In this document: positions 1 to 64,000 of the stretch, in pieces
Numbering within the stretch: the first letter of the stretch is position 1
Layout of the letters: each line of letters opens with the position of its first letter
Virus record (IMG/VR): IMGVR_UViG_3300027969_000050
Coordinates: 64,001 to 128,000 of that record
DNA from: a virus
Strand: one strand, 5' to 3'
DNA: 64,000 bases
Notes under the pieces: generated by a model
Database searches by the model: none
Told to the model about the DNA's origin: nothing
What the model saw: only the letters and a program-made list of their open reading frames with translations
Position numbers and translations under genes: made by a program

Positions 1-521
1 GTGTTTTTAATCGCAAGGTAGACCATCGCTGGCAGCTTGCCATTAAACCCAGTTGGCTTTCTACATTTGGCGCAAGCCAATCCTACTTTTCTGGGGTCCC
101 GGATGTTTGCAGCACTCGCCTCCCACTCATGCTTACAAGTGAGGCAGCGAATAGGAACCTTGACAAATTGGTTGACGGGCGGTCCAAGCCATTCGGCTCC
201 AACAGCAAAAGCCTCGGCGTCTCTCTGCTCCCGAGTAGCCGTTACCTTTTCGTCATGGCTTTTCCTTGCGCACTTGGGGCAGCCCCATTTGCGAGTCTTG
301 TTTCCTTGGCTGGTATACCCGTTTTTGACAGATTTTGCACCTGACGAAACATTGTTTGGCAGCGCGGCCCATTCGTTTCCGCAACTAAGGCAGCGGATGG
401 GAGTCTTATCTTTGCCTCTTCCGCAAGGCTCCAGCCATTCCGCCCCAATTGCTTTGGCCTGACGATCCCTAATCTTCTGGGATACCTTTTTGTATCCAAC
501 CTTTTTGTATCTAGACGGCAT
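1..521 (-). CDS. Zinc-ribbon repeat protein with start of a GIY-YIG-like domain (runs off window edge)
   Basis: Not in the ORF track. GGAGG then ATG at 521 (MPSRYKKVGYKKVSQ...). Two repeats AxGAEWL...PIRCLxC.xEW.A...N...CxKC, then GFNGKLPAMVYL, matching GFNLDAPAVAYL of the neighbouring gene. Confidence 0.75.
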   Translation of the reverse strand, partial: MPSRYKKVGYKKVSQKIRDRQAKAIGAEWLEPCGRGKDKTPIRCLSCGNEWAALPNNVSSGAKSVKNGYTSQGNKTRKWGCPKCARKSHDEKVTATREQRDAEAFAVGAEWLGPPVNQFVKVPIRCLTCKHEWEASAANIRDPRKVGLACAKCRKPTGFNGKLPAMVYLAIKN

Positions 522-1023
522 TTTGATCCTCCTCTGGACTCCAAGGCTTGCCGCCAATCCAATCCATAACGTCATCAAGAGAAACGTCGCAGGACCTTAG
601 GTCGTCAAGCAGAACAGTTTCCGTTTTGCCCTCGACCATATCGATGTCCTTGGCGACACGACGATTGATTCTAGGCACCCAAAGATCTCGCCTCCACCAC
701 CGAATGACCTCCTGTTCGGCAGCAAGCGCTTCCGAGCCAAGATCAAAGTACCTCATGCCGTAGAGCTTCCAGCAATTTCGATTAAACTTAGCTAGTCGGG
801 AGCTTTGGTTCTGATGGGAGTCTTTGGTCGTCTTTATCCAAAGCTGCCCGGTCACGCCAACCTTGACAACGGTTGGTCGAAGGTTCTCCCTTCTGACTGA
901 GAGGTACGCAACAGCAGGGGCGTCTAGATTGAATCCCAGCCTTTGCGTTGGTTTATTTGGCTCCGGCATGAGCCTCTCGATTTTTGCGTTGAACTGGGCA
1001 GCAAACTCATCAAGACTCGTCAT
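511..1023 (-). CDS. GIY-YIG-like (T5orf172-type) putative endonuclease
   Basis: Motifs AYL...VKVGVT...RL..F...ALAAEQ. Confidence 0.55.
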   Translation of the reverse strand: MTSLDEFAAQFNAKIERLMPEPNKPTQRLGFNLDAPAVAYLSVRRENLRPTVVKVGVTGQLWIKTTKDSHQNQSSRLAKFNRNCWKLYGMRYFDLGSEALAAEQEVIRWWRRDLWVPRINRRVAKDIDMVEGKTETVLLDDLRSCDVSLDDVMDWIGGKPWSPEEDQNAV

Positions 1024-1171
1024 CGTCTTCTCCGCCTAGGTGAGCATGGAGATCAATGTGCATTTGGGTAAGCATTTCGGTCATGCCGTTCATCTGGACC
1101 TCTAGAGCGTCCATACGCTTCACTACGGAGTCCAGCTCCAGTTCTACTCCCAAAGGGTCGTCAAAGTGCAT
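1010..1171 (-). CDS. Small acidic hypothetical protein (53 aa)
   Basis: Manual translation MHFDDPLGVELELDSVVKR...EDDDES; GGAGG upstream; abuts neighbours. Confidence 0.5.
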   Translation of the reverse strand: MHFDDPLGVELELDSVVKRMDALEVQMNGMTEMLTQMHIDLHAHLGGEDDDES

Positions 1172-1665
1172 TTACGGCCTCCCTAGCGCTCTCATAGCCT
1201 TAGACCGCCAACCGCATGAGCAGATGGCCAGCTTGGCTGGTTTCTTGCTGAACCGATCACGGAAGTGATAGGCAGTAAGTCGATGTTTGATGCGCTGAGT
1301 AAGCATGTTGAATCCCCTTGGGCTTTGCCCGCGAGTTTTTGCGGTAATTACGGTCAAGCCTGTCGTGTGCGGGATCTGTGCGGAAGGGCGCAGCCTGCTA
1401 TTGGAATAACGGCTGCGCTTTCCCCACTTAGCCCGGAATCGACGACTGAACCCATAGGGCTTAGTATAGCAGAGTTATTGAAGAAAGCGGGAGCGAGTGT
1501 AGTTGTCTCGTAGTTTCTTCATTGCTTGATAGTCTTGGTATTCGATTCTTAAGGAAATTATTATTGCTAAGACACTAATGATAATGAGAGCCATTCCTAA
1601 GAAATGATGGCCGAAGGTCTTAGTTAGTACTCCTAGGGCTAGGATGATTACTGATAGGGCTAGGC

Positions 1666-1971
1666 TCATTGGTTGTTTTCCTTTTGGGCGAGATTGTCTT
1701 TTACTGGCCAACTGCTTATGGGGTCTATTTCTTCTCTTAGGTAAGTTTTGAGCGTTTCTTGGTTTGCACAGTTTAGGCAGATGTATGTTCTTCTATCTGC
1801 TTGGGAGATTGCTGGGTAGGGTGGATCGTTTCTTTGCCATTCGTTTCCAAAGTTGAGGGGCGTGTATTTGTTGTTCTCGCATCTTGGGCAGAGGGTGGCG
1901 CGAGAATTTCTTCCGAAGTCTCCTGAGTGCCAGCGGTCCGTCATTCTTCTGTGGTTCCGGGGGGCGACCAC
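1666..1971 (-). CDS. Hypothetical zinc-finger protein
   Basis: CPRC...CLNC pair; true start probably at MTDRW. Confidence 0.55.
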   Translation of the reverse strand: MVAPRNHRRMTDRWHSGDFGRNSRATLCPRCENNKYTPLNFGNEWQRNDPPYPAISQADRRTYICLNCANQETLKTYLREEIDPISSWPVKDNLAQKENNQ

Positions 1972-2189
1972 TTCACGATGTTGAGGAAGTCTTGGTACTT
2001 TTTGTCATCGGAGGAGGTTTCCTCAATGAACTGGTTGTGCTTCATCAGGTTTATTTCACGGCGAGTTTCTCCGTGGGACTGGCGTTCGTGTTGCCAGTAG
2101 TCGTAGAAGTTTGCGGCGTTTTGATTAACGGCCTCGAGATTCGCTTCTAGCTCTTTGATGCGGGCTTCAAGATCTTTTCTTTTAAACAC
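1941..2189 (-). CDS. Hypothetical coiled-coil protein
   Basis: ORF track; GGAGG upstream; fits the operon. Confidence 0.6.
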   Translation of the reverse strand: MFKRKDLEARIKELEANLEAVNQNAANFYDYWQHERQSHGETRREINLMKHNQFIEETSSDDKKYQDFLNIVKWSPPGTTEE

Positions 2190-2214
2190 TGAACTTGCCC
2201 TCCGGTTGTGTGTG

Positions 2215-2397
2215 CTACAGAGAAGAAATACTATCGCCCCAAGAGACCGCTGTCAAGTGGCGATCTTTACGGCGAGCTTTGTCCTTCTGGCTCTGCTTAA
2301 CGACGTAATGGATTTCTTGGGAGATCCACTGCATCTCGACTAACATCTTTGAGACCTGAGTCCGGAGGACTGGATCTTTGATGTTAGGAGGGGCCAT
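2215..2397 (-). CDS. Hypothetical protein
   Basis: TAATG coupling to the upstream gene. Confidence 0.55.
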   Translation of the reverse strand: MAPPNIKDPVLRTQVSKMLVEMQWISQEIHYVVKQSQKDKARRKDRHLTAVSWGDSISSL

Positions 2398-3023
2398 TAG
2401 AAGTCGGAAGGACGGTATTCGGGAGAGAGATCTTTGCCGGGACCATGACGACCCATTGCCGTTCCGTCGGGGTCGTAAGGATCTTCAAGATCTTCAAGAG
2501 CGTCAGATTCCATTCCTCGCTTGTCTTCCATCATTTGAATCTTCATCTTGACTTCTTCGATCTGTTCCATGAGACCAGCCAACTCTTCCTCAGCAGCTAA
2601 TAGAGGGTCGGGCTGCGGTTCCTCTGGACGATTCTCAATCTCAAACGCTCCTGAACGAGGATCATCATTGGTTAGCTGACTATGAACGCTGCCTTGCCTC
2701 GATGAGTAATTGCGGTTCTCCCAATCAAAGGCTAGGCTCTCGTCGTTGGTCAAATTCGTCTCAGAGGACAGCTCGCTAAGACAGTCATCGCAAAGCTTCT
2801 GATTTCCATAACCGGCCTCAGCAAGATAATGAAAGTTTTTCGTGTTGTCGCCTGTCAGAACGTCTTCGCAATGCTCACAACGTTCTGGCTTCCATCCCTC
2901 GGGAGCCATAACAGGGAACTTAGTCGAAGGCTGATCGCCAGCTTCGTAATCCTCAAGTTCATATTCGCTAGGGAACCAAGGATTGCCGCTAGTGATTTGA
3001 CTATGAATTGAGTTCTTTTCCAT
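2397..3023 (-). CDS. Acidic hypothetical protein with CxxC...CxxC and repeated S.HSQ.T
   Basis: CEHC...CDDC; SIHSQITS and SVHSQLTN. Confidence 0.7.
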   Translation of the reverse strand: MEKNSIHSQITSGNPWFPSEYELEDYEAGDQPSTKFPVMAPEGWKPERCEHCEDVLTGDNTKNFHYLAEAGYGNQKLCDDCLSELSSETNLTNDESLAFDWENRNYSSRQGSVHSQLTNDDPRSGAFEIENRPEEPQPDPLLAAEEELAGLMEQIEEVKMKIQMMEDKRGMESDALEDLEDPYDPDGTAMGRHGPGKDLSPEYRPSDF

Positions 3024-3184
3024 GGTTATCTTAGGCTCGTCTTAAGGCTTCCTTAGTCTTTATAGGTCTGTTTATAGTGTTTAATAGTATTGGGGTATAG
3101 CAGACTTGTTTTGAAAGCGGTAGCTCCTAGCTTTCTGTCTGGCGACCTGCTATACTTGTTGAACACCAACCGAAGGACTCAATC

Positions 3185-3748
3185 ATGGACAGCGAAGAAT
3201 TCAATCCCATTGACTTTGAAGACCGCCCCGGATACCGGGCGTTCATCATTGGCGACCTCAAGCTCGTGTTCAAAGAGGACGAAGATCCTCTTGGGCCAAA
3301 AGAGATCCATCTGCTCGTTCGCGGCGAGCCAGTAGCCTCGGCGGTTTTCAATCCAACCAACACGGCAATTGCTTTTGATATTTCCGACGGCGCGGCGGAT
3401 CACGAACGGGCAATGCAACTGTTTACCGAACTCGTGAACTCCTTCCAAGACAAGCAAGTTGTGGCGGCGGAGTTTAGGGTCGAACTAGACACTTGGGAAC
3501 ACGCAGACCCCCGTATGCCTTTCGGACCCACCACCTACTCTCAGGACGCGCCTGAGGACCCTTACGCGGCCTATGTGAAGGAAGACCCGGAGCGGGTCGA
3601 GGATCTCATCAACAGGATGATTTGCAACATCAATGACGACGAGGCGCCGTTTGATATCTTTCAAGAAAATCGATGGGTAAAGGATCACGGCGAGCAGTGC
3701 AAGGTGGACTGTCCAATGACCGAAGAGGAATACTGGGAAGGCGAATAA
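3185..3748 (+). CDS. Acidic hypothetical protein
   Basis: AAGGA SD; TGC-TATACT upstream at 3148-3156. Confidence 0.7.
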   Translation: MDSEEFNPIDFEDRPGYRAFIIGDLKLVFKEDEDPLGPKEIHLLVRGEPVASAVFNPTNTAIAFDISDGAADHERAMQLFTELVNSFQDKQVVAAEFRVELDTWEHADPRMPFGPTTYSQDAPEDPYAAYVKEDPERVEDLINRMICNINDDEAPFDIFQENRWVKDHGEQCKVDCPMTEEEYWEGE

Positions 3749-3945
3749 TGACGAATAACTACTACATCATTCGTTTTTGTTTGGACAGAGAGGACCCTGA
3801 CCACCTGCGAATTATTCGCACCGGCTTGACAAGAGCCGAAGCGATGGAGCATTGCGGGCGGGAAGACACACACGAGAAAAACCCGGACGGAACTACTAAG
3901 TGGTTCGACGGCTTTGATTACGAGAAAAGCAAGGTGAAATTGTGA
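3748..3945 (+). CDS. Small hypothetical phage protein
   Basis: TAATG coupling; GLT..EA..HC...T...WFDGF. Confidence 0.65.
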   Translation: MTNNYYIIRFCLDREDPDHLRIIRTGLTRAEAMEHCGREDTHEKNPDGTTKWFDGFDYEKSKVKL

Positions 3946-4307
3946 ACTTTCAAGACGCCCATAGGATTTTCAAGACGGCAAGAAACAAAGCCTCCGGCAA
4001 GCCGCTTGGTAACAACACACGCCTTCACCAGCGAAAGAACTGGGACGGCGACGCTTACTACTACGCGGTCACGCTTCACGGCACTGACGTAGTTGAGATC
4101 TACCGAGACGGCAAAAGGGTTCTCAACAGCGGAGGCTGGCAGACGATCACGACGAAGGACCGGATCAACACCTACGGTGCCGGTCGAGTGATTCAGAAAG
4201 ACTTCGTTTGGTACTGGCACCCGGAAAGCGAATGGGACGATCTCAAACTCGTCCGCTTCGAAGACGGGATGACGGTGACTCCGCTAAGGGCGCTCACCCA
4301 TGCCTAG
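3942..4307 (+). CDS. Hypothetical phage protein
   Basis: GTGA overlap; LNSGGW.T.TTKDRIN motif typical of small phage proteins. Confidence 0.7.
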   Translation: MNFQDAHRIFKTARNKASGKPLGNNTRLHQRKNWDGDAYYYAVTLHGTDVVEIYRDGKRVLNSGGWQTITTKDRINTYGAGRVIQKDFVWYWHPESEWDDLKLVRFEDGMTVTPLRALTHA

Positions 4308-4420
4308 ATGCCCTGACTGCATGGCAACCAAAACGCACATCATCTACTGCGACGGCTGCTGGCTTAAGCTCGTCCGACGCTCCAAGGACGTCGGCTACAA
4401 GCTGCCCCTAAAGGAAGAGC

Positions 4421-6259
4421 CTAAGAGGGATCCTCGACGGGACTAGCCTCATCAGGCTCAAAGGTCCTTTGATTGAACAGCCCCTCGTTCTCAACGTGAG
4501 AACTTGAATCGCCTCCGCACAAAGGACAGTTCCATTGGCGATACTCCGCAGGGGGACAATTGCGACTACGACCGTGATGCATTTTCTCGTTCCAGCCGGA
4601 GGTCTTCTCATCACTGCCGCCATTAATTTTGTGGTACATCGAGTTGGCCCAAGAGCGACCAGCATCGCCACCCCAGAGAAGCCAAGCGGTCTTCCACGGA
4701 GAGTTGCCCTTCCCTCCATCATCGGGACGAGTCTTGTCATGCCGCTCAAAGAAAGAATGCATCCTCTGAATGTGATCGGAAGTAAGAGGCTTGCCATCAG
4801 CAATCGAATGAGCGCGAGTCACAGTTGCCGACTCAAGTCCGTCTCCAGCCTCCCCTTGATTGACTAGCTCAATACCACGCCGAGCATTAGATCGCGCTCC
4901 TGATGGGGCAACATAGGAAGCTCCAAATTTAAATTCATTGGCTGGCCGATAGCCTTTGCCCGACAAAAATTTTTCAATCGCCGTTGCCTCAACGGCAACA
5001 TCGCCTTGATCGCTTTCGATGTTGTGCTTGCGAAAGAACTCCAAAGGCGAATCATTGAGATCATAGCGAGAAGGCCGAAAGGACTCGGGATGTTCATCCG
5101 GGTTCATGCCAGTCATCTGCTTGATCGAATCCGCCATTTCTAAATGATAACCCTTTTCACGTCCGATGAAAATGGTCTTTGATTTGCCATCATCAAAAAT
5201 CCAGATTGGCCAATCGCCCTCCTCCGGAAAGACTTCGCTGTGATCTCCATGCACATCCTCAACGCCTGTCAGATCGACAACTTGAACGCTCAATGGCGGA
5301 ACCTCATCTTTTGCCCCTCGCTGCATACGATCATTCCAGTCCCGAGGCCAAAGGTCCTCATCATTTAGCTCGTCTTCATTCCAAGCCGATCCCGGCTCCT
5401 CAGGAAGGAGTGTGCGATCTGCAATCGGTATGGTCCCGAGGCTCCTTGGCTCGGTTCCCCTTGGCCGGTCATCAAGCGGATAAGCCCCAGCAATTTCGGT
5501 CTCTCGTTCAACAGCGTTGTTTACGTCTGGCACGGTTTGGCTTGGACCCTTGGGTTTCCTTGTTTCAACTCCATTTTGACCAAGAAGCCTTTGAATCGTG
5601 GGATAGCTGACATTAAACTCGCGTCCAATGGCCCTAAGAGACGCCCCACCTTCGTACATCTCTTTCACCTTGGCTATGGCCTCTGGAGTTTGAAGAGCGG
5701 CTGCCTCCGGAGGAATTTGAGGCCTGAGTTCATTTCCCTCATCGGTAAGAACTCTTCTAACGGTCTCCCCGGCAACTCCAAGCTCGCGTCCAATCTCCTT
5801 TACGGATTTTCCGCCCTCGTACATCTCTTGAACTTCCCTAAGCATTCCTCGAATCTTGTCAGCGTGACCTTTGGTGGGCGGTTGAATGCCACCACCAAAT
5901 TTCATACGCTCGTTCCAGCTCGATTGACGACCCGGCATATAAAACCCTTGTTCGACGCCCCAGCCATCATCGTCAAGTTGAAGCCAATCGAACCGCATAA
6001 AAAATTCTCGGTTCTCGATCTCATTGACAAATAACGTCTTGCCAGTCTGATCGGAGTACGCCTTTAGAGCAAGCATGAATTCGGAACCCAATCCGGATCC
6101 CTTTTCTAAGGCGTGAAGATTGTCAAGATGAACGCTATCCGAATCCTCACGAAGCGCGAACTCGATGTTGCCACTGCGCGTCTCCAATTGAAGCCCCGAA
6201 AATTCGCTGTTAGAAACAACGCCTCCCAATTGCTGGGCTATGAAATCTTGAACCTGCAT
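4421..6259 (-). CDS. Multidomain protein: GNAT-like, 2xHTH, copy of the polyprotein repeat domain, AWxLWGG domain, Zn finger
   Basis: Probable start MQVQDF at 6259; KGSGLGS GNAT-like motif; two EMYEGG.S...IGRE HTH repeats; DWPIWIF...IFIGREKGYHLEM; EFKFGA; TAWLLWGGDAGRSWA; CPLCG. Confidence 0.8.
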   Translation of the reverse strand: MQVQDFIAQQLGGVVSNSEFSGLQLETRSGNIEFALREDSDSVHLDNLHALEKGSGLGSEFMLALKAYSDQTGKTLFVNEIENREFFMRFDWLQLDDDGWGVEQGFYMPGRQSSWNERMKFGGGIQPPTKGHADKIRGMLREVQEMYEGGKSVKEIGRELGVAGETVRRVLTDEGNELRPQIPPEAAALQTPEAIAKVKEMYEGGASLRAIGREFNVSYPTIQRLLGQNGVETRKPKGPSQTVPDVNNAVERETEIAGAYPLDDRPRGTEPRSLGTIPIADRTLLPEEPGSAWNEDELNDEDLWPRDWNDRMQRGAKDEVPPLSVQVVDLTGVEDVHGDHSEVFPEEGDWPIWIFDDGKSKTIFIGREKGYHLEMADSIKQMTGMNPDEHPESFRPSRYDLNDSPLEFFRKHNIESDQGDVAVEATAIEKFLSGKGYRPANEFKFGASYVAPSGARSNARRGIELVNQGEAGDGLESATVTRAHSIADGKPLTSDHIQRMHSFFERHDKTRPDDGGKGNSPWKTAWLLWGGDAGRSWANSMYHKINGGSDEKTSGWNEKMHHGRSRNCPPAEYRQWNCPLCGGDSSSHVENEGLFNQRTFEPDEASPVEDPS

Positions 6260-6333
6260 ATTATTTAACCCCCAGCAAGGGGACCCAACTAAGCAAAAGA
6301 CGGGACTCCTAAAGGGGACCCAAAGGGACCCGC

Positions 6334-6645
6334 TTACATCAAGCCGAGAGTACGACCCGCCGAGAGCCAACCGTGTTCGCACACGCCATCAGCTTCAACG
6401 TAACATCCTTCAGGACAATCCGTCAAGCCCATCGTGTCTTCCAACTCATGAGGAGCATATCCGTATTCAATATCTGATTGAAGTTCCGCCGCCGCATTTG
6501 GAGAAGGTTTCTCGCCTTGGCCGGTGGTGGGCTTAGAACCGGGAGGGCTAGGAATGTGATCGGGATGAACCCAACCGGGCTGCTCACCCTGTTGAGCGAT
6601 CTTCATTTCAGCCAGCATATCTTTAGATGTCGTAAGTTTCTTCAT
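6334..6645 (-). CDS. Hypothetical protein with C-terminal Cys/His cluster
   Basis: CPEGCYVEADGVCEHG; probable start MKKLTT. Confidence 0.65.
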   Translation of the reverse strand: MKKLTTSKDMLAEMKIAQQGEQPGWVHPDHIPSPPGSKPTTGQGEKPSPNAAAELQSDIEYGYAPHELEDTMGLTDCPEGCYVEADGVCEHGWLSAGRTLGLM

Positions 6646-6970
6646 AAACATTACCGTGAGGAGCAACACATATATAATGGCAAACGGGTTAGCAAAATAT
6701 TCAATTTAGATCAGCGCGTTAGAGAATGGGGTATCACCGATCATACAGGGGGTACCCTAGAATCACTATCCTCGGACTTCACGGGGGGTCGCCCTATGAC
6801 AGGTTCCCTCTCTGGGGCTATTGCTGGAGACTGTGGGGGCTATGGGTGGGCGAGATAGGTGAGCATCAGGGGAGAGATAGACAGGGCGTTAGGCGCTGTT
6901 TATGGGCGTCATAGGTTTGCTTGTGCTGTTTGATACAAGCCCTCTCTCAATCATAATACGTCAGACATAG

Positions 6971-6995
6971 TTCCGTCCGATGAGTGTGATAGGGA
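6971..6995 (+). promoter_or_regulatory. CCGTCCGA-box promoter motif, copy 1 (degenerate -10)
   Basis: TTCCGTCCGA-tgagtgTGa-TAGGGA. Confidence 0.5.
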
Positions 6996-7051
6996 AATAA
7001 CCCAATGATTACGCATACTTCGCACTAGGGGAAACAGAACACTTACCTTCC

Positions 7052-7076
7052 TTCCGTCCGAACAGTTTGGTAGAGT
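7052..7076 (+). promoter_or_regulatory. CCGTCCGA-box promoter, copy 2
   Basis: TTCCGTCCGA-acagttTGg-TAGAGT. Confidence 0.75.
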
Positions 7077-7108
7077 GGTCACAGTCAATCTCAAACAGGA
7101 GAACCCCA

Positions 7109-7420
7109 ATGATGAAGATCAATCGCCGCAACGTAAGACTCGCAGACACACTCTCACCCAAGAGAGGCAAGACAGAGGACTACGATCCCCTAGTCATCAT
7201 CGAGCTATGGCGAGCAGACGGCAAGGCCAGAGTCAAAGACGCCTCCCTCGTCAGCAAAGATGAAGGCTGGGCAAAGAACCACGTCGCAGACCGAGACGGC
7301 AGCCACATCGTCACCCTAGACGAGCTTAACCGCAACTACCGGATCACCTGCGAAGCAGGACGCCCCTGCTGGATCGAATACCTCCACATCAAGTACGGCG
7401 GCACCTACTCAGAGCAGTAG
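7109..7420 (+). CDS. Early hypothetical protein
   Basis: AGGAG SD; start MMKIN. Confidence 0.7.
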   Translation: MMKINRRNVRLADTLSPKRGKTEDYDPLVIIELWRADGKARVKDASLVSKDEGWAKNHVADRDGSHIVTLDELNRNYRITCEAGRPCWIEYLHIKYGGTYSEQ

Positions 7421-7512
7421 GGAGCCGACCAGCCCCTACACACGCGCACGAGAGAGGTTGTTTCGTTGAGGGGCAGAGGGGATTCGACCCAACAGTTATG
7501 GGGATCTGTCCC

Positions 7513-7537
7513 TTCTGTCCGACGCTGTTGCTAAGAT
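7513..7537 (+). promoter_or_regulatory. CCGTCCGA-box promoter, copy 3
   Basis: TTCTGTCCGA-cgctgtTGc-TAAGAT, then GGATACATCAACC. Confidence 0.75.
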
Positions 7538-7565
7538 GGATACATCAACCCATTAGGAGATCATT

Positions 7566-7772
7566 ATGACCATCACCAACTTCGCACTCATAGCACTCAA
7601 CGACGCAGAGATCGAGATCATTCTCGACGCTCTCGTCCCCAAGAGCGAGCAGGAGGACGTCGCGGCTGCTCAGGCCGCTGCCGATCTGCGGCTGGCTCTG
7701 TTCGTTCGTCAGCAGGATCGTCGTCGTAAGTCACGGCTGGCAGCAGAGGCAGCGCTAGAGGGGAGCCGATAA
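7566..7772 (+). CDS. Early hypothetical protein
   Basis: AGGAG SD directly after the promoter. Confidence 0.7.
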   Translation: MTITNFALIALNDAEIEIILDALVPKSEQEDVAAAQAAADLRLALFVRQQDRRRKSRLAAEAALEGSR

Positions 7773-8023
7773 TGCTCTCTCGATCAGACGCAGCGAAGCT
7801 GTCAAGCGCCCTGACCAAGGCTCACCTGTCCAAGGACTCAGATGCCTCTGACGCAATCCGTACTGCCTTCGAAGCAGGAGTGACCTCAGCTATCTTTGAG
7901 ATCTCAATGCTCGTGAACGAGTTGAGTGGCGGGCGAGTGGACGGCGTAGCCTTTCATCAGACCGCTCTGCTCACCGAGAGTCACTTCGCAGACCTCGAAG
8001 CTCAGATCATCAGGAGCCTCTAG
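7772..8023 (+). CDS. Early hypothetical protein
   Basis: TAATG coupling. Confidence 0.7.
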   Translation: MLSRSDAAKLSSALTKAHLSKDSDASDAIRTAFEAGVTSAIFEISMLVNELSGGRVDGVAFHQTALLTESHFADLEAQIIRSL

Positions 8024-8136
8024 GAGAGAAGGGGAGCGACACAGCGGGCGAATGACACGGAGACCGCTGCCTGTCGCTGCCTCTCTCAGACCTAGCTCCC
8101 ATCGCAAAAAACGCGGGGCAGCGTCACCGTGACCGG

Positions 8137-8161
8137 CTCCGTCCGACGGGTTTGATAGAAT
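8137..8161 (+). promoter_or_regulatory. CCGTCCGA-box promoter, copy 4
   Basis: CTCCGTCCGA-cgggttTGa-TAGAAT, then GGATACAT. Confidence 0.8.
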
Positions 8162-8192
8162 GGATACATTCCACCACTCAGGGAGACACCGA

Positions 8193-8456
8193 ATGACCAT
8201 CATCGAGACCCAGACAGACCACACTTGGAAGCAGACCAAAGAGGGCTACGGCATACGCCACACTCTCGTCGGCACCTCGTACTCAATCCTTGCCAGCGGC
8301 GAGGTGATCGTTGATAGTTACGGCGCTCACGGACGGGCGCGGCTTAGTGGCAAGAGGTCATACACAATCTACGACGGGGAGCGCAGTTTCCGCTACTGCG
8401 ACCTGCTCAAAGACGCCAAGCAGGTCTGCGAACGTCGCTCAGAAGGGAGCCGATAA
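8193..8456 (+). CDS. Early hypothetical protein
   Basis: GGGAG SD; start MTIIET. Confidence 0.7.
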   Translation: MTIIETQTDHTWKQTKEGYGIRHTLVGTSYSILASGEVIVDSYGAHGRARLSGKRSYTIYDGERSFRYCDLLKDAKQVCERRSEGSR

Positions 8457-9232
8457 TGACCATCACTCTCGCCGTACAGACCGACACCGCACTCGCAGCC
8501 CTCTGGACTCAGATCTACGCTCTGCGGGGCGAGGTCGCTCAGGCCGTAGCATCGCTTGGCGATCAGACCAAGACCGAGGGCGACTACCTCTACAAGCGCG
8601 GCTACAAAGTCTTTCAGGGCGACGCTCGTGGCTGGACTCAGATCTTGACTCACGCGGCATCGCTGGCCTACTGCCCTGTCGGCGCAACCAACGTCTTTCG
8701 CACCGGCGCTGAGAGTCGAGACAAGTACGGTAAGATGGGCGAGGGCGAGAAGGATCGTCTGCTGAACACTCTCTCCAAGTACGAGACCCTTCGGGACAAG
8801 ATGGCCGAGATCGAAGTCGAGACCGACCCGCTCCAAGCAATCTACGAGCAGCATCGCTGGAGCCGGTTCTTTCTCGTGACAAGTTCTCAGGGTCACGTTC
8901 ACTCGTCAATGAGTTGCTCGACCTGCTTCCCTACGACTGAGTACGGCTGGCTCCCGAACCTCTCAGGACTGACCGAGGCCGACGCTGTGGCGCAAGAGGG
9001 TTCGATCCTCTGCTCCGTCTGCTTCCCTTCCGCTCCGACCGAGTGGACGACGGGGATCTCCAAGGCTCAGGCCGAGAAGGAAGCGGCGAAGTGTTCCGGC
9101 TCCGGCAGCCGAGTGGACGCCAGCGGCGAGTCGCTCAACCCCTACCGCAATAACTATGGCTCCTGCCCTGACTGTAAGGCGCAGCCCGCCATCACCAGCA
9201 CCGGCAAACTCCGCGCTCACAAGCCCGCCTGA
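8456..9232 (+). CDS. Cys/His-rich hypothetical phage protein
   Basis: GHVHSSMSCSTC...CSVCFP...CSGS...CPDC...H. Confidence 0.8.
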   Translation: MTITLAVQTDTALAALWTQIYALRGEVAQAVASLGDQTKTEGDYLYKRGYKVFQGDARGWTQILTHAASLAYCPVGATNVFRTGAESRDKYGKMGEGEKDRLLNTLSKYETLRDKMAEIEVETDPLQAIYEQHRWSRFFLVTSSQGHVHSSMSCSTCFPTTEYGWLPNLSGLTEADAVAQEGSILCSVCFPSAPTEWTTGISKAQAEKEAAKCSGSGSRVDASGESLNPYRNNYGSCPDCKAQPAITSTGKLRAHKPA

Positions 9233-9236
9233 GCGG

Positions 9237-9261
9237 TTCCGTCCGACGACTTTGGTAGAAT
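9237..9261 (+). promoter_or_regulatory. CCGTCCGA-box promoter, copy 5
   Basis: TTCCGTCCGA-cgacttTGg-TAGAAT, then AGATACATCAACC. Confidence 0.8.
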
Positions 9262-9301
9262 AGATACATCAACCAACCACACCACAGGAGATACGATCAT
9301 T

Positions 9302-10426
9302 ATGGCTTCATCACCGATTCCCAAGGCAGACCAATGGCTCGATCAGAGCATCAAGAACCACGCCGCAGGTAAGCGTGGGATCAACGCTCTGCTCGTCGGC
9401 CTACACGGCACCGGCAAGACGACGTATGTAATGGAGAGGGCAGCAGCCAAGGGTCTGAAAGTCGCCCTGTTCACCTGCTCGATCCTCGACCCGTACACCG
9501 ACTTCGTTGGCGTCCCGTTCCAAGTGATTACCAACGAGGGAACGCCGAGCGAATCGCGCTACCTAGAGAAGGTGCGCCCCAAGGCAGTGGACGAGTGCGA
9601 TCTCATATTCTTCGACGAGATCAACCGCGCCGCTCCGGTCGTCCTGAACGCAATGCTGGAGATCATTCAGTTCGGCACGATCAACGGCGAGAAGCTCCCG
9701 AAGCTGATCGGCTGCTGGGCAGCGATGAACCCGCCTGACGCGGGCTACGACGTGAACCCTCTCGACCCTGCTCTCGTGGATCGCTTCGACACTTTCTACG
9801 AGGTCAAGGCCAAGCCGTCCGTGAAGTTTATGAGCGCGTCAATGCGCCCAGAGATCGCTAAGGCTCTCGTCAAGTGGTGGGAGGGTATGGATCGCTCCAA
9901 GCGAGACAACACCGACTACATCAGCCCTCGCCGTCTGGAAAAGATCGGCATCTACTACGACACCTTCGGCACGTTTGAGGAAGCCCTACCGGCCTCTATG
10001 ACGGTCGAGCGGTCGAAGCTGGCTGACCTGCTCCGTGACGCTGAGAACCAAGGCAAGGGCGTCGCCGCAGCAGCCTCGCAAGGCGGCATCGGTGGGGCGG
10101 CCAACGCCACCCTGACCTACAACCGCGATTGGATCCGCGAGTACCCGTCGGCCACTGTTGCCGTCCTCTCGTCGGCACCGGACGATCTGACCACTCACAA
10201 CGCGGTCGTGGCTTGCTTCGACAAGACCAGCGGGGCGAACCTCGTCAAGGACGACGGCGAGGTACTCAACGCCATCAAGCCGTCGGTGCTGGAGGCCTTC
10301 GTCGCCGGACTGACGCCAGCCAAGGCCAAGACTCTGGCCGAGAACGTCGCTGTGCTGCCGCAGGCAGACCGTGACCGGCTCGCCAGCCTCGTCTCTGTGG
10401 TGGAGGCAGATGCCCAGAAGCGCTAG
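9302..10426 (+). CDS. MoxR-like AAA+ ATPase
   Basis: Walker A GLHGTGKT, Walker B IFFDEINR, sensor AMNP, LDPALVDRF. Confidence 0.88.
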   Translation: MASSPIPKADQWLDQSIKNHAAGKRGINALLVGLHGTGKTTYVMERAAAKGLKVALFTCSILDPYTDFVGVPFQVITNEGTPSESRYLEKVRPKAVDECDLIFFDEINRAAPVVLNAMLEIIQFGTINGEKLPKLIGCWAAMNPPDAGYDVNPLDPALVDRFDTFYEVKAKPSVKFMSASMRPEIAKALVKWWEGMDRSKRDNTDYISPRRLEKIGIYYDTFGTFEEALPASMTVERSKLADLLRDAENQGKGVAAAASQGGIGGAANATLTYNRDWIREYPSATVAVLSSAPDDLTTHNAVVACFDKTSGANLVKDDGEVLNAIKPSVLEAFVAGLTPAKAKTLAENVAVLPQADRDRLASLVSVVEADAQKR

Positions 10427-10467
10427 GGCAGCGGACAGGGCGGGGGGCTTCGGCTCCCCGTCCGGCG

Positions 10468-10492
10468 TTCCGTCCGACACCTCTGGTAGAAT
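10468..10492 (+). promoter_or_regulatory. CCGTCCGA-box promoter, copy 6
   Basis: TTCCGTCCGA-cacctcTGg-TAGAAT, then GGATACATCAACC; preceded by a GC hairpin at about 10441-10460. Confidence 0.8.
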
Positions 10493-10525
10493 GGATACAT
10501 CAACCGCAAGACTTTGGAGATTCTT

Positions 10526-11872
10526 ATGACCACCACCATCACACCTGACCAGCACTACCGCGAAGCGATCAAGTGGATTGACACCGAGGCCTACGCCTAC
10601 TTCGTCACTTCGATCCTGAACCTTGGCAAGCCCAACTGGAACAGCGCGATCCCCACAGCCTGCGTAGGCGTCCCTCAGGACGGCCAGCAGGGTCACGGCA
10701 GCACCAGCGGCTTTGAGTACCACTTTAACCCTCAGTTCGCTCTCAAGCTCCCAGCGTCCCAGCTTGCCTTCGTCGCAGCCCACGAGACGCTCCACATCGT
10801 CCTGAACCACCTCGCCCTGTCGGACAAGTACCCCGACCACTCGCTCTTTAACATCGCCGCCGACTGTGTTATCAACGACTACCTCGCCCAGCAGGGCTTC
10901 GACGTGCCTGAGTGGGTTATGACCGGCGAGAAGCAGGTCGGTTGGAACGCAGCGGATAGCACCGTCAGCGCCGTGTACGCGGCTCTCCAGCACCGTGAGC
11001 GCACCGAAGGCGGCTCTCCAGAAGCGGGAGAGGCCGGAGACACCTCAGGCGGCAGCGCAGGAGACGGCAGCCTCGTGGACACCCACGAGTGGATCCACGA
11101 CGCTACGGCGGAGCAGAAGGCCGCCGCCGAGAAGGCGTCCGGCGATCAGAAGGACGCTGGCAACCTGCCGCAGGAGGTCGAGGATCAGAAGGGCGACGCT
11201 CAAACCGGCAACGGTCACGGCATCAGCGGAGGGGGCGAGGGGCGCGAGTTCTTTAAGGACGGCTCCGTGACGCTCCGCTGGGAGGCTCTGATCCGCCGCA
11301 TCAACCCAGACGCCTACAAGCGTCACGCTCCGGCTCCAAGTTGGCTGCGCCAGCCGCCACGCCTGATCGGGAGCAACTGCCGCCTGCCTGAGTACCCAGA
11401 CGTGAACCGAGACCAGTCCGGCTTCGCAGAGCAGCCCGCTCTCGTCCTCGCTCTGGACACCAGCGGCTCGATCCAAGACGAGGACGCCCGCCGCTTTATC
11501 AACCTCGCTCGCTCGATCCCCCAGAGCAAGGTCAAGCTGTTCCCCATCACGTTCACAACCAAGACGATGGATCTCGATCTCGACAACCCGTACTACGAGG
11601 GAGGCGGCACCGACTTCGGTTGTATCGAGGCCTACATTCAGGCCAGCGTCGTGAGCCAGCTAGGCCACTACCCCAAGGCCGTCGTCGTCATTACAGACGG
11701 GCAGGCTGGCTGGCATCGTGGCCAGCACGTCGAGCCGTCAAACCGCAAGTCGTGGACGTGGCTCTGGACTCACAAGGGTACCTTTAACCGCTACGCCCAC
11801 AACTCCGGCTACGCCGAGGGCGAGACCTGTAACTTCGGAACCGCTGAGGCTCTCAGCGACTACACCAACTAG
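10526..11872 (+). CDS. DUF2201-type metallopeptidase with VWA domain (MoxR partner)
   Basis: HETLH zincin motif, N.AAD..IN, MIDAS LDTSGS, GGGTDF, ITDG. Confidence 0.88.
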   Translation: MTTTITPDQHYREAIKWIDTEAYAYFVTSILNLGKPNWNSAIPTACVGVPQDGQQGHGSTSGFEYHFNPQFALKLPASQLAFVAAHETLHIVLNHLALSDKYPDHSLFNIAADCVINDYLAQQGFDVPEWVMTGEKQVGWNAADSTVSAVYAALQHRERTEGGSPEAGEAGDTSGGSAGDGSLVDTHEWIHDATAEQKAAAEKASGDQKDAGNLPQEVEDQKGDAQTGNGHGISGGGEGREFFKDGSVTLRWEALIRRINPDAYKRHAPAPSWLRQPPRLIGSNCRLPEYPDVNRDQSGFAEQPALVLALDTSGSIQDEDARRFINLARSIPQSKVKLFPITFTTKTMDLDLDNPYYEGGGTDFGCIEAYIQASVVSQLGHYPKAVVVITDGQAGWHRGQHVEPSNRKSWTWLWTHKGTFNRYAHNSGYAEGETCNFGTAEALSDYTN

Positions 11873-11884
11873 GAGGGCTGGACA

Positions 11885-12715
11885 ATGGCTAACGAGATCT
11901 GGACAGACGTATCAGCAGTACCTACGAGCAGTGGCAACATCGTGACCGGAGGCAGCTACCACAACGCCGAGTGGCACCTAGAGGGAACGGATCTGAATCT
12001 GATCCAAGAGTCACCTCACCCTCAGACGGGAGAGGCTAGGGGCTTTACCCTCAGCACGATGGGCTGCTACCGCTCGTCAAAGCTGGAGGCCACCAGCGTC
12101 TCCGATGCGATGCTGGAGGTCGAAGCGATCTGCCAAACCGGCTGGCTTCGCCCTAGCCACCTTCACAGCCTGACGAGCCTCCGAGGCTGGGACAAGGAAG
12201 CTAACCAGTGGATCGAAGTTGAGGACGCGATGCTTCCAGTCAAGATCGGCAAGAAATGGCACTTTGTTATCTCGTCGGACGAGATCGGAGTGGGCGTCGG
12301 TCGGCCTGAGGTCGTGAACGTCTCGCAAGTTGTTCTGGGACGCCAGCGAGAAAAAAATTATTCTGGCTGCGGTCGCCACTGCGAGGACAGGCTGACTGAC
12401 CTAAAGCGGATCACGGACGCGCTGCCTGATTACAGCTACGAGGACAGGATTGGCGAAATGGTGGCAGCCGTCCAAACCGGAGGCTCAAAGACCACGCGCC
12501 ATCGCAACCACCCCGCCGCTGTCTGCTCAGTCTGCGCCGACGCTGCTGGCCTGCTGGCGCTGAGGAAGGCCTGCGAGTGTGACGATCACAAGTGGCAGGA
12601 CAAGTACGGCTACCCCAACAACGTCTGCGAGTCCTGCGACGGCCTGACGCCTTGGAGGGCATACACCGAAGCCAGCCCGCACCATCAGCCAAGGCCAGAG
12701 CGCGTCAAGGTCTGA
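11885..12715 (+). CDS. Zn-binding paralog family member 1
   Basis: PVKIGKKWHFV...CGRHC...CSVC; shared with 14941-15558 and 15719-16039. Confidence 0.75.
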   Translation: MANEIWTDVSAVPTSSGNIVTGGSYHNAEWHLEGTDLNLIQESPHPQTGEARGFTLSTMGCYRSSKLEATSVSDAMLEVEAICQTGWLRPSHLHSLTSLRGWDKEANQWIEVEDAMLPVKIGKKWHFVISSDEIGVGVGRPEVVNVSQVVLGRQREKNYSGCGRHCEDRLTDLKRITDALPDYSYEDRIGEMVAAVQTGGSKTTRHRNHPAAVCSVCADAAGLLALRKACECDDHKWQDKYGYPNNVCESCDGLTPWRAYTEASPHHQPRPERVKV

Positions 12716-12740
12716 GTCCGTCCGACAGTGTTGCTATAAT
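12716..12740 (+). promoter_or_regulatory. CCGTCCGA-box promoter, copy 7
   Basis: GTCCGTCCGA-cagtgtTGc-TATAAT. Confidence 0.8.
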
Positions 12741-12774
12741 ACCCATTACAACCCAACCACAGGAGTCAATCATT

Positions 12775-13563
12775 ATGGCCGTCAAGACCACCAACATCAT
12801 TCTCGCAGGAACCACCGTTATCCCCGTGAAGCTGGACAAGGCTACGGAGAGCGGAACCGACGTCAAGCTCAACCGCTGCTCGCCAGAAGGCAACGCGGTC
12901 AAGCAGACCTACCGCGATGAAGTCACAGGGCAGGTCTATGAGACCTCTGAGCTTCCCAAGGATCGTCTGTACGACGGCCACCTGATCGGCGGCGATGATC
13001 TCGCTGAGATTGACGCCGAGTGTAAGATCGAGGATCTGGAGGCGTCCATCGTCCCGATTAGCTCGATCCCTTGGCACTACGCCAAAGGCACCTACTACAT
13101 CTACCCTGATCCAAAGGCCAGCGCCGCCGTCAAAGGCATCTTTCACGCCTTTATGGAGGCAGCCCAGAAGGAAAAGCGGGCGCTGCTCTGTAAGTGGACT
13201 CCCCGCAGCCGTCAGTCGGCTCTGGCGATCACCTTTGACGGCGAGAAGGCCGTAGCGGTCGAGATCGCTTTCGCCGGTGACGTTCGCAAGCCGAGCGACA
13301 ACGCTGTGGAGTTCGCAGCCGAGAAGCCAGTCAAGGCCGTCGTGGACAAGGTGCGCGAAGTGCTAGTCGCCCTGACCGACGAGAACGCCTACGACGGTCT
13401 CAAAGACGAGGCCGTAGAGAAGCGTCGCTCGCTCGTGGAGAAGGTCGCCAGCGGCGAGAAGGTCGTCAGCACCAAGCCAGCCCGCAAGGCGGCAGACACG
13501 GCGACAGCGGTGGACTCCGTGATCGCAGATCTCGACGCGGCTCTGGCAGCCAAGGTGAAGTAG
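12775..13563 (+). CDS. ku: Ku-like DNA end-binding protein
   Basis: IPVKL..ATE, V.Q.Y, YYIYPD, basic/Ala-rich tail ending DL.AAL; AGGAG SD. Confidence 0.75.
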   Translation: MAVKTTNIILAGTTVIPVKLDKATESGTDVKLNRCSPEGNAVKQTYRDEVTGQVYETSELPKDRLYDGHLIGGDDLAEIDAECKIEDLEASIVPISSIPWHYAKGTYYIYPDPKASAAVKGIFHAFMEAAQKEKRALLCKWTPRSRQSALAITFDGEKAVAVEIAFAGDVRKPSDNAVEFAAEKPVKAVVDKVREVLVALTDENAYDGLKDEAVEKRRSLVEKVASGEKVVSTKPARKAADTATAVDSVIADLDAALAAKVK

Positions 13564-13600
13564 CGCAGCGCCTGATCCCTCAGACCGAGCAGCAAACCAG

Positions 13601-13626
13601 CGCCCCCGAAAGGGGGCGTTTGTCGT
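13601..13626 (+). terminator. Intrinsic terminator
   Basis: CGCCCCC-GAAA-GGGGGCG followed by TTTGTCGT. Confidence 0.8.
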
Positions 13627-14376
13627 TGTGCGACGATCCGCAAGTCGCCTAGCCAGAAGATCTGACTGCGCCGTTAGGACGAATAAAAAATAATTCTCGA
13701 GCCTTGCCAAACCGCTCTGGCCCGAAAACTCAGCAAAGGCGGGCTTAAAAATTAGCCGGTCTTCTTCAGCGGCAGGAAAAAATAATTTCCAACCTGACGG
13801 ATTCGCAACTTTGCGTTAGGGGTCAGTCGTTGTCCCTGAGCCAAGGGAAGTCGAAGCGGTCGTGGAGCATCAAACCGAGACCGACGACAGTGAGACCGAC
13901 GCCAACCAAGCCGTGATGAACCCTCGCGCCGAGAACCCAAACCCGCTGGGCTTGCCGATCCCAGACAATCACTGCGACCTCTTGCGTCTAGCCCACAAGA
14001 AATAAAAATAATTTGTGTGCCGGTTCCCAGTTGTCCCAGTCGTCCCTGTCGTGCCGGTCACTCCAGTTGTTCCCGTCCCAGTCATCGAAATAAAAAATTA
14101 CGCTGCTATCGGCGCCGGACGAGGAGGAACATCAACCGAGAAACCTTTGTCTAGTTCCAACTGACGGATCCCACGCCTGTCAGCTTCCCCTACAAAGGCC
14201 GTCCAAGCCGCTTTACGAGCGCCAATCGTGAACAAGATGACAGTCCAGCCGTCCTCTTGGCTGATCCTGTGTATCTGAGTGTGTCGGTACCCACAACTAG
14301 CGAGAAAGTCTGCGGCGTCGAAGTCGGTCATCGTACTGCTTACGGGTAAGAAAAAATAAATAAGAGAGTCCCACCC

Positions 14377-14405
14377 TTGACATCGACCTCCAAACCGCGC
14401 ATAAT
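14377..14405 (+). promoter_or_regulatory. SigA/sigma70-type promoter with upstream A-tract
   Basis: TTGACA-17 nt-CATAAT. Confidence 0.7.
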
Positions 14406-14444
14406 AATCGAGGCTATCCTGCCCGCCACATTAGGAGATCAGTA

Positions 14445-14597
14445 ATGAACCTCGTAGATAGTGTTCACGGTCGAGTGGATCCCTGCCGACTACCTGAGCT
14501 AGATGCTGCCGCTGCTAAGGAAGGGCGGCCAACCACACCGATCTATCAGGCGATGCTTCGCTGGAAAGAACAGCAGCAAGCCGCTAAGAAAAAATAA
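14445..14597 (+). CDS. Small hypothetical protein (50 aa)
   Basis: AGGAG SD; MNLVDSVHGRVDPC...AAKKK; below the ORF-track cutoff. Confidence 0.55.
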   Translation: MNLVDSVHGRVDPCRLPELDAAAAKEGRPTTPIYQAMLRWKEQQQAAKKK

Positions 14598-14651
14598 TAA
14601 TCATACACTCATCGTCATCCCGACCTGAGTGGGAAATAACTTTGCCCGTCG

Positions 14652-14676
14652 TTCCGTCCGACCTCTTTGCTATACT
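14652..14676 (+). promoter_or_regulatory. CCGTCCGA-box promoter, copy 8
   Basis: TTCCGTCCGA-cctcttTGc-TATACT. Confidence 0.8.
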
Positions 14677-14707
14677 GTGACTCACAGCAACTATCAGGAG
14701 GATTACG

Positions 14708-14941
14708 ATGTACCTAGTGACGATGAAGGACGGAAGCACAGAGCAGATCAAGTTCTTTGACGGCGGCGGCTGCTTCATTGGCGGCGGCGGCTACAACGTT
14801 GCCTGCTACGACGAGCAGGGCAACTTCTGTGAGATTCCACAGGCCGAGATCCTTTCGGTCGTGGACGAGAGCGGCGAGGTCTATACCGACTTCGGCAACA
14901 ACCTCTTTGACGGACACCCTTACCCAAAGGCGGTGGCGTAA
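14708..14941 (+). CDS. Hypothetical protein
   Basis: AGGAGG SD. Confidence 0.7.
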   Translation: MYLVTMKDGSTEQIKFFDGGGCFIGGGGYNVACYDEQGNFCEIPQAEILSVVDESGEVYTDFGNNLFDGHPYPKAVA

Positions 14942-15558
14942 TGAGCCATCTATGGAGCAAGGTCGAGATCGACAACGAACACGAGCAGAATTATTACAAA
15001 AACCGGTGGAAGTTGGAAGGCAGCCCTTTCACGATTGACCAGCGAAAGGACGTTGGTACTTGGCGGGCTGTTGCCGGTTCGCGCTCACAGCTTTACGGCA
15101 GTAGCGCCCGTTACTTTGGCGTCGCGTCGCTTGACAGCACGACACTCAAAGCCGCTCAAAAAGAGGTCGAGATCGTAGTTGAGCAGAGCTTCTTTCGCGC
15201 TCACAGCGGTCTCTGGAACCGAGGCCTTCTGACGACGGCTCAGTGGGATCCAGCGGCGCAGGAATACAGCGAGATCGAAAACTTCTTGCGGCCTGTTAAG
15301 GTCGGTCGCGGAAGCAAGAAATGGCATCTAGTGGCACGAGACGGCTACGAGGACGACAGCGGCTTTCAGCGCTTCACTCTCTGCGGCTACGAGTGCGAGA
15401 GCGAAGTCAAGCAGCAGGACGAGCTTGCGGCTGCCCTAAAGGACACTGGATACAGCCTCGATCAAGACCTAGCCCGACACGAGCTAGGAAACATCTGCTC
15501 TAAGTGCGCCGACGCCAATGGGCTTATCGTTATCAAGCAAGAGGAAGTGGTCGTATGA
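14941..15558 (+). CDS. Zn-binding paralog family member 2
   Basis: LRPVKVG..SKKWHLV...CGYEC...CSKC. Confidence 0.75.
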   Translation: MSHLWSKVEIDNEHEQNYYKNRWKLEGSPFTIDQRKDVGTWRAVAGSRSQLYGSSARYFGVASLDSTTLKAAQKEVEIVVEQSFFRAHSGLWNRGLLTTAQWDPAAQEYSEIENFLRPVKVGRGSKKWHLVARDGYEDDSGFQRFTLCGYECESEVKQQDELAAALKDTGYSLDQDLARHELGNICSKCADANGLIVIKQEEVVV

Positions 15559-15719
15559 CCTGTCCAGAGTGCGAACACGACGAAGTAATCGAGAGCGAGG
15601 TCGAGAGCGACCTGTGCGAGTGCCTGATCTGTGGCCTTGAGTTCGCCCTCAAACCGGCGTCGCCGGACAATGACAACGGCTGGGTAACGGCTGCCCCTAC
15701 TGTCTGGGTAGGCTCGTAA
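15555..15719 (+). CDS. Small zinc-ribbon protein
   Basis: ATGA overlap; CPEC...CLIC. Confidence 0.6.
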   Translation: MTCPECEHDEVIESEVESDLCECLICGLEFALKPASPDNDNGWVTAAPTVWVGS

Positions 15720-16039
15720 TGACCTTCATCTTTGGAAAGTCAGAGCGTGGCTTTGGATGCGACACTCCGGTTAGGCTGAGGCCTGTCAAACCGGACGGCA
15801 GCCGGAAGTGGCATCTAGTTGTGGAGGACGAGGACGGCACAGCGGCCAGCGGCGCGGCCAGACGATCCATCTGCGGCGTGAATTGTAACCAAAACGGGGA
15901 GATCCAACGTCAGGAGGAATTGGCCGATTCGCTTAGGCACACCGGCTACCTGCTCAGCGAGGATCTCAGCAGGATCCCGCCAAAACAGATCTGTGCGAGT
16001 TGTGTTGGCAGAGAAGGCGTAAAAGTGGAGGCCGAATGA
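15719..16039 (+). CDS. Zn-binding paralog family member 3
   Basis: LRPVKP..SRKWHLV...CGVNC...CASC. Confidence 0.7.
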   Translation: MTFIFGKSERGFGCDTPVRLRPVKPDGSRKWHLVVEDEDGTAASGAARRSICGVNCNQNGEIQRQEELADSLRHTGYLLSEDLSRIPPKQICASCVGREGVKVEAE

Positions 16040-16242
16040 CCAAGCGAAAACTACGAGCCGAAAACCGACGCTACAGAGACGCCCTAGAGGGCATACAGAC
16101 GATTGCCGACCTTGCCCTTCACGGAGACGAGGACGGCGGTCAGACGCTCTCTATTGACCTCACAGAGGGTATGGAGGGCATCGAAGCAATCAGCGACCAC
16201 GCCTTACGCGGCGACAACCCAAGAGAGAAAGCAGACCAATGA
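16036..16242 (+). CDS. Hypothetical protein
   Basis: ATGA overlap; start MTKRK. Confidence 0.6.
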   Translation: MTKRKLRAENRRYRDALEGIQTIADLALHGDEDGGQTLSIDLTEGMEGIEAISDHALRGDNPREKADQ

Positions 16243-16592
16243 TCTACCGAACAAGGCGATCAGCCTTTATGGTGCCAACCCTTCTGAGGCTTGCTCAGGA
16301 GTACGACAAGCAAGACTGTAAGCTGGTAGGGCGCAACCCTGACCCGCTGGAGCCTCAGTACCTAATCGAGTTTGCCGACGGCCATCAAGGCGCGGCTCAC
16401 GAATTGGAGTTGTTCACAGACATTAACGATGTCGGATACTCCGAGTTTGATTACCTGTCCTCGCTCGCGCCTTCTGAGGCAAAAGAGACGACGGGCAAAA
16501 AGATCAAGACAACCAAAACAAAGGTCAAAGCCATCAAACCGACCAAAGAAAAAACTGTGGCCGAGACACTGACGGAAAGGACAGCACGATGA
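16239..16592 (+). CDS. Hypothetical protein
   Basis: ATGA overlap. Confidence 0.65.
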   Translation: MIYRTRRSAFMVPTLLRLAQEYDKQDCKLVGRNPDPLEPQYLIEFADGHQGAAHELELFTDINDVGYSEFDYLSSLAPSEAKETTGKKIKTTKTKVKAIKPTKEKTVAETLTERTAR

Positions 16593-16849
16593 TTGACGGA
16601 GCTTACGCAATGGGAAGGCGTCACGCTTTAGAGCGCGGGCCAAAAACGCAGGCAGGCATTGAGTCAATCCAAGGACTCAACGAGATCGAATACCTCGACT
16701 ACCTTCGGGGAGTCAAGTCTGGCCTCAACGAGATCGTTAGCAACGCCGCCGGAATCGGTGAGCAAAAAATAATTGCTACCAAGATCCACGACCTCCCTTA
16801 CCCAAACGAGATCATTCATACCGAGTTCATAGGTGAGGACAATGATTAA
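16589..16849 (+). CDS. Hypothetical protein
   Basis: ATGA overlap. Confidence 0.6.
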   Translation: MIDGAYAMGRRHALERGPKTQAGIESIQGLNEIEYLDYLRGVKSGLNEIVSNAAGIGEQKIIATKIHDLPYPNEIIHTEFIGEDND

Positions 16850-17312
16850 GACAGGCGTCGTCCACGAAGGTCTAGAGATCTACCTGTCCAACCACGCCAA
16901 CGAGAGAGTCGTGGAGCGCGTCTATGGCGGCACCACCCGCAATGTGATCGCGCTGACCTGCGCCTTGATCGAAGGCTCAACCATCAGCGTCGCCCAGCCG
17001 GACTTTCTCGACTCAGAGAGTCACAGCAGAGACGGCACCCCAAGCTGTTGGCTAGTTCACGACAAGGCTGGAGTTCAGTTTGCGATGCCCCTTCACTATT
17101 TGGAGGTGAGAGGGAGGCAGTCGTTATGCGCCACAACCTGTCTCATTCCGTCCTACAAATCACGCAGACCTAAGGAAGCCAAGGCAAGCAAAAAGACAAA
17201 GCTGCGAAAGCACAAGATCGGTGGGCGTGGCAATGCCCCGATTTCATCACCAAACCGCATAGCCGGACGTAGCGCCGCAGCAAAGACGACGATAACGTGG
17301 CGGCAAGACTAG
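16833..17312 (+). CDS. Hypothetical protein with HA.ER..ER motif and basic tail
   Basis: LSNHANERVVER. Confidence 0.6.
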   Translation: MRTMIKTGVVHEGLEIYLSNHANERVVERVYGGTTRNVIALTCALIEGSTISVAQPDFLDSESHSRDGTPSCWLVHDKAGVQFAMPLHYLEVRGRQSLCATTCLIPSYKSRRPKEAKASKKTKLRKHKIGGRGNAPISSPNRIAGRSAAAKTTITWRQD

Positions 17313-17381
17313 CTGAGAGGCCGTTAGGGACGTTCTAAGCGCCTCTCAGGAGGTACAAACGGACAAGGAAGGTGGGAAGGT

Positions 17382-17618
17382 ATGACCTATGAGGAAAGAG
17401 ACACGTCGGTACGGATTGTTACCGAGACCGGCGCATCTTGGGAGGATGTGCCATCGGTTGAAACGTTGGCTAGGCTAATCGTTCTCGCCACTTATGCGAA
17501 ACCAGATCAAGGGGTTTGGAGGGCGATTGACCTATGGGATTTGTCGCGGCGAGTTGCGGCGCTACTACCTGACGCTGACGTTACGGCGGCTGTGGCTTTA
17601 GCAAAGATAGAATGGTAA
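17382..17618 (+). CDS. Hypothetical protein
   Basis: GGAAGG SD. Confidence 0.55.
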   Translation: MTYEERDTSVRIVTETGASWEDVPSVETLARLIVLATYAKPDQGVWRAIDLWDLSRRVAALLPDADVTAAVALAKIEW

Positions 17619-17774
17619 GTTAAGTCCCACAAACGGAAGGCTAAACCGACCGCTCAGGCGGTCGTTTCCGTTTGTCTCTCCAAACCGCGATTTCATCACG
17701 CACCAAACCGCGAACAAAGAGCGCTGGAAGCAACGCCCAGAAAACGATCTCCGTTATCTCGTGGCCGCGAAACT

Positions 17775-20700
17775 TCACAAACCGCTTTCTTTCCAGTCGA
17801 ACACGCCTGACGTTCTTCCCAAAGCCAAATTGAGAAGTTTGTCTCGTTCGTTGATCGAAGGATCGCCAATCACCTGACCCATAAGGCTCTCAAGAATTTG
17901 TCCGATCTCTGGGCCTCGAGGAACGCCAGCCTCAATTAAATCTTGGCCGTTGATTGCCAACTGAGAAAGATCAGTCGGCTGCTGCTGCTGGCGCACTTGA
18001 TCCACAAGGCCGCGCTGAACCTCGTACTCGTTGTCATCAAACGCATCTTGCCCTTCGCCCTTCGCCGCTTGATCAGCCCAGCGCAGGTTCAGCAGATCAT
18101 CTGCGTGCGGCTCGACCCGATTTAAAAATTTTCTTGCGCCCTTCTCCGAGTCAAACGGGGCAAACATATGGTGCTTTACGAGGTCCGAAACCCGATCAGT
18201 CCTGTCCTTCGGGTACCTCAAACGGGTCATTGCGTCCCTAGTCATTTCCTCACCGACGAGTTCGTGTTGCTGACCTATTGTGCTTCCGTCAGGCAGGCGC
18301 TTCTGGTAGTAATGGTTTGTTCCTCGCTCTGGATTCACCCAAGCGGATGCGGGCTTGCCAATATCGTGGAGCAAACCGGCCAAACGGGCATCTGGGTCAT
18401 CAGTTTTCTGACTGATTCGGTCAAGCACGTCAAGCATATGCTCGCCAAGTTCTAAAGCGTGGTGCGGATTGTTCTGGTCGTAGCCGAACGTTGCATCGAC
18501 CTCAGGCAAAATATATTTAAGTACGCCGCTGTCGTGGGCCAAACGGATGGCGCCGACTGGGTCGTCCGAAGAAAAAATTTTATCCAGCTCTGCTTGCACT
18601 CTTTCGGCTGGGAGATGTTGGAGGCTTGCTGCCGCCTCAGCCATTTGGGCAATCGTTCCCTCGTCAGGGTGAAGGCCATGCCGACCCTTAGCCACAAGCG
18701 CCCTAGCAACCCTGAGCGGATCCTCGCTTAGCGACTGGTCGTGGATTGTTCTTAGTCGCCCACCTGCGATGTCCTCAGCGCCATTGTGCGGATCAATAAG
18801 TTCGCCCGTTCCTAGATTGACGGCCATCGCATTCGCTGTGAAGTCACGCCTCAAAAGATCTTCTTCAGGCGAAAGGGTGTGGTCGGCATCAACAGAAAAA
18901 TCCGTGTGCTTGTCGCCAGTTGACTGTTCGTGGCGAGGCAGCGCGATCTCGACCTCCTCACCGCCCTGCTTGTAACGAAAGACGCCAAAATCTTTTCCTG
19001 TGTAATCAATGTCTCCACCCAGTGGAGCTAAAACCGAATCAATATTTTCTTTTGGAATACCAGAGACCATGAGGTCAATGTCCTTCGGGGTCTTGCCCAT
19101 GATCGTGTCCCGGACCGCGCCTCCAACTGCGTAAACCTGCCCACCAGCAGCCATAAGCGCTTCAACAACGGGCTGAATAACAGGATTGCTTGCGACAATT
19201 TGCCTTACCGACTGTCCCACATTGTCCTCAGCGGCTCCGAAGTGAAACTCGTCTCCGCCCTGACCTCGCGCCCTTCCACGGAGGCCTCCGCCCGGTTGTA
19301 GGTCCGGCTGACCCAAGGCGCGATTGATCATTTCCACCTGATCGGGGGTTGGGTTTCCATAAAAACTGATCTTCTGATCCTCTCTTGGCGGACCCGAGGC
19401 GTGACTATTCGGGGGCCAAGTTACTCGACCACTGAGAAAGGTTCCTTCCTGAAGGGCTTTCATCCAGAAAGTGATTGCGCTGGCGCCATCCCCATTCAAA
19501 AATTTATTTCTGAATTCGGAATCCTGCGAGAGCATCTCGTAGTGATAGCCACCGGGCGGTCCAAAATAAACGGCGTTGTCCTCCGGGAGATAGAACCAAG
19601 GGGCGTCTAGTTCAGGACTCTTGTGAACTTCGTTGGGCTGGAACTTGATGTAAACGACTTTTGGAGGATTCAGTTCGTCAAATGCCCCGAAACGAAAATC
19701 TTCTTCTTGCTCATCCAGAACCTCATCCGCAGGAAAAATATTTCTTAGGGCGTCGTTGACTCCCGGAGCCGGTTCCGTCAGACCTTGATTGTCGGAGTTT
19801 GGAAACGAATCTTCCCAACTAAAATTACCTGAATTTTGCCAATACTCGCCTCTGCAAGGATCGCCCGCCGCAATCAAATTTTCTCCAACGTTCTCAGAGA
19901 GTCCCATAGGACGACCCACCCTTGGAATATCAAACTCGTTTATAAGGTCCTCGTGATACTGACCGCGAAGGCCAACGTAAAGCGCATTGGCGGAAGGCCA
20001 ATAGATAAACGGAATTCGGTTTTCGTGGTAGTCCATTCCTTTCCTATTGTGTTCTTCATTCTGAGATATGAAAACCGTGACGCCTTGCCTAGTTCTATAG
20101 GTGCCAGCGGCTCCGAAACGGAAGCCCTCATCTTCTTGAGCCGGATCAGAAAAAATATTTATTAGCGCGTCGTTGAGTCCTGCTTCTGGTTCGGTGCCTT
20201 CATCGTTGAACCACTGAAGGGAGTCGTAGCTTGGTGGAATAAAACTTCCGTCACCCGGAACGCGGCGCCAATACTCGCCGTGTGTGTCAGGCCCAAAACC
20301 GCCGCGTAAATCGAAATCGGCTTCCGTCCAAGCCCCCCGAATGTCGAATTCTTCTACAAGGTCGTCGTGATACTGGCCAAAGACGCCAACATAGAGCGCG
20401 TTATTGACAGGGCAATAAATAAATGGCGCCCTGTCCTTGTTGAAAACCCTATGTTCATCTGGATCTTGTGATATCAAAACATCGGTGCCAAACTCAGTGG
20501 CCGCCCCGAAATGAAAGTCTTCAGGGCTTTCGCTTTGCCTCAAATCATCTAGATCAGCAAGCGGATAGTCGGGCAAACCAAGCGCTTCGCAGATGGCTGG
20601 AGCCAATGCCGCCGCCTCTGGGTTATTGGGATCAACAAAGTCGGGCATCAGGCGGTCAAACCTCGTCCAAAAAGAAAATCTTGGCGCGTCCTCGAGTCCG

Positions 20701-23700
20701 GCCTCCCTAAGAGCTTTTTCAATGATCACATGATGGATGTCGGGAACCGAGCCAATCCAAATTTGTCCCTGCTCAGGCAAAACAATTAGGGAGTAGCCTC
20801 CAAGCTCATCTCCTTCCCTAGGAATAATTATTCCTTTGTTCGCACGGCCCGTGCCGACAACTCGACCATCATCATCAAGCCAAACGGGAGTTAATTCTGT
20901 CGAGGATCCAAAGTGGAATTCTGAGGCTCCTCCGCCAACAAGGCCATTCAAAGCAGTAATCATTTCCGCTTGGACGCTTTCGGGGACTCGGCTGCCATAA
21001 AACACCAAGTCATTTGGCGGCGAGAACCTTCCAAAGAAATCATAAGACCCGTACTGATTGACGACGCCTCTAGGAAGCTTATTTGTCATTTCGTTATGAA
21101 AGCCGTCTTCCCTTCCAATAGCAATGCTCCATCCATCGTGCCGCGTCGCGTCAGGGTTCATCTCGAGATAGCGCCGTTCTTCTTCGGCTGGGACGCCGAA
21201 CCGCTCTTCGATGTTTATGTCTAGGGTTCCTTCGTCCCAAGCAACAACAGGGTAAAGCTTGTCCATACCTGCACTCGGATAAGGGGTACTCTCCAAATAT
21301 TCTCCGTGGCTTGGATAATCGGGATCCGCCTTGGCGCCCCTGAGGTCAAGCAGCTCGACATGGCTTAAGATGGCTCGAGATTTTTTCTTTGCGCCCTCAT
21401 CATCTCCTTGGCCTTCTTCGCTAAGATTTTTTAATTCTGAGATGTCGGTTGGCTCTTCAGGAATGATCATTGGTCCGCCCATTGATTTGGGGCAAGGACC
21501 GGGCTTGTGATTGAAGCCGCATTCCTCACAGGCACCAAATTTTAAATCCTCTTCGTCAAGCTCAACACGCACTTGTTCGCTCTTACGACGGAACTTATCA
21601 AGCACCTTTTGGATGCGCGAAGTTGACTTTTTTCCTCCAGAGAGAAAATCGGAGTTCCGGATACCACTTTCATTTTCATTTTCGAACGAATTCACCCAGT
21701 TTCTAAGGATATTTGCGAAGATCGGGGCGTCAAGTTCATCATCTTTGGCAAATGCGTTTGCCTGACTATCGGCAGGTTGGGCAGGTTGCGTATCAGAGAA
21801 GGAAAAGTCAGGATCCCCAAGGAAATGATCAACAATTCCCTCGCCTCCTTGCGGATCAAACGCCTCCCAGCCTGTTCCAAAGGGCTTGTTGTCTGCTCCG
21901 AACTTAAAATCTTCTTGCTCCCACTGCTGGCTAATGTCAAGATTGTCGATAAAGGCCTTGATATTAGAGGGGATCGGCTGTTCATCATAAGGCGGGCGCA
22001 TCCAATCAACCGGACCAAATTGACTTTTCCTTCCTTCCCACGCAGCTCCGTCGATTGCGCCCAAAGTCAAATGCGAGTCCCAAGTGGTTCCAACTTGAAC
22101 CGTGTTGCTTTTTGGCCAATAAATAATCGGACAGTCGCCTCGAGGATCGGGCGCACCGCCGCCGGTTGATTCAAAGACGACCTTTGGCTCCTCTGAAGCG
22201 CCAAATTTAAAATCTTTGGGCGTTCCAAAGAACTCATCAAGCTTTGCTTCGCAAGCAGCCTTCTCTGATTCGGATAAATTTTCCAGACCAGACCCCCACA
22301 GTTCGCCATCGTATCGGCACTGAGCAACAAAAGTAAGATCTTTGTTTACATCCACCGCTCTGTTAGGAATGTCTGAGTGGTAGGCCCCTTCAGCTCCGAT
22401 ATACATATTGATTAGGCTTGCTGGCGCCCATTCGGAACTTTGGTCCAACAAGGCATAAATATAAACTGGGTGGGACACGCCACCACCCTCATCATCATGT
22501 TCAGATCCGTAGTCGGATTCCTTGATTAGATCGATGACATTGATCTCTGGTTGCTCTGCCGCTCCAAACTTAAACCCGGGAGTGGTACCCAAAAATTCAT
22601 CCAGACTATTTTGAATGTCTTCACGAAGCATGGGATCACCATCAGCAATAAAATCGCGTCCATGAGGATAACGCAGAAGAGGCAAAGTTGAGATATCCAC
22701 CCCATCAATCTCTGCTCGTTTTGCGACCTCACGGAATTTCGGATCCCCCATAATTTCTTCGTGATAGCCATTTGGCCTACCGACGAAAACTTCGTATTTT
22801 ATATCGCCCTCCCAAGGATGTCCTACCGGAACAATTATTATTGGCCAATCGGTTCCACCGGTATCGATTCTTTCGTTGTGGTCTCCGTGAAGGTCACGGA
22901 CTCCAGTCAGGTCAACCACCTCAACAAAATTAGGAAGCGAGCCGCCTTCGTCTTCTAAGACCGAACCGAACTTAAACCCGGGATCCGTACCCAAAAACTC
23001 GTCCAGATCCTTTTGGATGTTTTCCGGGACGTATTGGCGTCCAGACGGGTAGCGACTGTAGCCGACCTCTTCGTACCACTTCCGTGAAAAGACATCAGAA
23101 CCGGACATGCGTTTTTCGAACTCGGGATCCTCTTCTATTTCAGTATGGAAGCCGTTTTCTCTGCCAACAAAGACGGTCCAGCGATTTCCTACTGGAACAA
23201 TAATTATTGGCCAGTCAAAGGATCTAGGTTGCTTGCTTGGTTCGTCCCCGACTTCAGAAATAAAAGCGTCGTGGCCACCGAAGCGATCATCCATTTCGGT
23301 TAGGTCGATGATCTCGACATCCTCATTAGAACCGAATTTAAAATCGTCTTGAACTCCGAGGGCCGACTTTACCGCTGAATCAAATTCGACTGTCCATCCA
23401 TCGGGGTACCCCCGGCCAGCGGAGCCATACTCATGCTCGCTGCCCAAAAGCATCCACTGGGTAATTGCATCGTTTACACGAAATAAAGCAACTTGATCAC
23501 CGTAAAAACGATCAACATACCTTGCTCCTCCGGGAGAGGCGATGCCACGCGCAGTAAGTACCGTCATCACATCTTCATGGAAATCATCATAACTTCCAAT
23601 AAAAGCCCTTGTCTCCGTCGGGCCTAAGATTGCTATTCCGGGTCGATCTCCGGTTCCATGCGAACCGTTAAGATTTGCGTCGTTGGCGTCTGAGGTATCA

Positions 23701-24248
23701 AGGATTTCTACTGAGACTGGGACGGTCTCGATCTGTGAGCGCAACCTGCCATCAGAACCAAATTTAAAATCTTCTTGTGCGGGACCCATTACTGGCGCCA
23801 CTCGCTGTAATTCTGACTTGACTGCTGATTCAAATTCGGGAGGTGGACGTGGAATTTCCACAGTGTCCGTCCAATCACTGGAATTGTTCCCGTACCAATC
23901 CTCAATAGTTCCATCAGGATAAACCCGGAAACAAACAACCGGGCCAAGATCGGAAGAGAAAGCGCGAAAGTCTCCCGGCTGTTGGGTCAGAATTCCCTGA
24001 GCTTCCAATATGGCAATTAAGTCATAATGAAATGCTTGATATTCGCCAATGAAAACCTTTATCTCCGTCGGGGCAAAGATCGCTACTCCGGGGCGGTCTC
24101 CGGTGTCGTGCGTTTGCCACGAGTCATAATGCCTTGACTCTGAGGTGTCGAGAACCTCAACTGAAATTGGAAGCGAGTAATTCAGAACCCGCGTCACACC
24201 GTCAATGTTGGTCCAGCCGTCATTGTCAAATTCGGTTAGGTCGTCCAC
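17775..24248 (-). CDS. 2157-aa polyprotein-like protein: 12 F-x-F-G-delimited modules and a C-terminal CCA-adding enzyme with HD domain
   Basis: C-terminal ~487 aa has class II NTase motifs VGGAVRD..DID, RRDFTANAMA, EDPLR and ERVQAE, plus HD motif LLHDIGK; 12 [FL][KHR]FG[AS] motifs upstream. Confidence 0.9.
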   Translation of the reverse strand: MDDLTEFDNDGWTNIDGVTRVLNYSLPISVEVLDTSESRHYDSWQTHDTGDRPGVAIFAPTEIKVFIGEYQAFHYDLIAILEAQGILTQQPGDFRAFSSDLGPVVCFRVYPDGTIEDWYGNNSSDWTDTVEIPRPPPEFESAVKSELQRVAPVMGPAQEDFKFGSDGRLRSQIETVPVSVEILDTSDANDANLNGSHGTGDRPGIAILGPTETRAFIGSYDDFHEDVMTVLTARGIASPGGARYVDRFYGDQVALFRVNDAITQWMLLGSEHEYGSAGRGYPDGWTVEFDSAVKSALGVQDDFKFGSNEDVEIIDLTEMDDRFGGHDAFISEVGDEPSKQPRSFDWPIIIVPVGNRWTVFVGRENGFHTEIEEDPEFEKRMSGSDVFSRKWYEEVGYSRYPSGRQYVPENIQKDLDEFLGTDPGFKFGSVLEDEGGSLPNFVEVVDLTGVRDLHGDHNERIDTGGTDWPIIIVPVGHPWEGDIKYEVFVGRPNGYHEEIMGDPKFREVAKRAEIDGVDISTLPLLRYPHGRDFIADGDPMLREDIQNSLDEFLGTTPGFKFGAAEQPEINVIDLIKESDYGSEHDDEGGGVSHPVYIYALLDQSSEWAPASLINMYIGAEGAYHSDIPNRAVDVNKDLTFVAQCRYDGELWGSGLENLSESEKAACEAKLDEFFGTPKDFKFGASEEPKVVFESTGGGAPDPRGDCPIIYWPKSNTVQVGTTWDSHLTLGAIDGAAWEGRKSQFGPVDWMRPPYDEQPIPSNIKAFIDNLDISQQWEQEDFKFGADNKPFGTGWEAFDPQGGEGIVDHFLGDPDFSFSDTQPAQPADSQANAFAKDDELDAPIFANILRNWVNSFENENESGIRNSDFLSGGKKSTSRIQKVLDKFRRKSEQVRVELDEEDLKFGACEECGFNHKPGPCPKSMGGPMIIPEEPTDISELKNLSEEGQGDDEGAKKKSRAILSHVELLDLRGAKADPDYPSHGEYLESTPYPSAGMDKLYPVVAWDEGTLDINIEERFGVPAEEERRYLEMNPDATRHDGWSIAIGREDGFHNEMTNKLPRGVVNQYGSYDFFGRFSPPNDLVFYGSRVPESVQAEMITALNGLVGGGASEFHFGSSTELTPVWLDDDGRVVGTGRANKGIIIPREGDELGGYSLIVLPEQGQIWIGSVPDIHHVIIEKALREAGLEDAPRFSFWTRFDRLMPDFVDPNNPEAAALAPAICEALGLPDYPLADLDDLRQSESPEDFHFGAATEFGTDVLISQDPDEHRVFNKDRAPFIYCPVNNALYVGVFGQYHDDLVEEFDIRGAWTEADFDLRGGFGPDTHGEYWRRVPGDGSFIPPSYDSLQWFNDEGTEPEAGLNDALINIFSDPAQEDEGFRFGAAGTYRTRQGVTVFISQNEEHNRKGMDYHENRIPFIYWPSANALYVGLRGQYHEDLINEFDIPRVGRPMGLSENVGENLIAAGDPCRGEYWQNSGNFSWEDSFPNSDNQGLTEPAPGVNDALRNIFPADEVLDEQEEDFRFGAFDELNPPKVVYIKFQPNEVHKSPELDAPWFYLPEDNAVYFGPPGGYHYEMLSQDSEFRNKFLNGDGASAITFWMKALQEGTFLSGRVTWPPNSHASGPPREDQKISFYGNPTPDQVEMINRALGQPDLQPGGGLRGRARGQGGDEFHFGAAEDNVGQSVRQIVASNPVIQPVVEALMAAGGQVYAVGGAVRDTIMGKTPKDIDLMVSGIPKENIDSVLAPLGGDIDYTGKDFGVFRYKQGGEEVEIALPRHEQSTGDKHTDFSVDADHTLSPEEDLLRRDFTANAMAVNLGTGELIDPHNGAEDIAGGRLRTIHDQSLSEDPLRVARALVAKGRHGLHPDEGTIAQMAEAAASLQHLPAERVQAELDKIFSSDDPVGAIRLAHDSGVLKYILPEVDATFGYDQNNPHHALELGEHMLDVLDRISQKTDDPDARLAGLLHDIGKPASAWVNPERGTNHYYQKRLPDGSTIGQQHELVGEEMTRDAMTRLRYPKDRTDRVSDLVKHHMFAPFDSEKGARKFLNRVEPHADDLLNLRWADQAAKGEGQDAFDDNEYEVQRGLVDQVRQQQQPTDLSQLAINGQDLIEAGVPRGPEIGQILESLMGQVIGDPSINERDKLLNLALGRTSGVFDWKESGL

Positions 24249-24456
24249 ATCAATTAAGGCTGCGCTTTAGGCTAAAACCAACCAACTTGGGTTAATCAGC
24301 CTCGACCCATTCCTGTTCAGATAGCTTCACAAACAGGTAATCAGCACCATCTGAGGTCTCTACTTCAAACGGCGCGTAGCGAGCATCGCACTCGCAAACT
24401 AAGACAACTGTGTTACCGGACTCTCCAGCAATGTATATCTCCATTTACGGAAGATA

Positions 24457-24696
24457 TCAGGGCAAAAGAGCGCTGTCAATACCGTGAGTCGAAAAGTCTG
24501 TATCAACGTATCCACGAGCGCGGGCTTCTGTGACGGCAAGAAACTCTTCGTACACAGCGTCTCCAGTGTGATTGAACATCGCTCGGTCGTAAGCGTCGCC
24601 CTTGCTCTGGAACTCACGAATGACCTGTAGCAACTTGATGTTGCCCATTGCTTTGTAGTTGCGTGGCCTTTTGCTTAGGTATGTCATAATAGACAT
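24457..24696 (-). CDS. Hypothetical protein
   Basis: TGC-TATAAT directly upstream (leaderless type); start uncertain. Confidence 0.55.
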   Translation of the reverse strand: MSIMTYLSKRPRNYKAMGNIKLLQVIREFQSKGDAYDRAMFNHTGDAVYEEFLAVTEARARGYVDTDFSTHGIDSALLP

Positions 24697-24722
24697 ATTA
24701 TAGCACAAACAAAAGTTGGATA

Positions 24723-26174
24723 CTAGCGCGGCCCCATAAACGGATCGCTGATGTCTGGTCTAGGGGCAAGCTGACTGGACGGCAAAATGCACTCTACGAA
24801 GTGAGGCTGAAGCTCGCCTGACTGATGAAGCGGGAAGTGAACAGTCACCCAGTCTAGGGTGGGGTCGTAAGAAAAAACTTTTCCAACCGAGTTAGGGCCA
24901 ACCAGAACCATCTCGCCGGTACCGTTCCCCGGCGCCCCACCAACAGCAGCGCCATACTCGCCATTCCAATTCTGAGCATCTCGTGGCGGAAGGAGCTGAA
25001 CGACATCCTCCTGATTAAATATTTTTTCTCCCGCCGCAGTCCGAACATGCGTGTAGGTTTTTCCAAGAACCCTTGACAAGGCACCCGGCATATGAATATT
25101 TCGCCCGCCAGTTTGGTCATCGGCCTTGGGTTGAGAGAACGGAAGCTCTAGTTGTTCTCCGGGCTGTCCGGGCTGATCTGGGATAACGTCAAACTGGTCG
25201 CTAGGGTTAGCCATAGGATTAGTGCTTTGTCCCTGACCGCGACTTGGAGACGGCTTGGGAACCTGAGCAGGCTGGCCCGTAAGCTGCTCTGGAGCGCCAT
25301 TAGGCTTGCCAGAGGGGGCGGAAGGGGCAGACGGGGCGGAAGGTCCTGCGGGACCCATAGAAGGTCCAGTGGGCGAGGTAGGAGCCGAGGGGGCGCCCGG
25401 AGCAGCGCCACCCGACCCTCCGCCATCGATCTCTTCCTTATCAACGCCCTTCGGAACACCACCGCCTGTTCCGACCTCATTTGTTGGGCCGCCTCCACCG
25501 GGAGCCTGACCGACGCCCTTATCGAACAACTGACCCTGCTGTACAGGCTGGGTTTTCTTCATTCCACGAGGCATCTGACCGTGGATATTGGGGTCGTAAT
25601 CGTCAATTGGCGTAGCCATTGCCTGCCACATAGTTGCGATAACGTGAGAGCAAGAGCGGCCTTCTAGATACTTCCACTTACGGGTACGTTGAAATGCGTA
25701 CTGATCCCAAGGACACTCGCAAGTCCACTGAGTAATCGCCATTGAGTTTGGGTCGTCACGACTGATCGTACACTCGTACTCGCCGTGATCGCCAGTGACA
25801 TTTGAGACGACGACATTCCAGCCATTCCGGAGGATCGTCACCTGACCATTATTTTTTAGACGGACGGCTTTGGCTTTGACGTCATCCCAAGTTGCCGTTC
25901 TAGAATTATCGAAAAGGGTGAAATGCGCCCTGCGATAACCAAATGGCTTTAGATCCTCGTAAACGATCTGCTCAGCAAGATGGCGATCATCATGGGATCC
26001 GCCCTCAGACATAATTACTGCCTGCCCTGCCGGACCTTCCCACCAGCTAACCCTAGTTGAGCCAAGGGTTTGGAACTTAGGCGGCAGGTCTTTTGGCTGA
26101 GAACCTATTGCTAGGCCGACATAATCTTCGAACCAAGTCTTTTCTTCTTGGGCGGTAAGGACGCTCCAAGACAT
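24723..26174 (-). CDS. SWIM-type Zn-finger protein with Pro/Gly-rich linker
   Basis: WTCECPW.QY..QR....LEGRSCSH. Confidence 0.7.
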   Translation of the reverse strand: MSWSVLTAQEEKTWFEDYVGLAIGSQPKDLPPKFQTLGSTRVSWWEGPAGQAVIMSEGGSHDDRHLAEQIVYEDLKPFGYRRAHFTLFDNSRTATWDDVKAKAVRLKNNGQVTILRNGWNVVVSNVTGDHGEYECTISRDDPNSMAITQWTCECPWDQYAFQRTRKWKYLEGRSCSHVIATMWQAMATPIDDYDPNIHGQMPRGMKKTQPVQQGQLFDKGVGQAPGGGGPTNEVGTGGGVPKGVDKEEIDGGGSGGAAPGAPSAPTSPTGPSMGPAGPSAPSAPSAPSGKPNGAPEQLTGQPAQVPKPSPSRGQGQSTNPMANPSDQFDVIPDQPGQPGEQLELPFSQPKADDQTGGRNIHMPGALSRVLGKTYTHVRTAAGEKIFNQEDVVQLLPPRDAQNWNGEYGAAVGGAPGNGTGEMVLVGPNSVGKVFSYDPTLDWVTVHFPLHQSGELQPHFVECILPSSQLAPRPDISDPFMGPR

Positions 26175-26176
26175 GA

Positions 26177-27733
26177 TTATGAAATAATGCCGTACTTCTT
26201 GAGGTCTTGAATGAGTGAGTTGAGCGTGACCCTAAGCGCATCAACATTGTCGTTTGTAGCTGTCATGGTGGATGAAAGACTACCATTTTTAATTCCGAAG
26301 CCGGAAGCTGCGTTTGTATACGATCCAACGTAACTTGGTAGGGTGGTAAGCGTAAGCCCACCTAAACCATTGTTACCGACGCTTTTAACTCCGGTTGCGG
26401 CAGCAAACACGACACCGTAAGATAATGAAACGGTGGCGTTAGCGCTGGCGGCTCCGGTAGCGCTCTGGCTCATTGTGATCGTGTAAGGGTTGCTTCCGCT
26501 AACAGCGGTAATAACCGCCGTATTCTGCTCGACAAGAGTGCTTCCGCCAGAGACGACAGAGACGCCCTGACCGACGATTGGCGCGGTGGCCGTCGTCAAT
26601 CCAGTTACCTGATCGAAGGCTGGGCTGGTAATAGACCCGCCAGTGATTGTTTGCGAAGAGGCTAGGGCGGAATACGTTACTTCGTATGACTGATCTTGGC
26701 ATTGTGCTTCGCCTGAAGCAAATCCCGAGTTTGATCCGGGATCAATCTCTGGTCCGCCGACAGTAAATGTGGTTGAGGTAACGGAAGAGATCGTAAACTC
26801 TCCGTTATAAGAAAGATTTACGGCACCCGAGATAATGACGCGAGAGCCAACAGTTAGAGAATGAGCTGCCGAGGCCGTAAAGGTGTAATCATAGGTGTTC
26901 GGAGAGACACTACTGTTTAGCGTCCTTGTGGCAGAAGTAATTGAAAGCGTTTGATCCGGGCGGACGGTAATAATTCCGCTGGTAGGGAATCCTGAAAGGC
27001 TCGACTGAGCCGCCAGAACTCGAGTCCCAGACCCGGCGATGTAAGGGAAAGCTGTAAAGCTTGACGAGTATCCGTTCGTCTCCGTGTTGCCGGACACCGT
27101 AAGCTCGGTGCCGCCGCTGTCATTTGCCGTTGCCGTGATCACAACGTTCTCACCAAACTTAATTGAGTCGTTTCCGAGAGTGACTCCGGCACGAGTGAAG
27201 GTTCCGCTATCAACGTTACCCGCCACAGCTTCGAAATACTGGGTGGCGTCTAAGTTTAGACCAGAAATTTTAATTACATATTGGCCCTCGTCAAGCCATC
27301 CTTCAATCCGTCCATAGGCATCAGTCTTAAGCGACGTGATTGGCGTAATGTTCGTCGGGTTGGAGTACAAATAAATTAGCGACTGAGAAAGAGGAACCTT
27401 GACTGCTGTTCCGCCAGAGATAACCGGAATGTCTGGTCCGCTAGTGCCTCCTACCAAAGAAAACGAGCTGGTCGTTGGGATGGCGGTAATGGCCGCTCCG
27501 GTTACGTTGTAGGCTGGAATCGATGATCCCGTGACGGTGATGAGATTTCCAACAGCCAAATTGTGCGGATAATCCGTCACATATGTGTAGGTTACGCTTG
27601 ATGCGCTTGCCGATGACAGGCCGTAAACGTTGCCTCCAGCGTCATAATCTGCGCGCTTAAAGACGGAGACGTCGGCACCCTCGACAGGGCGACCTTTCTT
27701 ATTCAGAACGACAAATGGAATTTCAACGCGCAT
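26177..27733 (-). CDS. Ser/Thr-rich virion structural or fibre protein with two beta-rich repeats
   Basis: H.L.VG..I.(V/I).G...YN...I..(I/V)...TF twice; TD..G..E.WL..G.Y. Confidence 0.7.
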   Translation of the reverse strand: MRVEIPFVVLNKKGRPVEGADVSVFKRADYDAGGNVYGLSSASASSVTYTYVTDYPHNLAVGNLITVTGSSIPAYNVTGAAITAIPTTSSFSLVGGTSGPDIPVISGGTAVKVPLSQSLIYLYSNPTNITPITSLKTDAYGRIEGWLDEGQYVIKISGLNLDATQYFEAVAGNVDSGTFTRAGVTLGNDSIKFGENVVITATANDSGGTELTVSGNTETNGYSSSFTAFPYIAGSGTRVLAAQSSLSGFPTSGIITVRPDQTLSITSATRTLNSSVSPNTYDYTFTASAAHSLTVGSRVIISGAVNLSYNGEFTISSVTSTTFTVGGPEIDPGSNSGFASGEAQCQDQSYEVTYSALASSQTITGGSITSPAFDQVTGLTTATAPIVGQGVSVVSGGSTLVEQNTAVITAVSGSNPYTITMSQSATGAASANATVSLSYGVVFAAATGVKSVGNNGLGGLTLTTLPSYVGSYTNAASGFGIKNGSLSSTMTATNDNVDALRVTLNSLIQDLKKYGIIS

Positions 27734-28484
27734 CAGTCTTTACGTCCTTGATTAGCCCTGAATAGTTGGTCTTGGCGATGTATTCGCCAGTAGACTCGCT
27801 GATCTGATCTAGCAGGCCTCGATTGGCCAGCATCTTGTAGACAAGATTGGACGGAGCGAAGTCGCCCTTGCCTGCTCTCTGGTCAATCCGACGGCGCTTA
27901 TGGATCTGGTGCCAAAAGGTCTTGGCCTTGTAAGGCTCGTAACGCAGTAGGCGCTCCATTTTGTCAGCCTGCTCTAGCGCGTAGGTGTAAGCGGAGTTAT
28001 AAATTACCTCTGGATCCCTAGCCATTTCGCGGTCAGGAGGATTAACCCACTCGTCATTGAGAATCTCGTAGCCCGAACGCAGCCCCTTCTTATAGAGATC
28101 GGTTGGCAAAACGCCCTCTGGCACAATAAATACCTGAAGGGGATGAGTGGTCATCGGAAGAATGCTTCCGTCCAACTGCTCAACTGCGATGCCAATCATC
28201 TCGGCCCTTGACCACTCAGGAAAAATTTCTGAGTTGACGAACAAGGAGATGTCAAAATCGCTGTCTTCCGAGTACTGGTAGGTCGTGAGGCTGCCAGTGA
28301 CGTAAAGGCTGCCCCAGTTCTGGACATCGTAGCCATGCTCGTTAAACCTGTCAAAGACAAGCTTCTCAACCCACGTTTTATGCTCAAATTTCAGCGTTGG
28401 CTTGACGGATACCGACCCGTCCCAGACCGTAGGGTCTAGCGTTTCATTGATCGGATCGAGAATATTAGACTTCTTAGGCTTCAT
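27723..28484 (-). CDS. Pol-beta family nucleotidyltransferase
   Basis: VTGSL..YQY...SDFDI (GS...DxD) and C-terminal GDF...NLVYK.L. Confidence 0.8.
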   Translation of the reverse strand: MKPKKSNILDPINETLDPTVWDGSVSVKPTLKFEHKTWVEKLVFDRFNEHGYDVQNWGSLYVTGSLTTYQYSEDSDFDISLFVNSEIFPEWSRAEMIGIAVEQLDGSILPMTTHPLQVFIVPEGVLPTDLYKKGLRSGYEILNDEWVNPPDREMARDPEVIYNSAYTYALEQADKMERLLRYEPYKAKTFWHQIHKRRRIDQRAGKGDFAPSNLVYKMLANRGLLDQISESTGEYIAKTNYSGLIKDVKTDAR

Positions 28485-30477
28485 AGCGTCCGTCCCTCAG
28501 ATCAACGCGATCCTCCACGATCTCCTTGGCGTCCTCGACAATAAAAATTTTAAGCACGGATGACCTCGAGTCCCTCCTCCAAGTAAAAGCCCCTTGATCA
28601 AGGCCAATCAGGTTTAGCTCACCGAGTCCCTCGAGCGTCCGGCGGACTAATTTTTTATTTTTTGAGACAACCTTGAACATGTCTGGAGTTGGAACTTCTC
28701 CTTGCTTTGCCACCTTGAGGGCGTTGCCAACAGCAAAAACCTCGCATCCAGCGGTCAATAAGGCCGAAGTTACGGCCTCTACGTCAGAATTGCTCAAAGA
28801 CCCAATGAAAACAAGGCTGCCTGTGTTTGCAAGCTTCGTCGTTCCGCCATTAATATTTTGCAGCTCCACTGAGTTGACCTTCAGCTCAGGATGCTGGTAA
28901 TACCAGAGGCGAATCAGGTGACGCACTGTGTAGGGGATCGTCGTCGTAGATTTAATTAGGAGCTTTTTAGAGTCGTAAACGCCTTGAACCGTGTTCTCAT
29001 AGCCAGAATCTACCGAGAGATCAGCAACCTGCATGCCCGGATCCCCAACAACAATCGAGTCATCCTCAACGTCGTAAATAAAAGGAATGGGCAGGGCGAC
29101 TGGGTCTACCGCCGACATAAAAGTGATTTCGCCCACTCCTTGAGGCTGTCTCGGGGTGAAATGCGGATTAAAAGTAGCGTCTGGATCAGTGTTAGGGAAG
29201 TGATCGTTCATGACTAGCGTGTCGGATTCGGCCTCGCGGTGCTTAATGAACTCGTGCCACGATGGAAGGAGCTGCTCGCATTCAGGACATTGATAGAGGC
29301 CATTAATTCTTTTTGGGTCCGAAAGTCCAATGGACCCATTTTGCTGTCCGGCGATTGCGCTTTCCTCTGCTGCGGTGTCGTTGAAGAACTGGCCGTCATC
29401 ATTGGCCGGATTTGGGTTTGAAAAGTTGTGTTCTTCCAAATCCTCGATGCGCTTTACAACGTTGTCATTGCCAGCCAGAACAAACTTCAAATTGTTGTCA
29501 TCGGCGTATTCGTTCAGTGCGGACAGAAGCTTAACCCCAAAAATTTTATTTGGGAGCTGGATGTCATCTCCTTCAACCTTGAGAGTCCCAACCGTCATTT
29601 GCCCCGAAAGACGGGTCGCAATCTTGGACCAGTCCTGCTTATGCGAGATTAGGCACTCGTCTCCTTGCTGAACAAAATAAAGATAAGAAGTCTTTGAGGC
29701 CACTTCATGGCCCTCCATGTTGGAAAGGCCGCTCCAAGAAAGACCAACGGAGTTGCAGTACTGCTTCAGGACATCCGAGAGCGCATTGAGGCCAATATTT
29801 GTTTCGACCTCCCATGATGCATTGTCATCCGGGTCAATTTTTAGCGTCCCAACTGCAATTGGCCCCGAAGTTTCGGGGTTTACTAGGCTTTCGAGCGGTT
29901 TGTCATCGACGATGAGCTGCCCATCCGCATAAGAAAAATTTAATTTCTTCGGTTCACGCATGTCGTGGTCCATGTACGACCGATCAATGTGATCTCGATT
30001 GTCCTGAGCCTGAGGTTCCTCAGCAGGAAGGGCGTCACCGGCATAATCCATTGAGACGCGAGCAAAGTGATTGAGGTTCTTGAAAATATTTTCTGCTCGA
30101 TCAGCGAAACGCTCACTCCTCTCGGTGGCCTTTGGACGAACAACATCTAGTCCTCGGTAAAGGGGGTGCGACATGGACTTGTAGATGATGTACTTGTACC
30201 GGTCGCAGGTCAGGTCAATTACATATTTTTTGTCGGACGAGACCCAGACGTAGTGGCCATTGTCCTCGCCAATAAAGCCGCCAAGACGGCGCGTAAGCCA
30301 GAATGAGGTGACGTAGCACTGGCCTTTAGAGGCGTCCTGATCTCCACTGAACTCGGGGTGGCGGGTGTCGTCGTTCCACGCTTTTTCTGCGGCAGACTTA
30401 AGGGCGTGTAACTCGCCCTGAGAAATTGACTTAGGATCGAAGGTCAAAACGGCATCTCCGAATTGGGATCTTCCCAA
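28474..30477 (-). CDS. Multidomain protein: papain-like (YunG-like) N-terminus, C2H2-like finger, degenerate repeat domain, degenerate CCA-NTase head
   Basis: KGQCYVTS...GG...GHYV...IDLT; CPEC...H; PIPFIYD...IVVG; ALLTAGCEVFAVG. Confidence 0.7.
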   Translation of the reverse strand: MGRSQFGDAVLTFDPKSISQGELHALKSAAEKAWNDDTRHPEFSGDQDASKGQCYVTSFWLTRRLGGFIGEDNGHYVWVSSDKKYVIDLTCDRYKYIIYKSMSHPLYRGLDVVRPKATERSERFADRAENIFKNLNHFARVSMDYAGDALPAEEPQAQDNRDHIDRSYMDHDMREPKKLNFSYADGQLIVDDKPLESLVNPETSGPIAVGTLKIDPDDNASWEVETNIGLNALSDVLKQYCNSVGLSWSGLSNMEGHEVASKTSYLYFVQQGDECLISHKQDWSKIATRLSGQMTVGTLKVEGDDIQLPNKIFGVKLLSALNEYADDNNLKFVLAGNDNVVKRIEDLEEHNFSNPNPANDDGQFFNDTAAEESAIAGQQNGSIGLSDPKRINGLYQCPECEQLLPSWHEFIKHREAESDTLVMNDHFPNTDPDATFNPHFTPRQPQGVGEITFMSAVDPVALPIPFIYDVEDDSIVVGDPGMQVADLSVDSGYENTVQGVYDSKKLLIKSTTTIPYTVRHLIRLWYYQHPELKVNSVELQNINGGTTKLANTGSLVFIGSLSNSDVEAVTSALLTAGCEVFAVGNALKVAKQGEVPTPDMFKVVSKNKKLVRRTLEGLGELNLIGLDQGAFTWRRDSRSSVLKIFIVEDAKEIVEDRVDLRDGRYEA

Positions 30478-31508
30478 ATTTCATCTGCCGATCCGAACTG
30501 TGGATCGTCGCTGAAGAACAGCTCGTCCTTTGTGGGGGCGCGAAAATCAAACATTTGGCTTGGTTTTACAATGGGGTAGCTGTTCTCATGCGGATTCATA
30601 AATGGGTTTTCAAAGGGAATCTGCTTCAGAAGCGCGTACTGCTCAGGGTCCGACTTAGGTTGAGCGCGAAACTTGCCAAATCCGTAGTAAGTCGTGTTGG
30701 CCCTTGACCCGCCGCTGCCCTGCCAGCCGGAAAGAGGAGTCTCCTTGACATAGATATCAACCATGCTATTGTTGAAGTCGAAGACGGGCAAAACGGCCAG
30801 CAATGCGTCAATGTCGTTGTTCCCTTGCGTGTAGGCTTCAGCTTCAGCCGTCCTACGAGCCGCTACGTTCTCATGCTCTGCTGGCACCTCAGGGACGTTC
30901 ATGCGAGGCTGTATTCCAAGCTGCTGGGAAAGCTCAGGCTCATGGGTTGCGTAATTAGCCGCGTAGTCATGCTTCTTGGCTCGGTCAGCGTTGTTCACGA
31001 TGAACTCTGGATTAGCATTATCGACGTTTGCAGACTTGACCTCGATCCCGTAAACGGTTCCATTGGCGTCACGAGACAATCCGTCTAGGCGACCGTGTTC
31101 CGCAGCTCCACCCGAAGACAGTGATTCGACACCCGGCTGCCACCAAATAATTTCTCCGTACTTGGCCTGCCACTCAGGACTCTTGGAAACGACTTCGTTA
31201 ATAGCCGCCTCGCCCATTTTCCCAAATTGACTGAGCGACATCCCTGCGCGGGCGACATGCTCATTGTCTTGTTCTTTATCAATTCGTTCAAGAAGATCCT
31301 GATTTTGACCGCAATGTGGGCAGTCATACTCGCTGTACTGGCGCTCTGTAAGCCAATCGATGCCCTGAGGCGAAGCGTAGAAATGACACCTAGGAGCCTC
31401 GCACTTTCTCCAGCCGTTTGCTACGGCCTCCTGAGCCTCGGCGGAGGTCTCCATAACCTCGCCAAGATGCAGGCCGTCCTCTTCGATTGGGTAGCTGGAA
31501 GTTCGCAT
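30444..31508 (-). CDS. Zn-ribbon and PD-(D/E)xK nuclease-fold protein
   Basis: C...C...CPHC; G..GE; LDG...GIEVKS. Confidence 0.7.
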   Translation of the reverse strand: MRTSSYPIEEDGLHLGEVMETSAEAQEAVANGWRKCEAPRCHFYASPQGIDWLTERQYSEYDCPHCGQNQDLLERIDKEQDNEHVARAGMSLSQFGKMGEAAINEVVSKSPEWQAKYGEIIWWQPGVESLSSGGAAEHGRLDGLSRDANGTVYGIEVKSANVDNANPEFIVNNADRAKKHDYAANYATHEPELSQQLGIQPRMNVPEVPAEHENVAARRTAEAEAYTQGNNDIDALLAVLPVFDFNNSMVDIYVKETPLSGWQGSGGSRANTTYYGFGKFRAQPKSDPEQYALLKQIPFENPFMNPHENSYPIVKPSQMFDFRAPTKDELFFSDDPQFGSADEIWEDPNSEMPF

Positions 31509-31516
31509 ACTACTAA

Positions 31517-31741
31517 TTAAGCGTCGGGACTGGCTTCATTACCGTCAATTCGGTCCATATGACCTCGCATAGCGGCCTCATAAGCACCTCCGTCGCAATA
31601 AACACAAAGACGGGCCGGAACGCCTTTCATTGCAAAGATCCGATGTTGAGTCGTTTCCACTGGCGTACTAAGAACCCGGCGAGGGGACTCACCTTTCGCT
31701 TTGCGATTTTTTAAACAGACCTTGCATATCGATTGAGCCAT
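31517..31741 (-). CDS. Small Zn-finger protein
   Basis: CKVC...CVYC; GAGGTG SD; start MAQSI. Confidence 0.6.
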   Translation of the reverse strand: MAQSICKVCLKNRKAKGESPRRVLSTPVETTQHRIFAMKGVPARLCVYCDGGAYEAAMRGHMDRIDGNEASPDA

Positions 31742-31742
31742 C

Positions 31743-31964
31743 TCACCTCTTATCGGCTTGCTTGCAGCCAAATCCACAGGTGAGACCCTTCCGAAAACGG
31801 CGAGCCTTGCGATGGCAAATGCAGCAGACAACATGATCGCCGCTACTGCACTTAGCAAACCTAGAGTTCGATGCCGTCGATACAAAACCACCACATTCGC
31901 AATCGAACCCAGAGGGTCCGTCGCCCTTAATTTCTACGCTGATTAAATGCCCTTGCCCATCCAC
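31743..31964 (-). CDS. Small Cys-rich protein
   Basis: CECG...C...CCIC...C. Confidence 0.55.
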   Translation of the reverse strand: MDGQGHLISVEIKGDGPSGFDCECGGFVSTASNSRFAKCSSGDHVVCCICHRKARRFRKGLTCGFGCKQADKR

Positions 31965-32279
31965 TCACTTGCTCCTCTTCCTTAAAAGCTTTTTAAGCTT
32001 CTCCAAAGATGACTCCCGATGGGCATCGGCAGCAATATTTACGATCTCCGACTCAATGATCATTGCAATATCATCATCGGCACAGGTACAGAAAATGCGT
32101 GGAACGTAAGCCATCTTGCCGTCAATGTTCTCAATGGTCACGGTGATCATGAAGAACCCGCTGCTATCTGCCGCCATGTCTGCCGCCAGCATCACGTTAT
32201 CGATAAAATCTTCCATCTCATCGATAGGCTCCGGTTCAATGTTATTCAATGAGTCGTCCAGAAGATTAAAGAGATCCAT
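31965..32279 (-). CDS. Hypothetical protein
   Basis: ORF track; operon context. Confidence 0.65.
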   Translation of the reverse strand: MDLFNLLDDSLNNIEPEPIDEMEDFIDNVMLAADMAADSSGFFMITVTIENIDGKMAYVPRIFCTCADDDIAMIIESEIVNIAADAHRESSLEKLKKLLRKRSK

Positions 32280-32520
32280 TTTTCGTCCTTATGAGAAGAT
32301 CCAGCTTACTTGAGAAAAGGCCTGCGACCTGACTAACCATTCGAAATGTTACATAGACGGAAAGAAACACGATGATGCCAAGCCAAGCACTAAAGGCAAA
32401 CCCAACAGAGATGCCAAGAATCGCAATTAGCAGTACTTCTATCTCGGTGATTGCAGCGCGAACAAGGCCGACAATGACGCTTGCCAAAAAAGTTGGGAAC
32501 TGCTTAATATCCTCAATCAT
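32266..32520 (-). CDS. Small membrane protein
   Basis: Two to three hydrophobic segments. Confidence 0.6.
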   Translation of the reverse strand: MIEDIKQFPTFLASVIVGLVRAAITEIEVLLIAILGISVGFAFSAWLGIIVFLSVYVTFRMVSQVAGLFSSKLDLLIRTKNGSL

Positions 32521-32711
32521 TTTAATAGCGCGTAAACGTCGTCTCGAACATCAGCAACGGCAGAAGTGATCTCGTCATACCGACCAAAGCGATGCTCTAG
32601 CTTTGAATAGATGTCCGACAGGTCTTGGTAAATTCGATCAAGATCCCGCTGCGAGATGGCGGATTCTTTCTTGTTCTCGTTGTGAAATGGGGAATTACTT
32701 GGAAACGGCAT
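32517..32711 (-). CDS. Hypothetical protein
   Basis: GAGGAG SD; start MPFPS. Confidence 0.55.
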   Translation of the reverse strand: MPFPSNSPFHNENKKESAISQRDLDRIYQDLSDIYSKLEHRFGRYDEITSAVADVRDDVYALLK

Positions 32712-32934
32712 CTGTATTCTCCTCAATAATTTCCTCTTCGACTACTTCAGCAGCCTCTTCAAGAATCTTGTTTGCCCTATCAACCGCGCCTTGAAGGTGC
32801 TTCGTTAGAGGCGAAACCTTTCCGCGCACGTCCATTTGGCGATAGGAATCTGTCATGTCCTCACTAACTGATTTAAAATGAGCCGTATTCAGGGCGTCTC
32901 TGAGGAACTCAAGTTCGGTTTGTTCAATTTCCAT
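32695..32934 (-). CDS. Hypothetical protein
   Basis: GGAG SD; operon context. Confidence 0.6.
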   Translation of the reverse strand: MEIEQTELEFLRDALNTAHFKSVSEDMTDSYRQMDVRGKVSPLTKHLQGAVDRANKILEEAAEVVEEEIIEENTDAVSK

Positions 32935-33529
32935 TTAGCACTCCCTCCCTGTTTAGGTAGAAATTAATTCCGGCCCATGTCGGGGCCAAGAAGATGTTGT
33001 CAATGTCAGTCAACGCTCGGTTGTATTCGTAAAGCAGTCCGAAACCCTTACGGCGGTCCGCGTAAACGTCTGCCTTTTCGTACACAAAGTCGCACAGCGT
33101 CTTTGGGCGGTCATCGATCAGATAAGCGCAGTCATCTAAATAAGGAAGCTTGTTGTCAAGCATGCAAACAACCTCGCCCTCAGGAAGTCCGGATTCCTTA
33201 ATCCATTCAGCCGTTGCGTAAACAAGATCCGGATCCCGGGACGAAACATATTTTATTTCGCCATTGAACCGGGTTAAAGTCTCAACCGCGCCATCAAAGC
33301 ACTGCCTAGACTTGATCATGTCTACCGAATGAACCTTTTCTATAGCTTTTTCAAAGGCCTCGTCCCCACAGGAATCAAGTGGAGAACGCCATTCGAACCA
33401 ACCATGGTAGGCGCCACGAAAATAATCTTTATTTCCGCTCTCCAAAGCCAAGTCAAGGTAGGCCTGCCGAAAAGGAGTTTCAAAGTCATAGAGCGTGGAG
33501 TCAACGTCCACAGCCATTTTAGTCCTCAT
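32924..33529 (-). CDS. HAD-family 5'(3')-deoxyribonucleotidase-like protein
   Basis: AVDVDSTL (DxD) and LIDDRP. Confidence 0.8.
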   Translation of the reverse strand: MRTKMAVDVDSTLYDFETPFRQAYLDLALESGNKDYFRGAYHGWFEWRSPLDSCGDEAFEKAIEKVHSVDMIKSRQCFDGAVETLTRFNGEIKYVSSRDPDLVYATAEWIKESGLPEGEVVCMLDNKLPYLDDCAYLIDDRPKTLCDFVYEKADVYADRRKGFGLLYEYNRALTDIDNIFLAPTWAGINFYLNREGVLNGN

Positions 33530-34202
33530 CGAAGACCTTTTTTAATTCTTCGTATGTCCGCTCTGCATTGGCGGACACAGCATTTACTTCTTCCTCGTCA
33601 CGCTGTTTTTCCATCAAGGAGGCAATGATTGTCTTTGCAACCAAATCCTTGAGTTCGTCGAGGCTCCCTGAATTAGGGATCAAGTAGTCGATTAAGTCCT
33701 CATTCACACCAATTTCGCTGGCGTGTGAGCTTTCTTCAATCACGTCACCGGGACGCTCAATAAGCCACACGAACCCACCATACTCCCTGATTCGCGTAGC
33801 CTCGTTGTCATAACGGACGTCGGTTACGACATAGATCTCGGGCGAATGAAGGAACGGTCCGAAGTCAAGGGCATCGAGAGGAGGAAGAAGCGTATCGACC
33901 CAAAAATTCTCTCCGAAAAGCTCCCGATGGGCCTCGGTCCCATACCTTTGGAAAAGCTCCCTGCCAGAAATCTCAGCAAAGGGCTTTCCATCAATCTCAA
34001 CCTTGACCGATCCCTTTGACTTGATGTCCTCGGCAATAACACGCCAATCCTCGTAGTCACCAAAGACCTTCAGGGCGGAGTGCTTAAGGGCCTCTGCGAA
34101 GGAAAGCTTGACCACTGGCCTCACATCATTGAACAGTGAATAAAGGGTCTCATAAACGGTGTCCTTGCCAGAACCCGCCCTTCCTGTCAGCCCAATAAGC
34201 AT
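33519..34202 (-). CDS. Deoxynucleoside monophosphate kinase
   Basis: GLTGRAGSGKDT, SFA..LK, R...Q..GT, DVRY.NEA, HASE. Confidence 0.88.
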   Translation of the reverse strand: MLIGLTGRAGSGKDTVYETLYSLFNDVRPVVKLSFAEALKHSALKVFGDYEDWRVIAEDIKSKGSVKVEIDGKPFAEISGRELFQRYGTEAHRELFGENFWVDTLLPPLDALDFGPFLHSPEIYVVTDVRYDNEATRIREYGGFVWLIERPGDVIEESSHASEIGVNEDLIDYLIPNSGSLDELKDLVAKTIIASLMEKQRDEEEVNAVSANAERTYEELKKVFDED

Positions 34203-34453
34203 TAGGAGTTAAGTTCGTCGCGCTGGGCAATCAAAGATGTTAGCTCTGCGTCAGCGAGCTTTTCTACCTCCGCACGAAGCTCAATGCACTTGTCGAGCTG
34301 AAACTTCTCAACGTCGCTCTCAGACCAATCGCTAGGAACCTCGTACTTGCGGTTCATAGAAAAGTAGAAGTCCTGCGAGTACTCGAACTTGACGATCTGA
34401 ATTTTGCCGCCTACTGAAACTGAGGCCGATGCCTCAATGCACTTAGCTTCCAT
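34202..34453 (-). CDS. Hypothetical protein
   Basis: TAATG coupling to the kinase gene. Confidence 0.65.
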   Translation of the reverse strand: MEAKCIEASASVSVGGKIQIVKFEYSQDFYFSMNRKYEVPSDWSESDVEKFQLDKCIELRAEVEKLADAELTSLIAQRDELNS

Positions 34454-34472
34454 GACTTGCCTTTCGATTTAT

Positions 34473-34676
34473 TTACGAACGGGTGAGACTGACAAACAGC
34501 CCTTCTCGAACAGCGATTTCTGATACTGCGTCAACAATCTCATTTGAGAGGCTATCCGGAATAGGACGGCCCTCGGAGTTGTAAGCAACAACGCACACGG
34601 CCTGCGAGCGCTGCTTGTAGTTCTGGTCCTTACGGTTCTTGCGCTTCGCCTTACCCTTATCTTTAGGACTACTCAT
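34473..34676 (-). CDS. Small basic hypothetical protein
   Basis: Start MSSPK overlaps the upstream stop. Confidence 0.55.
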   Translation of the reverse strand: MSSPKDKGKAKRKNRKDQNYKQRSQAVCVVAYNSEGRPIPDSLSNEIVDAVSEIAVREGLFVSLTRS

Positions 34677-35880
34677 ACCTTTGGCCTCTCCAATAGAGTT
34701 TGTTGTCAACGAATGTGGCTAGGTCGATGCTGAACGTGCCATCTTCAAAAACGTTGGCCGTGGCGAATCCTTGCTGCCAATCTGCGTTCACGGCGTAACC
34801 TAGACCGCCCTCAATCTGACACATGCAGCCTGTCTCAACCGCAGTCAGAGTGGTGGGCTTACCATTAATATCATAATTTGTTTTGTGGACACGACTTTGC
34901 CTATGCGTGTGTCCCACGACAATCGAATACCCAAGGTGATCCAGAGTCGCCAAAGCCGACGCTCCAGAGCCTTTTCGGGCAATCCAACCATGTCGGGCAG
35001 CCAAGTGTTCAGAGACGTTGATCTGAGCGTGCTTGTAGGACCCGTGAGGCTCTACATAATCAATTCCAAGCTCATCTAGCCTTAAGAGATAATCTACGCT
35101 GAAAATCGATTTATTGTCGTCTGCGCGAGTCAGGTTATATAGATCAGGAACGCGATCAATAATGCTTCGACGCAGCCGCTCATCGTGATTGCCAGAAAGC
35201 TTAGTCCAATGCGTCTTTTCTGACGACTGAACATAGTCCCTTAGCAAGCCATAAGCCGAGTCAATGCATTCTTGCGTGGTAGCAGCCCAGTCAGGTTCCG
35301 CTGGATGGCGGGACACGTTTGGAAGGTCCATTGTGTCTCCAATGAGAATTCCCTCTTCCGGCTTTTCCTCAGCTAAGAAAGAACAGAATGCATTGTGAAG
35401 GTCCTTGTCGTGGAAAGGAGCCTGAGGGTCTCCAACAAACACAACAAGCTTTCCGTTCTTATTGCTTTTTTGTGTCTTGGGCCTCTTGTAGTCGCCATCG
35501 ATACGAGCGGGTGAGATGCTCGGGGCTTTGCGGTTAAAGGTTGCCCTTAGCTGACGGTTCTCACCATTTTCTCCCCACTCATTGACACGAAGGTTTGTGA
35601 CCTCCCAATCCTCAGGGTCAAGATTACGATCCTCTAAAAGACCCTCAAGGTCTCCAAGATCATAGTCGGCAATTTCCATGACCTGTTCATTGGTGTCAAT
35701 GACGATCTTGTTTGAGTTCCAGCGCTTTAGCGCTCGACGGATTGAATGGCGCGATGTATCCAAGCCCTTCTTACCAAGCTTGTCAGCAATTTCAGTATGG
35801 GTTAGACCTTCTGAGTCCCATGCTTCAATTGTTTCGCGGTGTTTGTCTAGTTCGGAATAGTGAGATTTATTCATCATCAA
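34669..35880 (-). CDS. HTH and calcineurin-like metallophosphoesterase
   Basis: GDPQ, GDTMD, GNHD, RHG, GHTH; N-terminal HTH. Confidence 0.85.
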   Translation of the reverse strand: MMMNKSHYSELDKHRETIEAWDSEGLTHTEIADKLGKKGLDTSRHSIRRALKRWNSNKIVIDTNEQVMEIADYDLGDLEGLLEDRNLDPEDWEVTNLRVNEWGENGENRQLRATFNRKAPSISPARIDGDYKRPKTQKSNKNGKLVVFVGDPQAPFHDKDLHNAFCSFLAEEKPEEGILIGDTMDLPNVSRHPAEPDWAATTQECIDSAYGLLRDYVQSSEKTHWTKLSGNHDERLRRSIIDRVPDLYNLTRADDNKSIFSVDYLLRLDELGIDYVEPHGSYKHAQINVSEHLAARHGWIARKGSGASALATLDHLGYSIVVGHTHRQSRVHKTNYDINGKPTTLTAVETGCMCQIEGGLGYAVNADWQQGFATANVFEDGTFSIDLATFVDNKLYWRGQRYE

Positions 35881-38101
35881 TCAGGGTATATTTCTTAGCT
35901 TTCTTAGCTCTAGGTAATTTCTCAACAGTATCTTTGTCTCTTTTTTCTACTTCTCGGACAGTATGAGGTGTTTCCTCTTCGCTGTCAACTGTATCTTTAT
36001 TATCTTTGCTTGATTGCTTTTCTCCTGATTGATTTTTTGACATAGACGGCATGCCCGGACGACGTTCAAACGAAGCTGGAGGGGCCTGACCGTTTCCTAC
36101 GCCACCGGGCATTCCTCCCGGTCCCGGAGCAATAGCTGGTGGGCCTCCACCGGGTACGCCTCCGCCAATTCCATTTGGTCCCATGCCACCCGGCTCCTGC
36201 GGCATGACCATTTTCTCGCCAGCATTTCCTCCACCGGGACCTCCGGGAGGGCCACCGCCTCCGGGAGGAGGGCCACCGGGAGGACCACCGGCAGGGCCGC
36301 CGGGAGGACCACCGGGAGGAGGGCCACCGGGCAACATACTTCCCTGCGGGCCAAGCTCCTTGTCCAGAACCGTTTCGACTTCTGCCTTGAGGTCTGGCGG
36401 AATAGGAAGGTTGGCTGCGTGAAGCGCTTTGTAAGTCTTCATCTTTGCGTCCTGCTGCGCGATAGTCTTCTGGACAAGCTCGTCGTTGTATTCGCCAAGC
36501 ATGTCGTCGAACTGGAAGTGAACGCCAAACATGAGCTTCTCGTCTGGTACCGGAACGCCCATTGCGCGTAGCGTCTGCAAGAACTGACGCTCAGTGGCCT
36601 CATCACGAAGGTCAAGGGTTCGGAATTGAAGGTCAGGAATAAGAAGCTTGTGCTTCTCTACGATGCGCTTGGTGCCGTCCTCGTCATACTCGACAACCTC
36701 TTCCATGATTGGCACGCGGGTAGATCCACGCTTTTCATAGTCATAGTGTCCCTGAGCCTCTGCGACAACGGCAGCGCGATCTTTGTAATGCTTAATCAGA
36801 TAGCCTTGATAGGTGCGGAGGATCTGGTTAAGGAACTCTGCTTGGAGAGCGGAAGAGGCATACGGCGTAGCAGAAGAGCCAGCCGAGAGAAGGCTTGGGT
36901 TGACGCCAAAGATCTGCATGATGCGGCGCTCGATGCGGTCAAAGTCGTCTCCGAGGCGAGGCATCTGCTCACGACCAAAGACGCTCTCAACCTCGATACC
37001 GAAGTGGTGAACAAGAAGGCGGAAGTCCGAAGAAAGAGCCATGTCCATGTCGTCACGGAAAACTTCAAGCTCGTCTGGGCTAGGAATCCAAGGACCCTGA
37101 CCGTCCTGAAGGTCCATAATTCCAAGCTTTGCAAGGATAAGCGGCGAGTAGAGGCGCTCAGCAATTGCGTCCTGAGATGCCAATAATTTTTCTTCGTGAA
37201 TTAGGGTCCTGAGTCCCCGGAGAAGAATTGGCGTTCCATGATCGTCCCAGTTAGTCGTCTTATTGGCGACTTGCTTCAGCAGAACGTTGGAAATCGGGAT
37301 GTGATCGCCCTTACGAAGGTAAGGAATTAATTCCGGGAAGTTCATTTCAAGCTGCTTGTACTCCTTTGCAGGAGATTTTGTCTGAGCAAGCTTCTTCAGG
37401 TACTCGGGCGGAACAATTTTTAGCTGCGTGCTGCCAAGAAGAGGAAAATTCTCAATAACCACGTCTTCTGGGTTAATTAGTTCCTCGCGCTCCCAAATAC
37501 CAAGATCCTCATCAAACGAGCCAAGAGGGAAGGCCTCGCCAACAGTCCAGAATTCACGGCCAAGACCAACCAAAAACTCTGGGTAGTCGAGCTGGCCGAT
37601 AAAGAGGTCCTCGTAAAAATCTTTTAGCTTGGGGTCCTTGCACTCAACGTCCATGCCAACGAGCGGGAAACGAGTGAAAATGTCAATCAGGATTGGTACT
37701 AGGTAGTGGGTCGAGTAATAAAGTCGAAGCCACTTGTGAAGCTTATGGCGATGACCCTCGTCGGCCATGTTCCAAGGCAGACCAGAAAGATCCCAATATT
37801 CAATAGGGTCATAGAAACGAGGAATAGCCGCGAAGGTATCTCCGCCGCCCATGCTGCCCGTCTTGCGACCGCTAAGACGACGCTGATCGCCCATAGCCCG
37901 CATCAGGCGATTGTTTGCCTCGATCTCTGAGGCTTGTTTAGTTGTAGAGCCAAGCATATCTGCATGGCGAGCGTCCTTAGTCATAGACGCCATCTCTGAA
38001 TAAGTAGAGGCTTCGAGGCGAGCGCGAGTCGCGTTCTTAGGAACGGCAACTCCAAGTTTCTTTAAATGCTGAACCTGCGCATCTAATTTAGAGGTATCCA
38101 T
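35867..38101 (-). CDS. Portal protein with Gly/Pro-rich C-terminal tail
   Basis: Y.TH.LV...ID.F..FP, E.W..GEAF, GTPIL.R, AIAERLYSP..LAKLG; position relative to terminase. Confidence 0.75.
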   Translation of the reverse strand: MDTSKLDAQVQHLKKLGVAVPKNATRARLEASTYSEMASMTKDARHADMLGSTTKQASEIEANNRLMRAMGDQRRLSGRKTGSMGGGDTFAAIPRFYDPIEYWDLSGLPWNMADEGHRHKLHKWLRLYYSTHYLVPILIDIFTRFPLVGMDVECKDPKLKDFYEDLFIGQLDYPEFLVGLGREFWTVGEAFPLGSFDEDLGIWEREELINPEDVVIENFPLLGSTQLKIVPPEYLKKLAQTKSPAKEYKQLEMNFPELIPYLRKGDHIPISNVLLKQVANKTTNWDDHGTPILLRGLRTLIHEEKLLASQDAIAERLYSPLILAKLGIMDLQDGQGPWIPSPDELEVFRDDMDMALSSDFRLLVHHFGIEVESVFGREQMPRLGDDFDRIERRIMQIFGVNPSLLSAGSSATPYASSALQAEFLNQILRTYQGYLIKHYKDRAAVVAEAQGHYDYEKRGSTRVPIMEEVVEYDEDGTKRIVEKHKLLIPDLQFRTLDLRDEATERQFLQTLRAMGVPVPDEKLMFGVHFQFDDMLGEYNDELVQKTIAQQDAKMKTYKALHAANLPIPPDLKAEVETVLDKELGPQGSMLPGGPPPGGPPGGPAGGPPGGPPPGGGGPPGGPGGGNAGEKMVMPQEPGGMGPNGIGGGVPGGGPPAIAPGPGGMPGGVGNGQAPPASFERRPGMPSMSKNQSGEKQSSKDNKDTVDSEEETPHTVREVEKRDKDTVEKLPRAKKAKKYTLIDDE

Positions 38102-38268
38102 GACTATCCTTTACGGCCCAGAAGTTGCATTACATAACGCTATCGCATAAGCGTTACAAATACAACTGTTACTTTTTACAGGGACACTCTGCACACCGAA
38201 AAGATACAACCCAGCGCCAGAGATTAATACGTTTAAAGTTACCGCAACAGGTTGAGCAGGAACAGCCC

Positions 38269-40290
38269 TTACAGCTCATTTAGCCACGAGCGAGAGTCTT
38301 CTTCCGAAGCCTTCTTGCTGTTAGGAAGCTTTCCTAGAACCTCGTCGTCAATCTGATCACTTGCCTCAGCAAGCTCCTTATTGACTTTTTCGCTGTCGGT
38401 AAGCTCTTCTTTTTTCTTGCTGTCCTTCTCGAGGTTTTCCATGGCGTTCAGCTCAGTGGCGCGCTCTTTGGCCGCCTCTTCAGTGGCAAAGGGACCGGCT
38501 GCCTTCTCGTCGCCATCTTCAATGACGAAGAACTTGCCGTCTTCTTCCTTTACTGAGTGAGCGGCGGCAGTAACGCTTCCGCCCTTGTTAAGCATTCTCG
38601 GGTCGCCTATCGAGTTCTGAATTTCTTCCGGGGTCATCTTGTTACCGTCGGGTCCGGTTGGCCTTGCTCCGCCGAACGGATCTCCCTGCATAACAGCGTC
38701 AGATGGCTGCTCGCCAAGAGGCTGAAGGACATGCTCGTTAAAAGCCGCCCCTGCGCCTTCGGCTGCATTTGCAACGCCTTTGGCGACACCCATAGCGGCG
38801 TCTACAGGGGTAGGAGGGGCCGGAAGCCCTGCGGCTTCAAGTCCCTTGTTTAGCATCGCGCCTGCGGGATTAGTAACCATATTGGTTGCGTCCTTAGCAG
38901 CGTCACCAATATCTCCAAGGAGATCGGCGGTATGCATGTTCAGCGCGTCCGTTGAGGACATGGTATGCGGAGTTACAGGATCGGCCTGACCCTTGTCAGG
39001 AAAAGTCTTAGTGTTCTCGGTCCCATCAACATTTTTATCAGTGTTGAAACCAGCGTTGTCGTCAGCGGTAGGAAGCTTCTCCTCCGTAGTAACAGCCTTA
39101 GTCTGCTCAAGAACAGCGTCCTTAGTTGCCTGACCAAGCGAATCAGTCTTCGAGTAGTCTGGGCGTTCAGGCGCGTCCTGATGAACAGTCTTGTAAGGAC
39201 CAGCGTCAGTGTCAATTGGCTCAAGGCCATTCCACTGCTTCTTGTCAATCTTAGGGGAAGGACCTTCTGGCTGCTCAACGTTCTCATTCTTTACCCAAGA
39301 GTCGCCGTCAGTTACTGCCGTGATCTCCCAAGATGCGTTGTGCGATGCAAGAACAGGTTCAGGAGACTCTGCCTCAACTGAATCCATGTCTACTTCCCAG
39401 TCGCCAACAGCGCTAGGGGCATTGTCAAGCTCAGCAAGAGTGGCCTGATCATTTGCTGGTTCATCAAAAGTTTCTTCTGCCTGAGGGGCATCAAGCTCAT
39501 GCGACTGCTCGCCCTGCTCGGCAAGTTCGCGCTGCTCTTTACGCTCAAGGCGGTCGGTTTCCTTCTGATCCCAATAAGACTGAGCAACCATTGGCGGCTT
39601 AAAGTTACATTTATCTTCATAGCCACCGCCGCAATGCGAGTCGCCGCCTACGAGAGGGGCGAAAGCTGCGTACTGAGGCTCACCAACCTGAAGCGAAGCG
39701 TTTACAAGTTCCTTGTGATAAGGACACATTTTTGGGCGACGGGCCTCTTTGACAGAACCTTCTTGCTTGCGCTTATGTCGCTTCTCAATGGCGTCGTAAT
39801 ACTCATCGGGAATTTCATCCATGCCACGATCAAGTTCGTTCTCAGTAAATGGTTCCTTGCGCTTATGAGGCCCTAAAGCTGGTTCCATACCGGGAGGTCC
39901 CATTCCAAGCGCGTGAGCGTCCTGTGCGCCTCGGCAACGAGGACACTCGTCAACGTCGTCCTCCTGAATCATATTACAGTTACTGCATTCCTCTCCTTCA
40001 GAGAGGTTCCTGCCGCCGTTAGCTAATTTTTTTTTAAGGAAAGATTCGCGAATGCTGGCGATGATTGGCTCGTGATCCTCAACGCCCTGCTCATCACAGG
40101 CATCGCGGATAGCATTGTCGAACTCTTCGCCAACAAGGTCAAGGCGCTCAGTAACAGTCTCAGCGTCAGTATCAGTAAGGAACTCACCAAAGCGATCAGC
40201 AACGCGCTTATTAGCAACTGCAATAGCCTTACGACGGGCAATACGGCCCATTTCGTCGTCTGCTGCTAGATGTTCAAAAAGTCCGCTCAT
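38269..40290 (-). CDS. Large acidic head-associated or scaffold-like protein
   Basis: Between terminase and portal; acidic, low complexity; probable start MSGLFE at 40290. Confidence 0.55.
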   Translation of the reverse strand: MSGLFEHLAADDEMGRIARRKAIAVANKRVADRFGEFLTDTDAETVTERLDLVGEEFDNAIRDACDEQGVEDHEPIIASIRESFLKKKLANGGRNLSEGEECSNCNMIQEDDVDECPRCRGAQDAHALGMGPPGMEPALGPHKRKEPFTENELDRGMDEIPDEYYDAIEKRHKRKQEGSVKEARRPKMCPYHKELVNASLQVGEPQYAAFAPLVGGDSHCGGGYEDKCNFKPPMVAQSYWDQKETDRLERKEQRELAEQGEQSHELDAPQAEETFDEPANDQATLAELDNAPSAVGDWEVDMDSVEAESPEPVLASHNASWEITAVTDGDSWVKNENVEQPEGPSPKIDKKQWNGLEPIDTDAGPYKTVHQDAPERPDYSKTDSLGQATKDAVLEQTKAVTTEEKLPTADDNAGFNTDKNVDGTENTKTFPDKGQADPVTPHTMSSTDALNMHTADLLGDIGDAAKDATNMVTNPAGAMLNKGLEAAGLPAPPTPVDAAMGVAKGVANAAEGAGAAFNEHVLQPLGEQPSDAVMQGDPFGGARPTGPDGNKMTPEEIQNSIGDPRMLNKGGSVTAAAHSVKEEDGKFFVIEDGDEKAAGPFATEEAAKERATELNAMENLEKDSKKKEELTDSEKVNKELAEASDQIDDEVLGKLPNSKKASEEDSRSWLNEL

Positions 40291-40480
40291 AGTGATTATG
40301 CCTAAAGAGATCCGATTCGAATAAACTTCGCTTCCGACTCGCCCTTCATCTTGGAAAGCCCCATAACTTCTTTGCAATTTGTGCAAATAACTACTTTGGG
40401 GGGCCATTCCCAGCCCTGCATCATAAGTTCGCTCCCGCACTCATGCTTAATCTGCATGGTGAAGGTGAACTCTGGCTGCA

Positions 40481-41800
40481 TTAGCCGAAAAGAATGTCGT
40501 CTGGAAGATTCGAATGATCTGTTTCTGCGGCAGCCTCCTTCTTGGCTTTGGTCTTGCGATTCAAAATTTCTTTACGACGCAGGGTCTCAACTCGGTCAAT
40601 CCAAGCAGTCTCAAAAGAGTCGCGGGCGTCGGGGTTAGCGCCAGCGGTCTTTGAACGAATGTGGCTAGAAGCCATTTCACGAGTTACGCCCGAGTCGGCT
40701 AGAGCCGGGGTCTCAAGCTCAGCTACAAAAGCCTCTGGGCCTTCGCTCATCAACTTGTCGTAGTCAGTGTGGTTAGCTTCGCTGACCATGTTTGAGAACG
40801 TGTCGTCAAGCCAAGTACCGTCGTTTCCGCCCAGCGAAGCCTGCTCGGCAACGTGCATGGTCGGTGGGCGGTAAGCCTCAGTGGTTTCATCGTTAATGTG
40901 ATCAAGAGCGGCAACGACCTCGTTAAGCTCAGTGCCAGCCTCAACAGAAATGTTGTCAAGCTCGGCCTCGTCAGCAAACGAGGCGCCGTCATTAGCAATT
41001 TTGACCTGAGCTTCGCGACGAATGCTCTTAAGCTCACCAACACGAGCGATAAGCGAGTCACGATCACCATCAGTAGAAGCATTTAGACGCTCACGAAGCG
41101 AAGCAGTAACAGAAAGAGCCTCTTCCTTCTCGCTCGCGTAGCGCATTTCGTCAGATACGGGGAACTGGACGATGCGCCCGTTCTCAAAACGTACCGTTAC
41201 GGTGTCGCCCCAAATGTCCTTGGTCTTACCAAGAATGCGACCCTTTAGGCCGTTAGGGGTAATGACGTGAGTTGCGTTTTTGCTCTGCGAGTCTTTGCAT
41301 TCTGAACAAACGCCATCTCCCTTAGCAACGTCTTTACCACAGTCATCGCAACAATCTAATTTCATTGCGCTTTTCTTGCTTCGATGATCATCGCATTTTT
41401 TGCAGGAACCCTTAGAGCATGGCTTGGTTCCGGGAACGCGGTCGTAACCGTCCCAGCAATCGCAATCTTTAGCGGACATGAGCTGCTGGGGAACTTGACC
41501 CTGAGCAATCGGGGTGTTGGGAGCCATTACGGTTCCGGGAGGGGCGACCTGATTAGGAATGCCACCGGGGGTTCCGGGAGGATTCACAATCGGGGTGGCC
41601 GGTGGGGTAGCTGGGGCCTGCTGCTGCTGCTGATCAACAGGCATTGGCGGTTGAGGTGCAGGCGCCTGAGGGGCGGGTGCCGCCTCGCGGACGAGAGTCT
41701 CTAGTTCTTCTACTGAATCAGCAGAAGCAACTACTTTGCCCTCCTTCATGGCGTGGGCCTTACCATCATTATCAAACACAAAGGTTAAATCAGAATTCAT
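40481..41800 (-). CDS. Head-associated hypothetical protein
   Basis: Pro/Gln-rich insert, CWDGY.RVPG.KP...GSC motif, CxxC pair. Confidence 0.6.
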   Translation of the reverse strand: MNSDLTFVFDNDGKAHAMKEGKVVASADSVEELETLVREAAPAPQAPAPQPPMPVDQQQQQAPATPPATPIVNPPGTPGGIPNQVAPPGTVMAPNTPIAQGQVPQQLMSAKDCDCWDGYDRVPGTKPCSKGSCKKCDDHRSKKSAMKLDCCDDCGKDVAKGDGVCSECKDSQSKNATHVITPNGLKGRILGKTKDIWGDTVTVRFENGRIVQFPVSDEMRYASEKEEALSVTASLRERLNASTDGDRDSLIARVGELKSIRREAQVKIANDGASFADEAELDNISVEAGTELNEVVAALDHINDETTEAYRPPTMHVAEQASLGGNDGTWLDDTFSNMVSEANHTDYDKLMSEGPEAFVAELETPALADSGVTREMASSHIRSKTAGANPDARDSFETAWIDRVETLRRKEILNRKTKAKKEAAAETDHSNLPDDILFG

Positions 41801-41844
41801 GGTCAACCATTACTATCTTGGTAGCGGATTATATGTAGCAATCT

Positions 41845-43893
41845 TTATCGACTGAAACGTCTGTACTTAGCAGGAGCGCCACGAGAGCGATTCGTATTTT
41901 TCTGTCTGTTGTAGCGAGAACCGGACCCAGCAGACCTTTGTTCGCCCATTCTTGCTGAATAAACTGAGTTGCCATCGTTGTCTCGAAGATCTGCATGCTG
42001 CCCGCCACCGATTTGATATCCACCTTCGGAACCCATACGAATTCCTTCGCCACCGAGGTCCGAACGAATGTCCCTAGCGATAGTGTTGCCAATTAAAGCT
42101 TCAGTGACTTCCATAACACAATCGGCCATATCCTTAGTTTGGACTGGTCCAACATCCTGCTTGGCAACCCTTGGAGTTCTAATCGATTTAAGTTCCTGAA
42201 GGAACTTAAGCTCTTCAGCACAGTACTGGGCGTTCTCAGTGTCATAAGGAGCGTGAACCAGCCCCTGATAAAGAGCCGTCCTGAAAACCTCTGCTCGATC
42301 CCAGTTGGCCTGTGCCGTAGCTGTCTTTTGATAAACGCGGGTGTCTCCGCCCCAACGCACTTGTCTTAGCTCCCTTCGCAACCAAGCGATAGGAAAGTCA
42401 GAGTTGAATTGGTCCATAGTCAGTTCATACGGCTGGAAGAATTGAATGAACTCCATGATCTCAGCAAGAATTGGCTCCCAGTCAATGACCTGACCCGGGA
42501 AGTCCTTGGGGTTCCAGCGCTTAATTACGTCGAACACCACATGCTCGCGTATTCTTCCGTCCTGCTCAATTTTTTCTGTGTGCGCCAAAGCGAAGCCGAA
42601 TCCAGCAGTTGTAGACGAAGGGTCCAGATGGGCTTTGTAACGATACTCGTAATAACCGGTGTTTAGGTTTGTTTTTAGCGGCTCGTGTCCAGTTCCATCC
42701 GGAAGAGGGCGACCCAAGAACATTTCTTCAACCTTTTCAGGCCGAAGATACGAGTCGATAACTTCGGAGAACTTGCCCCTGCGCTCCACTTTATATTTTT
42801 CTGGCTCCTGACGCTCCTCTTCTCGGGCAATCAAGATTCCCTGACGATCCTCCTCGACGAAGAAGGGCTTCTCCTCGTCAACTATTTTCATGTCCGGGTC
42901 CCAGTCAGGACTGACGGTAATACATTTCTTTGGACCCTTGTACTCGGGAGCGTCCCACCAGCCTTCAAACAAGGCCCAAGACGGGAACTGGATCCCCATC
43001 ATGAAAGGTGCGGATGGCTTATCGTTATCTACGGCCTGTGACTCCTCCCAGCGCTCATAAAACTTTCCAACCTTCGAATAAGGAGAGGAGTTGCAGAAAA
43101 TCATTGCGTCCTTGCCAAACTGGGCAAGCGACGGAATGGCGGCCTCGTAAACCTCGCTGGCTGACTGATAAGAGCCGCCCTCCTGAAGGTGGGCCATCTC
43201 GTCAAAACAAATTGCCATCGTGGCAGAACCACGAATAGTTGATGCGTTAGCCGGAAGGGCTGCGCCACGAAGTTTAGAAATGTCCCTCTGGACACGCCTT
43301 CCTTGCCGCTTGAAAGACTCGAGCTTCCTCAAGTCGGACTCCGTGGCGACAGAAAACTCAAGCTCTTGCAGCTTGCTGATGTACGGCTGCATGGCGATAC
43401 ACGAGTTAACCGTTGATGAAAAATCGGCGTACTGGTACTTCTTGGCTTGATCCTGAGATGAGGCGACGCAGGAGAAATAAATTTCTTTTTCTTTATCGAT
43501 TCCGTAATGGGCGCCCGGATCCTGAAGCGCCATAACGTCGAACATGCTCTTAGCAAGGGCGACGCCTGTAACGAAGCCCTTAGACGAACGGCGTCCTCCT
43601 ACCAGCACAACCTCGCGGAAATGGGAGTATTCTTCTGCCCTTAGGTATTCAATTCGCTCCCTGATCAAAGGCGAAATCTTAATCTCGCTTTGATTCCTTC
43701 CGCCATCAATCCAGCTATCGAGGATTGCCTCCTCGGCATCAGTTCGATCCTCTAAAAAAATTAATTTAAGAAGAAGCTTCTGCCTTGGGTAAAGCCGCTT
43801 TCCACAATACTTAGCCGATTCAGCGAACTCCTCAATCGTTACCTTCTTTTGGTTGAGGTTTGCGTCAAGCTGGTCAAGGATGTTGAAAGCCAT
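41845..43893 (-). CDS. terL: Terminase large subunit
   Basis: LYPRQ, Walker A GGRRSSK, Walker B ICFDEMAH, SSP, nuclease LDPS...DQFN...KDMAD. Confidence 0.9.
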   Translation of the reverse strand: MAFNILDQLDANLNQKKVTIEEFAESAKYCGKRLYPRQKLLLKLIFLEDRTDAEEAILDSWIDGGRNQSEIKISPLIRERIEYLRAEEYSHFREVVLVGGRRSSKGFVTGVALAKSMFDVMALQDPGAHYGIDKEKEIYFSCVASSQDQAKKYQYADFSSTVNSCIAMQPYISKLQELEFSVATESDLRKLESFKRQGRRVQRDISKLRGAALPANASTIRGSATMAICFDEMAHLQEGGSYQSASEVYEAAIPSLAQFGKDAMIFCNSSPYSKVGKFYERWEESQAVDNDKPSAPFMMGIQFPSWALFEGWWDAPEYKGPKKCITVSPDWDPDMKIVDEEKPFFVEEDRQGILIAREEERQEPEKYKVERRGKFSEVIDSYLRPEKVEEMFLGRPLPDGTGHEPLKTNLNTGYYEYRYKAHLDPSSTTAGFGFALAHTEKIEQDGRIREHVVFDVIKRWNPKDFPGQVIDWEPILAEIMEFIQFFQPYELTMDQFNSDFPIAWLRRELRQVRWGGDTRVYQKTATAQANWDRAEVFRTALYQGLVHAPYDTENAQYCAEELKFLQELKSIRTPRVAKQDVGPVQTKDMADCVMEVTEALIGNTIARDIRSDLGGEGIRMGSEGGYQIGGGQHADLRDNDGNSVYSARMGEQRSAGSGSRYNRQKNTNRSRGAPAKYRRFSR

Positions 43894-44315
43894 TACTTCT
43901 TTTTCTTAGAAGCTGTGACCTTACGAGTATTTACCTTTTCCTTCTCACCAAGATAGTCTTCGCCGCGAGCGGTTGCCTTGCGTACCTCATACTGCTTCTG
44001 CTCATGGTCGAACCCGTACTTGTGGATGCTGTCCGTTTTGACCTTGCCAATGATCTCAACCGTTGGAGGGTCGCCATCGTAGAAGGGAGCGATATCCACC
44101 TCTGCAACAATGTTGATGCCCATAAGCTTGGTTAGGATCTCGTCACGCATTTCACTGAGGTTGTCAGCGGTAGCCGGTCGGGCGGCGTAACGATTCTGTA
44201 TGGACTGGACAATTGAGAAGACTTCTTTGACCTCTGAGTCGAGCAGGTCGGCGGCCCAATAGGCCATCTGCTTCTCGGACTTAATTCGGTCGTCTGCTTG
44301 AGGATTAACTGACAT
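43893..44315 (-). CDS. Hypothetical protein coupled to terL
   Basis: TAATG coupling; AAAGGA SD. Confidence 0.7.
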   Translation of the reverse strand: MSVNPQADDRIKSEKQMAYWAADLLDSEVKEVFSIVQSIQNRYAARPATADNLSEMRDEILTKLMGINIVAEVDIAPFYDGDPPTVEIIGKVKTDSIHKYGFDHEQKQYEVRKATARGEDYLGEKEKVNTRKVTASKKKK

Positions 44316-44363
44316 TACGTTCCTTTCTTGAAACTTGACTGGTAAGGATTAATGGTCGGAGAA

Positions 44364-44388
44364 CGACGAAAGCCCGCTTTCGCGGGCC
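44364..44388 (-). terminator. Intrinsic terminator
   Basis: GCCCGC-GAAA-GCGGGC followed by TTTCGT on the minus strand. Confidence 0.7.
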
Positions 44389-44411
44389 TCCGAAGATTCT
44401 ATACTTTACTA

Positions 44412-45062
44412 TTAGTTATGGAACTCGTTAGCGATCCATTGACCGATTGACGAGTGGCGGTTTAACAGTCGAAGCGTTTGGCGATCAGATAGATCAATCC
44501 AACTGTAGCTCGCGGTGTCAAGCTCAACGATTGCGTTGGCCGAGTTCTTAACACGAACACCGGCAGAGCGATTCAACGCCCTGATGCCGACCGTTGTGGC
44601 GTTAACCGACTGGACGTACTGTCCAATTGAGCGGTGGTCGCCTAGCCTAGTACGATTATAAAGACCGTCATTCGGATCGTCGTTTCCGCTAACTGTTGCT
44701 CCGAGGTTGATATTTACGCAGTCGCTCGGATCGGTCCTGAGAAGAAGACCGAGATCATAGAGGCCATACACACTATTGCTATTACGAAAACCCTTGACGC
44801 GAACACGAGCGCTAATGCTCAAGGCGCGAACGGAAATGGTTGGCGAAACCGCCGTAAGATCGCGCTCGGCGGGCGTTCCGTTATCGCTTTCAATAGTGAG
44901 GTGCTGGCCAATTGAAGAGTGACTGTTGAGCTGCTTACGGTTATAAGCGTCATCAAGGTCAATCCAACGGCTCGTGGTTGTCGAAAGATTCTTGTATGTA
45001 CCGTCGTAGGTCTTTACGCGAATCTTAGCGGAGCGGTTTAGTGCGATAATTTCTGTTTTCAT
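44412..45062 (-). CDS. Triple-repeat protein (possible virion decoration)
   Basis: Three copies of I.AL..SA..RVK...(W)I.L....R..L..H.SIGQ. Confidence 0.75.
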   Translation of the reverse strand: MKTEIIALNRSAKIRVKTYDGTYKNLSTTTSRWIDLDDAYNRKQLNSHSSIGQHLTIESDNGTPAERDLTAVSPTISVRALSISARVRVKGFRNSNSVYGLYDLGLLLRTDPSDCVNINLGATVSGNDDPNDGLYNRTRLGDHRSIGQYVQSVNATTVGIRALNRSAGVRVKNSANAIVELDTASYSWIDLSDRQTLRLLNRHSSIGQWIANEFHN

Positions 45063-45160
45063 TCGTTTCCTTTCAAGAGGTTTTAGCTAACCTATGCCCG
45101 CCGCAGGGTAACATAGGTATGAATGTATAAGTTAAACGATGGCTTTTGTCAAAAAGATAG

Positions 45161-45538
45161 CTAGTTGTCTAGCGCGTTGTCTCGTATCTCAATGTGCTGA
45201 TCCGGATTGGGAGCAAGCTCAACTATAAGACTCTCGGGTATCTTAGTGAGAAAGCGCTCCCTATTAGCTGGGGTCATGTTTGCGTCAATGGTCGTAATCT
45301 CATGCTCTCTGCACCAATCTGGAACAATTGCTAATAGGCGCTGAAAAAGCCCCGAGCCATTCGAAAATAAGCTCATGGCCATGAACAGTCCCTCTGAGAC
45401 TCGAAACTGATAAAAAGAACCATCTTTTAGCGTTCCCTTGGCATCAAAGCACCATGCCCCCTCCACGCCTAAGTCCTCAACTTCAAATATGCCTTCGCCA
45501 AACAACCTGCAAAGTTCATTTACATCTTCAATTAACAT
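45161..45538 (-). CDS. Hypothetical protein, possibly GNAT-like
   Basis: GSGLF..LL....DWC..H.I..I. Confidence 0.5.
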   Translation of the reverse strand: MLIEDVNELCRLFGEGIFEVEDLGVEGAWCFDAKGTLKDGSFYQFRVSEGLFMAMSLFSNGSGLFQRLLAIVPDWCREHEITTIDANMTPANRERFLTKIPESLIVELAPNPDQHIEIRDNALDN

Positions 45539-45548
45539 GCCTGCCCCC

Positions 45549-46640
45549 TTAAAGTTTGATCATGGACTGCGCCGGAAGTCTGTAATAGGTCTCATAGGCC
45601 GCATTGTTAGCGCCAAACGCTGTGGCATTTGGAGCGTAAGATAGCTTAGCAGTCGCCCACGGGAATCCGGATCCGTACTGCACAATAGTTGAGCCAGCCG
45701 GGGCGGAAGGAACCTTAAAGGTATCCGTGTTATTGCCGCCAAACGAATATCCAATGATTGAAAACAGGGCGGTGTATTGACTGGCGTAAGCATTATAAGA
45801 TGCTCCGTTGCAAAGCACCCAGCCATTTGGTTGGGTGGTCCTACCAAAAGAGCTTATTGTTCCAGTAGGTACAGTAATTGCATGCCAGTTGCTGCCATCG
45901 GAATAATAAAGAGAAAATGTGTCATAAGCCCAAAACTGTTTTCCCGCTCCTGCACTGGAAGCGGATGGTCGGTTTACATATGTATCACGAGTCGTTACAA
46001 TTTGGCTTGGAATTGCGCCCGCCGCAAGCTTGGCGGCGGTTACAGCACCGTCTTTAATCTTAGACTCTATTACTGCGTTGGTGGCAAGTTCAGTCTCGCC
46101 AACTTTTCCGGCCCCAATTGCAAGGCTGGAGAAGGTGCCTGTGATTGCTCCTGCCGCAGATGAGGTGGAGTCCAACAGCCTAGTTGTAGTATTAAGCGAC
46201 TCACCAGCAATGTTCTTAATTGAAATCTTGCTTGGGTTGATCGCGGCACTAACGGATATGTTGTCATCGCCAATGACATTCGAATTAATTGAAAGGAGGT
46301 CGTATGTGCCAGATACCTGTGAGCCAACACCCGCTCCAAAGTTAGTAGTAGACGCAAGGGCATTTCCCGCATTTGTCAATGCGCTTCGAAGCTCGCTGGT
46401 AAGCTTAGCTTGATTAACCGAGGCGTCCTTGAGCTTTGCCCCAGTTACCTGATCGTCAGCGATCTTAGCTGTCGTGATCGCGTTGTTCTGAATTCCATTC
46501 GTAGGAATCTGTGTTCCTCCGGTACCCCCGCCCGTATGGTTGTGGGCATCAACCTTTTCCCAGTTTGCCTTCAGTACTGCGTCGTTAAAGTAATCATTAG
46601 GACCCCAAGTAACAAGCCCCATGTTTGGAGTCTCAGCCAT
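45549..46640 (-). CDS. Tail fibre protein with tail-collar domain
   Basis: I...AIT.AKIA repeats; P.G.I..F....P.GWVLCNG...Y..LF.IIG..FG....TF.VP. Confidence 0.85.
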   Translation of the reverse strand: MAETPNMGLVTWGPNDYFNDAVLKANWEKVDAHNHTGGGTGGTQIPTNGIQNNAITTAKIADDQVTGAKLKDASVNQAKLTSELRSALTNAGNALASTTNFGAGVGSQVSGTYDLLSINSNVIGDDNISVSAAINPSKISIKNIAGESLNTTTRLLDSTSSAAGAITGTFSSLAIGAGKVGETELATNAVIESKIKDGAVTAAKLAAGAIPSQIVTTRDTYVNRPSASSAGAGKQFWAYDTFSLYYSDGSNWHAITVPTGTISSFGRTTQPNGWVLCNGASYNAYASQYTALFSIIGYSFGGNNTDTFKVPSAPAGSTIVQYGSGFPWATAKLSYAPNATAFGANNAAYETYYRLPAQSMIKL

Positions 46641-47863
46641 TAGTTCCTAACCTTCATGATGTGCATAATAGAAATATAGCTTGGCCGGTTATCAAAAGTA
46701 CTAAGGCCAGATCCCGTTAGCCCGGTATTTCCCTCCGTTGCCGCAGGTCCAGTCGAGAAACTAGCGTCTCCGTCTAGCGTTGCCGCGCCCGCCCTACCAG
46801 AAACTGGATACTGTTGACCAGAAGGAATTGAATTATTGTTTATCGGCTCCATTGGTCCGCCCGTACTATCTTGCGCGTATCGATGCGCGGTTCCGGCTTT
46901 TGTCACAAAGTTACTATTGCTTTTTGGCCCCTTGCCAGCAGCGACAAGGAAAATATTGTCATTTTTATGCGTGTGCTGCAAGTCAGCAGTTTTAGCACCT
47001 GTTAAAAGGTGGCTGTGAGCGGGAACGCTATGCGTGTGAGCCAACGTATGGCTATGAGCGAGCGAAAGGGTATTCTCTCCGCCAATGTATCCAACCAAAT
47101 CAGGGTTGGTTGCAATCGAAGTCGATACTTGAGGGTCCGAAGTCGTCATTGAAATTTTTGCAAAGTTTGTAGCCGTGTACTCGTGTGGTGCGGCTAATGT
47201 ACTACCGGTGGTGAACGTAGTGTTGCTCGGAAAGATTGTTGGTGCGACAATGGAGTAGGTCCTATTAGGCTGGAGACCAGTAGAATTAGCCAACCGGAAA
47301 GTCTTGGACCCAACGGTCGAGGTCGTAATTTGGAACACGACCCCAATGCCAACTTGGTCTCCGGAGTCAGACGCGCACATTATAAACTTACTTTGAAGAT
47401 TGGGAACGGTAAAATCTTGGGTTCCCAGATCGTGATTACCAGCAGTTAGCGTGCGACCATCGCAAATGACCCAGCTAGGAGTCTTTCCAAAAAGATCGAC
47501 TAGTGTGGCCTCGGTCGGGGTTGGATGCCACCAAGGAACAATTGCGCCAATCGGCATTCTTGCGAATGGGTGCATTTTGCTATAAGTAACGGCCTCGTCA
47601 GCGATCTTTGCGGTCGTAACGGCCTTGTTTACAAGGGCGTCCGTTCCTACCGACTTTGACTGCGTTGAGATAACACCCGGAGCAATTTTATCGATGGTAA
47701 CTGCCCCGGTGGCAATAGAATCGGTCTGAATCAGCTTGCCCTTGCCGGGTGTATGGTCATGGTCCTCTACTTTAAGCCAGTTATCAGCTAGTTGCTGATA
47801 GTTGTACTTATCCGTAGAGGCATTCCAGATTGTAAGGCCCAAGGCCGAAGTAGTAAAAGCCAT
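46640..47863 (-). CDS. Tail fibre or tail-collar protein
   Basis: AVT..KIA repeats; PIGAIVPW...W.ICDG...VPNL..KF; HxH motifs; NRP.Y...HIMK. Confidence 0.85.
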   Translation of the reverse strand: MAFTTSALGLTIWNASTDKYNYQQLADNWLKVEDHDHTPGKGKLIQTDSIATGAVTIDKIAPGVISTQSKSVGTDALVNKAVTTAKIADEAVTYSKMHPFARMPIGAIVPWWHPTPTEATLVDLFGKTPSWVICDGRTLTAGNHDLGTQDFTVPNLQSKFIMCASDSGDQVGIGVVFQITTSTVGSKTFRLANSTGLQPNRTYSIVAPTIFPSNTTFTTGSTLAAPHEYTATNFAKISMTTSDPQVSTSIATNPDLVGYIGGENTLSLAHSHTLAHTHSVPAHSHLLTGAKTADLQHTHKNDNIFLVAAGKGPKSNSNFVTKAGTAHRYAQDSTGGPMEPINNNSIPSGQQYPVSGRAGAATLDGDASFSTGPAATEGNTGLTGSGLSTFDNRPSYISIMHIMKVRN

Positions 47864-47903
47864 CGATACTTAACTGCTTGCTAACGGGCAAAACCCTCTA
47901 TTC

Positions 47904-48137
47904 CTAAAGCAGGATCTTCAGCGCCAAGTCTATTGGACATTCCTTGCTGAGCAAATAACTAGCCTTCCGCCAAGAAAGAGGCTGCTCGTAAGAGCGAACC
48001 CCGTTCTTGGTATTTACTTCTACCGTCATTTTTGCCTCAGATAGCGCTTTTGCATCCTTGGCAGAGAAACCCAGACGTTCAAATTCTGAGATCCTGTATC
48101 GAGCAATTTTGTCCTCGGTTGTTGCAGTTGTAGACAT
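47904..48137 (-). CDS. Hypothetical protein
   Basis: ORF track. Confidence 0.6.
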   Translation of the reverse strand: MSTTATTEDKIARYRISEFERLGFSAKDAKALSEAKMTVEVNTKNGVRSYEQPLSWRKASYLLSKECPIDLALKILL

Positions 48138-48163
48138 GTAAACCCCACGGGTTGTGATTTACT

Positions 48164-49573
48164 TTACTTAAAGTAAGAAACATCGCAATGACCAATCCCG
48201 TCACATGTGTGTGGCGTTGGTCCGGTTTGCCCATCCGTAAACTGAACCGCCCAGAGGTTCTTCTTGGCGATTTCCGGAACATTAGATTCCGGACTTGATG
48301 AATAATTTGCGTGCCAGTAACGAAGCGGCTTTTTGTTTTGATCCACTGGCCACTTTTCCAGAGTTCCATTAATGTACCAGCCGCCACTGTAGAGAACGCG
48401 AACTGTGTATCCAAGACGCGCTACCTCTTTGATGAAGGTCGCAACCCAAACATCTCCCTTTTTGTTCTCAAATTTCGGATCTTCCCAATCGAGGACGATT
48501 CGTTCGTCTGCCTTTAGCTTGCCCGCTTTTTTGATTGCATCAACAAGGTTCTTGGCTTCCGCCTCTGGCTTGTTACCGTTTCCGGGACGAGCAAAGTGAT
48601 AGACAAATCGAGTCAACCCAAGCTTACCGGCTTCTGCAAATCGCTTTACAAACTCATGGTCTTGGAAGGTAGCACCTTCGCTTGCCTTAAGAATAATGAG
48701 AGAATGACCCGCAGCCTTGTACTTAGCCAAATCAATTGGGGCATCGCCCTCATAGATATCAGCAAAGTACTTAGCGTTGGGATTGGCCTTTGGCTTTTTT
48801 GTTGCCTTTGGTTTTGCGGTCGGCTTCTTCTTAGGAGCGGGTTTTGGCTTCGGGGTAGGAGTTGGGGCAGGGGTTGGTTTAGGCGTCGGCTTAACCGGAG
48901 GCTTTGGCGTTGGCGCCTTTGCCTTTGGCTTTTTTACAGCCGGTTTACGAAGAGCCTTCCAAGTTCCGAGTCCTACAACTCCGTCAGCGGTTAGCTTCTT
49001 GGCCTTTTGGAACTTGATAACCTGAGACTTAGTTGCACGGCCAAAAGTATTGCTCTTTGTCGGGTACGGCCAGAAGCCGTGCCTCTTGAGAAGAGTTTTT
49101 AGCGTATGGACCTCGGGGCCTTTGCTGGCTCTAGTTAAGGTTGGATCAGCGTGCCATTTGACAACGGCTGGATAGTTACCAGCCCTCCATTTAAAGTGCC
49201 AAGGCTCTGAAGCGCCATCTGACCACTTTTTGGCCCAGCCAAATTGTTCGCCGTAGTTGGCAATTAAATTTTGTGTGGGCGTGTCAGCGTCAACAGCAAT
49301 TCCTAATCCATGATTTGATGTTCCGGGAACAGCGGCTAGGTTTCCTCCGCTTTTGTATTTTTCCCATGCCGCGTTTTGACTCCATGCCCCACGAGAAAGA
49401 TCTCCGGGTCGTCCCAAAGGCCTGTAAGAGTCATTGACCCCAACGTTCCGTCCGTGCTTCTCTTTACAGAAGCGAGCAAAGGCGTTCCAAGCCTCTGCGG
49501 CGTCGTCGCGTAGTTGCCCCCCGCCAGCGATGCTCGTCAGTTCATATGGTTTAAGTTTTCCGTTAGCGCTCAT
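48164..49573 (-). CDS. Endolysin: M15 peptidase, peptidoglycan-binding domain, Pro/Lys linker, GH25 muramidase
   Basis: SYR...Q...A..PGTSNHG.G.AVD...EPWH; FQ....L.ADG.VG..TW; LKASEG, YHF, LDWED, QFT. Confidence 0.9.
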   Translation of the reverse strand: MSANGKLKPYELTSIAGGGQLRDDAAEAWNAFARFCKEKHGRNVGVNDSYRPLGRPGDLSRGAWSQNAAWEKYKSGGNLAAVPGTSNHGLGIAVDADTPTQNLIANYGEQFGWAKKWSDGASEPWHFKWRAGNYPAVVKWHADPTLTRASKGPEVHTLKTLLKRHGFWPYPTKSNTFGRATKSQVIKFQKAKKLTADGVVGLGTWKALRKPAVKKPKAKAPTPKPPVKPTPKPTPAPTPTPKPKPAPKKKPTAKPKATKKPKANPNAKYFADIYEGDAPIDLAKYKAAGHSLIILKASEGATFQDHEFVKRFAEAGKLGLTRFVYHFARPGNGNKPEAEAKNLVDAIKKAGKLKADERIVLDWEDPKFENKKGDVWVATFIKEVARLGYTVRVLYSGGWYINGTLEKWPVDQNKKPLRYWHANYSSSPESNVPEIAKKNLWAVQFTDGQTGPTPHTCDGIGHCDVSYFK

Positions 49574-49637
49574 TCATTCTCCAATATCGTTATTGTCTAT
49601 TAACAGGTCGGTTTTCTATTTAAAAAATTAAGCTTAG

Positions 49638-50246
49638 TTAAAGCTTTTCTGGGTGTCTAGCGACATAGCCAGACGTTGGTTTTAGTGGTAGTTGCCACCT
49701 TGATGGAGAAGCTCCTGATGTATCAAAAGTCACTCCGGCAACCCGCATCCAAACATGTCCTGAGTTTGGGTATACGGTGATCCACTTACCTTTACCAGAT
49801 ACGCCCCAAGACATGAGCGCACCAGAGGCTAAAGGGGAAGAAATCAACCTTCCTCCATGTAGCGCATAAGAAACTGATCCCGAGCAGTCATAACCGCTTG
49901 AAGCAAACGATCCGTGACCTCCACCCCACAAGTATGGAAGGGTGGCAATTTTATTTCCCGCCCAAATGGTCTTCTTGACCTCATTGGGGGCAGTTTCAGG
50001 AGCATATGCAGTGCCAGATAGGACGACTGCCGTGCTGCCCTCAACGGTTGGCTTGCTGCCCTTAGAAAGGACAATCGGCGCTCGCCAAACGTAATAGGGT
50101 TTTTGTGAACCAGTTTTGTACTGAACCACCTTGATAGCACCTTGAATGCCATCTGGAGATGGGTAATATTGAACAGCCGATGCCGTCCCTGTAAAGAGAA
50201 GGCTGGTAAATAGGGCGGTTACGGCAACCGCCTTGGGGATAAACAT
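49638..50246 (-). CDS. Secreted NlpC/P60 cell-wall peptidase
   Basis: Signal peptide (ASA site); PYLWGGGH...YDCSGSVS...GHV. Confidence 0.88.
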   Translation of the reverse strand: MFIPKAVAVTALFTSLLFTGTASAVQYYPSPDGIQGAIKVVQYKTGSQKPYYVWRAPIVLSKGSKPTVEGSTAVVLSGTAYAPETAPNEVKKTIWAGNKIATLPYLWGGGHGSFASSGYDCSGSVSYALHGGRLISSPLASGALMSWGVSGKGKWITVYPNSGHVWMRVAGVTFDTSGASPSRWQLPLKPTSGYVARHPEKL

Positions 50247-50448
50247 AAATCTTCCTTGGACCACACCCGTTTGTCCTACATTGACTTCGCAAGCCGACTT
50301 CTAGCTGACAACTCAATACTTTCAGCTTATGGCTGGGTGAGACCTAGTGGAATCATCTCCTTCCGTCGAGGTTAACTGATCGTCGCTTACTTGATACTAC
50401 TGACGAATCATTTCTTCTACCTATTAACCGCCGCTTGGAGATCAAAAA

Positions 50449-50520
50449 TGGGGGCGGAAGGACTCGAACCTTCAACCTTCGGCTTAAAAGGCCGCTGCTC
50501 TACCATTGAGCTACGCCCCC
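50449..50520 (-). tRNA. tRNA-Lys(UUU), no encoded CCA
   Basis: GGGGGCGTAGCTCAATGGTAGAGC...CTTTTAA...GGTTCGAGTCC...CGCCCCCA followed by TTTT. Confidence 0.95.
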
Positions 50521-50885
50521 CTTGGAACCGTGACTGCGACCATCGTCTATTCCGGGCAAGCCCTAGTGACTGGTCCACATCGACCTATGCGACGAATATC
50601 ACACTTGGCACTCCCGTCACAGACGGGTTGATCGATGCTTGGCTCCCACAGGACTTACGGCACGGCCCGCCTTGCGATAACCTTTAATAAGACGGTACAG
50701 AACTGCATTCCAACAGTTCCCCGAATGGCCTAAAAGTGTTATCTAACTAGACCTGTTTGCCGGATAACCGTCCGGTCGGCTCTATAGACCTGATCTCATG
50801 CAGACTCCTTGCTTTGCTGTGAATTGGACTTAACTCTTTACTCGCTAAAGTTACGCGAACAACCCATTGACGTAACTTTAACTGC
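50521..50885 (-). ncRNA. Candidate large structured non-coding RNA
   Basis: No credible ORF on the transcribed strand; many complementary stems; lies between two tRNAs. Confidence 0.55.
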
Positions 50886-51316
50886 TAGTACGGGGAGTGG
50901 GACTCGAACCCACACTGAAAGGATTTTAAGTCCTCGTCCTCTGCCAATTGGGATATCCCCGCCTCGACTTCTCTGTGGCAATTAGCGCATAGAAGAACAC
51001 AATTCTCTATTTCTTCCAAACCCTTTTCAAGGGTAAGAAGCGAAATGCCCCTCTTGCTTGTTTTCAGATCTGGGTTCAAATGATGAAACTCAAGAGCGCC
51101 AATATACGAATCATATCCGCACGCAACGCACTTTCCCCCAGCCGACTCAACCAATGCCTTTTTTCTTTCTCTTGCATAGTCTGAGGTTGTTTTGATATAA
51201 GGTTTTTTCTCTTTTCGGTATTTGGCTATCTTTGCTGCGTTTCTACATTTAGTAGAACAGAACTTTCTTTTGGGGCTAATGACTTCGTTTGAGCAATTAT
51301 GCTTATGGCATGTCAT
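50885..51316 (-). CDS. HNH endonuclease (homing type)
   Basis: FCS.KC N-terminal finger; GGKCVACGY...ALEFHH...LLCANCHRE; AT-rich. Confidence 0.88.
   Translation of the reverse strand: MTCHKHNCSNEVISPKRKFCSTKCRNAAKIAKYRKEKKPYIKTTSDYARERKKALVESAGGKCVACGYDSYIGALEFHHLNPDLKTSKRGISLLTLEKGLEEIENCVLLCANCHREVEAGISQLAEDEDLKSFQCGFESHSPY
50889..50962 (-). tRNA. tRNA-Leu(UAA), short variable loop, no encoded CCA
   Basis: GCGGGGATATCCCAATTGGCAGAGGA...CTTAAAA...GGTTCGAGTCCCACTCCCCGTA followed by CTA. Confidence 0.9.
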
Positions 51317-51347
51317 ACTGATTACCGAACGGTAAACACAACTTTAA

Positions 51348-51374
51348 CGTGTATACCGATTCCACCACCCGAGC
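51348..51374 (-). pseudogene. 5' fragment of a tRNA-Leu-like gene
   Basis: GCTCGGGTGGTGGAATCGGTATACACG (acceptor 5' strand and D arm) with no 3' half. Confidence 0.6.
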
Positions 51375-51397
51375 GGGTGAGCCTACAGTATAACAAA

Positions 51398-51470
51398 CTC
51401 CCCGACTAGGACTCGAACCTAGGACCTAACGATTAACAGTCGTTCGCTCTGCCAACTGAGCTATCGGGGA
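51398..51470 (-). tRNA. tRNA-Asn(GUU), no encoded CCA
   Basis: TCCCCGATAGCTCAGTTGGCAGAGC...CTGTTAA...GGTTCGAGTCCTAGTCGGGGAG followed by TTT. Confidence 0.95.
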
Positions 51471-51546
51471 CTATGTACCAAGGCTATCAGGAGAACTTCT
51501 TGATAGCAAGGAATTGACGGGCCGGATTAGCTCCGACCCGCCAGCC

Positions 51547-53278
51547 CTAAATCCCGCAGGCCCCGCCCTTACAACGCTCTTCGCTTTCCTCATAGACAAC
51601 GCCAACATTATCTTTGGCGACCTCATAAGGAACAGCGCTGAGTGGCTGGCCTCCACGCGCACCGTCCGGGTAGGCTGTGATACCACGAAGGCCCGGAAGA
51701 TACTTATAAAGCATGTGTGCAAAATCATCTACTTCTTGCGGATCAACAATCGGATAGGGCAGGTTGATAGTCGAAGAAATAGCGTGATCTACATACTGCT
51801 GCAACCATGCTTGGAACGCAACTCGCTTCTCAATTATAAGCCATCGAGTAGGCGTCCTCAATGCTATCTGGATCAACTCCTTGATCGATTAGCCTTGCGG
51901 CTGTTGGGTCAACAACGTACTGATAACGAATGACATCGCCATCATGACGCGCTTCCTTGTAACGTCGTTTGAACGCCACACAGAAGATTGGCTCAATTCC
52001 TGTAGTCGTCTCTGCGATGATTCCAATAGTCCCGGTAGGGGCAATGGCTCGAGTTTTGACAGGTGCAGAGAGATCGTGCTTAGTGGCCCACTTAGTAGCA
52101 ACCTCAGTGGAAGTCGCATACACCTTAAGCCACTCTTCAAGCTCATCATTGGGTTCGTACTTGACTCCGCGCTTCAAAAGCCATTCATGAATTCCCATTA
52201 GGCCAAGACCAAGACGACGGTTCTTGCTACGAGTATCTGCGATCTCCTCGTGAGGAATATCCGAGTAAACGGTTCCGGCAACCAAGAACAGCGTTGCCAA
52301 ATCCATTACTTCTTCAAGCTCCTCAACGGACTCGATGCGTGACAGGTTCAAAGAACCCAAGTTGCAGATATCCGAATCGTCAGCCGAAGTAACCTCGGTA
52401 CAAGCGTTACGGAGCGTCTCACCAGCGTTATCGCCAATATCAACACTGAAACCCGGCTCGGCGGTTTTAACCATATTCTCTACGCCTAAACGGTAAATTC
52501 TATGAGCGCGTTCGTGCTTTTCATGTTTTGGATCCTCGTAAGCGGCAAAAAACTCATCATCAAGCAAAACACTCACGTTTGTGAATTCCATGCTTGCCGG
52601 GAAGTTGAAATCCTTTTCTTTCAAGGCTCGAACCTCTGGGGACCAATCCTTCATCAAAATAAAAGCTTCGCAATCTTCATGGCTCCAATTAAGTCCAGCC
52701 CAAATAGCTGAACGACGAGCGCCTCCCTGCATTACTCCACGACCAACCTCATTGACAACATTCATCAAAGGAATTGGTCCGGAGGCGATTCCTCCAGTAC
52801 GAGCAATCAAAGATCCAGAAGGGCGAATGTCAGAATAATCAACTCCAACACCTGCTCCTGTCTGGAGGCTCATCGTAACCTTCTTTAAAAGATCAGCCCA
52901 ACCTTCACGAGAATCTTCTGCTCGATAAAGAGCGCAATTCTGCGTCTGATGTAAACCACGACCAGAAGCATAAAGATAACGACCTCCGGGCATGAACTTA
53001 CGCTCAGAGATAAATTGAACTAGTTTCTGAAACTCAGAATCATCAGATGTATAGCCAAGAGAACCAAGAACGTGAGTTACCACGCGCTCTGCGGTTTGAG
53101 GCCAGTCTTCAATTCCGTACTCGTCTTTCCAAGCATACTTCTGTTCGTAGATTGTACGAGCAAAATCGCTAAGAGGATACTTGTCTTTTTCTGCCGATAA
53201 AACTACCGGCTCGCTACTTTTTAGTGACATTTCTTGCCTTCTGGTCTTTGGTGTATCTCTTATAGAGGTGTCGGTCAT
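51547..53278 (-). CDS. nrdJ: Class II (B12-dependent) ribonucleotide reductase, split by a frameshift at about 51835
   Basis: PGGRYL, QNC, RRSA, EPGF, NACTE, CNLGS, APTGT in ORF 51830-53278; VDHAISSTINLP, YPDG.R.GQP and terminal CKGGAC in ORF 51547-51876. Confidence 0.85.
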
Positions 53279-53437
53279 CTTGTCTAAGTGGAAACCCTGC
53301 TTGATATTAGCGATGATTTTTCTGTATTTTCTTTATATCTTTTTGGGCTATCTTAAACAGATGCCAACTGCTTTTCCCAGCCGCCAACCAAGGTTACACC
53401 CCCTGTCAAGTGTCTTAATAAGAGGAAGGAGGTTTCT

Positions 53438-53611
53438 ATGTCTAAACAAGCAACATCAGCACTTTCAGGTTTGGTTGTGGCTATTTTTACGGCCCTAGTG
53501 GCGTTTGGAGTAATTGGTGGGGAGCAGGCTTCAGTAGTTCAGGGAGTCATCATTGCCGCAGTATCTTTTGCTGCGACGGTAGGTATCCGTTCAGCACGCG
53601 CACCCAAGTAG
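53438..53611 (+). CDS. Small two-TM membrane protein, holin-like (57 aa)
   Basis: AAGGAGG SD; MSKQATSALSGLVVAIFTALVAFGVIGGEQASVVQGVIIAAVSFAATVGIRSARAPK. Confidence 0.6.
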   Translation: MSKQATSALSGLVVAIFTALVAFGVIGGEQASVVQGVIIAAVSFAATVGIRSARAPK

Positions 53612-53634
53612 TAGATTAGATATTGCATCCTCTG

Positions 53635-53663
53635 TTGACATCCGACAGGGGATGCTTTATCTT
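53635..53663 (+). promoter_or_regulatory. SigA-type promoter embedded in an inverted repeat
   Basis: TTGACA-17 nt-TATCTT, overlapping GCATCCTCTGT...ACAGGGGATGC. Confidence 0.6.
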
Positions 53664-53671
53664 CTTTCTGA

Positions 53672-53980
53672 ATGGATCTTAAACCTTATCAGATCTGCCG
53701 TAGTAATGACGGCTGGGTACCGGTCAAGATCCACTCCAGCACGAACTCAGATTTGATGTATCGAGTGTACGTCAATCCTTGGGGTCAAGAGCATGAAAAT
53801 ATATGCGAGTGCAGGGGATACACATACACCGGGCATTGCAAACATCAACTGCTTGCGGCTGATAGCGTATGTGGGTGGAGTGAGCTGGATTGCGTTGATC
53901 AGCAAACTCCTGAGCAGATCAAAAATCGCCAATGTCCACGATGCGGTGGACCTACAAAGATCGAGGTCGAAATTGATTGA
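53672..53980 (+). CDS. SWIM zinc-finger protein
   Basis: CECRGY....HCKH; CPRC. Confidence 0.75.
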   Translation: MDLKPYQICRSNDGWVPVKIHSSTNSDLMYRVYVNPWGQEHENICECRGYTYTGHCKHQLLAADSVCGWSELDCVDQQTPEQIKNRQCPRCGGPTKIEVEID

Positions 53981-54389
53981 TGACGAGAACGAGCTTAATG
54001 AAGTAACTACCCTGCTTGGTAGTTCGTATAAAAAGATGAAGGAATCCGAGAAGGAAAAGAATCGGCTCAAAGAGGAATTCTTCCGCATGATCGACAACAG
54101 TGTCGGTGAGGGAGAGGCTTTTGAATACGTCAACAAAACTGATGGGCTGGTGTATTCCCGCCAGATCAGCAACGGCGCTCCGCTTCTAGACGACGAGCGG
54201 CTTCGAGAAGAAGACCCTGAGCTTTGGGATCAAATCACATACATCCCTGAGCCAGAGCGAACTCTTAAGCCTCTGGACGAACTAGATCCAGAACTACTTG
54301 CCAAGGTCGGCAGTTACCTGATCACTGGGCGAGTCACAACCAAGCTTGGCGCCCCAAGAAAGGCAAAGCCAGAAGAACTTGCCGGATGA
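53973..54389 (+). CDS. Hypothetical protein
   Basis: Probable TTG start after GAGG, overlapping the upstream stop. Confidence 0.65.
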   Translation: MIDDENELNEVTTLLGSSYKKMKESEKEKNRLKEEFFRMIDNSVGEGEAFEYVNKTDGLVYSRQISNGAPLLDDERLREEDPELWDQITYIPEPERTLKPLDELDPELLAKVGSYLITGRVTTKLGAPRKAKPEELAG

Positions 54390-54646
54390 GCGATAAGTTC
54401 TACTTCACCGTCACGGACCTTGCTCGAATGATGAACAAGTCTCCGGTAACGGTTAGAAGCTGGGAGCGCAAAGGGTTGATCTCCCTGCCGCGAGATTCGG
54501 GCGGCGATAGAAAGATGTCTATCGAGGACGTCAAGAATACTGCGACCATTGCCAAGCAGTTAGGGCGCATACCAGAATCTAGACTAGAGCTGATAGTGTC
54601 TGCCCTAACGCTGCTCTCATATATAGAGAAGGAGAACAAGAAATGA
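54386..54646 (+). CDS. MerR-like HTH DNA-binding protein
   Basis: T..DLA.......TVRSWERKGLI..PR..GG.R. Confidence 0.8.
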   Translation: MSDKFYFTVTDLARMMNKSPVTVRSWERKGLISLPRDSGGDRKMSIEDVKNTATIAKQLGRIPESRLELIVSALTLLSYIEKENKK

Positions 54647-55221
54647 AAATCGCACTAATCGGGGCGCCGGGATCCGGCAAAACCCAACTAGCCAAAGAAA
54701 TTGCAAAAGAGCTAGACCTCAAAATTGTTGATGGCTATGCGGAAGCGTGGAGCGAGCGAACCGGCCTTACAGTCGGCTTCACGGGAGGCTACACGCATTC
54801 GCTAGGCGTAGCCCTTGAACGAATCTTTAAAGAGCGCGAGCTAGAGGACGACTTTGTAACCTGCGGATCAACTCTAGATAGCTTGCTCTACATGGCTCTG
54901 ATGTCGCTCAGCAACCCTAACAATGTTGAGTTCATTCGTGCGAAGTCCTACATGGAAGTTCTCTCAATGCTTTTCTATGACTTCTGGGGATACGATCACG
55001 TTTTCTTTTGCAGGCTATACGCGGAAGAGCCAGATGGAACTACAGAGAAGAACGCCAAAGAGCTGCTTAGTGGTTTTGAACTAAGCGGGGCAATTAAGTA
55101 TGACTCTGAGGTCGAGGCCACACTGAAGTCATTCTTTAACGTGAAATACACGGAACTTCCAAAGGACGAGCGACTCAAGTTCGTAATGGAGACGATCAAT
55201 GATGCAAGTCAAGACAAGTAG
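54643..55221 (+). CDS. P-loop NMP-kinase-like protein
   Basis: IALIGAPGSGKT. Confidence 0.7.
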   Translation: MKIALIGAPGSGKTQLAKEIAKELDLKIVDGYAEAWSERTGLTVGFTGGYTHSLGVALERIFKERELEDDFVTCGSTLDSLLYMALMSLSNPNNVEFIRAKSYMEVLSMLFYDFWGYDHVFFCRLYAEEPDGTTEKNAKELLSGFELSGAIKYDSEVEATLKSFFNVKYTELPKDERLKFVMETINDASQDK

Positions 55222-56023
55222 TCTGCGAAGGCTTTCAGACGTCGAATACGCCGAGGTCGAAGCCAAGGCAAGAATGTCCGGTGTTGGACTGAATAAATGC
55301 CCGACCTGCAAATCCACTGAAATTGAGATAGAGCCGGGAATCGCGGTATGGCCAGACGAATGTACCTATCGTTACAAAGGCCAAGTTTTCCAGTGCGATT
55401 GTAAAAATCAGATGGCGCTGCGTCGTCAATACCTTCTAGCGGGAATCCCAGACCAGTACATGCGACTCGATTGGGGCGACTTTGTCGGATCCCAAGAGAC
55501 TAGAGACGCGGTTAACTCATACATCTCTAACTGGGAGACGCTCAAAGACAACGGTCTTGGAATTGAGTTCGGGGGCAAGGGTCTTGGCATCGGGAAGACG
55601 TTCTGCGCCACTCACATCGGTAAGGAAATAATCAAGCAGGGCCAGAGGGTCCTCTTTATTCCCTTTGTTGAGATGATTAGCGCGTTTAATAAGCCGAACG
55701 CAGATGAGCTTGAGAACCGCCTAAGGGAGACCACGTTCCTTGTTTTGGACGAAATTATCCCTCCGGTATCGGAGAAGCAAGGCAATTTGTTCTCAACTCG
55801 TTATGAAGCAATTATCAGACACCGAACAAATTACAATCTGCCGACGATCATCACGACAAACCTGACCGAGGCTGACCTGTATGATAATTACTCGAGGACA
55901 TACTCTCTACTAGCAGCAAAACAGATTCGTATTGACATGGGCGGGAAAGATGCTAGGGTCAGCCGACTGGGAAATGAGAATTTCGAAATGGCGCTAAATG
56001 GAGAGGTCCGGCCACTAACTTGA
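55199..56023 (+). CDS. DnaC/IstB-like helicase loader ATPase
   Basis: CPTC...CDC, GLGIGKT, LVLDEI, PTIITTN. Confidence 0.85.
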   Translation: MMQVKTSSLRRLSDVEYAEVEAKARMSGVGLNKCPTCKSTEIEIEPGIAVWPDECTYRYKGQVFQCDCKNQMALRRQYLLAGIPDQYMRLDWGDFVGSQETRDAVNSYISNWETLKDNGLGIEFGGKGLGIGKTFCATHIGKEIIKQGQRVLFIPFVEMISAFNKPNADELENRLRETTFLVLDEIIPPVSEKQGNLFSTRYEAIIRHRTNYNLPTIITTNLTEADLYDNYSRTYSLLAAKQIRIDMGGKDARVSRLGNENFEMALNGEVRPLT

Positions 56024-57267
56024 TGACCGAGAAAACGTACAATCTTGATCTAGACGCAGAGTTCATCAACCACCTTGCGGTTCAAAAGTCCGTTGAGGAC
56101 ATTCAGGGCGAGCAGATTTCTAACAGGCTGCTGGTAGATAAAACCGCTCAAGATATATTCCTATGGCAGCTTGATCACATCAAGCAACACGGAGAGCCTG
56201 CTTCTGGCGCGGTCCTTCAAGACCAGTTCCCTAGGTGGAACTTTGAGGCTCCACAAAGCGCGGTAAAGGATCTGATTGACCGTCTTCGTGAACGCTTTGT
56301 AAGGAACGCCGGTCGAGAGTCCGTGAAGCGGATTGCTGATATGACGGTTGTTGAGCCTCTAGAAATGGCAAAGGCCATGATCGAGGAAGGAAGGAACCTA
56401 GCCGAGCTTACGACTCGACGAGGCGAAGTAATGGGAACCGGCGATTTCGGAAGGGCAATGTCGGCCTATGATCGCCGTGTACTTGAAGGCAAAGGCCCAA
56501 GCCTAGGATTTGACGAGCTGGACCAGCACTTCTTCGGAATGCGCGGCGTGACCTTCCTTATGGCGGCGCCAAAGACCTATAAGTCATGGTTCACGATCAA
56601 CGCCGTTGCCAAAAACATTGCTGGCGGGGGCAACCCCTACCTTTACTCGCTAGAACTTCCAGCGGAAGAGTCGGACATGCGCCTTCGCTGTATGGCAGCA
56701 AACGTTCCCTATTGGAAGTACCTGCACAGCAAGCTAGACAATGACGACCGCAAAAAGATTCGTCAGGCTTCTGAGATTATGGACGAAAACGGCTCCTACC
56801 GAGTAGAGAAGCCTCAAGTTGGAGAGCGCAGTGTTACCCGTATGGTTGAGCGAGCAATCAACTCCGGGGCAAGCTCAATTTTTATTGACCAGCTCCAATA
56901 CGTCGAATCATCGGGCGGAGACTCGCTTGGCGCATTGAACAACACTGGAGATTATTTCAACGTCGTCAACGAGCTGCGAAACTACTCCGACACAATTCCG
57001 ATCTTGGTTGTTCACCAGTTTAACCGTTCGGTTATGAGTTCTAAGGAAATGCCAGAAATGCAGCAGGGCAAAGGATCCTCCGCAATTGAAGAGGTCGCCA
57101 CGCTCGCCCTTGGCCTCTGGGCCAACAAAGAAATGCGGGCAAACAACATTGTCCAGTTAGGAACACTGGCCTCAAGAAATTATTCTTATAAAGCTTGGGA
57201 CATTGACGTTGAGCTGTCTCGCGGAACCTCGTTCACGATGATTGGCGAAACGCAAGACGAAGAATGA
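56020..57267 (+). CDS. dnaB: DnaB-like replicative helicase
   Basis: AAPKTYKS, SLE, IFIDQLQ, HQFNR, S.AIEE. Confidence 0.85.
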   Translation: MMTEKTYNLDLDAEFINHLAVQKSVEDIQGEQISNRLLVDKTAQDIFLWQLDHIKQHGEPASGAVLQDQFPRWNFEAPQSAVKDLIDRLRERFVRNAGRESVKRIADMTVVEPLEMAKAMIEEGRNLAELTTRRGEVMGTGDFGRAMSAYDRRVLEGKGPSLGFDELDQHFFGMRGVTFLMAAPKTYKSWFTINAVAKNIAGGGNPYLYSLELPAEESDMRLRCMAANVPYWKYLHSKLDNDDRKKIRQASEIMDENGSYRVEKPQVGERSVTRMVERAINSGASSIFIDQLQYVESSGGDSLGALNNTGDYFNVVNELRNYSDTIPILVVHQFNRSVMSSKEMPEMQQGKGSSAIEEVATLALGLWANKEMRANNIVQLGTLASRNYSYKAWDIDVELSRGTSFTMIGETQDEE

Positions 57268-58262
57268 AATACTCAGAATTTGTCCACGACATCGACGTTG
57301 AGGCAGTTGAAGAGGAACTTGGCTTAGAGGCTATTGACGTCAAAAAGTCAGAGTCCCGACACTACTGTCCGTTGCCCAATGGCAATCACAACAACGGCGA
57401 CACAAGTGGAAAGTTCTACATTAATCGCGATATGCGGGTTTATAACTGCTGGGTTTGCGGAGGCGGAAACCTAGTCAGTTTGGTCTGCGAGATGAAAGAT
57501 ATCTCGCCAGAAGATGCGATTGAGTGGCTTTGGGGTTTCACCCGCCCAAAAAATCAGTCCACGGAGCAATTCAAAGACGAGATCATGGACATTCTGTCCG
57601 AAGACGATCATCAGGAAGACGTTCTTCCTCATTACTCCGAAAGAGTTCTTGCCAAGTACAAAGACAACCACCATTCGTGGTTTGAAGAACGGCACATCTC
57701 AGATTCGGTCAAAGAGCGATATGGGGTCTGTTTTGCACCAGACGCAAAACGATACGGACCCGACCAAATAACCTATGAAGGACCATCAATAATTATTCCT
57801 CATTTTTGGCAGGGGCGGCTCGTTGGATGGCAGAACAGATGGTTGTCGTCCACTCGACCCAAATGGGTTCCTAAATACACCAACACGCCAGACCTGCCAA
57901 AGAAACACACGTTGTTTGGATGGGATCAGGTCAAGGACGAGCAGGAGGTTCCTCTTATTATTGTGGAGTCAGCCCCGACAGTGCTTTTCCTAGCCAGCCA
58001 AGGACTGCCAGCGGTCGCAACCTTTGGAGCAAGCGTTAGCGAAGAGCAGATTGCGTACTTGAGGCGATTCCAGAGCGGAATTATTATCGCTCCAGATAAT
58101 GACGCTGCTGGGGCGCATTGTGCGTATGAACTTAGCTCAAGGCTAGATAAATTTATTCCTGTGATGCAGCTTCCTCCAGTCACTGGCGGCGAGGGATCCG
58201 ATCTTGGAGACTTAGAACCAAGTCAGCTAAAAGACTTCTTTCAGCAGGTTTATCTCGTATAA
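57264..58262 (+). CDS. dnaG: DNA primase (Zn finger and TOPRIM)
   Basis: CP...H...D...CWVC; KY.N; IIVES; APDND.AG. Confidence 0.88.
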   Translation: MKYSEFVHDIDVEAVEEELGLEAIDVKKSESRHYCPLPNGNHNNGDTSGKFYINRDMRVYNCWVCGGGNLVSLVCEMKDISPEDAIEWLWGFTRPKNQSTEQFKDEIMDILSEDDHQEDVLPHYSERVLAKYKDNHHSWFEERHISDSVKERYGVCFAPDAKRYGPDQITYEGPSIIIPHFWQGRLVGWQNRWLSSTRPKWVPKYTNTPDLPKKHTLFGWDQVKDEQEVPLIIVESAPTVLFLASQGLPAVATFGASVSEEQIAYLRRFQSGIIIAPDNDAAGAHCAYELSSRLDKFIPVMQLPPVTGGEGSDLGDLEPSQLKDFFQQVYLV

Positions 58263-58278
58263 CCCGCACTTAATTGAT

Positions 58279-58437
58279 ATGGGATTCAAGAAATTCAACA
58301 GGTCCGAAAAGACTTCAGTCCTTCCTCAAGAAGAACTCAGTGAGATCGAAAAAACGCTCGCTCGCACCGGGAAGGCCTCAGTCGCAGACCTATCTGAAAA
58401 AGAACGAAAAGAATTATCTAAAAAGCTTGACAGATAG
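58279..58437 (+). CDS. Small basic leaderless protein (52 aa)
   Basis: MGFKKFNRSEKTSVLPQEEL...SKKLDR, preceded by TTAATTGAT. Confidence 0.55.
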   Translation: MGFKKFNRSEKTSVLPQEELSEIEKTLARTGKASVADLSEKERKELSKKLDR

Positions 58438-58455
58438 TTTTTCGTCCGGTAGTTT
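58427..58455 (+). promoter_or_regulatory. SigA-type promoter for the ssb operon
   Basis: TTGACA-17 nt-TAGTTT. Confidence 0.6.
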
Positions 58456-58462
58456 GTTGTAG

Positions 58463-58505
58463 AGCCTCAAAGAGGCTAATTAAAGATACAGCCTCAAAGA
58501 GGCTA
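58463..58505 (+). repeat. Tandem pair of identical hairpins in the ssb leader
   Basis: AGCCTCAAAGAGGCTA at 58463-58478 and 58490-58505. Confidence 0.85.
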
Positions 58506-58522
58506 CAAGACAAGGAGAAAAG

Positions 58523-59488
58523 ATGCCCCAGTTCCAACGCGGTGTGACTGCTATTCAGCAGTCGATGAATACCGGAGGGTCAGGCTTTAAGCCATTCGCT
58601 CCGGACATTAGTTGGCGGGAAGACGGCGAGTCGAAGTTCATTCAGATTATCTCGCCAGCAGAAGATATTCCAATGGTCTCGCTTCACGACTGGATTCCTG
58701 TAGGGACCCACAAGAGCGGCAAGACCAAGTACGAGGCGTTCATGTCTCGCAAGGATGCTGGAATTGGCGAGAACTACGATGATCTTGAGGATCGTCTTGG
58801 GTCGAAGCCTCGTATCCGTGGAATCGGCGTAGCAGTTGAGCTAGAGCCAGTTCTGGAAACCGTTAAGAACCGTCAGCGGCCCGTTGGGTTTACCGTTAAG
58901 CTGGAGACCTACAACCGCAAGAACGCAGAGGGCGTAGAGGAAACCGTAACGGCTCCTCGTGTTGGTCTGATTACTCAGTCCTCGCATCTGTTCTGGGGCT
59001 GGGTTGCCAGCTTTGAAGAGAACAACGCTCCAATCGTCGAGACGCCTTTGCAGGTAACTCGTCGTGGTAAGTCAACGAACACTCGTTATGACTTTATTGC
59101 GTTCGAAGAGAAGCCAGTTGACTTCTCGGCGCTTCTCGACAACATCGATGGTATTTCATATCTAAATGGGATGCGCGATGAAGTCAAGACAAGCATCGCA
59201 TCGGCTGAAAGTGATCTTGACAGCGCGATCATTGTCGGACGTGCAATTCTCGAGCATCGTCTTGAGGAGCTTGGCGATTGGGACCGTTACAAGGAGCTTA
59301 TTACTCCAATTCAGGAGCTTAACCTCCGTTTCGGTGGCACTACGCCAACCAAGACAGCAGCGCCAGTGGCGGCTGTTACACCGCCGTCAGCAGAGGTAGA
59401 GGCTGCCTCGCAGCCGGACTCAGCAGCAAGCGCAACAAAGCTTGACGCTTTCCGCAAGCTTCAAGAGCGTTTGGATACTGACGAGTAA
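58523..59488 (+). CDS. Putative single-stranded DNA-binding protein
   Basis: Replication context; V.R.GK..NT.Y.F motif; Ala-rich linker and acidic end. Confidence 0.6.
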   Translation: MPQFQRGVTAIQQSMNTGGSGFKPFAPDISWREDGESKFIQIISPAEDIPMVSLHDWIPVGTHKSGKTKYEAFMSRKDAGIGENYDDLEDRLGSKPRIRGIGVAVELEPVLETVKNRQRPVGFTVKLETYNRKNAEGVEETVTAPRVGLITQSSHLFWGWVASFEENNAPIVETPLQVTRRGKSTNTRYDFIAFEEKPVDFSALLDNIDGISYLNGMRDEVKTSIASAESDLDSAIIVGRAILEHRLEELGDWDRYKELITPIQELNLRFGGTTPTKTAAPVAAVTPPSAEVEAASQPDSAASATKLDAFRKLQERLDTDE

Positions 59489-59758
59489 ATGAATTCGCTT
59501 ACGCCGGAATCCGTTGACTTCGCGTGTGATCGTATCGGAGCTTTTTCGATAATCAATGAGAGCCGACCACTAAATGACAAGGTTGAGTCAATTAGCGTCC
59601 TTTTAGAGGGACTAGGTATCACTGATGATGTGAAGGAACGCATCAACGAAAGACTGAACGATCTGATCACCGATGGAGCGCGGGTTCCGGCGCAGGGCGC
59701 AGTTATGTTTGGCATTCTTGTTGGTCTGTGGATGTCCGAATATGCCAACGATGCTTGA
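59489..59758 (+). CDS. Hypothetical protein
   Basis: Abuts ssb. Confidence 0.6.
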   Translation: MNSLTPESVDFACDRIGAFSIINESRPLNDKVESISVLLEGLGITDDVKERINERLNDLITDGARVPAQGAVMFGILVGLWMSEYANDA

Positions 59759-60653
59759 TCCCTCAGAGGGGGTCGCAATATTTTCTGATGGGAGCTGCAA
59801 CACCAAGGACCGGGTTGGCGGTTGGGCTTGGGTCGCTCTAGACGCCTTTGATGGTATTGAGTGTGGTTCTGGAAGGGTTGAAGACTGCACGAACAACCAG
59901 ATGGAGCTAAAAGCCGTAAGCGAAGGGTTGAAATATTTACATGACCGCTACGGCAGCAGCATTGTCATGATCAATTCTGATAGCAAGTATGTCATTGACA
60001 ACGCTGTCGATAAGTCCAGAAATCGCAAAGTAAATTTGGATTATTGGAAGACCTTAGATGAGGCCGAGGCTCTACACGAGCATCTGGCTTATGTTCATGT
60101 CAAAGGACATAGTGACAACTTATACAATGAATTTGCTGACCATTTGGCTAACATGGCTAGGAACGGATCACCAGCGAAAGCAGCCACAAACACTCCGGCG
60201 CAAGCGGCTACCGTTATGGAATGTCCGACCTGTAAAGGCAGTGGTCACGTTGACCCCAAAGAGCTAGTTAGAAAACTAAACAAAAAATCAGGTGCGGTTG
60301 GCGGATCTCATCCCAAAACTGCGAAAAACGCAGCGACGGCAAACATTCCTAGATTTGGTACACAGCGCTGGAAAATTCTGAACGCCCTTGCAAGCTCAGT
60401 TGACGGATTGACAGCGGCTCAGGTTGAAATTCAAATTAAGCAAGCTGGTGTTTGGAATCGAAACGTAGCGGCAACACGTCTTGGCGAATGTCGAGAGATG
60501 GGCTTGGTGACAGCTAAGTTAGACGCAAAGGGCGAGTATGTAACGCGCAGTACCGGTGGTGACAACCGAGGTGTCGTTCAATACATTACGGACGCTGGTA
60601 GGATGGCGTTGAAAAGTGCCGCTGCCGCCCCCTCCAATAAGGTTACAACATGA
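59742..60653 (+). CDS. rnhA: RNase HI fused to Zn finger and winged-helix domain
   Basis: FSDGS, TNNQMEL, SDSKY, HVKGH, NE.AD.LA; CPTC.G.G; RL.E....GLV. Confidence 0.85.
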   Translation: MPTMLDPSEGVAIFSDGSCNTKDRVGGWAWVALDAFDGIECGSGRVEDCTNNQMELKAVSEGLKYLHDRYGSSIVMINSDSKYVIDNAVDKSRNRKVNLDYWKTLDEAEALHEHLAYVHVKGHSDNLYNEFADHLANMARNGSPAKAATNTPAQAATVMECPTCKGSGHVDPKELVRKLNKKSGAVGGSHPKTAKNAATANIPRFGTQRWKILNALASSVDGLTAAQVEIQIKQAGVWNRNVAATRLGECREMGLVTAKLDAKGEYVTRSTGGDNRGVVQYITDAGRMALKSAAAAPSNKVTT

Positions 60654-63600
60654 ACTTTGCCCCAATTCACAACCACACTGAGTATTCCGCACTTGATGGT
60701 CTTGCGTCTTGTAGAGAAATAGCCGAACGGTGTACACAAATTGGTTGCTCTTGCTGCGGTATCTCTGATCATGGAACCGTTGCCGGACACCTAGAGTTCG
60801 CAAAGGTGATGCAGGAATACAAGATCAAGCCGATCTTTGCCTGTGAGCTTTACCACGGAACCAAGACCACCTTCGCTCGCAATGAGCGAGATCAGGCACA
60901 TTTAGTTGCGGGTGCCTTGGACAACGAGGGTCTTCGCAATCTATGGCGCCTAGTCGATTCAGCGGCAACAAACTTTCGTTTTGTAAGCCGTGTCAACTGG
61001 GACCTGCTCAAGCAGTATTCCGATGGGCTTTTTGCCACTAGCGCTTGTATTCAGGGACTTGTGCAGCAGGGCATCAAGAACGGCGATCCGTATGACGCCT
61101 TGAATCGATACCTAGAGATCTACAGGGACAATTTCTATATCGAACTCCACACCTACCCGATGGAGGACCAGAAGGACTACAACTTTGCCCTAGTGCAAAT
61201 CGCCCAAGAGCGTGGGATCCCAATGATCTACGCGACTGACGCCCACTTCGCCTTTCCTGAGCAGTACGAGACTCATGACGCCTATGTGGCAATGCAGACC
61301 GGCCAGACCCTTAATACTCCAATTGATGAACGCAAGATGTGGCACCCCAAGAGCCTTTACATTCAAGACGAGGCTCAGATCAGAGAGTCGCTGTCCTACC
61401 TTCCCGATAGCGCTGTTGATGAAGCCTTGACTAATAGCGGTGAGCTGGCCGACAGGTGTAACGCCATGCCTCCTGAGATCAAGCGTCATCTTCCTGTTTT
61501 CATTCCAAGCGAAAGTCCTTGGCTCGAGTCCAAAAAGACGGCTTCGCAGGTGTTCCTAGATCTCGTGTCTCAGGGCGTTGTTGAGCGATACGGCGAAGAC
61601 GCAAGCGATGAGGTCTGGGGAAGGGCGCTTCAAGAGGCAGAGGTTTTCATCGACGCCGGTCTTGAGCATTATTTCCTTCAGGCTTGGGACTTCTGTCAGT
61701 TCTGCGACGCGGAGGGAATTAAGCGGGGTCCGGGACGAGGATCCGCCGCTGGCGCATTGGTTTCTTACGCGCTTCGGATTACTGACGTGGATCCGATCAG
61801 ATACGGGCTGATCTTTGAGCGCTTCTACAACGCTGGGCGAGAAAAAGGCTTTCCCGACATTGATAACGACTTTCCCGTCAAGGACCGTAAGCGAGTTCGT
61901 GAATACTTGTCGGATCGCTGGGGAGAAAAGGCCGTGCGCCCCATTGGGACGATTACGCGCATGAAGCCGAAGGGCGCCTGCGACCGCACTTACAAGGTCT
62001 TTGGAATCGAGTTCCAAGAGAAGGAAGATCTCAAGAAAATTATTGACACGGTTCCCGACATCAACATTCTTGATCACAGGTCAGTCGGTTGGTCGAAAGA
62101 GTCCGACCCCGACAAAGAGGTCTACGTTATGAGCAGCGTCGGGTCCAAAATCGCAGATTGGATCGAAGGCAGTCCAAGCAATCGTCAAGGCACGCTGATT
62201 CGATGGGTCGAGGCTCTTGAAACGTTCACCAACCGAGTAGAAAATTACGGCGTTCATGCTTCCGGCGTCGTTGTGGCTGATTGTGACCTAGCCGCAGAGC
62301 TTCCATGCCGCCTCAGCGCAGGCACAGACGGGAAGATGAAGGTAACAATGTTCCCAATGAGCGACGTGGACGCCAGAATGTTCGTGAAGCAGGATCTCCT
62401 AGGACTAGCCAACCTAGACATCTTGGATATCTGGGAAAAGCAAAGTGGCATCGTTATCGAATGGTCTGGTCTTGAGCTATCAGAAGACATCGATGAGGAA
62501 ATGTGGAAGTTCTTAGAGAACGGACTGACGCTTGGTGTGTTCCAGATTGAGGACGGATACGGAAGGCAGCTCTGTAAAGAGTTCAAACCGCGCTCGGTAG
62601 AAGACCTAGGGGCGATTGTTGCCATTAACCGACCGGGACCGATCCGCGCAGGTGTTCCTGAGGCGTACAAGAAGCGTCTCTACGGCGAAGAGGAGGTCGA
62701 AGTAGACCATCCGATCCTAGACTCTATCTTGCAGCCCACATACGGACTATTTATTTATCAGGAGCAGGTCATGGCGTACTTCAACGCGCTTGGCTACTCG
62801 CTAGGTGAAACTGATGCGGTTCGAAAGATTCTTGGCAAGAAGCGCCCACAAGACCTTCAGGCTCTAAGCGACGGATCTGGGGACTGGACCGACAAGGGCT
62901 ACTACCAGATGGCCGAGGTGGCAGGGGTCGATAAAGAGGCCGCAGGGGCAATCTGGTCAAAGATTGAAGGGTTTGCGAAATATTCCTTCAACAAGTCGCA
63001 CGCCATTTCCTATGCCGTCCTCGCCTTCCGGACCCTGTACGCCAAATACACGTCACCAGCAGAATTTATTATTGCTGGTATCCGGGTGAACGAGAAGAAG
63101 CCAGACCGAGTTTCGAAGTTTGTCTCAGAGGCTCGTCGCATGGGGATCGATGTAATCGCCCCAGACATTCTGGAATCCGAAGTCGATATTTCTACAATCG
63201 ATGGTCGAGTGACCTTCGGCCTCGTGAACGTAAAGGGCGTCGGCAGTGGAACCGCAGAATATATCGTTGGCCTACGAAAATTCCACGATCTTTCTAGTCC
63301 TGATCTATTCAAGACAGCAATTGAAAAAGAAAAGGCGCTCTGGGAAGAGCGAAAGACAAAGGCCAAGGAAGACGGCGAGGTCTTCAATGAAAAGTCTCCG
63401 AACATGCGAGTCAAGAAAAATGTTATTGACGCAATGGAGAACGCAGGCGTCTGGGACAACTACGTCAACCGCAACCTCGCCCTTCCGGCGAAGCAGGCTT
63501 TTGAGAAAGAGTATCTAAATGTCATCCTCAGCGACGAGTGTGACGAAATCTTTGAACGTCACGCACATGTTGTATCTGAATGTAATAGTTATTCGGACTT

Positions 63601-63856
63601 GCATGATATGTTGGAAGATGATAGTCTTACTTTACCGGGCGTAATTACGTCAGTTGTACCTAAAAAGACTAAGAGGGACTCTTCAGCAATGGGAATTGTC
63701 ACAATTGAAATGGACAGCGACGAATTAGAGTTTGTCGTGTTCCCAAGGCAATGGAGCGCATATAAGTTCCTTTGGAAGGAACGAACCCCAGCAATCTTCA
63801 CCGTCAAAAATGGTGCGCGAGGATTTGTATTTGAGGAGGCTTTGAGACTTGTCTAA
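60650..63856 (+). CDS. dnaE: DNA polymerase III alpha subunit
   Basis: PHP HNHTEYS.LDG, GPGRGSAAG, PDIDNDF, HASG, RPGP, YQEQVM, FNKSHA. Confidence 0.95.
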   Translation: MNFAPIHNHTEYSALDGLASCREIAERCTQIGCSCCGISDHGTVAGHLEFAKVMQEYKIKPIFACELYHGTKTTFARNERDQAHLVAGALDNEGLRNLWRLVDSAATNFRFVSRVNWDLLKQYSDGLFATSACIQGLVQQGIKNGDPYDALNRYLEIYRDNFYIELHTYPMEDQKDYNFALVQIAQERGIPMIYATDAHFAFPEQYETHDAYVAMQTGQTLNTPIDERKMWHPKSLYIQDEAQIRESLSYLPDSAVDEALTNSGELADRCNAMPPEIKRHLPVFIPSESPWLESKKTASQVFLDLVSQGVVERYGEDASDEVWGRALQEAEVFIDAGLEHYFLQAWDFCQFCDAEGIKRGPGRGSAAGALVSYALRITDVDPIRYGLIFERFYNAGREKGFPDIDNDFPVKDRKRVREYLSDRWGEKAVRPIGTITRMKPKGACDRTYKVFGIEFQEKEDLKKIIDTVPDINILDHRSVGWSKESDPDKEVYVMSSVGSKIADWIEGSPSNRQGTLIRWVEALETFTNRVENYGVHASGVVVADCDLAAELPCRLSAGTDGKMKVTMFPMSDVDARMFVKQDLLGLANLDILDIWEKQSGIVIEWSGLELSEDIDEEMWKFLENGLTLGVFQIEDGYGRQLCKEFKPRSVEDLGAIVAINRPGPIRAGVPEAYKKRLYGEEEVEVDHPILDSILQPTYGLFIYQEQVMAYFNALGYSLGETDAVRKILGKKRPQDLQALSDGSGDWTDKGYYQMAEVAGVDKEAAGAIWSKIEGFAKYSFNKSHAISYAVLAFRTLYAKYTSPAEFIIAGIRVNEKKPDRVSKFVSEARRMGIDVIAPDILESEVDISTIDGRVTFGLVNVKGVGSGTAEYIVGLRKFHDLSSPDLFKTAIEKEKALWEERKTKAKEDGEVFNEKSPNMRVKKNVIDAMENAGVWDNYVNRNLALPAKQAFEKEYLNVILSDECDEIFERHAHVVSECNSYSDLHDMLEDDSLTLPGVITSVVPKKTKRDSSAMGIVTIEMDSDELEFVVFPRQWSAYKFLWKERTPAIFTVKNGARGFVFEEALRLV

Positions 63857-64000
63857 AAATCCGTTAGAAGAAGAAGTAAAGCGCCTAGAGCGCAAATTTG
63901 GATACAAAGCAGCGGCTTTGGGTTCAACAGAATTTCAGCTTGATGCCGTGCCAACGGGATCTCTTGCTTTGGACTACGCCCTTGGAACAGGTGGCTGGCC
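63849..64000 (+). CDS. recA: RecA-like recombinase (5' part only)
   Basis: Manual translation ends ...VPTGSLALDYALGTGGWP. Confidence 0.85.
   Translation, partial: MSKNPLEEEVKRLERKFGYKAAALGSTEFQLDAVPTGSLALDYALGTGGW

What the first reader, a model, noticed from the sequence alone, without database searches (positions are those of the whole stretch)
17775..24248. Polyprotein of 12 F-x-F-G-delimited modules ending in a CCA-adding/HD tRNA-repair enzyme
Seen: [FL]-[KHR]-F-G-[AS], preceded by D/E/G, occurs 12 times, at about 23757, 23331, 22965, 22563, 22200, 21897, 21534, 20907, 20505, 20112, 19686 and 19236. It divides the N-terminal ~1670 aa into units of 101-209 aa. The last motif sits at the start of an intact class II CCA-adding enzyme. 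Codons of the motif differ between copies, so conservation is at the protein level while the modules have diverged. Inference: the motif is a protease site (G|A/S) or a capsid-targeting signal, and the ORF is a virion-packaged cassette of separately released effectors. It resembles the phage 'polyvalent protein' theme but has explicit delimiters. I do not recognise this architecture as described.
Basis: partly seen in the sequence, partly recalled or inferred. Interest (0 to 1): 0.92.

Follow-up and report, generated by a model that had tools for sequence, protein, structure and literature searches.

The report
Phage repeat-domain array fused to CCA enzyme
A 2157-residue protein of an uncultured freshwater phage strings together eleven diverged copies of one undescribed ~130-residue domain, each ending in the same short F-x-F-G tail, ahead of a tRNA CCA-adding/repair enzyme; the tail marks a whole family of giant phage proteins, but nothing yet shows that it is a cutting site.

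Summary
The ORF at window 17775-24248 (minus strand) carries 12 copies of [FL][KHR]FG[AS] at the stated places; shuffles expect 0.02. An intact class II CCA-adding/HD enzyme follows the last copy.

The modules are not different effectors. Eleven of the twelve are paralogues of one domain that matches nothing in Pfam, PHROGs, NCBIfam, PDB sequences or the fold libraries.

A profile search found this domain in 118 protein clusters. Most are giant metagenomic phage proteins of 1000-4900 aa with up to 14 copies. There it ends in the general tail [DE][DE]-[WF]-[HKNR]-F-[GAS]-[AS].

- AlphaFold puts the tail in a low-confidence linker, not a buried strand.
- A phage about 93% identical in DNA lacks exactly modules 2, 4 and 6.
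- Complete genes stop right after the tail's Gly.
- The tail is kept on C-terminal modules with nothing behind them.
- The tail is absent from the capsid and scaffold-protease proteins, and no dedicated protease was found.
- 99 of 116 sampled relatives of the CCA enzyme are fused to a different N-terminal partner with no such motif.

Best reading (0.5): a module-intrinsic recognition tail in an uncleaved, cassette-like array. A processed polyprotein stays open (0.3). Other readers of this scan flagged this same stretch, but the scan has no note of it on other DNA.

The parts
17775..24248 (-). Whole gene, 2157 aa (P0001): array of repeat modules followed by a CCA-adding/HD enzyme
   Evidence: orthologues P0004-P0007
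23757..24248 (-). Module 1 (aa 1-164), a copy of the repeat domain, ends EDFKFG|S
   Evidence: domain E 9e-28
23331..23756 (-). Module 2 (aa 165-306), a copy of the repeat domain. It is absent from the phage that is about 93% identical in DNA.
   Evidence: joint skips 426 nt
22965..23330 (-). Module 3 (aa 307-428), a copy of the repeat domain
22563..22964 (-). Module 4 (aa 429-562), a copy of the repeat domain. This is the copy modelled by AlphaFold2. It is absent from the near-identical phage.
22200..22562 (-). Module 5 (aa 563-683), a copy of the repeat domain
21897..22199 (-). Module 6 (aa 684-784), a short copy of the repeat domain. It is absent from the near-identical phage and has an orthologue in P0008.
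   Evidence: joint skips 303 nt
21534..21896 (-). Module 7 (aa 785-905). This is not the repeat domain. It is a distinct module conserved at 55-95% identity in all close homologues, and it ends EEDLKFG|A.
   Evidence: (domain E 2.3, no real match)
20907..21533 (-). Module 8 (aa 906-1114): a Cys-rich CxxC...C segment and an acidic linker, then a copy of the repeat domain
20505..20906 (-). Module 9 (aa 1115-1248), a copy of the repeat domain
20112..20504 (-). Module 10 (aa 1249-1379), a copy of the repeat domain
19686..20111 (-). Module 11 (aa 1380-1521), a copy of the repeat domain. In the near-identical phage its core is replaced by a 937-nt cassette of foreign domains.
19236..19685 (-). Module 12 (aa 1522-1671), a copy of the repeat domain, ends DEFHFG|A directly before the enzyme
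17775..19235 (-). CCA-adding/repair enzyme (aa 1672-2157): PolyA_pol head 1705-1833, RNA-binding neck 1858-1919, HD 1935-2031, tRNA_NucTran2_2 2082-2141, then the C-terminal tail FDWKESGL
4421..6382 (-). Second protein with the domain (P0002, 653 aa). One copy at about aa 357-489 ends NEFKFG|AS. It also has two HTH domains and three W-N-[DE]-[KR]-M-x-x-G junction motifs.
28474..30477 (-). 667-aa protein, the homologue of the usual N-terminal fusion partner of this CCA-enzyme clade. It has a degenerate repeat-like strand pair and a remnant of the nucleotidyltransferase head.
17719..17738 (-). Terminator-like hairpin just after the stop codon
   Evidence: pattern match only
50449..51470 (-). Three phage tRNA genes (Lys-UUU, Leu-UAA, Asn-GUU), none with an encoded 3' CCA; these are likely substrates of the enzyme

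Best explanation
**What it is.** The gene encodes one long beads-on-a-string protein. It has eleven diverged paralogous copies of an undescribed ~110-140-aa alpha/beta domain. The domain's hallmarks are a first strand VxVxD, then P-x-I-[IY]-x-P, then [VI]-G-x5-H-x-[DE], then a terminal helix. One unrelated conserved module and a Cys-rich segment are also present. The array is fused to a class II CCA-adding enzyme with an HD phosphohydrolase domain.

**The motif.** [DE]-F-[KHR]-F-G-[AS] is the domain's own C-terminal tail: an acidic-aromatic short linear motif in the flexible linker after the last helix. Across the family it reads [DE][DE]-[WF]-[HKNR]-F-[GAS]-[AS].

**How it most likely works (inferred).** The tail is a recognition or docking peptide read by a common partner that is still unknown. 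It also defines the register in which whole modules are gained, lost and swapped by recombination. The array is therefore a fast-evolving set of binding modules of the polyvalent, host-takeover or counter-defence kind. The enzyme end adds or repairs the 3' CCA of the phage's three CCA-less tRNAs and of damaged host tRNAs.

**Shown:** the anatomy, the homology between modules, the family-wide tail, its linker position in the model, the module-exact indels, and the enzyme domains and motifs.

**Inferred:** that the protein stays uncleaved, that the tail binds something, and the counter-defence role.
For: - **Modules are homologous.** They align with each other, with invariant Gly and His. A profile finds 11 copies here, one in P0002, and a weak one in a ParB-like nuclease protein of the same genome.
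- **The domain is widespread in giant phage proteins.** A profile search of 1.84 billion representatives gave 118 hits. Most are 1000-4900 aa with up to 14 matched stretches.
- **The tail follows the domain in distant copies.** Of 162 confident internal domain ends, 101 carry [FWY][KRHNQ]F[GAS]. 246 instances in the distant proteins give the wider consensus.
- **The tail is kept where nothing follows.** 7 of 16 C-terminal modules have the strict form, and most of the rest end in acidic-aromatic variants.
- **Structure model.** The AlphaFold2 model of module 4 with both flanks has mean pLDDT 74.5. The core is folded, and both flanking motifs have pLDDT at or below about 52.
- **The motif travels with the domain, not with the enzyme.** 99 of 116 sampled long relatives of the CCA enzyme have no repeat domain and no motif. 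Their N-terminal ~640 aa match the separate 667-aa protein of this phage. P0137 has that partner, then two repeat domains with tails, then the enzyme.
- **Module-exact indels.**
- **Enzyme.** Pfam PF01743, PF12627, PF01966 and PF13735, and PHROG 2244 at 5e-75. The motifs GGAVRD, DID, RRD, EDPLR and HD are readable.
- **Substrates.** The three phage tRNAs lack an encoded CCA.
Against: - No partner for the tail is known.
- A small Gly then Ala/Ser pair in an exposed linker is what many protease sites look like.
- Two complete genes stop exactly after the Gly (P0122, P0110), and several others stop 1-3 residues later. This resembles capped ubiquitin-like precursors.
- The linker position rests on one model of moderate confidence built from 36 sequences. 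The two-module model failed.
- The modules are more acidic (pI 4.1-5.1) than the proteome median of 5.3. But 39% of the long ORFs have pI below 5, so acidity says little.
- The function of the domain itself is unknown.
Confidence: 0.5

Rival explanations
1. This is the first reader's idea: a processed polyprotein. F-x-F-G|[AS] is an endoprotease site. The giant ORF is cut into about twelve ~130-aa proteins plus a free CCA-adding enzyme, either in the infected cell or in the capsid.
For: - The motif sits in a predicted flexible linker.
- The residues on both sides of the proposed cut are small.
- Natural stops fall exactly at the Gly (P0122, P0110) or 1-6 residues after it in about ten more proteins.
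- Neighbouring genes begin where a module begins, for example P0043 after P0012.
- The last motif lies just ahead of the enzyme.
- Related M-x-x-G junction motifs lie between the dissimilar domains of P0002.
- Individual module types are conserved between phages, as if each had its own job.
Against: - No protease domain was found in the five other giant family members scanned, nor in the precomputed Pfam listed for those.
- The strict and the relaxed motif are absent from the capsid, scaffold-protease and portal proteins, so the motif is not the prohead protease's general site.
- The tail persists on C-terminal modules with nothing to release.
- Most relatives of the enzyme are fused with no delimiter.
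- Foreign cassettes lie inside a module without delimiters of their own.
- In distant copies the Gly is Ala or Ser in 43% of cases, and the next residue is often Lys or Asn.
- Ala after the Gly rules out self-cleavage by a Ser, Thr or Cys nucleophile at that position (established chemistry of N-to-O/S acyl shift autoproteolysis).
Confidence: 0.3
2. Packaging or ejection signal. The repeated tail tethers the protein to the scaffold, portal or capsid interior, so that the array and the enzyme are loaded into the head and injected with the DNA, as with phage P1 Dar proteins and other polyvalent proteins.
For: - The gene ends an operon on the same strand as the terminase and portal genes.
- The upstream 483-aa neighbour resembles part of Bixzunavirus gp84, which lies beside the head protease gene in that phage.
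- The domain also accompanies a ParB-like nuclease. DdrB-like ParB domains occur in head-packaged polyvalent proteins (PMC5512222 read).
Against: - In other phages the arrays lie among small genes, ligase, helicase and Ku genes, not structural genes.
- Non-structural genes are interleaved after the portal gene here and in Bixzunavirus.
- There are no virion data.
- Twelve copies of a targeting signal have no known precedent (my own knowledge).
Confidence: 0.1
3. Purely structural element. The tail is a strand or clasp that packs on the same or the next module and stiffens the array. It has no outside partner and is not cut.
For: The tail is tied to the domain across the family. The aromatic residues could fill a hydrophobic groove (inference).
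Against: Both flanking tails are of low confidence and lack secondary structure in the single-module model. The tail is kept at free C-termini where no next module exists. The flanks are rich in Pro, Gly, Asp and Glu, as linkers are.
Confidence: 0.1

Closest known systems
Polyvalent proteins of phages and conjugative elements (Iyer et al. 2017, PMC5512222)
   Same: Both are very large multi-module proteins of a mobile element. Both combine an enzyme with many other modules and evolve by domain shuffling. Companion proteins here carry ParB-like nuclease, HTH, GNAT-like and HNH domains.
   Different: Here eleven modules are copies of one unknown domain rather than disparate effectors. None of the hub domains named in that paper (zincin-like MPTase, assemblin-like peptidase and others) was detected. 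A conserved linker tail is not part of that description as far as I read it.
Bacterial-type class II CCA-adding enzyme with HD domain (E. coli Cca type) and phage tRNA nucleotidyltransferases (PHROG 2244)
   Same: The C-terminal 486 aa have all four Pfam domains and the readable catalytic motifs. 481 phage records hold a relative.
   Different: It is fused behind a 1670-aa array. It scores 195 bits against a cut-off of 439 for the closest NCBIfam equivalog. Identity to enzymes of sequenced phages is about 30%.
Polyubiquitin and other head-to-tail precursors (nematode polyprotein allergens, multi-domain protease-inhibitor precursors such as LEKTI); recalled from my own knowledge
   Same: Both are tandem copies of one small domain that each end in a conserved Gly-containing tail. 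Some proteins end exactly at the Gly or carry a 1-3-residue cap. The last copy is fused to an unrelated protein.
   Different: The modelled topology (three strands, two helices, a strand, two helices) is not a beta-grasp, and no fold match was found. The copies are only 20-50% identical to each other. No processing enzyme is known.
FxFG repeats of nucleoporins; recalled from my own knowledge
   Same: The four-letter motif F-x-F-G, repeated many times.
   Different: Nucleoporin repeats lie in long disordered, low-complexity stretches. Here each motif follows a folded ~130-aa domain, is preceded by acidic residues, and reads W-x-F-G in most relatives. The likeness is of letters only.

Membership tests
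Class II CCA-adding enzyme (tRNA nucleotidyltransferase) with HD domain | Pol-beta-type head domain with the G-G-x-V-R-D and D-x-D motifs | tested here: met
   PF01743 at aa 1705-1833, E 1e-23, 84 bits against a cut-off of 23. GGAVRD and DID are readable.
Class II CCA-adding enzyme (tRNA nucleotidyltransferase) with HD domain | Nucleotide-selecting motifs R-R-D and E-D-x-x-R, and the RNA-binding neck | tested here: met
   RRDFTANAMA and EDPLRVAR are readable. PF12627 at aa 1858-1919, E 6e-14.
Class II CCA-adding enzyme (tRNA nucleotidyltransferase) with HD domain | HD phosphohydrolase domain | tested here: met
   PF01966 at E 5e-8; TIGR00277 HDIG at 31.3 bits against a cut-off of 27.6. LLHDIGK is readable.
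Class II CCA-adding enzyme (tRNA nucleotidyltransferase) with HD domain | Reaches a curated equivalog score | tested here: not met
   The best is TIGR02692 at 195.5 bits against a cut-off of 438.8. It is a divergent member, and its specificity (CCA, CC, A or poly-A) is not settled by sequence.
Class II CCA-adding enzyme (tRNA nucleotidyltransferase) with HD domain | Adds CCA to tRNA in an assay | not testable with these tools
   This needs an enzyme assay. The three phage tRNAs lack an encoded CCA.
Polyvalent proteins (Iyer et al. 2017) | 2-15 disparate conflict-related domains in one polypeptide of a phage or plasmid | tested here: inconclusive
   There is one recognisable enzyme, eleven copies of one unknown domain and one further unknown module. 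Relatives carry YunG-like, GNAT, HNH and ParB-like domains.
Polyvalent proteins (Iyer et al. 2017) | Embedded peptidase or another hub domain; delivery with the DNA | tested here: inconclusive
   Pfam detected no peptidase or hub domain in this protein or in nine relatives. Delivery is not testable here.
Virus or phage polyprotein processed at conserved sites | A conserved short site in exposed inter-domain linkers | tested here: met
   There are 12 sites here. The consensus holds over 246 distant instances. pLDDT is low at both flanking motifs.
Virus or phage polyprotein processed at conserved sites | A cognate protease encoded by the element, with the same site in its other substrates | tested here: not met
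   The only protease found is the prohead protease-scaffold fusion at genome 23612-26137. The motif occurs in no other protein of the genome.
Virus or phage polyprotein processed at conserved sites | Cleavage products observed | not testable with these tools
   This needs proteomics or expression.
Polyubiquitin-like precursor | Beta-grasp fold of the repeated unit | tested here: inconclusive
   The order of secondary-structure elements in the model differs from a beta-grasp. No match reached Foldseek E 0.001 or Z above 3.2. The model is only of moderate confidence.
FG-nucleoporin-type repeats | Motifs embedded in long disordered low-complexity sequence | tested here: not met
   The motifs are 101-209 aa apart and separated by a folded domain.

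The most novel reading that the evidence does not exclude
The [WF]-x-F-G tail is a processing signal used by a still unknown protease or by another chain-breaking step. A whole clade of large freshwater phages would then encode dozens of diverged ~130-aa proteins as giant polyproteins of up to 4900 aa. This would be a polyprotein strategy in tailed dsDNA phages, with explicit delimiters and cassette-like module exchange, and here it would also release a tRNA-repair enzyme.
Probability: 0.25. Interest if true: 0.85.

Novelty: new variant of a known kind. Interest (0 to 1): 0.62.

Why it matters
Giant, unannotated proteins are a large part of the dark matter of big phage genomes. This work defines a repeat domain that no library recognises. 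Together with its conserved linker tail, it accounts for much of more than a hundred such proteins.

The arrays evolve by adding and dropping whole modules in register. That pattern fits an arms-race function.

The tail is a short, mutable handle for experiments such as pull-downs, cleavage assays and tail mutants.

The link to a CCA-adding/HD enzyme, which in this phage clade is nearly always fused to something, points at tRNA 3'-end maintenance as a contested step of infection. If the tail proves to be a processing site, it would be a new way for tailed phages to express many small proteins.

Tried and rejected
- **Two-module AlphaFold2 model** (A5, 12 rows): mean pLDDT 42.5, unusable. A first staircase alignment of overlapping pairs (A4) was discarded.
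- **Fold searches** of the single-module model: Foldseek against PDB, nothing at E 0.001 or better. VIA-align wide, best Z 3.2. BFVD, nothing. The fold is unassigned, not shown to be new.
- **Profile against PDB sequences:** best E 0.037, judged chance.
- **ESM Atlas:** best score 0.83 with low recognition, no lead.
- **DNA and tblastn searches** of the array against 50,697 phage records: no match.
- **Word-indexed search for stand-alone forms** of 57-373 aa: none. The exhaustive search shows that short forms are rare (P0122, P0083).
- **No RNA holder** is listed for the stretch.
- **Literature searches** found the polyvalent-protein paper and nothing on this domain or motif.
- **Ideas considered and dropped:**
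  - Self-cleavage by a nucleophile after the Gly, because Ala is there in half of the copies.
  - Nucleoporin-like FG function, because the context is wrong.
  - The prohead protease site, because the motif is absent from head proteins.
  - Acidity as a sign of nucleic-acid mimicry, because the whole proteome is rather acidic.

Full report
**1.

Window 17775-24248 (minus strand) is a single open frame of 2157 codons. 2000 shuffles of the protein gave a mean count of 0.02.

The motifs cut the first 1671 residues into units of 101-209 aa. Codon usage differs between the copies, so the conservation is at the protein level.

The remaining 486 residues are a complete bacterial-type CCA-adding enzyme:
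- PolyA_pol head, RNA-binding neck, HD domain and C-terminal tRNA_NucTran2_2 domain.
- PHROG 2244 'tRNA nucleotidyltransferase' at E 5e-75.
- The motifs GGAVRD, DID, RRD, EDPLR and HD are readable in the translation.
- It stays well below the curated equivalog cut-offs of NCBIfam, so it is a divergent member.

**2. The modules are copies of one domain**

Aligned to each other, the units share these features:
- a first strand VxVxD
- P-x-I-[IY]-x-P
- [VI]-G-x5-H-x-[DE], with invariant Gly and His
- a terminal helix
- the motif

A profile built from them finds 11 copies in this protein. Module 7, residues 785-905, is a different module, conserved in all close homologues.

The same profile finds one copy in a second protein of the window, P0002 at 4421-6382. 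It also finds a weaker copy in a ParB-like nuclease protein elsewhere in the genome, at 52008-53516, where the tail reads A-K-F-G.

The copies are 17-50% identical to module 4, the alignment's reference copy. Individual types have orthologues at 35-48% identity in a distant phage: modules 6, 8 and 9 in P0008. The duplications are therefore old, and each type has been kept.

No Pfam, PHROG or NCBIfam model matches the array. Neither does any PDB sequence or any of 50,697 sequenced phages.

**3. Where it comes from**

The window is part of a 140-kb IMG/VR virus record found in freshwater metagenomes.

The portal protein (41% identity) and the major capsid protein (53%) tie it distantly to Bixzunavirus, the cluster C mycobacteriophages.

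The gene ends a run of genes on the same strand as the terminase and portal genes. The order 354 aa, 667 aa, 253 aa, 518 aa, 483 aa and then the giant gene recurs in two related contigs.

**4. The domain and its tail define a family of giant phage proteins**

An exhaustive profile search of 1.84 billion representatives gave 118 hits, 46 of them below 1e-10. Most are 1000-4900 aa with up to 14 matched stretches. They lie in phage-like contexts, next to Ku, DNA ligase, helicase and many small genes. They have almost no Pfam domains: DUF7701, HNH and GNAT, and no peptidase.

In these distant proteins the domain ends in the same kind of tail. Of 162 confident internal domain ends, 101 carry [FWY][KRHNQ]F[GAS]. 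The 246 instances give this consensus:
- acidic residues at the two positions before the motif
- Trp 76% at the first position
- His, Lys, Asn or Arg next
- Phe
- Gly 56%, Ala 22%, Ser 21%
- then Ala or Ser 47%
- flanks rich in Pro, Gly, Asp and Glu

The motif is retained, in a wider form.

**5. Position of the tail**

An AlphaFold2 model of module 4 with both flanking motifs (36-row alignment) has mean pLDDT 74.5 and pTM 0.69. Its core runs strand, strand, strand, helix, helix, strand, helix, helix. Both motifs lie outside the core with pLDDT at or below about 52. On this evidence the tail is linker, not a buried strand.

The fold found no relative in PDB or BFVD; the best Z was 3.2. A two-module model failed, so contacts between modules remain untested.

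**6. Cassette-like evolution**

The close homologues P0004-P0007 and the more distant P0008 have 4 to 9 motifs.

A 105-kb contig from another freshwater study is about 93% identical in DNA across the gene. Relative to this window:
- it lacks exactly module 2 (426 nt)
- it lacks module 6 (303 nt)
- it lacks module 4 (435 nt skipped, 30 nt put in)
- the core of module 11 is replaced by 937 nt that encode a YunG-like domain and a further unknown domain, while the module's first strand, last helix and tail remain

The same foreign cassette lies between the last tail and the enzyme in P0007. Modules are thus exchanged in register, but foreign domains do not bring delimiters of their own.

**7. Evidence bearing on cleavage**

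For cleavage:
- The position is exposed.
- The residues at the boundary are small.
- Two complete genes inside their contigs stop exactly after the Gly: P0122, a 115-aa single-domain protein ending FKFG, and P0110, ending WNFG. About ten more stop 1-10 residues later.
- Neighbouring genes begin where a module begins.
- P0002 has three W-N-[DE]-[KR]-M-x-x-G motifs between dissimilar domains.

Against cleavage:
- The motif, strict or relaxed, occurs in no other protein of the genome. That includes the prohead protease-scaffold fusion and the capsid protein.
- No other protease was found.
- C-terminal modules keep the tail or an acidic-aromatic variant of it although nothing follows. The tail therefore does something for the module itself.
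- The CCA enzyme does not seem to need release. At least 297 clusters of this enzyme clade are 850-1700-aa fusions. Of the 116 examined, 99 have neither the domain nor the motif.
- In those fusions the N-terminal ~640 aa are homologous to the separate 667-aa protein of this phage. P0137 shows the intermediate form: that partner, two repeat domains with tails, then the enzyme.
- In one contig the array (4516 aa) and the enzyme are separate adjacent genes. The enzyme keeps one repeat-like copy and a G-W-K-F-V tail.

**8. Reading**

The best-supported account is that the F-x-F-G motif is the repeat domain's own acidic-aromatic linker tail. It would be a recognition or docking peptide on each module of an expandable array. 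The array would work as one chain together with a tRNA 3'-end maturation and repair enzyme. The phage's three tRNA genes lack an encoded CCA. I put this at 0.5.

A processed polyprotein remains a serious rival at 0.3. A packaging signal and a purely structural clasp get about 0.1 each.

What the domain binds or does is unknown. Its acidity is only a little beyond that of the phage's proteome.

**9. Comparison and novelty**

The nearest described concept is the polyvalent protein of phages and plasmids (PMC5512222). This case differs in three ways: it is dominated by one amplified unknown domain, it lacks the known hub and peptidase domains, and it has an explicit linker tail. Phage CCA-adding enzymes as such are common.

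I rate it a new variant of a known kind, built around a domain family that the libraries at hand do not hold. Other first-stage notes on this same stretch saw the repeat and the CCA-less tRNAs. I checked both and they hold. The scan has no note of the motif on other DNA.

Noticed in passing
window 4421-6382 (-): P0002 (653 aa) has three copies of W-N-[DE]-[KR]-M-x-x-G at the junctions between an N-terminal domain, two HTH domains, the repeat domain and a C-terminal Cys-rich tail. The tail resembles a segment that follows a motif in P0008 (R-x-x-C-P-P...R-Q-W-N). This may be a second class of junction motif.
   Followed up: partly
window 28474-30477 (-): The 667-aa protein is the homologue of the N-terminal ~640 aa of more than 100 clusters of ~1070-aa CCA-enzyme fusions. 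It ends in what looks like a degenerate remnant of the nucleotidyltransferase head. This suggests a past gene fission, after which the working enzyme became joined to the repeat array.
   Followed up: partly
window 17775-17800 (-), the C-terminus of the protein: The last residues, F-D-W-K-E-S-G-L, are shared with P0004 and with P0005, which has lost the whole CCA domain but keeps this tail directly after its last module. In P0006 and P0007 a P-F-D-W-S peptide sits before the enzyme instead. This is a second conserved acidic-aromatic tail of unknown use.
   Followed up: partly
window 19760-20056, and the contig of run X4: A near-identical domain cassette (a YunG-like domain plus an unknown domain) is nested inside module 11 in P0004 and sits before the enzyme in P0007. 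A related YunG-like domain ends the ParB-like nuclease protein of this genome (genome 52008-53516, outside the window).
   Followed up: partly
window 8001-14000: G+C is 0.60-0.63, against about 0.50 in the rest of the window. The stretch covers a block of plus-strand genes that includes an HNH endonuclease at 10514-11872 (PHROG 1314).
   Followed up: no
window 50449-51470 (-): The three tRNA genes (Lys-UUU, Leu-UAA, Asn-GUU) are the only ones in the 140-kb record, and none has an encoded CCA end.
   Followed up: yes
window 24723-26174 (-): Residues 84-199 of the 483-aa upstream neighbour match part of Bixzunavirus gp84, a 1278-aa protein annotated 'endolysin, LysM-like' that lies next to the head protease gene. 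They also match PHROGs 30974 and 2940, both of unknown function.
   Followed up: partly
genome 21746-26137, outside the window: The major capsid protein (53% identical to that of Bixzunavirus) and an 842-aa prohead protease fused to a long low-complexity scaffold-like tail lie about 60 kb from the portal and terminase genes.
   Followed up: partly

Follow-up and report, generated by a model that had tools for sequence, protein, structure and literature searches.

What does a phage do with a protein that strings together eleven diverged copies of one small domain and then ends in an intact CCA-adding enzyme? Such a protein is encoded by an uncultured phage with a genome of 140 kb, within a stretch of 64,000 nucleotides that we refer to as 'the window'; unless stated otherwise, positions are those of the window. 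A first-pass annotation, made from the sequence alone, described positions 19236–24248 as eleven copies of one unrecognized domain with an invariant histidine. These positions, on the minus strand, encode amino acids (aa) 1–1671 of a single 2157-aa ORF (17775–24248), in which eleven homologous modules of 100–165 aa come first and the enzyme is C-terminal. The 13-residue peptides by which the annotation illustrated the copies all occur in this ORF. We describe here the modules, the short motif that separates them and the family to which they belong, and we weigh what the array might be for.

We number the modules H1–H11 in the order of the protein; all are encoded on the minus strand. H1 (23757–24248, aa 1–164) ends in DFKFG and is the closest paralogue of H2 (23331–23756, aa 165–306). 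H3 (22965–23330, aa 307–428) is likewise closest to H4 (22563–22964, aa 429–562). H5 (22200–22562, aa 563–683) and H6 (21897–22199, aa 684–784), the shortest of the copies, come next. A central unit follows (21345–21896, minus strand, aa 785–968) that has no His core; it carries two junctions, DFSFS and DLKFG, together with a C-x2-C-x3-H-x5-C knuckle, and it is the part of the protein best conserved among relatives. As a query, this unit found no relative in IMG/VR. The annotation had counted it as a twelfth, non-His module, and it is indeed a different unit. H7 (20907–21344, aa 969–1114) has a long insert and is the most divergent copy. It is followed by H8 (20505–20906, aa 1115–1248), H9 (20112–20504, aa 1249–1379), H10 (19686–20111, aa 1380–1521; closest to H9) and H11 (19236–19685, aa 1522–1671), whose final EFHFG directly precedes the CCA-adding tRNA nucleotidyltransferase and its HD domain (17775–19235, minus strand, aa 1672–2157). 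A twelfth copy of the His-core domain (4913–5320, minus strand; E = 9e-13) lies outside this region, in a second multi-module ORF (4421–6382). It most resembles H3 and H4, and ends in EFKFG followed by AS.

The eleven units are paralogues of one another: each is a copy of a small alpha/beta domain with no earlier description, which we term the 'His-core domain'. Each module was scored with a leave-one-out HMM against 300 shuffles of itself, and all eleven exceeded their own shuffles (9.7–46.6 bits versus at most 11.1). This held when the last 30 aa, comprising the helix and FxFG, were removed (8.4–41.5 bits versus at most 6.2). A MAFFT alignment of the eleven shows no variation at the G and H of G-x5-H or in the terminal F-x-F-G motif, and at least 90% conservation of two prolines upstream. 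The copies are otherwise diverged, at 12–45% identity, and mean column identity outside the core is only 12–17%. The annotation's V(E)hhD...H element upstream of the core, and the arginine downstream (G-R-[YF]-[DP]), are found in most copies, but in the family at large their conservation is only moderate. Its proposal that neighbours arose by tandem duplication is supported by the scores: H1/H2, H3/H4 and H9/H10 (its pair 10/11) are mutual best matches, with local scores of 222–248 versus at most 135 for other pairs.

How widespread is the domain? When 1.84 billion representative proteins were searched with a profile, 122 had the domain at E ≤ 1e-3, nearly all of them giant (up to 4942 aa) and metagenomic, with 2–14 matched stretches each. 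The first HMM yielded 432 instances and a broader HMM 637. The domains cover a median of 51% of protein length, and one neighbouring phage ORF contains up to 18 copies, with more in flanking genes. The domain has been amplified massively in a clade of uncultured phages of ~140–160 kb, distant relatives of Bixzunavirus (cluster C actinophages), where it populates giant multi-module proteins. The giant proteins of these relatives also carry GNAT, HNH, PcfJ, cREC (described in PMC7824862) and YunG domains. The family consensus is G-x-R-R-P-[FV]-[IV]-Y-x-P-x2-N-T-[VI]-Y-[VI]-G-P-P-G-x-[YH]-H-x-[DE]-[LI], then G-R-Y-D, W and a C-terminal helix. Among 431 aligned instances from 124 proteins, the histidine is invariant (431/431) and is the only invariant polar residue; the glycine is present in 411 and the proline in 384. 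Invariance on this scale argues for a functional site, as the annotation supposed; this site may or may not be of a type that it offered (catalytic, metal- or nucleotide-binding). The position two residues beyond the histidine is D or E in just 67% of instances, which, together with the single invariant polar residue, would be unusual for a classical enzyme.

Existing resources do not name the domain. The N-terminal 1671 aa gave no match in Pfam (whole protein, E ≤ 1), PHROGs or NCBIfam; 42 single domains gave none in Pfam at E ≤ 10; and tblastn against 50,697 INPHARED phage genomes gave none either. Comparison with PDB sequences, Foldseek and VIA-align found no known family or fold. The ESM Atlas returned unnamed clusters only and, below the recognition threshold, a 10% crAss muzzle tag. 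Stand-alone small homologues were absent from a word-based search, and an extended homologue search gained nothing further. AlphaFold models of two modules, made independently, have the same core (H3, m2749c3223d55, pLDDT 78.5, pTM 0.75; H9, m834871d8ddd6, pLDDT 77.0, pTM 0.71), and in silico the modules are predicted to fold on their own. Both models place a beta-hairpin and a Gly-rich loop ahead of a helix whose N-terminal end bears the histidine; the residues that flank this histidine, Arg, Tyr, Asp and Trp, are semi-conserved. Confidence is highest for the hairpin and His-helix (blocks 86–93), and in the second model the junction tail comes out as flexible (pLDDT 47–52). Readings of the core as beta-grasp, HPr-like, HIGH-motif nucleotidyltransferase or His-Me finger were unsupported by the fold and sequence searches.

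The modules are separated by a short junction motif, acidic-[FW]-[KHR]-F-G-[AS]. The ORF contains 12 canonical junctions of the form [FL]-[KHR]-F-G-[AS] and the one variant, DFSFS; the second ORF contains a further canonical one, and the other real genes of the 140-kb genome contain none. In this phage the motif directly follows every His module. Junctions also follow modules of other kinds, at aa 818 and 905 here and, in the second ORF, as WN[ED][RK]M-x2-G. Family-wide, only 53 of 214 junctions come after a His domain, and 161 after modules that lack one. The motif is conserved as protein; codons differ from junction to junction, and on this ground a DNA-level repeat was rejected as the cause. 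Between 26 and 40 family proteins contain it, and reversed controls are almost without matches. Of the 124 proteins, 25 have it within their final 14 residues, compared with 2.8% of random 14-mers, and 13 family proteins end exactly at [FW]-x-F.

Junctions are also where the arrays change. Whole units are gained and lost between close relatives exactly at junctions, and near-identical phages differ in content and in the number of His-core copies, from 5 to 11. Measured against the L001 clade, in one and the same phage pair, dN is 0.60 for the modules and 0.076 for the fused CCA domain; the modules thus evolve about 8 times faster. The annotation's suggestion of arms-race diversification holds as far as this turnover and rate are concerned, but not as positive selection: dN/dS is 0.04–0.34 for orthologous modules, indicating purifying selection, and exceeds 1 in none. 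Across orthologous modules dS is a mosaic, from 0.09 to 0.61.

The C-terminal 486 aa contain all four Pfam domains of a CCA-adding enzyme, and the best NCBIfam model is that of the actinobacterial enzyme. In the related phages L007 and L008 the enzyme is a separate gene adjoining or near that for the giant protein, which makes free enzyme the normal state. The gene for the array ORF is the last in a same-strand block that begins with terminase and portal. An upstream ORF of 483 aa has a domain in common with gp84 of Bixzunavirus, a giant protein whose gene lies between those for portal and capsid. The genes for the head protease, a scaffold-like protein and the major capsid protein lie ~60 kb away. 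No peptidase domain or HExxH was found in the 2157-aa ORF. A separate HExxH protein of the DUF2201_N type is encoded at 10514–11872, and nothing ties it to the array; it and the HK97-type head protease (genome 23.6–26.1 kb) are candidate proteases only by guess. The head protease is not an obvious cutter of the junctions, since the protease, scaffold-like and major capsid proteins themselves lack any junction-like motif. Autoproteolysis of the intein/Hint or Nup98/ZU5 type can be set aside, too: many units begin with Ala and so offer no nucleophile.

Our best explanation, put forward tentatively, is that the array is a set of diversifying effector modules of a polyvalent and probably processed phage polyprotein. 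The junctions would be cut, or would serve as C-terminal tags, and the products would be about a dozen proteins of 12–17 kDa plus free CCA enzyme, acting separately in the infected cell. Each copy would bind or process a common chemical group by means of its invariant histidine—our leading guess is a ligand of the phosphate, nucleotide or RNA-end type—and target specificity would come from the variable remainder. A broader formulation is possible, if rather doubtful: that the clade as a whole expresses 5–18 paralogous, fast-evolving small effectors as polyproteins cut at acidic-[FW]-x-F/G-[AS], each unit comprising a new-fold His site, active or ligand-binding, and an acidic, aromatic-tipped C-terminal tag. 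This would amount to a polyubiquitin-like way of expressing genes and to a new family of effectors, both without a description so far in tailed phages.

Three other readings use much of the same evidence. The modules might be non-catalytic binders, an acidic array of inhibitors, decoys or immunity-like proteins in which His, Gly and Pro are structural. Each would then neutralize a different host nuclease or defence protein (e.g. enzymes that cut tRNA), and the CCA enzyme would repair the damage. Every module is strongly acidic (pI 4.0–5.1, net charge −6 to −19), as this would have it, and the extreme variability outside the core, the lone invariant polar residue and the recurrent link to tRNA repair (CCA enzyme fused here, a neighbouring gene in L007 and L008) point the same way. 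The CCA domain is acidic as well, however (pI 4.85), so that acidity may be a property of the proteome, and an invariant histidine at ~12% overall identity would be atypical without a shared ligand. Nor did the searches report any resemblance to the folds of known immunity proteins or inhibitors, a negative that is not decisive. On balance we think this reading unlikely.

Less probable still is a structural or packaging role for the chain, uncleaved and arranged as beads on a string (e.g. as a capsid-internal filler or an ejection protein), with the domain as spacer repeat and [FW]-x-F-G as an inter-domain or docking element. The company of terminase and portal, the domain shared with gp84 upstream, and the coverage of about half of these giant proteins by the domains would suit such a role. 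But the block also includes non-structural genes, for a metallophosphoesterase and a dNMP kinase, and the head genes are elsewhere; a change from 5 to 11 copies among near-identical phages is a poor fit to a fixed role; confinement of the CCA enzyme to a 240-kDa chain conflicts with its stand-alone form in relatives; and a structural repeat leaves the histidine unexplained. It is very unlikely, finally, that the His-core domain is itself a peptidase that cuts its own C-terminal junction, in the manner of a viral cis-protease. The position of the motif directly behind each His module of this phage, the invariance of the histidine and the lack of another protease domain in the protein invite the idea. 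Yet 161 of the 214 junctions in the family come after modules that lack the domain, there are many family proteins in which His domains are numerous but the junction motif is absent, and no second catalytic residue (Ser, Cys, Asp or Glu) is invariant.

Were the effector-polyprotein reading correct, current databases would have missed entirely a large family with hundreds of instances, on which some phages spend 5–6 kb of coding capacity per genome. The repertoire of phage modules for host takeover or counter-defence would gain a new fold with just one invariant histidine. The reading would also mean that tailed phages can express paralogous effector arrays from one frame by way of conserved junction motifs, physically coupled to repair of the tRNA 3' end. 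The diverged copies would be natural specificity variants, ready for biochemistry. Even with a mundane function, a profile of the family would serve to annotate a sizeable block of the 'dark matter' of giant phage proteins.

How does the array compare with known systems? Its final part resembles the multifunctional CCA-adding and repair enzymes (class II nucleotidyltransferase plus HD) in all four Pfam domains, and differs from the usual enzyme in standing behind 1671 aa of unrelated modules. Phages also encode anti-defence sponges and signal-degrading enzymes, such as Tad1, Tad2, Acb2, Acb1 and AcrIII-1, and the annotation proposed that the modules may act in such a way. These are proteins of ~100–150 aa, diversified by arms races and encoded by stand-alone genes; AcrIII-1, like the 2H enzymes, depends on a conserved histidine. 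The His-core modules share their small size and rapid diversification and, with some of them, a conserved histidine. They differ in being present at 5–18 copies per chain, and the searches reported no similarity of sequence or fold.

Polyproteins are rare in tailed phages. The layout nonetheless recalls viral polyproteins and polyubiquitin: small units stand head to tail and share an end motif that closes in Gly plus a small residue, the terminal unit of many relatives stops exactly at the motif, and the last unit here runs on into an unrelated functional protein, much like ubiquitin in its fusions to ribosomal proteins. Unlike those of polyubiquitin, the units are diverged rather than identical, and their predicted fold gave no ubiquitin-like match.

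A further parallel is with the polyvalent proteins of phages and conjugative elements, among which Iyer et al. (2017, PMC5512222) listed GNAT and multi-copy effector domains (e.g. 12 ART copies in one protein), several PBECR copies per chain and 40 uncharacterized 'LPD' domains. The PBECR/BECR RNases have an N-terminal His helix followed by 4–5 strands with a conserved Ser/Thr; in both AlphaFold models the His-helix comes after a beta-hairpin instead of before a sheet, and the His-core domain matches no Pfam model, those of the LPD and PBECR families included. The present chain also lacks the zincin-like processing peptidase frequent in that class, and between its units lies a short, conserved junction motif of which we found no description in PMC5512222. 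Polyvalent proteins are also marked by a context that points to packaging and delivery with the DNA (virion gene neighbourhood, MuF or portal fusion); the array gene shares its same-strand block with terminase and portal, with non-structural genes in between and the capsid, scaffold and protease genes ~60 kb off. In other respects the two are alike. Here, too, one giant phage chain combines disparate activities (eleven His-core modules, a Cys/His unit, and a CCA nucleotidyltransferase with HD domain), the giant proteins of relatives include GNAT, HNH, PcfJ and cREC, and close relatives differ by duplication and rearrangement of effector domains.

Window positions 19236-24248 (minus strand) encode residues 1-1671 of a single open reading frame (17775-24248) of 2157 residues, the last 486 of which form a complete CCA-adding tRNA nucleotidyltransferase (PolyA_pol head, RNA-binding, HD and tRNA_NucTran2_2 domains; also phrog_2244). 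The top NCBIfam model for this part is an actinobacterial CCA enzyme. For the first 1671 residues, Pfam (E ≤ 1), PHROGs (E ≤ 0.1) and NCBIfam yielded no match. Cut at the recurring F-[KHR]-F-G motif, this region falls into the same twelve units that the first-pass annotation had delimited, 11 of which carry the core it described. We term these units, of about 130 residues, His-core domains, and number them H1 (N-terminal) to H11 (last before the CCA enzyme). Aligned, all eleven have the Gly and the His of G-x5-H as well as the closing F-x-F-G, and two prolines further upstream are almost invariant. Hidden Markov models (HMMs) built from ten units give the one left out 9.7-46.6 bits, whereas 300 shuffles of it reach 11.1 at most; once the closing 30 residues (the C-terminal helix plus FxFG) are trimmed off, the figures are 8.4-41.5 and no more than 6.2. 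The proposal of eleven diverged copies of one domain is thus borne out, and a scan of the whole 140,266-bp genome extends it with a twelfth copy (E 9e-13) in the ORF at window 4421-6382. Neighbours had been judged most alike, too, and recent tandem duplication is confirmed, because H1/H2, H3/H4 and H9/H10 are reciprocal best partners (scores 222-248; any other pair, 135 or less).

The remaining unit of the giant chain (residues 785-968; window 21345-21896, minus strand) is distinct, and bears a C-x2-C-x3-H-x5-C Cys/His knuckle. No other part of the N-terminal region is as well conserved among relatives: identity is 85-100% over the unit's first 34 residues, versus 44% for a His module against the same distant clade; no relative of this unit was found in IMG/VR. 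The giant ORF and family proteins P0004, P0005 and P0006 each have a single short [PV]-F-D-W-x-[EQ] motif. It is the extreme C-terminus of the giant ORF (window 17775-17800, minus strand; ...FDWKESGL) and of P0004 (...FDWEESGL), and in P0005 and P0006 it lies right after the last junction, ahead of the CCA domain.

A family search of the kind that the first-pass annotation had recommended uncovered hundreds of instances. A profile of 20 modules, run with no word index against 1.84 billion representative proteins, matched 122 at E ≤ 1e-3 (44 of them at E ≤ 1e-10); almost every one has 2-14 matched stretches, and the longest has 4942 residues. Local HMM searches yielded 432 His-core instances, and a broader, 42-sequence model 637 (median four per protein, covering a median 51% of its length). 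In one retrieved locus a single ORF holds 18 copies, to which flanking genes add 3-4. All ten family proteins whose source was looked up come from metagenomes, on contigs of up to 158 kb. The window's portal is 41% identical to those of Bixzunavirus (cluster C mycobacteriophages), and the phage's capsid and head-protease homologues are encoded elsewhere in its genome; no His-core domain was found in the 29.7-kb portal-to-capsid locus of Bixzunavirus phage Grungle, or by tblastn over 50,697 phage genomes. Four close metagenomic homologues of the giant ORF (1295-1982 residues) hold 5-8 His modules each, and three of the four end in the same CCA enzyme. Modules are present or absent among them exactly at the junction motif, and some have extra domains inserted. 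One such non-His domain, rich in His, Trp and Asp, is another shuffled unit, inserted inside H10's place or before the CCA domain (locus L003 ~12980-14040, P0003 residues 992-1346; locus L005, P0006 residues 985-1130).

Among the 431 instances aligned at the core, the His is present in every one, Gly at His-6 in 411 and Pro at His-19 in 384. The consensus of semi-conserved residues reads G-x-R-R-P-[FV]-[IV]-Y-x-P-x2-N-T-[VI]-Y-[VI]-G-P-P-G-x-[YH]-H-x-[DE]-[LI], and continues with G-R-Y-D, G, W and a helix, A-I-x2-A-L. Two AlphaFold2 runs, on different modules (H3 and H9) with different alignments, gave pLDDT 78.5 and 77.0 and pTM 0.75 and 0.71 (the second run's five models, 73.6-77.0). Both models open with a strand at the N-terminus, followed by a beta-hairpin formed by the 'P-hydrophobic run' and the 'h-h-h-G' strand; next come a Gly-rich loop and then a helix starting at the invariant His. 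Hairpin and His-helix are the most confident region; a C-terminal helix closes both, and the second has two extra strands after the His-helix. The acidic linker and FxFG of the second model (pLDDT 47-52) therefore look like a flexible tail rather than core.

Between the window and L003, orthologous modules have dN/dS of 0.04-0.34, values that mark them as functional coding sequence kept by purifying selection, with H5 and H7 under looser constraint than the CCA domain (0.04). Gene-wide positive selection was not detectable in these comparisons. A spread in dS of 0.09 to 0.61 between modules of one gene pair points to mosaic recombination. In the comparison with the more distant clade of locus L001, dN is 0.60 for the orthologous module H8 versus 0.076 for the fused CCA domain. 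Diversification is real, then, and comprises fast divergence and the duplication, loss and exchange of whole modules. The first-pass interpretation is partly supported, in its functional His site and its rapid diversification; the role as sponge or enzyme that it also suggested is conceivable.

The motif [DE]-[DE]-[FW]-[KHR]-F-G-[AS] ends every unit of the giant ORF, including the two non-His units; of the genome's other real genes, the second multi-module ORF (4421-6382, minus strand; 653 residues) is the only one to have it. This protein has two HTH domains and one His-core copy, which ends EFKFG, then AS. Its N-terminal unit shows a GNAT-like G-x-G motif, and it also has one further unit, a C-terminal Cys cluster, and, between units, three copies of another junction type, W-N-[ED]-[RK]-M-x2-G, besides the one EFKFG-AS; its HTH domains weakly match the NCBIfam model of the CRISPR repeat-binding protein Cbp1 (E 2e-16, below cut-off). 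Since the codons at the junction vary among copies, it is the peptide that is under selection. The motif recurs 3-16 times in 26-40 family proteins, reversed controls being almost without matches. A detected His domain precedes only 53 of the 214 junctions, so the motif marks the boundaries of many module types. In 25 of the 124 family proteins it falls inside the C-terminal 14 residues, versus 2.8% of random 14-mers, and 13 end precisely at [FW]-x-F; family proteins with this C-terminal motif include P0010, P0017, P0027, P0040, P0049, P0053, P0077, P0079, P0090, P0105, P0116 and P0122. Acidic-[FW]-x-F is therefore the natural C-terminus of a unit. The C-terminus of SSB is an acidic, aromatic-tipped docking tail, and the tips of the family proteins may be likened to it.

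Two more distantly related phages encode the CCA enzyme in a gene of its own (locus L007, 15432-17237, 601 residues; locus L008, 12971-14926, 651 residues), which comes right behind the giant His-domain gene or three genes downstream of it; this suggests that the enzyme works in free form. The linkage is conserved, and the fusion specific to the window's clade. Together, junctions and separate CCA genes favour a putative processed polyprotein, or a shared C-terminal docking tag; if the chain is cleaved, the cut may fall between Phe and Gly. A possible candidate for a processing peptidase is a 452-residue, DUF2201_N-type protein with an intact HExxH (window 10514-11872). Its gene belongs to a G+C-rich pair (9302-11872, plus strand; 0.60-0.63 versus ~0.50 elsewhere) whose other member, of 374 residues, matches in size and position the MoxR-type AAA_5 ATPase annotated in relatives' loci, where the pair is annotated AAA_5 and DUF2201_N and Ku lies nearby. 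The head protease, scaffold-like protein and capsid protein are without the junction motif. Outside the window (genome C1 23610-26132; locus L012, 2610-5132), an 840-residue protein has the head maturation protease domain (phrog_18299, HK97-type) as its N-terminal third; the N-terminal portion of its long, acidic, Cys-cluster-rich C-terminal extension shares homology with Bixzunavirus gp85. Immediately upstream of the giant gene, a 483-residue ORF (24723-26174, minus strand) has a ~115-residue domain (phrog_30974/2940, weak SWIM-like match) in common with Bixzunavirus gp84, a 1278-residue protein encoded between the portal and capsid genes.

What the His-core domain does can be read in several ways. 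We lean, tentatively and at somewhat less than even odds, towards a diversifying effector module that binds or processes a shared chemical group through the invariant His. This His, which opens a helix after a Gly-rich loop and has semi-conserved Arg, Tyr, Asp and Trp flanking it, would contact a ligand presumed to be of phosphate, nucleotide or RNA-end type, and the variable surface of each module would set its target. All modules are acidic (pI 4.0-5.1), and they might instead be non-catalytic acidic inhibitors or decoys in which the His is structural, a reading we consider unlikely but worth keeping in mind. Repeats that stay uncleaved and serve structure or packaging seem improbable. A cis-acting autoprotease would account for cutting at the junctions; it is largely refuted and very improbable, because junctions also follow non-His modules, many His-rich family proteins have no junctions, and a second invariant catalytic residue is absent.

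Polyvalent proteins are giant phage proteins that join disparate effector domains, some in many copies (12 of ART; several of PBECR, with extensive mosaicism), and 40 uncharacterised LPD domains have been described among them (Iyer et al. 2017, PMC5512222). The giant ORF's architecture fits this theme, and its relatives contain GNAT, HNH, PcfJ, cREC and YunG domains; cREC and the CCA enzyme also figure in the RNA-end repair theme of jumbo phages (PMC7824862). The His-core domain is a new family within a known kind of system, the phage polyvalent proteins, here with a polyprotein-like junction that is unusual.
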